From the NCBI RefSeq assembly GCF_023169545.1, contig NZ_AP019769.1, positions 570,001 through 602,000 of the forward strand: 32,000 bases of DNA, given 5' to 3'. The position numbers and the translations under genes were made by a program. This DNA comes from Nanobdella aerobiophila (GTDB lineage: Archaea; Nanobdellota; Nanobdellia; Nanobdellales; Nanobdellaceae). Positions 1 to 32,000 of this stretch are shown piece by piece. Under the pieces are notes generated by a model. That model was not told the DNA's origin. It worked only from the letters and a program-made list of their open reading frames with translations, and ran no database searches. Numbering within the stretch: the first letter of the stretch is position 1; each line of letters begins with the position of its first letter.

Positions 1-118
1 ATCCTATTTTAAAATATAAATTTGTAATACCAATATTAAATAATAAAAAAAATAGAAAATTACAGATATATTTATCCTATATATCTATTTTTATTTATTT
101 ATACTTGATTATATTTTT

Positions 119-643
119 ATGAGGATATTTATAGCTATAGATTTACCAGAAGATATTAAAAAAGATATATATAATATATCAAAAAATATTAGAGGTATAA
201 GTGGAAAAATAGTAGAAGAAGAAAATATCCATATAACATTAAAATTTTTAGGACAAATAAATCAAGAAACATTAAATAAAATAAATAAAAAATTATCAAG
301 TATTAATTATAATAAATTTTATATTAATATTGGAGACTTCGGATATTTCAATAATAGAGTCTTATGGATAAAGATCCTAAATAAAGAAAATATAATTAAT
401 TTACATAATATTATAGATAATAAATTGTATGAATTGAATATACAGAAAGATATTGATTATGAACCTCATATAACAATATATAGAATCAAAAATATAAAAA
501 ATGATAACTATTTAAAAGAATACCTAAATGAAAATAAAAAAATATATAGTAATATATTGATTGATAAGTTTTATATTAAAGAGAGCATATTGATGACACA
601 TGGTCCAGTATACAGAAATTTATATGAATATAAACTATTATAA
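119..643 (+). CDS. thpR: 2H phosphoesterase: RNA 2',3'-cyclic phosphodiesterase / 2'-5' RNA ligase family (ThpR/LigT)
   Basis: 174-aa ORF with two H-x-T-x motifs (HITLKF at aa 38, HITIYR at aa 117), the defining pair of the 2H superfamily. The N-terminus MRIFIAIDLP is typical of LigT. Confidence 0.8.
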   Translation: MRIFIAIDLPEDIKKDIYNISKNIRGISGKIVEEENIHITLKFLGQINQETLNKINKKLSSINYNKFYINIGDFGYFNNRVLWIKILNKENIINLHNIIDNKLYELNIQKDIDYEPHITIYRIKNIKNDNYLKEYLNENKKIYSNILIDKFYIKESILMTHGPVYRNLYEYKLL

Positions 644-668
644 AACTTACTATTATAATTAAGTTATT

Positions 669-866
669 ATGGCTAATGAATTATTACCTGAGATAAAAAA
701 TAGAAAATTTGACAGGATATTTATATGTAGAAGATGTGGGTCCAGGATAAGAGCGGACCCTGAAAAAGTAAGATCTGGACTGATAAAATGTAGAAAATGT
801 AAATCAAAATCGCTAAGATTAAAGAAATCAGAGATAATATTAGTAGCTGCAAAGACTGCTAAATGA
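669..866 (+). CDS. rpl40e: 50S ribosomal protein L40e
   Basis: 65-aa basic ORF with a CxxC...CxxC zinc ribbon (ICRRCGSRI...KCRKCKSKSLRLKK) matching the archaeal L40e pattern. Its stop overlaps the next start (ATGA). Confidence 0.8.
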   Translation: MANELLPEIKNRKFDRIFICRRCGSRIRADPEKVRSGLIKCRKCKSKSLRLKKSEIILVAAKTAK

Positions 867-1966
867 ATTATCAGTTATCTTTATCAGGCTCTACAGAACT
901 AGATATATTAATATTATTTTTTGTTGTAAATATTATTTTTATAGTACTAAAAATTTTGTTTAGAAAGAATGTAGATTATAAATTTATATACGGAATGGTA
1001 AAAACTGAAAAATATACATATATAATGGAAAGCTTATCAAAAGGATTATATGCTAAAATATTGTCTATATCATCTTTAATAATTTCCCCTATATTAATCT
1101 TCTCTTCTTTAATATTCTTAATATTTGGCTTAGTAACTAGAACACCGACTTATGCTCCTGTAATACCAGGTGCTTCATATGGACCAATCACATTACCATT
1201 AGCACAAACGATAATATCAATATTTATTGCAGCTTTTATACATGAACTTTCTCATGGAGTCTTATCATTTAGAAATAAAATAAAAATAAAGGATTGGGGC
1301 TTTTTCTATTTAGGACCTTTATTAGGCGCATTTGTTGATCCGAATGAAGAAGAAATAAATAAGACTAGTAAAAAAGAGCAATTAAAAATATATGGTGCTG
1401 GTGCTACAATAAATATAATAGCAGGCTTCATATTTTTGTTTATTTTATTAATATTTAATCAGTTGACTACTACTTTTAATCTTGCAAAACCCTATGTTAG
1501 TATAGTAAGTACAATTCCAGGTACTTATGCTTATGGTGTAATACCAAACGATAGTATACTATATTCCATAAATAATTATAATATATCATATTTAAACCAG
1601 ATTCAGGAAGTATTGAATAAATATTCTCCAGGTCAAAATGTTACAATATATACAAATAAAGGTACATATGATATAGAACTTGTAGATAAGTATAATGAAA
1701 CATTTCTAGGGGTATATGTAGAACAAGAATATAATTATGCATCTAATATTATACCATTTACAGGATCTTTATTATTATGGTTATTTATAATAAATCTAGG
1801 TCTCGGTATAGGAAATATGATACCAATATACCCCTTGGACGGTGGTAGAGCGCTTAAAGCTTTATTAGAAGCGAAATTTGAGGAGAAAAAAGCCAAAAAA
1901 ATAATGAATATAATATCAATTATTATAGTTATATTAATACTATATAATATTAGTTTTCTGTTCTAG
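863..1966 (+). CDS. Site-2 protease, peptidase M50 family, polytopic membrane metalloprotease with PDZ-like insert
   Basis: 367 aa with several hydrophobic helices. It has the HExxH motif (IHELSHG) and the second M50 motif NMIPIYPLDGGR. Confidence 0.8.
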   Translation: MNYQLSLSGSTELDILILFFVVNIIFIVLKILFRKNVDYKFIYGMVKTEKYTYIMESLSKGLYAKILSISSLIISPILIFSSLIFLIFGLVTRTPTYAPVIPGASYGPITLPLAQTIISIFIAAFIHELSHGVLSFRNKIKIKDWGFFYLGPLLGAFVDPNEEEINKTSKKEQLKIYGAGATINIIAGFIFLFILLIFNQLTTTFNLAKPYVSIVSTIPGTYAYGVIPNDSILYSINNYNISYLNQIQEVLNKYSPGQNVTIYTNKGTYDIELVDKYNETFLGVYVEQEYNYASNIIPFTGSLLLWLFIINLGLGIGNMIPIYPLDGGRALKALLEAKFEEKKAKKIMNIISIIIVILILYNISFLF

Positions 1967-2528
1967 AAGATTTTCTTATAAATATTTTATCTGTCAATAA
2001 GTTATATATCTCTCCTACATAATCTACCTTCCTCCTTATATCATAATTTTTAAATTCCATATATAACATGTTTTTATATATATCATATATAATGTTTCTG
2101 GCCTCTTCAGCGAATGAAAGATTATTTTTTAACATTTCTTCCACAGATTTTCTGTATAATTCGCCTACAAAATCCATCAAACCCAGTACATATGAATTTT
2201 CATCTACATTTATATCTTTGTTTTTTATTATTTTCTTATTTATTATATAATTATAAAATATTAGTGCCTCTGCATATTCTTGAAAGCTTATAACAACATT
2301 ATTATACAACCTTGGTTCTAACTTTAATATCTCATCAACTTCCTTTTTATAATTATTTATCTCTTCTATATATTTATTAGCAGAATCTATATCACCTCTT
2401 ATTATAGAATATATTATAGATTTTGATAGTCTATTTATCTTTATGCTTTTTTCTATTACTCTGTCTCTATAATTCTCATATTCTTTAAATTTATTTTTTA
2501 AATAGTCTATATATTCTTTTTCTATCAT
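1950..2528 (-). CDS. Translin-family protein (archaeal COG2178-type predicted RNA-binding protein)
   Basis: 192 aa. It matches the translin pattern in SFQEYAEAL, YVLGLMDFVGELYR and a C-terminal IRRKVD. Its 3' end overlaps the convergent M50 gene by 17 nt. Confidence 0.65.
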   Translation of the reverse strand: MIEKEYIDYLKNKFKEYENYRDRVIEKSIKINRLSKSIIYSIIRGDIDSANKYIEEINNYKKEVDEILKLEPRLYNNVVISFQEYAEALIFYNYIINKKIIKNKDINVDENSYVLGLMDFVGELYRKSVEEMLKNNLSFAEEARNIIYDIYKNMLYMEFKNYDIRRKVDYVGEIYNLLTDKIFIRKSSRTEN

Positions 2529-2533
2529 AATAA

Positions 2534-3640
2534 TTAAGAGAATAAATGTTTTATATATATTGTTGCAAAAGAACCTTTTCCCAATATAAATTCTATAACT
2601 ATATTATTTTTTATTTTATAATCCACATCTTTTACTTCGGATAATATATATCTTTCAGTTGAATATAAGGATAAAGATGGTTTATCTTTATTGTATAAAT
2701 TTTCGATTTTTAATCCCTCTCTATCTAATATATCCTTATGAAAATTCTTATTTTTCATATCAAATCCTATTAATTCTAATTTTTTATCCATAAATTTTTC
2801 TATATTATCTTTACATATATATAGTTCTTGAATTTTATTATTTATCTTTGAATTACAATTATTATTTTTTAATATATAAGATAGTTCTTCATTCCATAAA
2901 TAAGATTGATAAGAATGTATATACATTTTTAATAATCTTTTTGGTATGTATTTTAATGCCCTATAATAATTTTTTTCTCTTATCAAATATCCTAATATCC
3001 CCCTCTCTATATCTAGATAATTTGGAAATAGACTTAGTGCATTTTTAAAATCTCCCCAGTGTTCTTTTAAATACTTTCTAGCCTCTATAGCTTTAATATT
3101 ATTTTCATTATTATAATCTATTAATATTATTCTTATTGCATTCTCATAATCTCTATTAATTAAATATTTCCCGACTATATGATTATTTAATCTACTACCA
3201 AACCTCTGTTCATCAAAATAATTGAAATAATATTTATTAAATATCTCTATATTATCCTTAAACCTTTTTATTTCTTCATTATTTAGATCTCTAATTACTA
3301 TCCTAAAGTAATTTCCATCTATATCAGAAATCTTTAAAGGTTCCTCATAAGATCCTACATATTTTAATTTGACATTACCAAAATTATATTCCTCTCTAAA
3401 ATCATTAAAATTCCTTATACATATATATTGCTCGGATATTGTGTTCTTATCTTTTTCTCCGGCAAAATATATCTTCCTTTTCGATATATGCAGTTTCCTT
3501 GCAATAATCTTTATCGCATTTATAGTACTTATATTTTCCTTTTTCATTAAAAAATATCTAAATAAATCTCCTTCTTTTTTCTTATCTAAATTTATTATTT
3601 CTTTAACATAAAAATCTTCGGGCTTTTCCTTTATTTTCAT
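2534..3640 (-). CDS. truD: tRNA pseudouridine synthase TruD/Pus7 family
   Basis: 368 aa. The N-terminus KEKPEDFYVKEI matches the TruD PEDF-V-EI start, and the catalytic-Asp motif is GEKDKNTISEQ (GxKD...Q). Confidence 0.8.
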   Translation of the reverse strand: MKIKEKPEDFYVKEIINLDKKKEGDLFRYFLMKKENISTINAIKIIARKLHISKRKIYFAGEKDKNTISEQYICIRNFNDFREEYNFGNVKLKYVGSYEEPLKISDIDGNYFRIVIRDLNNEEIKRFKDNIEIFNKYYFNYFDEQRFGSRLNNHIVGKYLINRDYENAIRIILIDYNNENNIKAIEARKYLKEHWGDFKNALSLFPNYLDIERGILGYLIREKNYYRALKYIPKRLLKMYIHSYQSYLWNEELSYILKNNNCNSKINNKIQELYICKDNIEKFMDKKLELIGFDMKNKNFHKDILDREGLKIENLYNKDKPSLSLYSTERYILSEVKDVDYKIKNNIVIEFILGKGSFATIYIKHLFS

Positions 3641-3642
3641 TA

Positions 3643-4779
3643 TTATAGTTCAAACTCCCAGTCCCACATTTCCTTCGCTAATTTTCCATCATACATATAT
3701 TTATTTATATTTATATTTTTTCTTCTATCCTGTATTTCTTTTATAAAAGACCATATCTTTTCTATGGTATAACTCTTTAGTTCGCCAGTAGTTAATTCAC
3801 CCTGTATATACTTTTCTCTTATCTCGAATAATTTTTTATCATCTTCTTCAAATAATACAGATAACCAGAAATAAGAAACATCTATATCTGGATTTCCACC
3901 ATATTTTCTATGCTCTTCTAAAGTAGGCTTTCCACCTGAAAATGCATATTTATTTATCTTTTCTTTTATTGTATCATAATCATCATCTATAAATATTGCA
4001 GATTTCGGATCTGAAGCACTCATCTTGGTATATGGTCCTTGTAATCCCCATACAAACTTAGATAATATCGTAGAAGCCTTATTATATCCAAATTTTGGAG
4101 CAATATCCCTCTGTAATCTAAAATATGGATCCTGATCCACTCCACATGGTATTAATGGTACTCCATTTTCAAAGAATGTTGGTACTATCTGTAATGCTAT
4201 ATAGAATGGTAATCCTATAGTAGATTCATCATCGAAGCCGAACACATTTTTAGCAGTATTTAGATTTATTTCCCTTGCTATATATATTGCAGGTTTGTAT
4301 AGATGATCTATATATTCAGAATTTATAAATATAAATGTTTTATCTGGATTAAACCCTACCGATGCTATTGTTTTTGCATCTTCAATTGCATATTCTTTTA
4401 TTTCGCTATAATTATCCGCTTTTTTCTCCCAATATTTTTCTTCATCTGGTATCTGTATATATAAATTTACATCAAACTTGTCCTGAAGCCATTTAGTAAA
4501 TATAAATGGTATTAGATGTCCTATATGCATCTTACTTTTAGAAGGAGCTCTACCAGTATATAAGAAGAATTTTTTACCATTATTATACTCATTTAATAAT
4601 ATATCAAAGTCTCTATGAGCATAAAAAAATCTTCTTCTTATTAGTACATGTAAATCTCCAACAATATCATACAATAAATTTATTATATTATCATTTAATT
4701 CTTTTACACCAAAAATCTCGACTAATCTTTTATAATCATTTTCAGATTTTATATTAGGATCTATTAATATATTATCCAT
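3643..4779 (-). CDS. trpS: Tryptophanyl-tRNA synthetase, archaeal/eukaryotic type
   Basis: 378 aa. Class I signatures are present: a HIGH-type motif (SKMHIGHLIPF) and KMSAS, the TrpRS variant of KMSKS. Confidence 0.9.
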   Translation of the reverse strand: MDNILIDPNIKSENDYKRLVEIFGVKELNDNIINLLYDIVGDLHVLIRRRFFYAHRDFDILLNEYNNGKKFFLYTGRAPSKSKMHIGHLIPFIFTKWLQDKFDVNLYIQIPDEEKYWEKKADNYSEIKEYAIEDAKTIASVGFNPDKTFIFINSEYIDHLYKPAIYIAREINLNTAKNVFGFDDESTIGLPFYIALQIVPTFFENGVPLIPCGVDQDPYFRLQRDIAPKFGYNKASTILSKFVWGLQGPYTKMSASDPKSAIFIDDDYDTIKEKINKYAFSGGKPTLEEHRKYGGNPDIDVSYFWLSVLFEEDDKKLFEIREKYIQGELTTGELKSYTIEKIWSFIKEIQDRRKNININKYMYDGKLAKEMWDWEFEL

Positions 4780-4780
4780 T

Positions 4781-4789
4781 TTTATAAAT
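4781..4789 (+). promoter_or_regulatory. Candidate TATA box (TTTATAAAT) for tRNA-Ser
   Basis: The motif lies 27-35 nt upstream of tRNA position 1. AT-rich background makes chance matches common. Confidence 0.3.
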
Positions 4790-4815
4790 AATTAAAAAAC
4801 ACTTATAAGTAATAT

Positions 4816-4899
4816 GCCGTGGTGCCCGAGTGGTCCAAGGGGTTTGGCTCGAGACCAAATCTCCGTAAGGAGACGTGGGTTCAAATCCCACCCACGGCG
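4816..4899 (+). tRNA. tRNA-Ser (anticodon CGA)
   Basis: 84 nt. Acceptor stem is GCCGTGG/CCACGGC and the anticodon stem is TTTGG/CCAAA with loop CTCGAGA. It has a long variable arm (CTCC-GTAA-GGAG), T arm GTGGG-TTCAAAT-CCCAC and discriminator G. There is no intron and no encoded CCA. Confidence 0.9.
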
Positions 4900-4916
4900 A
4901 TTTTATAAAATAAAAA

Positions 4917-5546
4917 ATGATATATCTTTTAATGGACGAAGAAACAAAGGAAAACATAATTGATGCTGTAAATAATATAATATATGGATTCAAAATACTC
5001 TTTTTTATTCCAATAATTATAATAATGATATACCTATTTATATTTATAATACCAAATATTATTTATTTAATAAATACTTACATATATATTCTCTACCTAG
5101 ATAATTTTTTTGAGTTTTACATTATGGTAATAATATTATATCTAATTGGAATATTATTATATGCACTATCTATATATGAATTTTCAAAGGGATTTGAATC
5201 TATAAATAATATAAAGGATATAAACATTAAATATCTATTCAAAATTATTAATATTTCTATTATATTATCACTTACTGTAATTTTATCGCCTTTATTATCT
5301 ATTTCAAATATACTATTAGGGAATAAATTAAGATTAATAGGAAAATTATTTAATAATAAAAATATAATCATATATTCAAAATATTTTATTATATCTAGTA
5401 CATCTGGTATTTTATCTATAATCTATTTTTTAAATATTGCAGATATATTAAAATCCATTTTTGGAATTTTTGGTCTTTTACTTGCAATTATATTATTATA
5501 TAGTATTAATAAATTGCATAATGAATTTCAAAGATATATAGTCTAG
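4917..5546 (+). CDS. Hypothetical polytopic membrane protein
   Basis: 209 aa with about 5-6 strongly hydrophobic segments and no recognised catalytic motif. The start may instead be the ATG at 4932 (MDEETKEN), which places TTTTATAA 23-30 nt upstream. Confidence 0.5.
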   Translation: MIYLLMDEETKENIIDAVNNIIYGFKILFFIPIIIIMIYLFIFIIPNIIYLINTYIYILYLDNFFEFYIMVIILYLIGILLYALSIYEFSKGFESINNIKDINIKYLFKIINISIILSLTVILSPLLSISNILLGNKLRLIGKLFNNKNIIIYSKYFIISSTSGILSIIYFLNIADILKSIFGIFGLLLAIILLYSINKLHNEFQRYIV

Positions 5547-6079
5547 ATAATATTTTCCATATTTTCTTCTATTCTATTTAGGTCTTCACCTAGATTATAT
5601 ATCGAATCTCTTCCCTTTAAAGTTATAAGATTTTTATCAACATAATATTCATGCTTAGTTATTAATTTAACTCCCGAATTATTAAAATATTTTATATATT
5701 CTGGAAATTCGTCATAATTATATGTTATTGATCTTCCAGTCAATAGACCCATCTTTAAAAATGCAATTTGTGCAAGCGAGCATAATATAACTGTCTTAAA
5801 AGAATTTAAAAATCTAGTGAATATTGCTTGAATTTCTAGACTAAGAAAATCTTTAAATCCCTCATCTGATATAAATATTATTCTATCGAAATGATTCTCT
5901 TTCATAGTAAATATTTCATTTATATCAAAATCTGGTAATACTTTAGTATTATATATACCTGTACTCACTTCCCTATTTTTATTTGCTATATAATTTGTGC
6001 CATCCAATATATCTAAAAAATTAAATAGATCATCATCATTGAATTTTTTTCTAGGTAGGACAATTAGGTTCATTTTCAT
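5543..6079 (-). CDS. DJ-1/PfpI-like (class I glutamine-amidotransferase-like fold) protein
   Basis: 178 aa. The pattern FDRIIFISDEG...KTVILCSLAQIAFLKMGLLTGRSIT...VDKNLITLKG follows the DJ-1/PfpI layout, including a Cys at the nucleophile-elbow position. The assignment rests on motif resemblance only. Confidence 0.5.
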   Translation of the reverse strand: MKMNLIVLPRKKFNDDDLFNFLDILDGTNYIANKNREVSTGIYNTKVLPDFDINEIFTMKENHFDRIIFISDEGFKDFLSLEIQAIFTRFLNSFKTVILCSLAQIAFLKMGLLTGRSITYNYDEFPEYIKYFNNSGVKLITKHEYYVDKNLITLKGRDSIYNLGEDLNRIEENMENII

Positions 6080-6142
6080 ATTCTAAATTAACTATCTCAA
6101 TATATTAAAATTTTTAATAATAGAAATATTTTATCTTATAAT

Positions 6143-7831
6143 ATGCCAGATAATAATATTAATCTAGATACATTAAGAAATGAGAAAATCGAAGATAATA
6201 AACATAAATATATGGAAATAAAAATTATATTTGACAGTCAAAATATAAAATTTGAACAAATATACTATTGGTTACTTGACTTTATTAGAGACAACTTAAA
6301 AATGAATATTAGTAAACTATCGGACGATTTTACATCATCTGTAGGATCTGCATTTTTCGGAGAAATGAGTTCCAGAGCTTCTGCAGTATTAGCAACTGCC
6401 AGATCCGCAGCAGAATTAATTAATAATCTTACAAAATCAATAATATCGATTCTAGACGAATATAAACAAATACAATCAAAAATTATATTATATGAGAAGG
6501 TTTTATCTAATGATAAAGATGAGGCATACAGCGCATATATAACATTAAAAGATATATGGTTGAACAATGTAGATTCTACTAGAGGAGGAGCAAGTTTATT
6601 TTCTATAGCCAGAGGATCTAGAAATAGTCTAGGATACTCTACTGCACCAGACTTATTTTATCTAACTGAGATAAAATCAGAAGTACAAAAATTATTGGAT
6701 AAAAACCTAATTGGTAAAGCTTTATTTGATAAATTATTTAATGAACCATCAAATATTCCAAGGGATATAGGAGAGGTTAAAAATAAGAAAATTGTAAATG
6801 AAAAGGTTTCTAATATTGTAGATATTAGATTACAAGAATATTACAATTGGTTTGAATCTAATAGAAAATTTTTATATGACAGATATAATCTACTAAAGTC
6901 GTATTTAAAACATCAATTAAGTTCATTATTATATTATACTGAATACGCGAAACCATATTTCAAGTTCGCTAGAAAGTTACTGCAAAATCCAAATCAGCCT
7001 GTAGACATAATAAATGCATTAGAAACTGCAATTATAGATTTATCATTATTGTCTGTAGGAAAAGAAAATTCGATAAATACATATAATGCCGAAAAGGATA
7101 CGGTAGAACAAAAATTGTATATACCTGTATATGATATACAGATAAGATCTAGAGCATTTCCTACAATAATTAATAGAATAGAGAGATCTGGTATGTATAC
7201 ATTTATTGGTAGGACAGATATTAATTTTAGGGTATATCTATTGGAAAAATCAGAATACGAAAACTTAATAATTAATCAAGAAGAAGAGGATTTATTATAT
7301 ATTACAGGACTAACAGATGATTATATAAAAGATATTTCAGATCTAATCTTAGAATCATTTCTTTATGATATTATAAGGAATGATAATAACTTATTAAAGA
7401 TAACTGCAGAGAAATCAAAAGTTACAGAAGCAGATATTAAGAATAATCCATATAAAATAAGATGGTCTAAAGAATTATTAGAAGAATTAGAAAAGGATCA
7501 AAAAATTAAAAAGGCTCTTGGTAGTATTATGTGGATAAAAAAATATTTACCAGAAAATAAAGAAGAAAAAAAGGAAGAAAATAAGGAAAAAAAGAAATCT
7601 GAATCTTCAATTAAGTATATATTTCCATCATTAAACGAGATTTTTGTTAGAATACTAGAATTTATAACAACTTATAAAAAAGATTTGATCTCCATATCAA
7701 AGGATATAAAGAAAAAACAGTTTCAAAAAGAAAGAGATGATGCTATGAATGATTTAAAAGATAAAACTATAGATACTGGTTGGAAGATTTATACCTCATT
7801 TAAGAAAACATTTGGCATGCTAACTTATTAA
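6143..7831 (+). CDS. Hypothetical 562-aa soluble protein with no recognisable family
   Basis: Long ORF with the codon style of neighbouring genes. It has no TM segments and no Walker or catalytic motifs that I can recognise. A Lys/Glu-rich low-complexity stretch (PENKEEKKEENKEKKKSES) lies near the C-terminus. The next gene follows after 22 nt. Confidence 0.6.
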   Translation: MPDNNINLDTLRNEKIEDNKHKYMEIKIIFDSQNIKFEQIYYWLLDFIRDNLKMNISKLSDDFTSSVGSAFFGEMSSRASAVLATARSAAELINNLTKSIISILDEYKQIQSKIILYEKVLSNDKDEAYSAYITLKDIWLNNVDSTRGGASLFSIARGSRNSLGYSTAPDLFYLTEIKSEVQKLLDKNLIGKALFDKLFNEPSNIPRDIGEVKNKKIVNEKVSNIVDIRLQEYYNWFESNRKFLYDRYNLLKSYLKHQLSSLLYYTEYAKPYFKFARKLLQNPNQPVDIINALETAIIDLSLLSVGKENSINTYNAEKDTVEQKLYIPVYDIQIRSRAFPTIINRIERSGMYTFIGRTDINFRVYLLEKSEYENLIINQEEEDLLYITGLTDDYIKDISDLILESFLYDIIRNDNNLLKITAEKSKVTEADIKNNPYKIRWSKELLEELEKDQKIKKALGSIMWIKKYLPENKEEKKEENKEKKKSESSIKYIFPSLNEIFVRILEFITTYKKDLISISKDIKKKQFQKERDDAMNDLKDKTIDTGWKIYTSFKKTFGMLTY

Positions 7832-7853
7832 TAACAAAATTTTTATAATATAT

Positions 7854-9914
7854 ATGCCTGAAGAAAAAAAATATCCTAAAGAATTATTTAATAGACCTAT
7901 AAGTACTAGTACAAATCCTCAGAATCCAAATCAATTAAAAGAGTTTGAAGAAAAGGTAAGACAGGGTTATTCAGGTGTAGAAGTACAAACAGAGAGTTTC
8001 GAAAGATGGAAAACCATACCAAAAATAATTTTTGAAGAGATAGCAAGAAATGCAAGAGTAAATAATGTAGATTTATCTATCCATGCACCAGAAAACGATT
8101 TCCAAATAATGGGTATACATACTGGGAGAGATGAAAATGCAGGAAAAATTGACAGAGAAAGTAAAAAAAATATAAGCTATGCCGTATCTGCTATTTTTGA
8201 TGCCTCAAAAACTATGTCTGAAATATATAATAAACCAATAAAAGTAAATATTCATGGAGGGGATATATCTGGAACTATATGGACTAAAGATTATGAAGAA
8301 GAATTAAAGAAAAAGTTATTAACTGACTATAATTATAGAAAAGAATTTGCTGAAAAATTATATAAAATGGGGTTCATAACTACTCAACAATATAATAATA
8401 TATTAAATAGAAATATAGATACTGAAACCTTATATAATAATATACCATCATGGGCTTTAGCAGAATCAGAACTTGTATATCTTAAAAGAGGAGATGAATA
8501 TATTCCAGTAAATAAAATAGGTATTGAAAAAGGATTTTCAAAGATCATAAAAGAAGGAATAAAAGAAAGCGTGGTAGATAAATTATATGAAAGTAATGAA
8601 AAATATTGGATGTCGATAATAAGTGAAATAGAAAAAGGTTTTATGCAGATTTCAAAGACATATAAAAATGATATGAATAATTTCTTTCAAAATATATTAT
8701 ATAAAGCATATTATAGCGCTGGCGATACTAGATCAATAGGAGATTTATTATATACTATAAAAAATTATGAAAATATAATAAATGGATTTAAAGCATATAT
8801 AGATATATTAGAATCTAATATAGATTCTATAGAAGATAATCAATTTAAAGAAAAAGTCAAGACTGAAATAGAAACATGGAAAAAAGGTTTAGAATATTCG
8901 TACAATAAAATAAGCCAATATGATAAAGATATATCAAAATTATTAGAAAAAGGAAATTTTTATGAAGATGAAAATACAGTTAGACAATTCATTTTCAATA
9001 GATCTATTGAATTAGTTAATAATATGAAGGACTCATATGAATTTATGAAACAAATACTATATATAATTAAAAATACTGTATTTTCTGATAGATTTGTTCC
9101 ATTAATAGTTCCATTTCAAGAAGTAGCCATAAATGAAGGACCAAAAAATTTAGCAAATGGAGTTAGATTACTAATAGAAAGAGAAAAACAAAAAGACCCA
9201 CAATGGGCGGAAAAGATAGCAGATTACTTACCAGATATTGTTATAGAAGAATCTTATCCAGGATCACCTGCATCAAGACCTGATCTATGGAAAAAATTAA
9301 TTGATAATATAAAAGTTGAATTAAAAAAAGTAATAGAAGAAAATCCAGAGTTAAAGAAAAAAATAGAAGAAAAATATAAAGATATAAATAATTATATAGA
9401 TGAAAAAGTAGGCGCGAATCTAGATGTTGGACATATAAAAATGTATGAAAAATATGGATATACAAAAGAAGATATATTAAAATGGGTAGAAGAAATAAAA
9501 CCAGAAATTAAACATTTACATGTTCATGAAGCACAGTGGGGAGGGGATACACACCTACCACTGGGACTTGGGTGGGATGATATAATTGCATCAGAATTAG
9601 AAAAGTTACAAGATATATTGCCGAATATATCTATTGTTCATGAACCAGGTGGATGGTATTCATCTGGACTTTCTCAATCGTTCGGTTCTGAATATAATTA
9701 TTATATAAATGGAATTAACTCTACAGATATTTATGGATTAAATTATGGAGAATCATTTAATACAATTATACCATATGGAACTAGATCGATAACTCCAAAT
9801 TATATACAATATACACAATATTCACCACTATCATATAATATTTTTACTCAATTACCATTAGACCTTGGTGGATCTAGAAAAAGAGAAACATTTTCTGGCC
9901 TAGGAACCGATTAA
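7854..9914 (+). CDS. Endonuclease IV / xylose-isomerase-like TIM-barrel (AP endonuclease family 2-like) protein with a large internal insertion
   Basis: 686 aa. Candidate metal ligands appear in Nfo order: H77 (SIHAPE), H134 (NIHGGD), E465 (VIEES), D524-x2-H527 (LDVGH), H556/H558 (HLHVHE), D565-x-H567 (GDTH) and E597 (VHEPG). About 300 aa of helical sequence separates the second His from the Glu. The C-terminal tail is rich in Tyr, Asn and Ser. Confidence 0.55.
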   Translation: MPEEKKYPKELFNRPISTSTNPQNPNQLKEFEEKVRQGYSGVEVQTESFERWKTIPKIIFEEIARNARVNNVDLSIHAPENDFQIMGIHTGRDENAGKIDRESKKNISYAVSAIFDASKTMSEIYNKPIKVNIHGGDISGTIWTKDYEEELKKKLLTDYNYRKEFAEKLYKMGFITTQQYNNILNRNIDTETLYNNIPSWALAESELVYLKRGDEYIPVNKIGIEKGFSKIIKEGIKESVVDKLYESNEKYWMSIISEIEKGFMQISKTYKNDMNNFFQNILYKAYYSAGDTRSIGDLLYTIKNYENIINGFKAYIDILESNIDSIEDNQFKEKVKTEIETWKKGLEYSYNKISQYDKDISKLLEKGNFYEDENTVRQFIFNRSIELVNNMKDSYEFMKQILYIIKNTVFSDRFVPLIVPFQEVAINEGPKNLANGVRLLIEREKQKDPQWAEKIADYLPDIVIEESYPGSPASRPDLWKKLIDNIKVELKKVIEENPELKKKIEEKYKDINNYIDEKVGANLDVGHIKMYEKYGYTKEDILKWVEEIKPEIKHLHVHEAQWGGDTHLPLGLGWDDIIASELEKLQDILPNISIVHEPGGWYSSGLSQSFGSEYNYYINGINSTDIYGLNYGESFNTIIPYGTRSITPNYIQYTQYSPLSYNIFTQLPLDLGGSRKRETFSGLGTD

Positions 9915-9946
9915 CCTTTTATAAATATTTTTAATTAGTCTTATAT

Positions 9947-11308
9947 ATGGATATACTTGAAAAAATATCTTCATATTTACCATCTATAGAAGGTCCAAAA
10001 AAGATGGTCTCTCTGAGACATAAGATATATAATACATTATTAGTGATAGTATTATATACTATTCTATCTTCTATACCATTATTTGGTATATCTCCAGAGA
10101 TTTCAGCAAGATTTGAACAGTTATTATGGGTATTTGGATCCTCTCTTGGTACATTGGCAAGTGTTGGCATAGCACCAATAGTACTATCAGGAATTTTTAT
10201 GCAATTATTGGTTGGACTAGGAATATTTAGCATAAATACATCTACAGATGATGGAAAAGAAAAATTTGATAACTATACAAGAGGATTAGCATTCCTTTTC
10301 ATAATATTAGAATCTATAGTATTAATATCCAGTGGAAACTTACAACCAAATTTTCTACTTGGCATAAATCCTATATTAATATATATTATAATGTTTATAG
10401 AGCTAATTCTTGGTGGTATTATAATACTACTATTGGATGATTTTTCATATAAATACGGGATAACATCCGGAATAAATATAATTATATTCGCAATTATAAG
10501 TATTGCCCTTTCATTAAGATTATTCAACCCTTTATCACCACCCACAAGCATACAGTCATTATTTTCCCAACCTACGGGGTATATACCACAAGCTATATTA
10601 TATTTTATAGAAGGAAATAGTATACTTGGTTTATCTTATTTATTAGCAACAATAGCCACCTTTGGAATATTAATATTTGCAGTATATTTACAATATTTAA
10701 AGGTAGAAGTACCATTATTATATTTTAATATAAATGGAGAAATAATTAGATATCCTATACAATTATTATATACATCTGTAATTCCAGCAATATTTATCTA
10801 TGCATTGATAGTGGAAGTACAATCTATATTACATTTTAATACAAACAATATTATAGTACAAATATTATCTCCACCAAATTTAATAATAAATATAGGACAG
10901 TTCGGATTAAATTGGATTACAAATCCTATAAATATAATACACATAATTATATATTTCTTAATATTTACAATAGGTGGAATGTTTATATCAAAATTCTGGA
11001 TACATGCAATAGGTTTAGATCCTAAAAACTTAGCAAATTATTTAACAAAGGATCCCAATTCTCCAATGTATACTAGAGATCCAAGGATAATAGAGAGTAC
11101 ACTAAGGAAATATATAGATCCAATAGGCTATTTATCTGGATTTTTAATGGGTTTATTAGCCTCTTTAGGAGATATATTAAGTTCTGCTGTATCTGGAGTT
11201 AGCATATTATTATTAATAGTAATCGCATCACAAATATATAATGATTTAAATAGGGCAAATGCTACATATTTATTGCCAATAATTGGCAAATATTTGAATA
11301 AAAAATGA
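9947..11308 (+). CDS. secY: Protein translocase subunit SecY
   Basis: 453 aa with about 10 TM segments. The archaeal SecY N-terminus is present (LPSIEGPKK...IPLFGI), and the gene sits in the conserved position before L34e/L14e. Confidence 0.9.
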   Translation: MDILEKISSYLPSIEGPKKMVSLRHKIYNTLLVIVLYTILSSIPLFGISPEISARFEQLLWVFGSSLGTLASVGIAPIVLSGIFMQLLVGLGIFSINTSTDDGKEKFDNYTRGLAFLFIILESIVLISSGNLQPNFLLGINPILIYIIMFIELILGGIIILLLDDFSYKYGITSGINIIIFAIISIALSLRLFNPLSPPTSIQSLFSQPTGYIPQAILYFIEGNSILGLSYLLATIATFGILIFAVYLQYLKVEVPLLYFNINGEIIRYPIQLLYTSVIPAIFIYALIVEVQSILHFNTNNIIVQILSPPNLIINIGQFGLNWITNPINIIHIIIYFLIFTIGGMFISKFWIHAIGLDPKNLANYLTKDPNSPMYTRDPRIIESTLRKYIDPIGYLSGFLMGLLASLGDILSSAVSGVSILLLIVIASQIYNDLNRANATYLLPIIGKYLNKK

Positions 11309-11916
11309 TAGATTCATTATTCTTATATATATTAATACTAGTTATAATAATAAATATAGCAATAAAGTTCTTAGAGAAATATAATAATATAAAAGAGCAT
11401 ACTCAAAAGTTATCAGAAATGCAGAAAAAATATATGGAAACTATAAAATCTGGAAAGATAGATGAAATAAGCAAAATTAGTGATGAATTTACAAAAATAT
11501 ATTCTAAAGTTATGAAGCATACAATAATGGTCACAATAGTTGGAATAGCTGTATTAATAATAATAACTTATGTATTTTCTACAGGTTTTGTTCCAAAAAT
11601 TGTAAATAATAGTACTACTATATATATAAATAATCCAGTATTACATAATCAAGATTTTGCAATATACTATAATCACACATTTTTAGGATTTTATACTGCA
11701 AATAATAACATAATAACACTAAACAATAGTTATATAATCAATAAATTATCAATAAATCCAATTACATCTACCTTACCATTTAAAATACCTATACTAAATG
11801 TAAATTGGCTAAGTCCAATAATTACATATATTATTCTATATCTAATAACCCAATTGTTAATATTATTATATACAAGATTTATAAAAAAATCTCCAAAGAT
11901 AAATAAAAATGGCTAG
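11305..11916 (+). CDS. DUF106/EMC3-like membrane protein (archaeal YidC/Oxa1-type insertase candidate)
   Basis: 203 aa with TM1, then a charged coiled segment (KLSEMQKKYMETIKSGK), then TM2, then LPFKIPIL...W..YIILYLITQ. It occupies the position between secY and rpl34e where DUF106 sits in many archaea. Its start overlaps the secY stop. Confidence 0.55.
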   Translation: MIDSLFLYILILVIIINIAIKFLEKYNNIKEHTQKLSEMQKKYMETIKSGKIDEISKISDEFTKIYSKVMKHTIMVTIVGIAVLIIITYVFSTGFVPKIVNNSTTIYINNPVLHNQDFAIYYNHTFLGFYTANNNIITLNNSYIINKLSINPITSTLPFKIPILNVNWLSPIITYIILYLITQLLILLYTRFIKKSPKINKNG

Positions 11917-12175
11917 AACATATTTATACAGAAAAACACCTTCAGGTAATATAAATGTAATTGATAAAATAAGAAAAGGAGATATACCAAAATGTGCAAT
12001 ATGCAAAAGAAAATTACAAGGAATAAAAGATTTACATTCAGTAAGATTAAGGAGAATTAATTTATCTCAGAAAAGGGTCAGTAGGATTTATGGAGGATAC
12101 CTGTGTCATAGATGTTTAAAGAATTTATTAAAAAATATTGCAAGGGAAAGGTTAAAAGAGTTATCTATAAATTAA
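11909..12175 (+). CDS. rpl34e: 50S ribosomal protein L34e
   Basis: 88 aa. It has the L34e pattern YRKTPSG...CAICKRKLQG...YGGYLCHRC. Confidence 0.85.
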   Translation: MARTYLYRKTPSGNINVIDKIRKGDIPKCAICKRKLQGIKDLHSVRLRRINLSQKRVSRIYGGYLCHRCLKNLLKNIARERLKELSIN

Positions 12176-12181
12176 TGAAAA

Positions 12182-12538
12182 ATGGTATTACAAATTGGTA
12201 GAGTATGCATAAAATTGTCTGGAAGAGAAGCTGGAAATGTATGCGTAATAACAGATATAATAGACAATAAATTTTTACTCGTAGACGGGAATATAAAAAG
12301 AAGAAGGGTAAATATAAAGCACATAGAACCAACAGAAAAATTGATTCAAATAAAGAAGGGTGCAAACACTGAAGATGTTATAAAGGAAATGATAAAGAAC
12401 AAGATACCTGTATCTTATTGGAAATTAAAAAAAGAAAATTTATTAAACAATGAAATTGTAGAGCTATACAAGCAATATTTTGGTAATGATTGGGAGAAAG
12501 TTGCTAAATCCTTAGGTTCTCCAGGAAAGAAAAACTAA
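12182..12538 (+). CDS. rpl14e: 50S ribosomal protein L14e (KOW domain)
   Basis: 118 aa. The N-terminus IGRVCIKLSGREAGNVCVI...LVDG is a KOW motif typical of L14e, and the gene follows rpl34e as in other archaea. Confidence 0.8.
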   Translation: MVLQIGRVCIKLSGREAGNVCVITDIIDNKFLLVDGNIKRRRVNIKHIEPTEKLIQIKKGANTEDVIKEMIKNKIPVSYWKLKKENLLNNEIVELYKQYFGNDWEKVAKSLGSPGKKN

Positions 12539-12541
12539 TTT

Positions 12542-12552
12542 TTTGAGGAGGA
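12542..12552 (+). repeat. 11-nt direct repeat TTTGAGGAGGA, copy 1
   Basis: An identical 11-mer recurs at 12948-12958. The two copies bracket the small ORF and tRNA-Ala. Confidence 0.4.
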
Positions 12553-12569
12553 ATTTCACCCTTTTATAA

Positions 12570-12578
12570 TTTATAAAT
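12570..12578 (+). promoter_or_regulatory. Candidate TATA box (TTTATAAAT) for the 12600 small ORF
   Basis: Lies 22-30 nt upstream of the ATG at 12600, consistent with a leaderless archaeal transcript. Confidence 0.3.
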
Positions 12579-12599
12579 AATAATATTTTTAGTTTTTAT

Positions 12600-12767
12600 A
12601 TGGTTGCGAAACTATTAGAAAGCATAATAATAATAGGAAGTACTCTATTAGAATTATATTTATTGTGGGATCCAAACTTTTTTAATAATGAAGTTGTGAA
12701 ATTAGGGGCCGGAGGAGTTGTTGCTTTAGATATATTAGCTTTACTAGGTATATTAATAAATATATAA
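12600..12767 (+). CDS. Small hypothetical membrane protein (55 aa, two hydrophobic helices), absent from the ORF track
   Basis: My translation is MVAKLLESIIIIGSTLLELYLLWDPNFFNNEVVKLGAGGVVALDILALLGILINI*. A TATA-like element sits upstream and a T6 run follows directly downstream. Confidence 0.3.
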   Translation: MVAKLLESIIIIGSTLLELYLLWDPNFFNNEVVKLGAGGVVALDILALLGILINI

Positions 12768-12773
12768 TTTTTT
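12768..12773 (+). terminator. Oligo-T tract (T6), candidate archaeal terminator
   Basis: The T6 run begins immediately after the TAA at 12765-12767. Confidence 0.3.
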
Positions 12774-12832
12774 GAATTTAGAATTTTATTTAAAATTTTT
12801 TTATAATATCTATTTTTTATTTATATATGAAA

Positions 12833-12904
12833 GGGCCCGTAGTCCAGTGGTAGGATTTTGGCCTCGCTAGCCAAAGATCCCGGGTTCGAATCCCGGCGGG
12901 TCCA
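12833..12904 (+). tRNA. tRNA-Ala (anticodon CGC)
   Basis: 72 nt. The acceptor stem GGGCCCG/CGGGTCC contains the G3:U70 alanine identity pair. Anticodon stem is TTGGC/GCCAA with loop CTCGCTA, T arm is CCGGG-TTCGAAT-CCCGG, and the discriminator is A. No CCA is encoded. Confidence 0.9.
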
Positions 12905-12947
12905 TACAAAAATTATATAATACTAATAAAGTAGAATATAGCTTGTA

Positions 12948-12958
12948 TTTGAGGAGGA
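12948..12958 (+). repeat. 11-nt direct repeat TTTGAGGAGGA, copy 2
   Basis: Identical to 12542-12552. Confidence 0.4.
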
Positions 12959-12992
12959 GAGGTTAAATAAAGAAGAATTGGAAAAATGCAAT

Positions 12993-13106
12993 ATGATATC
13001 TACTATACCTACAAATGATAAATATGGTGTACTGAATTTAGCGGTATCTGCAATATTATATATGTATGAATTAAATAAGGAAAAATTCTTATATCTACTA
13101 ACATAA
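12993..13106 (+). pseudogene. Possible relic of the C-terminus of a SpoU/TrmH-type RNA methyltransferase
   Basis: The frame is open only from 12966. The translation ...MISTIPTNDKYGVLNLAVSAILYMYELNKEKF... resembles SpoU motif 3 (IP-x5-LN-x-S/A-V-x-AI-x-LYE). Only 88 nt separate it from tRNA-Ala, so the rest of the gene is missing. Confidence 0.25.
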
Positions 13107-13116
13107 ATATAATATT

Positions 13117-13482
13117 ATGTTCTTAGAAGAAAATGCTAAATACTTTGAAGAAAAAGCAAAAGAAGCTTACAAAGAAGGAAAATATAAATTTACACTATTT
13201 TTTACAGAACAAGCTTTACAATTATATTTAAAATATATTTTATATAAAAAATTTGAAGAGTATCCTAAAACACATAAATTAAAAGAATTATTTGAAATTT
13301 CAAAAAATATAAATAGTAAATTTATTGATTTCTATAATGAAAATTCTGATGTAATAGATCTAATAGAAGAAGCATATATTACTTCTAGATATTTAGATAA
13401 AGAATATAGTGAAAAAAGTGCAAAAAAGTCAATAGAATTAATTAATAAATTCAAAGAAGAATTCAAGGAATGGATAAAATAA
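13117..13482 (+). CDS. HEPN domain protein (PF05168-type)
   Basis: 121 aa, all-helical. It has the pattern ...EEYPKTHKLKELF...LIEEAYITSRY typical of archaeal HEPN partners of minimal nucleotidyltransferases. It overlaps the MNT gene by 13 nt. Confidence 0.75.
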   Translation: MFLEENAKYFEEKAKEAYKEGKYKFTLFFTEQALQLYLKYILYKKFEEYPKTHKLKELFEISKNINSKFIDFYNENSDVIDLIEEAYITSRYLDKEYSEKSAKKSIELINKFKEEFKEWIK

Positions 13483-13817
13483 CTGAATTTCATATATATT
13501 TAGTGGATCGATATAAAAAATTTAGAGATAAAAAATATTTAGAAAGATTAAAAGAAATTATAAATAATTATTTTAAAGATAAATTATATAAAATAATAAT
13601 ATTTGGAAGCTATATAAAAGGAAATATGCATCCTTTATCTGATATAGATATTGCAATAATATTAAAAGAAAATATAGATGAAGAAGAAAGAATGAAATTT
13701 TATAAACTAATAAATAAAGAATTTGGACTAAATCCATTTGAATTTCATATAATTAGTATAGATCAATGGGAAGAATGGTATAAAAAATTTATAGATGAGT
13801 ATAAAGAACTAAACTAA
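13470..13817 (+). CDS. Minimal nucleotidyltransferase (MNT, Pol-beta superfamily)
   Basis: 115 aa. It carries the signature IIIFGSYIKGNMHPLSDIDIAII (G-S-x9-13-D-x-D). Confidence 0.8.
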   Translation: MDKITEFHIYLVDRYKKFRDKKYLERLKEIINNYFKDKLYKIIIFGSYIKGNMHPLSDIDIAIILKENIDEEERMKFYKLINKEFGLNPFEFHIISIDQWEEWYKKFIDEYKELN

Positions 13818-16800
13818 TAATAATACCAAAGAAATTATCCCGACTAATAAGGGATAGTATATATTTTCTGATGCAACAAGGGAAGAATTAGATGAAGGAT
13901 AATTAACTACCAGATTATATTGCGCATCTCCTAAACTATTTCCATTTAAATTAAAATTAAATAATAAATTAGAAGATCCTGGATATAATGGTAATACGGA
14001 AAATTGTAGTATATAGGACTGATTTGGTTGCAGTTCAGATATATTTATATTATTAATATTTTGTACAGGTAAATTATTATATAATAATTCCGGCATATCA
14101 CCCATCTGTTGTAAACTAATACTAATATTATTTAATGTTACATTACCTATATTAGTTATATTTAATATCATATAATACGCAGGACTATTTAAATAGAAGT
14201 TGAGTGTATTCCCTATAGGATACTCTTTCTGATTAATATTGATAGGTACTACATATGCTTGTAATTGTACTATTCCATAATATGTTTCTGTATATATACC
14301 CTGTTCATATTCTAATGTTTCTGAAGAACATTGACCATTATTAGAACAAACCTCTATATCAATATTTAATAAGTTTGGAGGCGTATATGGTATATTAACT
14401 AATACAGAATTTTGATTATAAAATGTATTTGAATATCCATTATTAGTTGAAATAGATATATTGTTTATACTATAATAAGAATATCCAGTAATGTTCATTT
14501 CTAGGCTATTATTAGTAGAATTTAATAAATATATGTATATTAATGGTTGAGAAATACCAGCTTGATTTGACAAACCAACTATATTTATTATTTTAGAATT
14601 ACAATTTGATAATCCTGCATTTGTACTAGCACATACTGTTAAATTTGTATAATTTGAATACGGTAGATTTACTGTATAAGAAAATGTATTTGAATTAACT
14701 GTTGTTGAATATACTTGTGTTCCATTATCATATATTACTACATTATTTATACCTGATGGATATTCTGATGCATATATATTTGCAATTATTGATGTATTAG
14801 ATATATTTAATAATGTAATTGAAATGTTGGGTAAATTATTATCTATATTTATTGTTAATGAATTTGAATTAAGACAATTTCCATTATAACATGTTTGTCC
14901 ATAAACAGTATAAGAAGCTGGAGAAGTTAGTATGCATGAAGAATTAAAATCAGTGAAAACAGGCAAAGAAGAAGAGCAATAAATATTATTACTTACAAAT
15001 AATGTATAATTTTGTCCGCATCCTTGAATATATACATTGATAGGATTTGTTGACCATCCTGAATTGTAGTTTGAACTTATAGAAATTTGTTGTTGAATAT
15101 TATAAGTAAATATTGAAGATGAAGAAGAGCTAGGAGTAGATGCCGTTATTACAATAGAATATGAACCTGGAGGAGCTGTTGGAGAAGGAGATATTATTAT
15201 TGGTACTGAACAAGAATTTCCTGTAGTAGTACATGAATTTCCATTTGGAAATGAGCAAGTTATATCATTATATGATGGATTTATTGCTGAAATAGAAATC
15301 GAAGGCATAACCCCATTTGGAGGATAGGCACGGACTCTAACCCAATAGAAAGGACCAATTGTTGCTTGTGAACCCTGAGAATTTATTCCGCCAATTGGAT
15401 ACGCAGAAGTTGGCAAGGTTGTGGTAATTTTTTCTGAATTAACATAATCATAGGCAAAAAGAACGTAACCTGATGTTGGGAAGTAAATTGTCCAGACATG
15501 ATAACCTGTAGCTGAAATTCCTCCGCTTATGCCAGTTGTGTATGCACCGCTAGCACCACTAAGACCAGTTTGTCCAACGGCATTAGTCGTGTCTCCTTGG
15601 TTATTATTAGTATTTATTGTCCATCCTGCATCTACGCCTGCATTTCCAGTTCCAGACTGCACAAATCCAAATGCAGCATTATCGGTGCTTGTTGCTGGAG
15701 GGAAATCCCCATAAAAATCTAATATACTATTGTTATTATAGCCAAATGTAGATGAAGTATAAGCATAACCACTATATGCAACCGATAGTCCATTATTCAC
15801 AGTATAACTACCACTTCCAGTCCACCCACTTGGCAAACTCGTTCCAGCAAAGTTCCAATAGTAATTAAATACATCTTGTCCATTATCATATAATCCATAG
15901 TTTGGACATGTACTCATATTTGTATATCCTTCCGAATAACAATACCAATATGCAGAAACACCTGTGTAAGGGTAATATTGAGAATAATAATTAGCTGAAG
16001 TAGATCCAATATACATATATATTGTATAATTACTATTTGCAGGAATACCATTTGGTAGATTTATCCACCAGACGTCACAGTTAACTCCATTTATGTTATC
16101 CTGACCTTCGTACCATGAATATATATTCGGAGAACTACCAGAAGTTGTAAAATAAACATTAGATCCATTAGAATTAATTTCATTAAATAATGTTGGATTA
16201 TCTACATAAGCAAAATTATTACCAGCATTCGGGTTTCCATTACAAACTGCAATATCTTGTTGAAATGGAGCTGGAGTTGCTACAGATTGAGAATTTGATA
16301 TTGTTATCATACCACCAGGAAGCAAACAATAGAAATTAACTGCTGTTTGCTGAGAATAAGGATTATTTAAATTTGATGTTGCTCCTACATTTACTGAAGT
16401 TCCAGGACAAGATGTATAAGAAGACTGCGATAATGAAACCGAAGTAACTGAAACTGCAGGTGCGATTGAAATCGAAGGCATAACCCCATTTGGTGGATAT
16501 GCACGGATTCTAACCCAATCATAATATATATGAGAACCAGGTCCTGCATCTGCATAATTATCCCAATAGATAGTCGTTGCACTACTTATTGGATTTGCAT
16601 TTACTGTTCCACTATATCCTCCTGATGTAGAATATAACTGTGGTGCAATATATGCATAATAAGATGAAGAACCTGCAATATATGTTAAACTTGCGTATCT
16701 CCAATTTGAATTTGCAGTTCCTTGTGCATTTTGATCGAAAGTCATCGAACCAGAACTTAGATAATCCTGATCGAAATAATCTCCACCAAATTGTGTGCCT

Positions 16801-17576
16801 ACATAGATTGCACTACTACCTGACCCTTCAGTAATATAGTTTCCAAGTCCAGTAGTACCAGTATTAGAACCTCCACCATCAGACTGAAATAGAGTCTCCG
16901 TAATATAACTTCCTGCGCCTAATGATTTTGCGTTATATGCTAGATAAGATATAGAACTAGATGACTGGCTATAATCTAAAACATCTATTACATTTCCATT
17001 TGGTCCTGTTGTAGTAGTAGTAGATAATGAGCCACCAGAACCTGACAAAGTAAAATCACCTGTAGGCGCATTTCCATTAAAGTATAGATCAAATACGTCA
17101 TTACCATTATCATATTCTGCATAAGTAGGACTTAATTGAGGAGCTTCACCTACATAAGGAGGATATTGAGAATAATAATTAGCTGAAGTAGATCCAATAT
17201 ACATATAAATAGTTACTTGACTATTTGCAGGAATTCCATTTGGTAAATTTACCCACCAGACATCACAAGATACTCCATTAATATTTTCTTGACCTTCATA
17301 CCATGAATATATATTTGGAGAACTACCAGAAGTTGTAAAATAAACATTAGATCCATTAGAATTAATTTCATTAAATAATGTTGAATTATCTACATATGCA
17401 AAATTATTACCTACACTAGGATTACCATTACAAATAGCAATATCTTGTTGGAAAGGTGTTGGAGTTGCTACAGATTGAGAATTTGTTATTGTTATACTAT
17501 AGGAACCTTGAGAGAAAATAATGTGTGATATAAATATCAAAAAAGAGATTAATAATAAAAATACTACTTTTTTCAT
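13809..17576 (-). CDS. Secreted 1255-aa surface protein: signal peptide, 2x (DUF2341-like + lectin/LamG-like) modules, Ig-like/CARDB-like repeats, C-terminal membrane anchor
   Basis: The N-terminus MKKVVFLLLISFLIFISHIIFS is signal-peptide-like. The module ITI.NSQS...FYTTSG...SWYEG...DVWW.NLPNGIPANS..TIYMYIG follows the DUF2341 pattern and occurs twice (aa 28-371 and 424-762), each copy ending W-V-R-[IV]-R-A-Y-P-P-N-G-V-M-P-S-I-S-I. The protein is rich in Ser, Thr and Asn with many N-x-S/T sequons, and its last ~20 residues are hydrophobic. Confidence 0.8.
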   Translation of the reverse strand: MKKVVFLLLISFLIFISHIIFSQGSYSITITNSQSVATPTPFQQDIAICNGNPSVGNNFAYVDNSTLFNEINSNGSNVYFTTSGSSPNIYSWYEGQENINGVSCDVWWVNLPNGIPANSQVTIYMYIGSTSANYYSQYPPYVGEAPQLSPTYAEYDNGNDVFDLYFNGNAPTGDFTLSGSGGSLSTTTTTGPNGNVIDVLDYSQSSSSISYLAYNAKSLGAGSYITETLFQSDGGGSNTGTTGLGNYITEGSGSSAIYVGTQFGGDYFDQDYLSSGSMTFDQNAQGTANSNWRYASLTYIAGSSSYYAYIAPQLYSTSGGYSGTVNANPISSATTIYWDNYADAGPGSHIYYDWVRIRAYPPNGVMPSISIAPAVSVTSVSLSQSSYTSCPGTSVNVGATSNLNNPYSQQTAVNFYCLLPGGMITISNSQSVATPAPFQQDIAVCNGNPNAGNNFAYVDNPTLFNEINSNGSNVYFTTSGSSPNIYSWYEGQDNINGVNCDVWWINLPNGIPANSNYTIYMYIGSTSANYYSQYYPYTGVSAYWYCYSEGYTNMSTCPNYGLYDNGQDVFNYYWNFAGTSLPSGWTGSGSYTVNNGLSVAYSGYAYTSSTFGYNNNSILDFYGDFPPATSTDNAAFGFVQSGTGNAGVDAGWTINTNNNQGDTTNAVGQTGLSGASGAYTTGISGGISATGYHVWTIYFPTSGYVLFAYDYVNSEKITTTLPTSAYPIGGINSQGSQATIGPFYWVRVRAYPPNGVMPSISISAINPSYNDITCSFPNGNSCTTTGNSCSVPIIISPSPTAPPGSYSIVITASTPSSSSSSIFTYNIQQQISISSNYNSGWSTNPINVYIQGCGQNYTLFVSNNIYCSSSLPVFTDFNSSCILTSPASYTVYGQTCYNGNCLNSNSLTINIDNNLPNISITLLNISNTSIIANIYASEYPSGINNVVIYDNGTQVYSTTVNSNTFSYTVNLPYSNYTNLTVCASTNAGLSNCNSKIINIVGLSNQAGISQPLIYIYLLNSTNNSLEMNITGYSYYSINNISISTNNGYSNTFYNQNSVLVNIPYTPPNLLNIDIEVCSNNGQCSSETLEYEQGIYTETYYGIVQLQAYVVPININQKEYPIGNTLNFYLNSPAYYMILNITNIGNVTLNNISISLQQMGDMPELLYNNLPVQNINNINISELQPNQSYILQFSVLPLYPGSSNLLFNFNLNGNSLGDAQYNLVVNYPSSNSSLVASENIYYPLLVGIISLVLLLV
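15291..16307 (-). repeat. Internal duplication, copy B (aa 424-762)
   Basis: See copy A. The C-terminal halves of the two copies are much more diverged, but both end in the same YPPNGVMPSISI motif. Confidence 0.85.
16464..17495 (-). repeat. Internal duplication, copy A (aa 28-371 of the 1255-aa protein)
   Basis: Its first 116 aa differ from copy B at 13 positions by my alignment. Long identical DNA runs are shared, for example ccagaagttgtaaaataaacattagatccattagaattaatttcattaaataatgttg in both copies. Confidence 0.85.
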
Positions 17577-17592
17577 AAATTTATAAATTTAT

Positions 17593-17763
17593 CTAAAAAT
17601 TTATAAATCCTTCTTTCATTAAATTTTTTGCTTCTTTTCTAACTTTTCTAAAACATTGTATATGAAACATTATCTTATCTCCATTAGCATTTAAAGTCTT
17701 ATATTTATCATTATCAAATATAGAATTATTACAATATTTACATTTTCCAATTTCTTTTCTCAT
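17593..17763 (-). CDS. Small 56-aa CxxC...HxxC zinc-finger-like protein, absent from the ORF track
   Basis: My translation is MRKEIGKCKYCNNSIFDNDKYKTLNANGDKIMFHIQCFRKVRKEAKNLMKEGFINF*. It is co-oriented with the 1255-aa gene and ends 16 nt upstream of it. Confidence 0.35.
   Translation of the reverse strand: MRKEIGKCKYCNNSIFDNDKYKTLNANGDKIMFHIQCFRKVRKEAKNLMKEGFINF
17600..17608 (-). promoter_or_regulatory. Candidate TATA box for the 1255-aa surface protein gene
   Basis: TTTATAAAT lies 24-32 nt upstream of the ATG at 17576. A second copy sits at 17580-17588. Confidence 0.3.
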
Positions 17764-17802
17764 TTAAAATAAATTTAAATTATTCTTATAAATTATATTA
17801 AA

Positions 17803-18849
17803 ATGGGTTTAGCAGAAATAAGAGAATTAATAAAACCAGTAATAAAAGAAGTCGATTTATCATATTTATCTGGGAAAATCGTCGCATTAGACGCATTTAA
17901 TGCATTATATCAATTTCTTGCTGCAATAAGACAACCAGACGGTACGCCTCTAAAGGATTCTAAAGGAAGAATTACATCACATTTATCTGGATTATTTTAT
18001 AGAAATAAAAATTTAATTGAAAATGGAATTAAATTAATATATGTATTTGATGGAAGACATCCAGAATTTAAAAAGAAAGAACAAGAATTGAGAGAAGAAC
18101 AAAGAAAAAAAATGGAAGAAAAATATGAAATTGCAAAAGAAGCGGGAGAAAAAAATTTAAAGAAGTATGCAGAATTTACATCTAAATTAGATTACAATAT
18201 GATAGATGAAGCTAAAGAACTATTAAAAGCAATGGGCGTACCGTATATACAAGCACCATCAGAAGGAGAAGCAGAAGCTGCATATTTAGTTAAAAAAAAT
18301 ATAGCAGATTTTGTAGGATCACAGGACTATGATTCTTTATTATTTGGAGGAACTAGAGTTGTCAGAAATATAACGATCAGCGGAAAAAGAAAGATACGTG
18401 GAGTTGAAGTTAATATATCTCCTGAAATAATAGAATTAAAAGATGTTTTAAATTATCTAAATTTAAATCAAGAAAAATTAATAATTTTAGCTCTAGTAGT
18501 TGGCACAGATTATAACCCAGACGGAATTAAAGGTATAGGTATAAAAAAAGCATATGAAATCGTAAAAAAATATGATGATCCAGAAAAAATATTTAATTAT
18601 ATTAATTGGGATAAATATTATGATATATCATGGAAAGAGTTAGAAAAATTTTTCTTAGATCCGCCGGTAGTAGATATAAATAAAGAAGATATAAAGTTTG
18701 GAGAAATAGACGAAGAAAAGATAAGGAAAATATTAATAGATAATCATGACTTTTCAGAAGAAAGAGTAAATAAATCTATAGAAGAGTTAAAGAAATCATA
18801 TAAGCAAGGATCACAGAAAAATTTATTATCTTTTTTTCAGAATGGGTAA
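17803..18849 (+). CDS. fen: Flap endonuclease 1 (FEN1)
   Basis: 348 aa. The N-terminus MGLAEIRELI...LSGKIVALDAFNALYQFL...PDGTPLKDSKGRITSHLSGLFYR is the canonical XPG-N region. The XPG-I acidic cluster (SEGEAEAA...GSQDYDSLLFG) and a helix-hairpin-helix region are also present. Confidence 0.9.
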   Translation: MGLAEIRELIKPVIKEVDLSYLSGKIVALDAFNALYQFLAAIRQPDGTPLKDSKGRITSHLSGLFYRNKNLIENGIKLIYVFDGRHPEFKKKEQELREEQRKKMEEKYEIAKEAGEKNLKKYAEFTSKLDYNMIDEAKELLKAMGVPYIQAPSEGEAEAAYLVKKNIADFVGSQDYDSLLFGGTRVVRNITISGKRKIRGVEVNISPEIIELKDVLNYLNLNQEKLIILALVVGTDYNPDGIKGIGIKKAYEIVKKYDDPEKIFNYINWDKYYDISWKELEKFFLDPPVVDINKEDIKFGEIDEEKIRKILIDNHDFSEERVNKSIEELKKSYKQGSQKNLLSFFQNG

Positions 18850-18881
18850 AATTCATCATTTTTCAGATCTCGGCAAAGTCA

Positions 18882-20483
18882 TCATTCATATGCCTTATGT
18901 ATATATTCCTTGAAACACCTATAAGAATTAAATAATGGTCCTATATATTTTATTGAATTTAATGATACATCAATAAATTTATTATAATCATTTCTATAAA
19001 TATTTAATATATAATCTAACTTATCATAAAAATTCTCTATATCTTTTTCATCAGTATTTCTATTTACATCATAATTATTTTCTCCGAAGAACCAACCATT
19101 TAAATCATCTATTATTATTTCTAAAGGAGATCCATCTCTAGAAAATAAAGTAGGTGTTCCATTTAATCCTGCCCTCATCCATGAAGTTCCTGAAGCTTCA
19201 AATGGTGGTCTGGGTATATGTAAAAATAGATCTGTACCAGCTAATAATATTCTTTCTTGTTCTAAACCCCTTCTTAATATTAAACCTACTGGTACATCTA
19301 TAGTAGATATTGTATCTATTATCCATTTTATAGTATTTTTTGTAAAATCATCCTTAGGATGAAATGTTCCGGATAATAAGAATTGTATATTATATTTTTT
19401 ATTTAATTCTTCCAGTTTATCCAGTCTCCATAATAACATATGAAATCTTTTATATTCAGTTAACCTTCTTTTAACAGTTATTAATATTCTATTATTCTTA
19501 AAAGATTTATTTTGATGGGAATTTACATTTATATAATTTATAGAATCATCTTTTAATATATTCTTTACTTTTATAAATTGATTTCTATCTATACTACCAG
19601 CATAAGATAATTTAGATGGTTCCAACCTCCATCCTGGGATATAAGAATCGTATAATAATTCTAGTTTATTATTTATCCATCTTAAATGATGTACTCCATT
19701 TGTAATATACTCTAAATTTTTATTGAATACGCTTTCTGTAACAACCTTATGCTTATATGATACCGCATTAGAGAATCCAGATATATTCAATAATACTTTA
19801 GTTAAACTTAAATTATTTCCAGAAATATTTTTTATTTCTATTGGTATATCATAATATTTTTCTACTAGATTATAATCGAATCCGTCATGGCCTGCGATAA
19901 TTGAATGAGTGGTAAAAACTAATTTTTCTCTTACTTCTTCCATATTTTTTAACCTTTTAAATAATTCTATTGCTAGGAAACCTCCATGTGATTCATTTAA
20001 ATGAAATTTATCAATATTTATACCATATTTGTCAAAAAATTCTAATGTACCTAAACCTAACAATAGATCTTTTAATAGTTTTTCTTCAGCATTTTCTTCA
20101 TAATATAATCTTCCAGTTAATTTTCTAATATTTGGATTATTTTCTTGAATATCTGTATCAAATAAAAATAATTTAGAGTGTGATAAACTATATTTCCATA
20201 CTTGAAAATATATCCTTAAACCTTTTAGATCTACATGGAATTTATCCTCTATATTCAAAAAATATTCTAATGGATCATAATCTTCATCTTTATATATTAT
20301 ATCTTTATCTTTTATACTATATTCTGCATATCCATTCTTATTTACAAATCCAACTCCATATATAGGATATTTCAGATCATTTGAAGAATAGAATAGGTCC
20401 CCGGCTAATATTCCCAATCCACCTGCATAAGTTGGCAATTTGCCTATAGAGAACTCTTGAGATATAAAAGCGATTTTTTTCAT
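18882..20483 (-). CDS. glgP: Alpha-glucan (glycogen/maltodextrin) phosphorylase-like protein, GT35, short form
   Basis: 533 aa with the motifs YAGGLGILAGD, HLNESHGGF, TTHSIIAGHD and EASGTSWMRAGLNG. The last motif has Arg where GT35 enzymes carry the PLP-binding Lys. Confidence 0.7.
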   Translation of the reverse strand: MKKIAFISQEFSIGKLPTYAGGLGILAGDLFYSSNDLKYPIYGVGFVNKNGYAEYSIKDKDIIYKDEDYDPLEYFLNIEDKFHVDLKGLRIYFQVWKYSLSHSKLFLFDTDIQENNPNIRKLTGRLYYEENAEEKLLKDLLLGLGTLEFFDKYGINIDKFHLNESHGGFLAIELFKRLKNMEEVREKLVFTTHSIIAGHDGFDYNLVEKYYDIPIEIKNISGNNLSLTKVLLNISGFSNAVSYKHKVVTESVFNKNLEYITNGVHHLRWINNKLELLYDSYIPGWRLEPSKLSYAGSIDRNQFIKVKNILKDDSINYINVNSHQNKSFKNNRILITVKRRLTEYKRFHMLLWRLDKLEELNKKYNIQFLLSGTFHPKDDFTKNTIKWIIDTISTIDVPVGLILRRGLEQERILLAGTDLFLHIPRPPFEASGTSWMRAGLNGTPTLFSRDGSPLEIIIDDLNGWFFGENNYDVNRNTDEKDIENFYDKLDYILNIYRNDYNKFIDVSLNSIKYIGPLFNSYRCFKEYIHKAYE

Positions 20484-20513
20484 AATAAAATATAAAAATC
20501 TAAAAATTTATAT

Positions 20514-22457
20514 TCATATGATGTCTACTACTCTATAGAGGTTAAATTTATCTTGAAAAAAGGAAACTAAATCATTTATATTTAATCTTATCTGTTCTTT
20601 TGTATCTCTGTATCTAATTGTAACTGTATTATCTCTTAATGTTTGGTCATCTACTGTAATACAGTATGGTGTTCCTATTTCATCTTGTCTTTTATATCTT
20701 ATCCCTATTCTTCCAGAATCATCATAGTATACATCAAAATATTTCCTTAAACTATTGTATATATTTCTAGCAACTTTATTATGATCTTCTTTATTTTCTA
20801 ATAATGGAAATATAGCAACTTGTACAGGAGATAAATATTCTGGTAATTTTAATATATTATCATAATTTAATACCAATAGAGAAAATATATTTCTATCTAC
20901 TCCAAATGATAATTCTAATTCTACTGGGATAAACTTAGATCCATCGGGCCTTGTAACTATAAATCTCCTATCTTTGGATAATATAAAATGGTTCCATAAA
21001 TCATATCCAACCATAATATTATCTTTTCCTATAAATAATTTTTCTAGATCTTCTAATATATCTTTTGGTACTTTATTCAGTATATTTGTATCAAATTTTA
21101 ATACTCTAAAATGAATTCCTCCAACTTCCACCCATTTTAAATCATCTAGATATAATTCTAGATCAAAATGATACATATTATAAAAGGATTTTTCATTATT
21201 ATCCAACTGATAAAATCTTATTTTGTTTTTAGGTATCTTTAATATATCTATATAGAACCTAAATACCTTATACAAAAAGTATATATAAAATTTATCTATT
21301 CCTGTATAATTATATATATCTTCCAAAGATAATTCTTCATATTGCACATTTTTCGACCTTGAATTAACCAATAATACATTTATATACTCATTTTTATATT
21401 TATCAAATTCCTGATTGAATATATTATTATAATAATCAAAAAATATTTGTAATTCTGCTTGAGTAAATTCCCTTAATCTTATTAAAGCATTTCTTGGCGA
21501 TATTTCATTTCTAAATGCCTTCCCAATTATATATAATCCTAAAGGTAATCTATATCTATTTATTACAAATTCTGTTGGAAAATCTATATATACACCTTGT
21601 GCTGTTTCTGGTCTTAGATACATCTCATTATTTAATATAGAATTATATTTTTCTAATAATAATTGTAGGTCATCGACATCAAACTTTATATCAATATAAT
21701 GTATAGAATTAAATAATTTTTCTATATAATATTCATCTATTTCTTTATGTTCTTTATTTGTAGATAAGAAATATTCATTTGTTATAGAATCATACAATAT
21801 TACTATATCTTTATCCTGATTAAATATATATGTTTTATTCTCTATTACTATACCATATATTTTCTGATTTTCCAAATATTGTTTATATATATATGATATT
21901 ATCCTCTCATTTACCTTATTATAATTATCTCTTTTCAGTATAGATAATATTTCGAATCTTCTTCTTATATCCTCTAAATATAGGAATAGATCAGATTCTG
22001 GTCCGACAAATATTGGAAACATTAAATTAAATAATTTAAGATTTGATAATTTTTCATTACATAAAGGACATAATATTTTACCTTCTTCAAATATTTTATT
22101 CATCTCTTCTATAGTCAAACTTTCTGCTTTTATATTTAGATTTTCTTCAATTAACTTATCTGCCCTCAACCTATGACCTTTTCTACATTCTACAATTGGA
22201 TCATTAAACAATTCTAAATGCTTTGATGCTATAAATACCTCCTTATTCATTATTTCTGATGGTTGTATTTCATATATATTATCAAACAATTTACCAAAAT
22301 ATAGTCTCCATAAATTTTCATATTTTTTCTTTAATAAAGAACCTAGAGATCCGTAATCATAAAATCCAGACTTGGCCCCATATATAGACGAAGATTCATA
22401 AAAAAAACCCTTTTCCTTTGCAAGATTTATTATATCTTCAACCCCGAAATCTTTCAT
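20514..22457 (-). CDS. glyS: Glycyl-tRNA synthetase, archaeal/eukaryotic alpha2 type
   Basis: 647 aa with the motifs GFYDYGSLG, RLRADKLIE, FNLMF, YLRPETAQG and FRNEISPRNALIRLREFTQAE (class II motif 2). The C-terminal anticodon-binding region reads VAIFPL...YYDDSGRIGIRYKRQDEIGTPYCITVD. Confidence 0.9.
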   Translation of the reverse strand: MKDFGVEDIINLAKEKGFFYESSSIYGAKSGFYDYGSLGSLLKKKYENLWRLYFGKLFDNIYEIQPSEIMNKEVFIASKHLELFNDPIVECRKGHRLRADKLIEENLNIKAESLTIEEMNKIFEEGKILCPLCNEKLSNLKLFNLMFPIFVGPESDLFLYLEDIRRRFEILSILKRDNYNKVNERIISYIYKQYLENQKIYGIVIENKTYIFNQDKDIVILYDSITNEYFLSTNKEHKEIDEYYIEKLFNSIHYIDIKFDVDDLQLLLEKYNSILNNEMYLRPETAQGVYIDFPTEFVINRYRLPLGLYIIGKAFRNEISPRNALIRLREFTQAELQIFFDYYNNIFNQEFDKYKNEYINVLLVNSRSKNVQYEELSLEDIYNYTGIDKFYIYFLYKVFRFYIDILKIPKNKIRFYQLDNNEKSFYNMYHFDLELYLDDLKWVEVGGIHFRVLKFDTNILNKVPKDILEDLEKLFIGKDNIMVGYDLWNHFILSKDRRFIVTRPDGSKFIPVELELSFGVDRNIFSLLVLNYDNILKLPEYLSPVQVAIFPLLENKEDHNKVARNIYNSLRKYFDVYYDDSGRIGIRYKRQDEIGTPYCITVDDQTLRDNTVTIRYRDTKEQIRLNINDLVSFFQDKFNLYRVVDII

Positions 22458-22694
22458 TCATAGGCAAATAATTTATAAAAATATTTATAAGCATTTTAAG
22501 TTTATAAGAACCAAAACTAAAAATAATTCACTAAAGAAATTAGTTCAATTAAAAATCCTAAAGTACTTCAAGATACAAGATCTAATTTATCTTCAAACCC
22601 TGAATTTTATTTATATTTTTATAAAAACTTTTACTTTTTCTATGGAGGCATAAAAATTATTGTATTTATAGGTTCATTTAAATAAATACTTTAG

Positions 22695-22737
22695 AGAAGA
22701 ATATAAAATTAAAATAAGAAAATTTTATTATTCTTCT
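22695..22737. repeat. Near-perfect 16-bp inverted repeat with a 10-nt spacer
   Basis: The element is AGAAGAATATAAAATT-aaaataagaa-AATTTTATTATTCTTCT, with one extra T in the right arm. It lies in the ORF-free glyS/rnj spacer. Confidence 0.5.
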
Positions 22738-22928
22738 TATGTACGTATTGCTAAGAAATTACAATTTATTATTGCAAATTTATAAAAAATAAAAATAACG
22801 AATTATTATAAATAATACTATGATCTCGATAAAAATTACCTAAGAAAAATAAAAAAGAGATTAATAAATACTTCGTCCTCAAAGGCCGGAAGATGTCAGC
22901 TTATTAAATTTTTTAAAAATAAGATTTG

Positions 22929-24257
22929 ATGGAGATTGAAGTAATACCTGTAGGGGGTTATTCGTACATAGGTAAAAATATGACTGCAATACGAATTGAT
23001 GATGAAATAATTATTATAGACATGGGTATAAATGTAGATAATATATCAAAATTTGGAGAAAGAGAAAGTATTGTAAATAAACCTATGAAAGAACTATATG
23101 ATCTAGACATAATACCAAATGACAAGATATTAGAAAATTATAAAGGAGAAATAAAGGGAATAATATTAACTCATGGACATTTAGACCACATAGGTGCTGT
23201 AAATTTTTTAGCTCCAAAATATAATGTTCCTATATACTGTACTCCTTATACTGCAGAATTATTAAAGATGCAAGAGAAAGAATATGGAGTTATATTATCA
23301 AATGATATTAAAAAAATAAGCCCAAATAGCACAATAAATATATCAGATAAATTAAAGATAAATATAATAAATTCTACACATTCTATACCTCAATCTATAA
23401 TGGTAGATATAATTACAAATAAAGGTCACATAGTTCATACAGGTGATTTTAAGTTTGATAATTTTCCATTAATAGGTAAAAGAACAAATTATGAAAAGCT
23501 AAAAGAAATAGGAAGAGAAAATGTATTATTATTAATATCAGAATCTACAAGATCAGAAGAATTATCGAAAGCTCAATCAGAAATAATAGAAAAGTATATG
23601 TTATATGATGTACTAAAATCTTTAGATACAAAAGGTATAATTATAACAACATTTGCTTCACATATTTCTAGATTAAAATCTATAATAGAATTAGGAAAAG
23701 AATTTAATAGAAAAGTAATATTTATAGGAAGAAGTATGGGAAAATATATAAAAGCTGCTGAAGAAACAAATCTTTATAATTTTTCTGAAGAATCAGAAGT
23801 GTATAGTGACGTAAAAGAATACAAAAAGATATTAGAAAACATAAATAATGATAAAGAACAATATTTATTAGTAGTTACGGGTCATCAAGGTGAACCAGGT
23901 TCAGTATTAGATAAATTATCTAAAGATAGCTTTAAATTCGATATAAAAGATTCTACTATAATATTTGCAAATAATGTAATTCCACATCCTATAAATGAAG
24001 CAAACAGAAAAATATTAGAAGAAAGATTAAAGAGGAAGGGAGTAAATATTATAAAGGATATACATGTTTCAGGACATGCTAAAGCCCAAGATCATAATAT
24101 GCTAATAAAAATGCTTAATCCAGAAAATATAGTTCCCAATCATGGGGACATAAATAAAAAAGCCGCTTACTATACCATAGCTGAAGAAAAGGGATACAAA
24201 TTGGGAGAAGATATCTTTTTTATAGAAGATCAACAGAGTAAAATATTTAATATATAA
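22929..24257 (+). CDS. rnj: Ribonuclease J (archaeal, metallo-beta-lactamase/beta-CASP)
   Basis: About 442 aa. The N-terminus is IEVIPVGGYSYIGKNMTAI...IIIDMG and the HxHxDH motif is ILTHGHLDHIGAV. Later motifs are HTGDFKFD and HVSGHA. I prefer the ATG at 22929 over the TTG at 22926 used in the ORF track. Confidence 0.8.
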   Translation: MEIEVIPVGGYSYIGKNMTAIRIDDEIIIIDMGINVDNISKFGERESIVNKPMKELYDLDIIPNDKILENYKGEIKGIILTHGHLDHIGAVNFLAPKYNVPIYCTPYTAELLKMQEKEYGVILSNDIKKISPNSTINISDKLKINIINSTHSIPQSIMVDIITNKGHIVHTGDFKFDNFPLIGKRTNYEKLKEIGRENVLLLISESTRSEELSKAQSEIIEKYMLYDVLKSLDTKGIIITTFASHISRLKSIIELGKEFNRKVIFIGRSMGKYIKAAEETNLYNFSEESEVYSDVKEYKKILENINNDKEQYLLVVTGHQGEPGSVLDKLSKDSFKFDIKDSTIIFANNVIPHPINEANRKILEERLKRKGVNIIKDIHVSGHAKAQDHNMLIKMLNPENIVPNHGDINKKAAYYTIAEEKGYKLGEDIFFIEDQQSKIFNI

Positions 24258-24263
24258 TTTTTT
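24258..24263 (+). terminator. Oligo-T tract (T6) after rnj
   Basis: The T6 run follows immediately after the TAA at 24255-24257. Confidence 0.3.
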
Positions 24264-24315
24264 ACTTAATGGTTTAAATAAAAGCATTTATTTTTTATTA
24301 GATATAATAGTGTAT

Positions 24316-24837
24316 ATGAAAGCAATTCATCTATATATAGAATACATACTACTACTATTATTGTCATCTATAGCATTTTATATATTATTTACATGGTGGA
24401 TAAATAATAAGATATATGCTATAAATTTTTATAATGAAAATACATTTAATTATCAATCAAAATACATAGGAGATATATTATATAATTTACAAAATGATTA
24501 TTATTACAATATAAATTTTAATTTAAATTATAAATTATATTGTTTGAATAATCTAACATTAATAGAATCTAGTAATTTTTGTAAAACAACATTAAATAAT
24601 ATGCAATATAATGGGGAGTTAATATATTCATACGGAGATTATTATGTTTATGATCCTAGTCTAAATGGATATTATCTATTAGAATATAGGGATAACTCTA
24701 TATTATATGGGTGTTATCAAGGATATTTATCTACAGTTTTATTAACAGATAATTGTACTGGTGTATGTGTAGGAAATGATTGCATATTAAATATTGTAAA
24801 AAATGGCATAGAAGTATATTCTAATATATACACATGA
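24316..24837 (+). CDS. Putative pilin-like protein (weak class III signal), Cys-rich extracellular domain
   Basis: From the ATG at 24316 the product begins MKAIHLYIEYILLLLLSSIAFYILF: a short charged N-terminus, then Lys-Ala, then a hydrophobic helix. It is the first gene of the pilus operon, and its stop overlaps the next start. Confidence 0.35.
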   Translation: MKAIHLYIEYILLLLLSSIAFYILFTWWINNKIYAINFYNENTFNYQSKYIGDILYNLQNDYYYNINFNLNYKLYCLNNLTLIESSNFCKTTLNNMQYNGELIYSYGDYYVYDPSLNGYYLLEYRDNSILYGCYQGYLSTVLLTDNCTGVCVGNDCILNIVKNGIEVYSNIYT

Positions 24838-25073
24838 AGGGACAAATATTTATAGAGGAAATATTATATATTATTATTGTTTTGACATTAATTTCCTTAT
24901 CAATTTTATTTTACTATAATACATTAAATAATTTAAATAATAAAAATTATAATAATTATATAAACATAAAAAAGTATATTTATGAAAATATAATATTTGA
25001 GAATACATCAAACTTATTATATTTATATAATAACTACCAGAATATAGAGACAATTATAATTAAAAATACATAA
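24834..25073 (+). CDS. Putative type IV pilin-like protein (class III signal peptide)
   Basis: 79 aa. MKGQIFIEEILYIIIVLTLISLSILF has K-G|Q-I matching the archaeal prepilin peptidase site. Glu falls at +5 and is followed by a hydrophobic helix. Confidence 0.5.
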   Translation: MKGQIFIEEILYIIIVLTLISLSILFYYNTLNNLNNKNYNNYINIKKYIYENIIFENTSNLLYLYNNYQNIETIIIKNT

Positions 25074-25088
25074 ATAGTTTAGATTATT

Positions 25089-26639
25089 ATGAAATATATA
25101 AAGGTTGAGGATGTATTAAAATACTTCGACGAACAGATTAAAAAAGAAAATTATATACCAGAAATAAATCAAGATAAAGAAAAATCTGAAATTGACATAA
25201 TATATCCTTTGATTGGTAATTTTTCATATGCACATATATATCATGATTTAATATCAGAGGAAATAGTATATGAACTTTTAGAACCAGAATTATCTTATGA
25301 AGAAAAATTCCTTATAGAAAAAATAAAAAAATATATAATTGATGATATATATAAAGATCCTGATAAATATTTAGAAAAAGACCACAAGACTATTTTAATG
25401 AAAGAACTAGGAAATTATATAAATAAATTTAAGATTGAAACTGATAAAAATGGATTCTTAAAATATTATTATTATTTATGGAGAGACATGCTAGGTTTAG
25501 AAAAATTAGAACCCTTATTTTATGATATATTTATTGAAGATATATCATGTGATGGTTATGATATACCTATATATGTACACCATAGTAAATATGGTATACT
25601 AAGATCAAATATAATATTTTCTAGAGATGAATTAGATAGATTTACAATAAAATTAGCTCAAAAAACAGGTAAAAATATTTCTTATGCAGAACCATTATTA
25701 GATGCTACTTTACCGGATGGTTCTAGAATTAATATTACATATACTGATGAGATAACTACTAAAGGACCCACATTTACTATAAGAAAATTCAAAAAGCAAT
25801 TATTATCATTAACAGACTTAATAAAGGACAGAACATTAGATACAAAAATTGCTGCATATTTATGGACACTAATAGAAGCAAGAGCAAATATACTAATTTC
25901 TGGATCTACCTCTTCTGGAAAAACAACTCTGTTAAATGTAATTTCTCAATTTATACCCCCTGATGCAAAAGTAATTTCTATAGAAGATACGAGAGAATTA
26001 CAATTATATCATGATAATTGGATACCTGCTACTACAAGAAGAGGATTTAATATAGGAGACAGATATTATGGAGAAGTAAATATGTATAATTTATTAGCAG
26101 AATCATTTAGACAGAATCCAGACTATGTAATTGTCGGAGAAGTAAGAGGAGAAGAAGCTTATGTAATGTTTCAGGGCATGGCATCCGGTCATGCTGCTTT
26201 ATCTACAATACATACAGATACTTGGAAATCCTTAATAAGAAGATTAACTACTCCACCAATTAATTTACCGGTAGATCAGGTAGCATTACTTGATGCAGTA
26301 ATATTTATGATAAGGGCTAGGAATATATCTCCATCAGCTAGAAGAGTAAGAGAAGCAATAGAAGTAGGAAAATATAAAAACAATGAAATTGAAGCTAAGA
26401 GTGTGATTAGATGGGATTTTTCTGACGATAAATTCGAAACAAAAGATTTAGGAAAAACAATAGAAGATGAATTGAGGTATAGATTAGGTTATAAACAAGA
26501 CATAGAAAAGTCTATAAAAGAAAAAGAAAAGATAATAAAATATTTATTGAATAAAAATATAAGAGATCAAAAGAAGATTTCAAACTATATAAAGCTATAT
26601 TATATAGATAAGGATAGTTTACTATCAGAAATAGAATGA
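25089..26639 (+). CDS. Type IV pilus/archaellum assembly ATPase, FlaI/ArlI/VirB11-like (T2SS E family)
   Basis: 516 aa. It has Walker A GSTSSGKTTLLN, an Asp box IEDTRELQL, a Walker B-like VGEVRGEEA and a His box. Confidence 0.85.
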   Translation: MKYIKVEDVLKYFDEQIKKENYIPEINQDKEKSEIDIIYPLIGNFSYAHIYHDLISEEIVYELLEPELSYEEKFLIEKIKKYIIDDIYKDPDKYLEKDHKTILMKELGNYINKFKIETDKNGFLKYYYYLWRDMLGLEKLEPLFYDIFIEDISCDGYDIPIYVHHSKYGILRSNIIFSRDELDRFTIKLAQKTGKNISYAEPLLDATLPDGSRINITYTDEITTKGPTFTIRKFKKQLLSLTDLIKDRTLDTKIAAYLWTLIEARANILISGSTSSGKTTLLNVISQFIPPDAKVISIEDTRELQLYHDNWIPATTRRGFNIGDRYYGEVNMYNLLAESFRQNPDYVIVGEVRGEEAYVMFQGMASGHAALSTIHTDTWKSLIRRLTTPPINLPVDQVALLDAVIFMIRARNISPSARRVREAIEVGKYKNNEIEAKSVIRWDFSDDKFETKDLGKTIEDELRYRLGYKQDIEKSIKEKEKIIKYLLNKNIRDQKKISNYIKLYYIDKDSLLSEIE

Positions 26640-27469
26640 ATAAATTAACTAAATTTTTATATCCGTATTTTAAAAATAAGAGAATAGATATAAACTATAC
26701 AGAATTTAAAGTATCTGTAGAAGAATATATAAATTTAACAATAAAATACTCTTTATTATTATTTATAATCGGAACTGTATCTATATCTATTATATTCATA
26801 ATATATTTGAATTTCTACAATATAGTATTATTTATAATTAGTATATTATTTGGTTTTGCAGTAGGACTATTTACTTTTATATATTTATATATATATCCTA
26901 CTGCTGCAAAGACAGATTACCTAAAAAGCATAGACGATAATTTATCCTTTTTTTCTCTATATTTCTATTCTTATTCTGGATCTGGAATGAATATTATAGA
27001 AATATTCAGATTATTAAATAAAAAGAAGAGTTTTGGTATGATAAATAAAGAAATTTCATATTTGCTATCATTAATAGATGTATTCGGATATGATTTAATT
27101 TCTGCATTATTAAAGTTAGCTAATACTACCCCATCAGACCAATTTAAAGAATTTTTATATGGATTAATATCTGTAGTGAAATCTGGTGGTTCCATAAGAG
27201 AATTCGCTAGAATATTTGCAAAGGAAAAATTAGAGGATTATGAAATACAATTAAAAGCATATAATGAAAAAGCAAACCTATGGATAACTTTTTATGCATT
27301 TTTCTTTATTACATTTCCTATAGTATTATTAATATTGGCATTTTTATTCTCTTATGCATCTGGTAATATAGCAATATTAAATTCTCTAATATTCTTTTTC
27401 GTTGTAATAATCCCCTTTTCATATATAGCTTATTTATATATGATACATATATATCAACCTAGAATATAA
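26636..27469 (+). CDS. FlaJ/TadC-like pilus platform membrane protein with a single T2SS-F domain (half size)
   Basis: 277 aa. The segment GYDLISALLKLANTTPSDQFKEFLYGLISVVKSGGSIREFA matches the FlaJ/TadC core motif and is flanked by TM helices. Its start overlaps the ATPase stop. Confidence 0.65.
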   Translation: MNKLTKFLYPYFKNKRIDINYTEFKVSVEEYINLTIKYSLLLFIIGTVSISIIFIIYLNFYNIVLFIISILFGFAVGLFTFIYLYIYPTAAKTDYLKSIDDNLSFFSLYFYSYSGSGMNIIEIFRLLNKKKSFGMINKEISYLLSLIDVFGYDLISALLKLANTTPSDQFKEFLYGLISVVKSGGSIREFARIFAKEKLEDYEIQLKAYNEKANLWITFYAFFFITFPIVLLILAFLFSYASGNIAILNSLIFFFVVIIPFSYIAYLYMIHIYQPRI

Positions 27470-27471
27470 AA

Positions 27472-30198
27472 TTATATTAATAATAATCCAGATATTATTG
27501 CAATAATTATCGCTAAAACATTATAATTTTCTGATGCGACTATAGATCCTGCAGAATTCGTATATCCTTGTACACTCAATATATATTCCCCATTTCCTAT
27601 ATAATCATTATTTGCATTAAAACCTATATCCAACTCTGAATAACCAGGATTAAATGGCAATACGGAAAATTGTAGTATATATGACTGATTTGGTTGTAAT
27701 TGATTAATATATACTTCTTTAGTAGTATATAATGGAATATTATTAAATAGAACTTCAGGATTCTGTCCTATTTGATCTATATACATAGTAATATTATTTA
27801 ATGTGATATTACCTATATTGGTTATATTCAATATTAAATTATAATCTGGTTTATCTAATTCAAAATCTAAAGTATTATTATTTATAGGATATGATATAGT
27901 ACTATTATACTTTATATATGCTTGTAATTGGATTATTCCATAATACACTTCAGTTAATGTACCCTGCTGATATATAATATTCTCATTTGAGCATAAATTA
28001 ACATTACTACATGCACTAATATATACATTTAAAATATTGGAAGGGTTATATGGAATTTGAATTATTGCTGAATTTTGATTATAATATGTATTTGAATATC
28101 CGTTATTTGTTGTTATAGTTATGTTCTTTATACCTGATAATGCATAACTAGAGATATTTAAATATAAATAATCATTATTATTTATTACAGTTGAATTAAT
28201 TAAATTTGTATTTATTATTGGAGGGTTATTATCTATATAAACATTATCTGTTGTATTTTCTATACATCCATTATTATTACATGCTAATAATGTTAAATTA
28301 TATATACCTGCCCTAGATAATATATAATTAAAATTATAATATTGTAAAGGTGAGGAAAAATTTTCTTGATATGCAACATTATTATTTAATAATATTGTTA
28401 GATTTTCTGGATAAGATATATTAGAATATAATTCTATTCCAGTAGTCCAGGTTCCTGGAGTATAATTATTACTATTTTGTAAATTTTGCAGATAATAATC
28501 ATTAATATAGGGAGAGCTATTTATATATTGATTGGAATTAAAAAGATTAGATTTAATTATATTAATATCGCAAGATCCTATAGATATAGTTATGTTAGTA
28601 GTAGAGTAGAGTAAAGGTATCAAAACAGAATTTCCGACATTGCAGGAGTTTATGTCCGCAAGAAGATCAGGAGATGAATCAAAGACATCTAGATTAGAGA
28701 TCGAATTATCTTGAATCGTGGAAGAAGCCATATATAAACCATAATCTGCGCCGGAGACACCCGACGAACCCGCATTTATCATATAGTTAGCGTTAGATAT
28801 ATTGTAAATATAAATATTTATATTAGAAAATATATTATTCTCTAAATAAGAATAATCAGAAATAAGATATAGTCCATAATTTGTATTGTAGATATTTATG
28901 TTTGAAAAAGAGTTGCTATCTAGATAAGAATAAAGCACTACCACTGGTGAATTGGCATAAGATAATAAGTATAGTCCATAATTTGTATTGTAGATATTTA
29001 TGTTTGAAAAAGAGTTGCTATCTACATATGAGTAAGCAGAACCCGAATAAGAATAAAGATATAGTGCGTAATCAGCATTATATACAGTTATATTAGAAAA
29101 AGAATTGCTATTTATTTCGGAATAGTAAGAACCAGAAGGATAAAAGTATAATCCATAATTTGTATTGTAGATATTTATGTTTGAAAAAGAGTTGCTATCT
29201 ACATATGAGAAAGTATAAAAATATATATAAATTCCATAGTTAGAATTATATACAGTTATATTAGAAAAACCATTACTTTCTAAATAAGACACTGAAAAGC
29301 CGTTGCTGCTCGGGCTATAAACTTGGAGGTATATTCCATAACTTAAACTGAATACATTTATGGTAAAAAATTCGTTATTTTCTAGATAAGCATAAGAACC
29401 TGCATTAGAGTATAGATATATTCCGTTAGAAGAATTATATATGATTATATTATAGAATTTATTAACATCTACAGATGTATTTGTATTCCCATGAGAATAT
29501 AGATATATTCCGTTAGAAGAATTATATATGGTTATATTAGAAAATGTATTATTGTCTATATAAGCATAAGAATAAGCACTGGAATAATCTGAAAAAGAGT
29601 GGGCATTAGAGTATAGATATATTCCGTTAGAAGAATTATATATGGTTATATTAGAAAATGTATTATTGTCTATATAAGCATAAGAATAAGCATCGGAATA
29701 ATATGAAATAGAATTAGAATAAGAGTATAGATATATTCCGTTAGAAGAATTATATATGGTTATATTAGAAAATGTATTATTGTCTATATAAGCATAAGAA
29801 TAAGCATTAGGATAACCTGTAGAAGAATAAGCATTAGAATAGAAATATATACTGTATTCTATATTTTGAAAACTTACAAAACTTACATTTATATAACTTA
29901 TGATAAACAAATCTCCATTACTCGAGGTACCTTGATAGTAATAAATTCCGTAATTGCTATCATTCGCGCCCTGTCCAATTATATAATACCCGTTTCCATT
30001 AATAATAACATTACTAGTAGTTATATTTATACATGCGTTACCAGAACCTGTCACTGTTAAATTCTTAGTTAAATAATAATAACCAGGAGAACTAATCGTA
30101 AAACCACAAGAACTTATGGGTGTAGCAGAAAATACTTTAAAATTCACTAAAAGTAAAAGGCTAACCAATGATAATAAATATTTATATATTTTATTCAT
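27472..30198 (-). CDS. Secreted 908-aa right-handed beta-helix (PbH1/NosD-like) repeat surface protein with C-terminal membrane anchor; adhesin candidate
   Basis: It starts with the signal peptide MNKIYKYLLSLVSLLLLVNFKVFSA. The entry motif CGFTISSPGYYYLTKNLT...CINITTSNVIINGNGYYIIG is NosD-like. About 11 repeats follow of the form YSY[AV]Y[ILV][DE][NS]N[ST]FSNI[TN][IV]YN[ST].(N)YG[IL]YLYS. The final 216 aa are homologous to the C-terminus of the 1255-aa protein. Confidence 0.8.
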   Translation of the reverse strand: MNKIYKYLLSLVSLLLLVNFKVFSATPISSCGFTISSPGYYYLTKNLTVTGSGNACINITTSNVIINGNGYYIIGQGANDSNYGIYYYQGTSSNGDLFIISYINVSFVSFQNIEYSIYFYSNAYSSTGYPNAYSYAYIDNNTFSNITIYNSSNGIYLYSYSNSISYYSDAYSYAYIDNNTFSNITIYNSSNGIYLYSNAHSFSDYSSAYSYAYIDNNTFSNITIYNSSNGIYLYSHGNTNTSVDVNKFYNIIIYNSSNGIYLYSNAGSYAYLENNEFFTINVFSLSYGIYLQVYSPSSNGFSVSYLESNGFSNITVYNSNYGIYIYFYTFSYVDSNSFSNINIYNTNYGLYFYPSGSYYSEINSNSFSNITVYNADYALYLYSYSGSAYSYVDSNSFSNINIYNTNYGLYLLSYANSPVVVLYSYLDSNSFSNINIYNTNYGLYLISDYSYLENNIFSNINIYIYNISNANYMINAGSSGVSGADYGLYMASSTIQDNSISNLDVFDSSPDLLADINSCNVGNSVLIPLLYSTTNITISIGSCDINIIKSNLFNSNQYINSSPYINDYYLQNLQNSNNYTPGTWTTGIELYSNISYPENLTILLNNNVAYQENFSSPLQYYNFNYILSRAGIYNLTLLACNNNGCIENTTDNVYIDNNPPIINTNLINSTVINNNDYLYLNISSYALSGIKNITITTNNGYSNTYYNQNSAIIQIPYNPSNILNVYISACSNVNLCSNENIIYQQGTLTEVYYGIIQLQAYIKYNSTISYPINNNTLDFELDKPDYNLILNITNIGNITLNNITMYIDQIGQNPEVLFNNIPLYTTKEVYINQLQPNQSYILQFSVLPFNPGYSELDIGFNANNDYIGNGEYILSVQGYTNSAGSIVASENYNVLAIIIAIISGLLLI
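28760..29870 (-). repeat. In-frame tandem repeat array inside the beta-helix gene, with two near-identical DNA repeat families
   Basis: Family A has the core tatagatatattccgttagaagaattatatatg at 29411, 29498, 29612 and 29726. The last three are 114 nt apart and identical for about 81 nt. Family B has the 48-nt core ccataatttgtattgtagatatttatgtttgaaaaagagttgctatct at 28874, 28976 and 29153. Confidence 0.9.
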
Positions 30199-30221
30199 TC
30201 AAAATTTATTAAAAAAAAATC

Positions 30222-30230
30222 TTATAAATA
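30222..30230 (-). promoter_or_regulatory. Candidate TATA box for the 908-aa surface protein gene
   Basis: TTATAAATA lies 24-32 nt upstream of the ATG at 30198 and abuts the EF-2 stop codon. Confidence 0.3.
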
Positions 30231-30231
30231 T

Positions 30232-32000
30232 TTAGTGAACACCTTCTGGAATTCCTTTTCTTTTCCTTATAGAATCTATTATTTGTTGTTGCAAGTCTTT
30301 TGGTACTCTCTCAAATAATTGATCCTCTAAATACCATACTCCTTTACCAGATGTAGTAGACCTTAATTCATCAGTAAATCCAAACATATTTGCTACAGGT
30401 ATCTTAGCTTTTAAAGTAGATCTCTCTTCTTGAACATCCATTTCTAATACCTGTCCTCTCCTAGATTGTAATAATGATGTAACATCACCTACCGTTTCTG
30501 GAGGTGTATCTATTCTTATAATTTGTAATGGTTCAAATAATGCAGGTTGTTCTAATATTGCTTCTTTTATTGAATCTTTAGCTGCAGGAATTATTTGAGC
30601 AGGACCCCTATGTATTGCATCTTCATGTAATACTGCATCAATTAATTTTACTTTCATCATTATTGTTGGCTCCCATGCTAAAGGTCCTTGTTCCATAACT
30701 TCCTTAAATCCTTGTACAATATATTCTATTACTTCTGGTAAATGTACTAAACCTCTAGTCATATCTATCAATACATTTCCATTTTGTACCATAATTATTC
30801 TTCTAGCTTCTTCTTTATCAAAACCAATTTCATTAAATACTTTCCATAAATCTTCTTTTTTTATTCTTCCTTCTTCTATCTTACCTTCCCTTATATATTC
30901 TCTTAATTTTTCATATATATTTGGATCTAAAGGTTCTATCTGGAAATATATTTTATTATGTTTATTTGGAGACTTACCTTCATGTACCTGCGTTTGTTTT
31001 AATACAGATTCTCTATATACAACTATTGGCTCACTTACATTTATAGGAATTCCAAAATCATTTTGAACCCTATATTCTAATATTTGTAAATGTAAGTCTC
31101 CTAAACCTGAAACCAATATCTCTCCTGTATCTTTCTTTTGTTCTACCTTTATTGTTGGATCTTCTCTTCTCATTAATTCTAATGTTTCTATTAATTTTGG
31201 TAAATCATTTGGATTTTTTGGTTCAAATGATTTTGTAACTACAGGATCTAACCAATGTTTTAATTCTTCAAATGTTTCTACTGATTTTGGATCTTGAACT
31301 TTTGCTACAATTGTTTCACCTGGATATAATCCTCTTATACCAACTAAAGCAATAATATTACCAGCTTTAACAGAATCTACATTTAATCTTTGTATACCCT
31401 TCCATATTGCTACTTGCTGTATTTTCACTGGTCTTCCAGCCTGGATTAAATATACATCATCTCCCTTGTTTAATGTTCCCGAAAACATTCTAGCAGTAGC
31501 AATTTCTTGTTTAGATATCTTATCTATAATTACATTTGTAACATTTATAACTAAAGGTCCATTTGGATCTGTATTTTCCATAGCTTTACCAACTTCTGAA
31601 TTTATATTACCTTTCCATATATGTGGGATTCTATATCTTTGAGCTTCTATTGGAGATGGTAGATGATTTATAACCATATCCAAAATTACTTTTGCTACAG
31701 GAGCTTTTTTTCTCATTTCTTCCCTTAATTTTTCCTTATCATTATCGTATTTTGTGTATATATCTATTATATCTTTAAACGAAACATTATTTTTCTTCAT
31801 ATATGGTAATGATAATGCCCAATGAAATTTTGCAGACCCAAATGCTACAGAACCATCTACCACATTTACATTCCATTTACCTTTAAATTCTTGGGGAGTA
31901 TACTTTTCTATCAACCTATTTACTTCTATAACTATATTACCAATTCTTTCCATTATTTGCTGCGGACTTAATTTTAATTCAGTTATTGCTCTATCAGCTT
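30232..32000 (-). CDS. fusA: Translation elongation factor 2 (aEF-2), C-terminal ~590 aa; the N-terminus lies beyond the window
   Basis: The frame stays open to base 32000 (…ADRAITELKLSPQQIMERIG…). EF-2 domains II-V are present, including the diphthamide-site motif HEDAIHRGPAQ. Confidence 0.9.
   Translation of the reverse strand, partial: ADRAITELKLSPQQIMERIGNIVIEVNRLIEKYTPQEFKGKWNVNVVDGSVAFGSAKFHWALSLPYMKKNNVSFKDIIDIYTKYDNDKEKLREEMRKKAPVAKVILDMVINHLPSPIEAQRYRIPHIWKGNINSEVGKAMENTDPNGPLVINVTNVIIDKISKQEIATARMFSGTLNKGDDVYLIQAGRPVKIQQVAIWKGIQRLNVDSVKAGNIIALVGIRGLYPGETIVAKVQDPKSVETFEELKHWLDPVVTKSFEPKNPNDLPKLIETLELMRREDPTIKVEQKKDTGEILVSGLGDLHLQILEYRVQNDFGIPINVSEPIVVYRESVLKQTQVHEGKSPNKHNKIYFQIEPLDPNIYEKLREYIREGKIEEGRIKKEDLWKVFNEIGFDKEEARRIIMVQNGNVLIDMTRGLVHLPEVIEYIVQGFKEVMEQGPLAWEPTIMMKVKLIDAVLHEDAIHRGPAQIIPAAKDSIKEAILEQPALFEPLQIIRIDTPPETVGDVTSLLQSRRGQVLEMDVQEERSTLKAKIPVANMFGFTDELRSTTSGKGVWYLEDQLFERVPKDLQQQIIDSIRKRKGIPEGVH

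Follow-up and report, generated by a model that had tools for sequence, protein, structure and literature searches.

A phylum-wide gene pair of Nanobdellota encodes a TIM-barrel protein with endonuclease-IV-type ligand positions and a neighbour of unrecognised fold

The window analysed here is a 32,000-nucleotide stretch of the genome of Nanobdella aerobiophila MJ1, a very small archaeal symbiont, in which two long co-oriented open reading frames lie on the + strand with secY (9947-11308) directly 3' of them. ORF1 (6143..7831) encodes 562 aa and ORF2 (7854..9914) encodes 686 aa; a junction of 22 nt (7832..7853, + strand) separates the two. These coordinates and lengths were confirmed, and each ORF was 100% identical to an annotated N. 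aerobiophila protein, ORF1 to MJ1_0680 ("hypothetical") and ORF2 to a protein with the NCBI product name "AP endonuclease". The GC content of the window is ~25%, so that a random codon is a stop ~9% of the time. From this stop frequency, we calculated a chance of ~1e-23 ((0.912)^562) for 562 stop-free codons, and the lengths of ORF1 and ORF2 are therefore not attributable to chance.

A promoter-like A/T box, TTAAAATTTTTAA (6105..6117, + strand), was found ~26-38 nt 5' of the ORF1 ATG, and a AAAATTTTTA box lies at an equal distance 5' of the ORF1 counterpart in YN1 and in N. acidilobi. We infer that the box has a promoter role and marks the start of an ORF1-ORF2 transcription unit. In the alignment of lineages, a conserved TATA-like box, TTTTATAAATATTTTTAATTAG (9917..9938, + strand), also precedes secY; it lies outside the module, marks its boundary, and suggests that secY has a promoter of its own. 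The ORF1-ORF2 gap measured 22, 25, 24, 35, 1 and 1 nt in the six lineages compared (Nanopusillaceae-type genomes), and its sequence was not conserved except where the ORF1 coding sequence ends. Because these gaps of 1-35 nt contained no conserved TATA-like box when the six lineages were aligned, unlike the regions upstream of ORF1 and of secY, which each carry one separately, the two genes are likely co-transcribed, as had been expected.

The pair had been called an orphan, but we observed the opposite. ORF1 belongs to a large Nanobdellota family without a name, with at least 366 relatives at the cluster level; across the phylum Nanobdellota (Nanoarchaeota), at least 579 species genomes contain a member. 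Of 49 Pacearchaeota/Woesearchaeota loci with ≥5 kb of flank, 38 have an ORF2-like gene shortly 3' of the ORF1-like gene, and the ORF1-ORF2-SecY order is maintained down to 35% identity, so the anticipated synteny in relatives was found. The original prediction had also drawn attention to the location beside secY. This location is real, but it is specific to one order; Pacearchaeota and Woesearchaeota carry the pair at other genomic sites. Between Nanobdella and either YN1 or N. acidilobi (where the pair is Nps_03000/03005), ORF1 is 57-67% and ORF2 about 50% identical, with L34e (64-66%) and TruD (69-70%) as yardsticks from the same comparison. The surrounding genes encode tRNA synthetases, tRNA-modification enzymes, a nucleotidyltransferase and SecY, and no conserved metabolic genes were present among the neighbours in the loci compared. 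ORF1-ORF2 is a gene pair conserved throughout the phylum and appears to be vertically inherited. In Pacearchaeota/Woesearchaeota, an acidic low-complexity protein with short conserved motifs is encoded between the ORF1-like and ORF2-like genes. The N. acidilobi proteome, with only ~200 proteins detected, included neither counterpart.

Sequence searches with ORF1 returned no match in Pfam, NCBIfam or PDB and no recognisable fold. As predicted, ORF1 has no transmembrane segment (maximum Kyte-Doolittle 19-residue mean 1.52), and neither does ORF2 (1.26); no signal peptide was found in either protein, and both lack cysteine in Nanobdella. ORF1 had been described as helical with a Lys/Glu-rich end, but it is not purely helical and the Lys/Glu-rich stretch is not its end. 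The AF2 model, which is poor (pTM 0.43), contains a four-stranded sheet at residues 297-368, indicating an alpha+beta protein of unrecognised fold. Residues of about 470-487 and 515-545 make up the K/E-rich segments, while the last ~20 residues form a conserved aromatic/hydrophobic motif (W547, Y550, F553, K554, F557, L560).

For ORF2, the PF01261 model scored 29 bits against the full protein (cutoff 31.1) and 31.7 bits once an internal insertion was removed, and it matched 20/20 phylum-wide ORF2 cores (best E 1.5e-16). The AF2 model reached a pTM of 0.79, and Foldseek matched it to TIM-barrel epimerases with a probability of 1.0. These profile and model results place ORF2 among the TIM barrels of the xylose-isomerase/AP-endonuclease-2 superfamily (PF01261), consistent with the barrel type that had been proposed. 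All parts of the protein are encoded on the + strand: residues 1-145 (7854..8288) form the N-terminal part of the predicted barrel (strands 1-3), residues 456-620 (9219..9713) form its C-terminal part (strands 4-8), and between strands 3 and 4 the barrel is split by a ~310-aa helical-bundle insertion with a beta-hairpin (residues 146-455; 8289..9218). The insertion was modelled with a pLDDT of mostly 84-96, dipping at 226-234 (<50) and near 361-380; it matched no Pfam family, showed no similarity to ORF1, and has conserved elements at its base (N248/E249/W252 and P420/E423/A425). Residues 621-686 and the stop codon (9714..9914) make up a predicted disordered tail (pLDDT <50) with the motif F664-x2-L667-P668-x2-L671-G672-G673 ... 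F680-S-G682, which 58/58 ORF2-like proteins carry and no other ORF of the loci contains. The arm and the invariant C-terminal peptide separate ORF2 from all characterised members of the superfamily.

We then examined the proposed metal ligands in an alignment of 59 ORF2 homologues. E43, H77 and H134 in the N-terminal part and E465, D524, H527, H556 and E597 in the C-terminal part were invariant, and positions 565/567 (D565 and H567 in ORF2) read D-x-H or H-x-E/D in all 59 sequences. Seven of the originally listed candidates were thus invariant and the 565/567 pair was retained in kind, but H558 varied, and H556 rather than H558 is therefore the candidate ligand at its strand. The nine Nfo-type positions are conserved phylum-wide at the C-terminal ends of successive predicted strands. 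D565 and E597 are 32 residues apart, which equals the D229-E261 distance in Nfo (1QTW sequence), as had been noted. An hhalign comparison with Nfo was non-significant (E 0.27), and in it the C-terminal five aligned with D179, H182, H216, D229 and H231. Of the E. coli superfamily members compared (Nfo, FrlC, UlaE and Hyi), Nfo alone shows all nine ligands; the strand-2 His and the His of D-x-x-H are missing from FrlC, and others from UlaE and Hyi. Each "extra" ligand occurs singly in some sugar enzymes.

We propose, with a probability of about 0.38, that the pair forms a complex specialised in processing the ends or the backbone of nucleic acids (DNA or RNA). Our best guess, held with low confidence, is that ORF2 is a specialised multi-metal phosphodiesterase and ORF1 its adaptor. 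ORF2 would be a catalytically intact metalloenzyme in which all nine endonuclease-IV-type ligands are present at the ends of strands 2-8; because this set is kept, a two- or three-metal centre is suggested, in which metal-activated water would hydrolyse a phosphodiester bond, as in Nfo. The conserved base of the ~310-aa arm probably caps the catalytic face, and the invariant C-terminal peptide may serve as a docking motif. ORF1 would be a non-enzymatic adaptor or scaffold subunit, and the linkage of the genes suggests that it interacts physically with ORF2. K/E-rich linkers and an acidic protein between the genes would be typical of nucleic-acid-associated factors. For an enzyme spread over a whole phylum, we regard a macromolecular substrate as the more plausible one. 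Counted against this proposal were the lack of an nfo or UvdE match, the weak affinities to sugar enzymes and CbiR, the Foldseek epimerases, the H-A-P motif (see below), the canonical repair set of relatives, the low pTM of the ORF1 model and the missing proteome detection.

The strongest competitor, which we regard as rather unlikely, is that ORF2 acts on a small molecule, either as a sugar(-phosphate) epimerase/isomerase or as a CbiR-like phosphodiesterase remodelling a metabolite, cofactor or lipid head group obtained from the host, with ORF1 as a regulatory or localising partner. The best sub-family signals point this way: the cores matched the NCBIfam models for fructoselysine 3-epimerase (14/20, best E 3.5e-7), CbiR (7/20, 2.9e-7), hydroxypyruvate isomerase, L-ribulose-5-P 3-epimerase and IolE, although all of these matches were weak and far under the curated cutoffs. 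The ORF2 core profile scored 28 bits against E. coli FrlC versus -0.3 against Nfo, H-x-H and D-T-H..G-x-G motifs are common to FrlC and ORF2, and several homologues carry the JGI label "sugar phosphate isomerase/epimerase". Foldseek likewise ranked ketose enzymes, the D-tagatose and D-psicose 3-epimerases (E 2e-3), rather than Nfo as best for the ORF2 model. These symbionts rely on compounds from their host, and CbiR sets a precedent in the superfamily for hydrolysis of a non-DNA phosphodiester (10.1101/2020.09.02.280537). However, FrlC, UlaE and Hyi do not hold the full nine-ligand set, the pair has no conserved metabolic neighbours, and it would be unusual for a small-molecule isomerase to depend on an obligate partner and to carry a 310-aa arm and a docking tail.

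We consider it improbable that ORF2 is the lineage's base-excision-repair AP endonuclease, that is, an Nfo orthologue with an acquired insertion. The NCBI name, the nine conserved ligands and the proximity of FEN1 (17803-18849) are consistent with this idea, as is the listing of its closest solved relative, MJ1311, as a predicted endonuclease IV homologue of M. jannaschii (Kiyonari 2009, PMC2770678). The endonuclease-IV-like assignment made originally was not borne out at the sequence level, though: neither ORF2 nor the 20 cores matched the nfo (TIGR00587) or UvdE models, and ORF2 lies outside the Nfo family. Its homologues were assigned to arCOG01895 (class R), whereas canonical endonuclease IV is arCOG01894, and ORF2 belongs to the archaeal MJ1311-like branch. 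Furthermore, N. acidilobi has, besides the pair, a canonical endonuclease IV (Nps_01285, arCOG01894) that was detected in its proteome, exonuclease III, endonuclease V and UDG (PMC4935971 Suppl. Data 1), and N. equitans has a 293-aa endonuclease IV that is abundant in its proteome. There is therefore no repair gap in need of filling, which weakens the repair role suggested at the outset; the ORF2-type gene of N. acidilobi is an extra paralogue, since canonical endonuclease IV and exonuclease III are already encoded, and for the same reason we favour a specialised processing complex over a housekeeping AP endonuclease.

It is very improbable that ORF2 is an MNIO/DUF692-like multinuclear non-heme-iron peptide modifier with ORF1 as the partner that binds the substrate, in the manner of MbnC for MbnB, and with its own C-terminal tail or the Pacearchaeota/Woesearchaeota acidic protein as substrate. 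MNIOs are TIM barrels with His/Asp/Glu ligands very similar to those of endonuclease IV, need an adjacent partner, and act near peptide C-termini. These traits resemble the fold, ligands and adjacent obligate partner of ORF2, and both the C-terminal peptide restricted to ORF2-like proteins and the small ORF located between the genes, with its short conserved motifs, would suit such a role. Against it, PF05114/DUF692 matched none of the 20 cores, the Nanobdella proteins have no cysteine, the usual MNIO target, ORF1 showed no similarity to known MNIO partner families, and MNIOs need O2, whereas the habitats of most Pacearchaeota and Woesearchaeota are anoxic. Slighter still is the chance that ORF2 is a pseudo-enzyme scaffold in a cytoskeletal or envelope assembly with ORF1: the long helical arm, the K/E-rich linkers, the aromatic/hydrophobic ORF1 C-terminus, the adjoining secY and YidC-like genes in Nanopusillaceae and a very weak, non-significant ORF1 resemblance to membrane-active Cyt1A (Foldseek E 0.19) and CAMP factor (E 0.12) are offset by the absence of transmembrane segments and signal peptides, by the missing secY linkage outside one order, and by candidate metal ligands invariant in >50 divergent sequences, which argue for retained catalysis.

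Among known systems, the MbnB/MbnC-type MNIO heterodimers (DUF692) offer an analogy, in which a multinuclear TIM-barrel metalloenzyme requires a non-enzymatic partner encoded next to it and co-transcribed with it; ORF2 differs in its lack of a PF05114 match and of cysteine substrates, its hosts are likely anaerobic, and ORF1 is not related to any known partner. The PF01261 ketose 3-epimerases and sugar isomerases use one metal and an E-D-H-E core. FrlC shares with ORF2 the strand-3 His, the strand-6 H-x-H and a D-T-H..G-E-G motif, but FrlC, D-tagatose 3-epimerase, UlaE, Hyi and IolE are single-domain metabolic enzymes of catabolic operons, unlike ORF2. CbiR, which hydrolyses its phosphodiester in cobamide remodelling, belongs to PF01261 and conserves His/Asp/Glu metal ligands, but it has a cofactor substrate, a cobamide-biosynthesis gene context, and no insertion, tail or partner; its model gave ORF2 15.6 bits (cutoff 105). 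Endonuclease IV (E. coli Nfo, 1QTW; archaeal PfuAPE/PF0258) shares the superfamily, the nine ligand positions in order, and the local motifs N-x-H-x-G, I-E-N, G-x-x-x-D-x-x-H, H-x-x-D, D-x-H-x-x-x-G-x-G and the strand-8 E. ORF2 had no significant sequence match to Nfo, which is 285 rather than 686 aa long and has no obligate neighbouring partner, and an invariant H-A-P replaces the DNA-wedge/insertion motif H-x-x-Y-L (Y72/L73). The paper that lists MJ1311 (PMC2770678) also shows an archaeal protein of just 13.5% identity to Nfo to be a genuine AP endonuclease, and an endonuclease-IV-like paralogue lacking ligands to be inactive. MJ1311 of Methanocaldococcus jannaschii (3wqo), itself an uncharacterised xylose-isomerase-like TIM barrel, is a single domain of 293 aa without the 310-aa insertion, the conserved C-terminal tail or a known partner gene. 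Nevertheless, among solved proteins it alone gave a significant sequence match to the core profile of ORF2 (E 2e-10, 43.7 bits, ~200 residues aligned), and in this profile alignment it carries motifs equivalent to those of ORF2, namely H-A-P, G-x-x-x-D-x-G-H, H-V-H-x-x-D-N, D-x-H..G-x-G-N and I-E.

Nanobdella aerobiophila MJ1 is a cultivated thermoacidophilic ectosymbiont with a genome of 669 kb. On its forward strand, ORF1 (6143-7831, 562 aa) and ORF2 (7854-9914, 686 aa) lie in the same orientation with a gap of 22 nt, and secY starts 32 nt beyond the end of ORF2. These coordinates and lengths match the original prediction, and the products are each 100% identical to annotated N. aerobiophila proteins ("hypothetical protein MJ1_0680" and "AP endonuclease," respectively). 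At a GC content of ~25%, ORFs as long as these cannot be due to chance, and the start codons are right because the N-termini are conserved among homologs. We observed no transmembrane segment in either protein. The two Nanobdella proteins also have zero cysteines in their 1,248 combined residues (window 6143-9914).

Shared transcription of the two genes, as had been proposed, is likely. The gap between them measures 22, 25, 24, 35, 1, and 1 nt in six lineages, and a comparison of these lineages revealed no conserved A/T box within it; a TATA-like box for ORF2 itself in the 22 nt junction was dropped because it is not conserved across the six. A conserved box was found ~25-38 nt upstream of ORF1 and likewise upstream of secY, and this arrangement, with no such box between the pair, supports a single transcript for ORF1 and ORF2 and a separate secY promoter. 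The secY-upstream box, TTTTATAAATATTTTTAATTAG (window 9917-9938), is near-identical in Nanobdella, strain YN1, and Nanopusillus acidilobi despite a 25% amino-acid divergence of SecY, and we regard it as a strongly conserved candidate promoter.

ORF2 is a xylose-isomerase-like TIM barrel of the AP endonuclease 2 superfamily (PF01261). The full protein matched Pfam PF01261 in two stretches with 29.0 bits (E 1e-6), against a gathering score of 31.1. Without its insertion, ORF2 scored 31.7-32.2 bits, above this cutoff, and 20 of 20 diverse phylum-wide ORF2 cores matched (best E 1.5e-16), which bears out the predicted membership. AF2 gave a good model (pLDDT 78.5, pTM 0.79), with strands of a (beta/alpha)8 barrel at residues 41-45, 73-77, 130-134, 461-465, 519-524, 552-558, and 593-597; the strand-7 region (560-575) is of low confidence. 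In Foldseek, this model matched ketose epimerases of the TIM-barrel fold with probability 1.0 (E 2e-3), and no endonuclease IV (Nfo) chain was among the top 50 matches.

Residues 146-455 of ORF2 form a helical insertion between strands 3 and 4, which includes a hairpin and is mostly modeled with high confidence. All 59 aligned family members (586-703 aa; one further homolog measures 721 aa) carry the insertion, which shows no similarity to ORF1. Its base is conserved (N248/E249/W252 and P420/E423/A425) while its distal helices are variable, suggesting a protruding arm with a conserved cap above the catalytic face. Residues 612-686 constitute a low-confidence tail, and the motif [FWY]-x2-[LM]-P-x2-L-G-G ... 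F-S-G stands within its last ~40 residues. This motif occurs in 58 of 58 ORF2-like proteins and is absent from the remaining ~2,340 ORFs of the loci; since AF2 models the tail as disordered, it would fit a docking peptide.

Nfo binds its metals through nine ligands at the ends of strands 2-8 (H69, H109, E145, D179, H182, H216, D229, H231, and E261, E. coli numbering), and the original prediction had matched these to a list of ORF2 residues. At the level of sequence, the nine positions do correspond one for one with that list and are conserved in 59 sequences. E43, H77, H134, E465, D524, H527, H556, and E597 are invariant in this phylum-wide ORF2 alignment, and positions 565/567 read D-x-H in 18 members and H-x-E/D in 41. 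In the AF2 model, the candidate ligands sit at the ends of successive predicted strands. An hhalign comparison with an Nfo sequence identical to PDB 1QTW placed D524, H527, H556, D565, and H567 opposite D179, H182, H216, D229, and H231, in an alignment that is itself non-significant (E 0.27). We infer that ORF2 has a two- or three-metal hydrolytic center.

ORF1 had been called family-less and the module an orphan, and ORF1 is indeed without a recognized family. It gave no significant match in Pfam, NCBIfam, PADLOC, or PHROGs and none among PDB sequences, whether searched as a single sequence or with two profiles. The AF2 model of ORF1 is mediocre (pLDDT 65, pTM 0.43); its long helices are accompanied by a four-stranded sheet (297-368) and a K/E-rich linker, and it closes with a helix. 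With this query, Foldseek is a weak test of fold, and its best E values were 0.19 (PDB) and 0.025 (BFVD) at a TM of ~0.1; ssRNA-phage maturation proteins, Cyt toxins, and START-like folds, which recurred at this TM, were discarded as noise. Scans for defense systems and phage families were negative, and a mobile or defense origin was accordingly dropped.

The label "orphan" did not survive. An exhaustive profile search covering 1.84 billion cluster representatives returned 366 ORF1 relatives at E≤1e-3, of which 254 reached E≤1e-10; most are 450-550 aa long. At least 579 ORF1-like loci were confirmed, one genome per GTDB species, in records titled Pacearchaeota, Woesearchaeota, Nanoarchaeia, or Nanoarchaeota; this species-level scan used an ORF1 sub-group alignment, the broad alignment having no sufficiently conserved stretch. 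The family falls into at least three or four sub-groups with a mutual identity of 20-30%, which have motifs in common such as E-P-x-Y-F-W-x-L-D-F, W-A-K-P-Y-L, and a C-terminal Y-K-K-A-H-G-M. Three fetched loci (L021, L025, and L081) come from records with bacterial titles ("bacterium," Dojkabacteria, Patescibacteria group) yet carry the archaeal ORF1/ORF2 cluster; their contigs are probably mis-binned or mislabeled.

The two genes also keep company in related genomes, as expected of a module. They are directly adjacent in seven Nanopusillaceae-type loci, among them those in the complete YN1 and N. acidilobi genomes and in relatives down to 35% identity, in the order ORF1-like, ORF2-like, SecY, YidC-like membrane protein, and L34e. 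Among the fetched Pacearchaeota/Woesearchaeota loci, an ORF2-family HMM found an ORF2-like gene in 54 of 84 (200-326 bits). Where at least 5 kb of downstream sequence was available, the gene lay downstream of the ORF1-like gene in 38 of 49 loci, nearly always on the same strand and in most loci at a distance of ~0.5-4 kb. The usual layout there is ORF1-like, acidic protein, ORF2-like, and often a nucleotidyltransferase of ~290 aa. The acidic protein, present between the two genes in most of these loci (for example at 3764-4390 of L014, one of the loci L005-L084), is an E/K-rich low-complexity protein of 170-230 aa with the short conserved motifs Y-N-A-P-D-Y-S and L-P-F-E followed by a K/R-rich C-terminus; no counterpart was found in the Nanobdella window. 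The nucleotidyltransferase directly follows the ORF2-like gene in 41 Pacearchaeota/Woesearchaeota loci.

Because the pair lies elsewhere than beside secY in Pacearchaeota/Woesearchaeota, the secY link is lineage-specific. The ORF1-ORF2 link is an ancient one. Between Nanobdella and YN1 or N. acidilobi, identity is 57-67% for ORF1 and ~50% for ORF2; we place the pair in the range of L34e (64-66%) and TruD (69-70%) from the same genomes. A word-indexed protein search repeated with the ORF2 family alignment returned no relatives beyond those of the first search.

Several neighboring features of the window were also observed. Upstream of ORF1, a 178-aa DJ-1/PfpI-like gene (5543-6079, minus strand; weak Pfam match, divergent from ORF1) occupies the same position in those Nanopusillaceae-type loci that reach far enough, and its N. 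acidilobi counterpart is a "putative intracellular protease/amidase" (PMC4935971 Suppl. Data 1). Immediately 3' of secY lies a 203-aa membrane ORF (11305-11916, plus strand) with no Pfam match; its N. acidilobi counterpart is labeled an OxaA/YidC-type insertase, arCOG02673 (PMC4935971 Suppl. Data 1), so that SecY and a YidC-like gene are adjacent. A Translin-family gene (1950-2528, minus strand; PF01997, E 3e-12), also present in N. acidilobi, adjoins TruD and a class-I tRNA synthetase (PF00579; labeled tryptophanyl-tRNA synthetase in N. acidilobi). A listed 73-aa ORF (4772-4993, minus strand), which overlaps tRNA-Ser(CGA) on the opposite strand (4815-4900, plus), is almost certainly not a real gene; a tRNA-Ala(CGC) gene occupies 12833-12904. 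On the plus strand, a HEPN-domain ORF (13117-13482; PF05168, E 3e-23) overlaps a minimal nucleotidyltransferase ORF (13470-13817; PF01909/PF18765) by 13 nt, forming a HEPN/MNT pair. Beyond it, a 1255-aa ORF (13809-17576, minus strand) has a weak DUF2341 match and is probably a surface protein, given the faint PKD/DUF2341 matches of its YN1 counterpart. GC content is 0.35-0.365 at 15001-17000 versus ~0.25 elsewhere in the window.

We infer that ORF1 and ORF2 form a physical complex. For the role of the pair, we favor a specialized nucleic-acid phosphodiesterase, with a probability of roughly 0.38. This reading is favored because the full ligand set is otherwise found only in Nfo and MJ1311 among the members inspected, because the phylum shares essentially no metabolism yet retains the pair, and because charged low-complexity segments abound in the associated proteins. 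The main rival, a doubtful one in our estimate, casts ORF2 as a small-molecule epimerase, isomerase, or CbiR-like phosphodiesterase, and sub-family sequence signals point that way. The ORF2 cores gave sub-cutoff NCBIfam matches to fructoselysine 3-epimerase (14 of 20 cores), hydroxypyruvate isomerase, CbiR, L-ribulose-5-P 3-epimerase, and IolE, and E. coli proteins compared with the insertion-free core profile scored 28 bits for FrlC, 10 for UlaE, -0.3 for Nfo, and -0.6 for Hyi. No ORF2 score exceeded the curated NCBIfam cutoff for the FrlC, UlaE, Hyi, or IolE family (best E 3.5e-7).

That ORF2, with its Nfo-type ligand positions, is a plain Nfo orthologue is less likely and, to us, improbable. 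Neither the nfo (TIGR00587) nor the UvdE model of NCBIfam matched ORF2 or the 20 cores, no Nfo chain was among the PDB sequence matches of ORF2, and hhalign of ORF2 against Nfo gave E values of 0.06-0.27. The significant sequence match to Nfo looked for on the strength of the original prediction thus failed to appear, and with the core-profile score of Nfo below zero and the DNA wedge motif absent, membership in the Nfo family was rejected.

The orthologue's place in N. acidilobi is moreover taken by a separate Endonuclease IV, Nps_01285 (arCOG01894), which was detected in the proteome, and the ORF2 homolog Nps_03005 is an "AP endonuclease family enzyme" of arCOG01895, class R (PMC4935971 Suppl. 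Data 1). The ORF1 homolog Nps_03000 has no arCOG and is listed as an "Uncharacterized protein" (Wurch et al., 2016; PMC4935971 Suppl. Data 1). Neither Nps_03000 nor Nps_03005 was among the proteins detected in N. acidilobi, but with only ~200 detected overall this carries little weight; the genome also encodes Exonuclease III, Endonuclease V, and UDG (PMC4935971 Suppl. Data 1). With a separate canonical Endonuclease IV in that genome, ORF2 is an additional paralogue and probably not the housekeeping repair enzyme, and the earlier framing in terms of repair is weakened. The N. acidilobi gene table contradicts, for that species, the view of ORF2 as the sole AP endonuclease of the phylum; for N. 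equitans, the evidence is the presence alone of a canonical EndoIV (293 aa, abundant in the proteome; PMC3149612). No canonical nfo was found in 1.22 Mb of fetched loci, a result that is uninformative because these sample flanks only.

An MNIO-like peptide-modifying ORF2 with ORF1 as its partner is very improbable, as MNIO (DUF692, PF05114) was absent among the listed matches of full ORF2 and the 20 cores. A purely structural role for a pair with these conserved ligand positions is hardly credible.

A wider scheme is put forward only as speculation: ORF1 and ORF2, with the acidic protein in most orders, could be a Nanobdellota-specific machine in which an EndoIV-type multinuclear center was recruited outside base-excision repair. 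ORF1 would then be an adaptor of new fold and the invariant C-terminal peptide of ORF2 the coupling element; the substrate of the machine might lie in RNA maturation, a DNA transaction peculiar to symbionts, or protein-tail processing. If true, the pair's retention in hundreds of minimal-genome species would place the machine among the small number of phylum-defining functions that still lack a name.

Nanobdellota have some of the smallest genomes of any cells; the pair takes up ~3.7 kb of 669 kb here, and at least 579 species have it. For 208 complete Nanobdellota genomes, a 2026 survey described a shared single-copy core almost wholly of information processing plus a few unnamed proteins. 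The superfamily of ORF2 is already public through annotation ("AP endonuclease," "AP endonuclease family enzyme," and "sugar phosphate isomerase/epimerase"). We found no literature account of the ORF1 family, its phylum-wide linkage to ORF2, or the split barrel and conserved tail of ORF2, and the two genes go unmentioned in papers on N. aerobiophila and YN1. Identifying the substrate would close one of the gaps that remain in the DPANN symbiont minimal gene set and widen the known range of the endonuclease IV/xylose isomerase barrel; with N. aerobiophila and strain YN1 in co-culture, the question is open to experiment.

Overall, one gene of the pair encodes what appears from its residues to be an active multi-metal enzyme from a well-studied superfamily. 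To this are added an arm of 310 aa and an invariant peptide at the C-terminus, as well as a linked partner of unknown fold, three additions that we have seen in no characterized superfamily member. Among the four E. coli proteins compared, the complete ORF2-type ligand set occurs only in Nfo. FrlC has the strand-3 His, the H-x-H, and the D-T-H..G-E-G motif in common with ORF2, so individual "extra" ligands are not unique to Nfo. By inspection of the motifs, where Nfo has H69-D-S-Y-L, with the DNA wedge Tyr72/Leu73 after the strand-2 His, ORF2 has an invariant H77-A78-P79 instead. The only significant solved relative of ORF2 is MJ1311 (3wqo; E 2e-10, 43.7 bits; profile 66-267 versus residues 72-264), listed as a predicted EndoIV homolog of M. 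jannaschii (Kiyonari et al., PMC2770678). In a profile alignment, MJ1311 has motifs equivalent to the ligand motifs of ORF2; however, it is an uncharacterized single domain of 293 aa, whereas the ORF2-like proteins span 586-721 aa and carry the insertion and the conserved tail.
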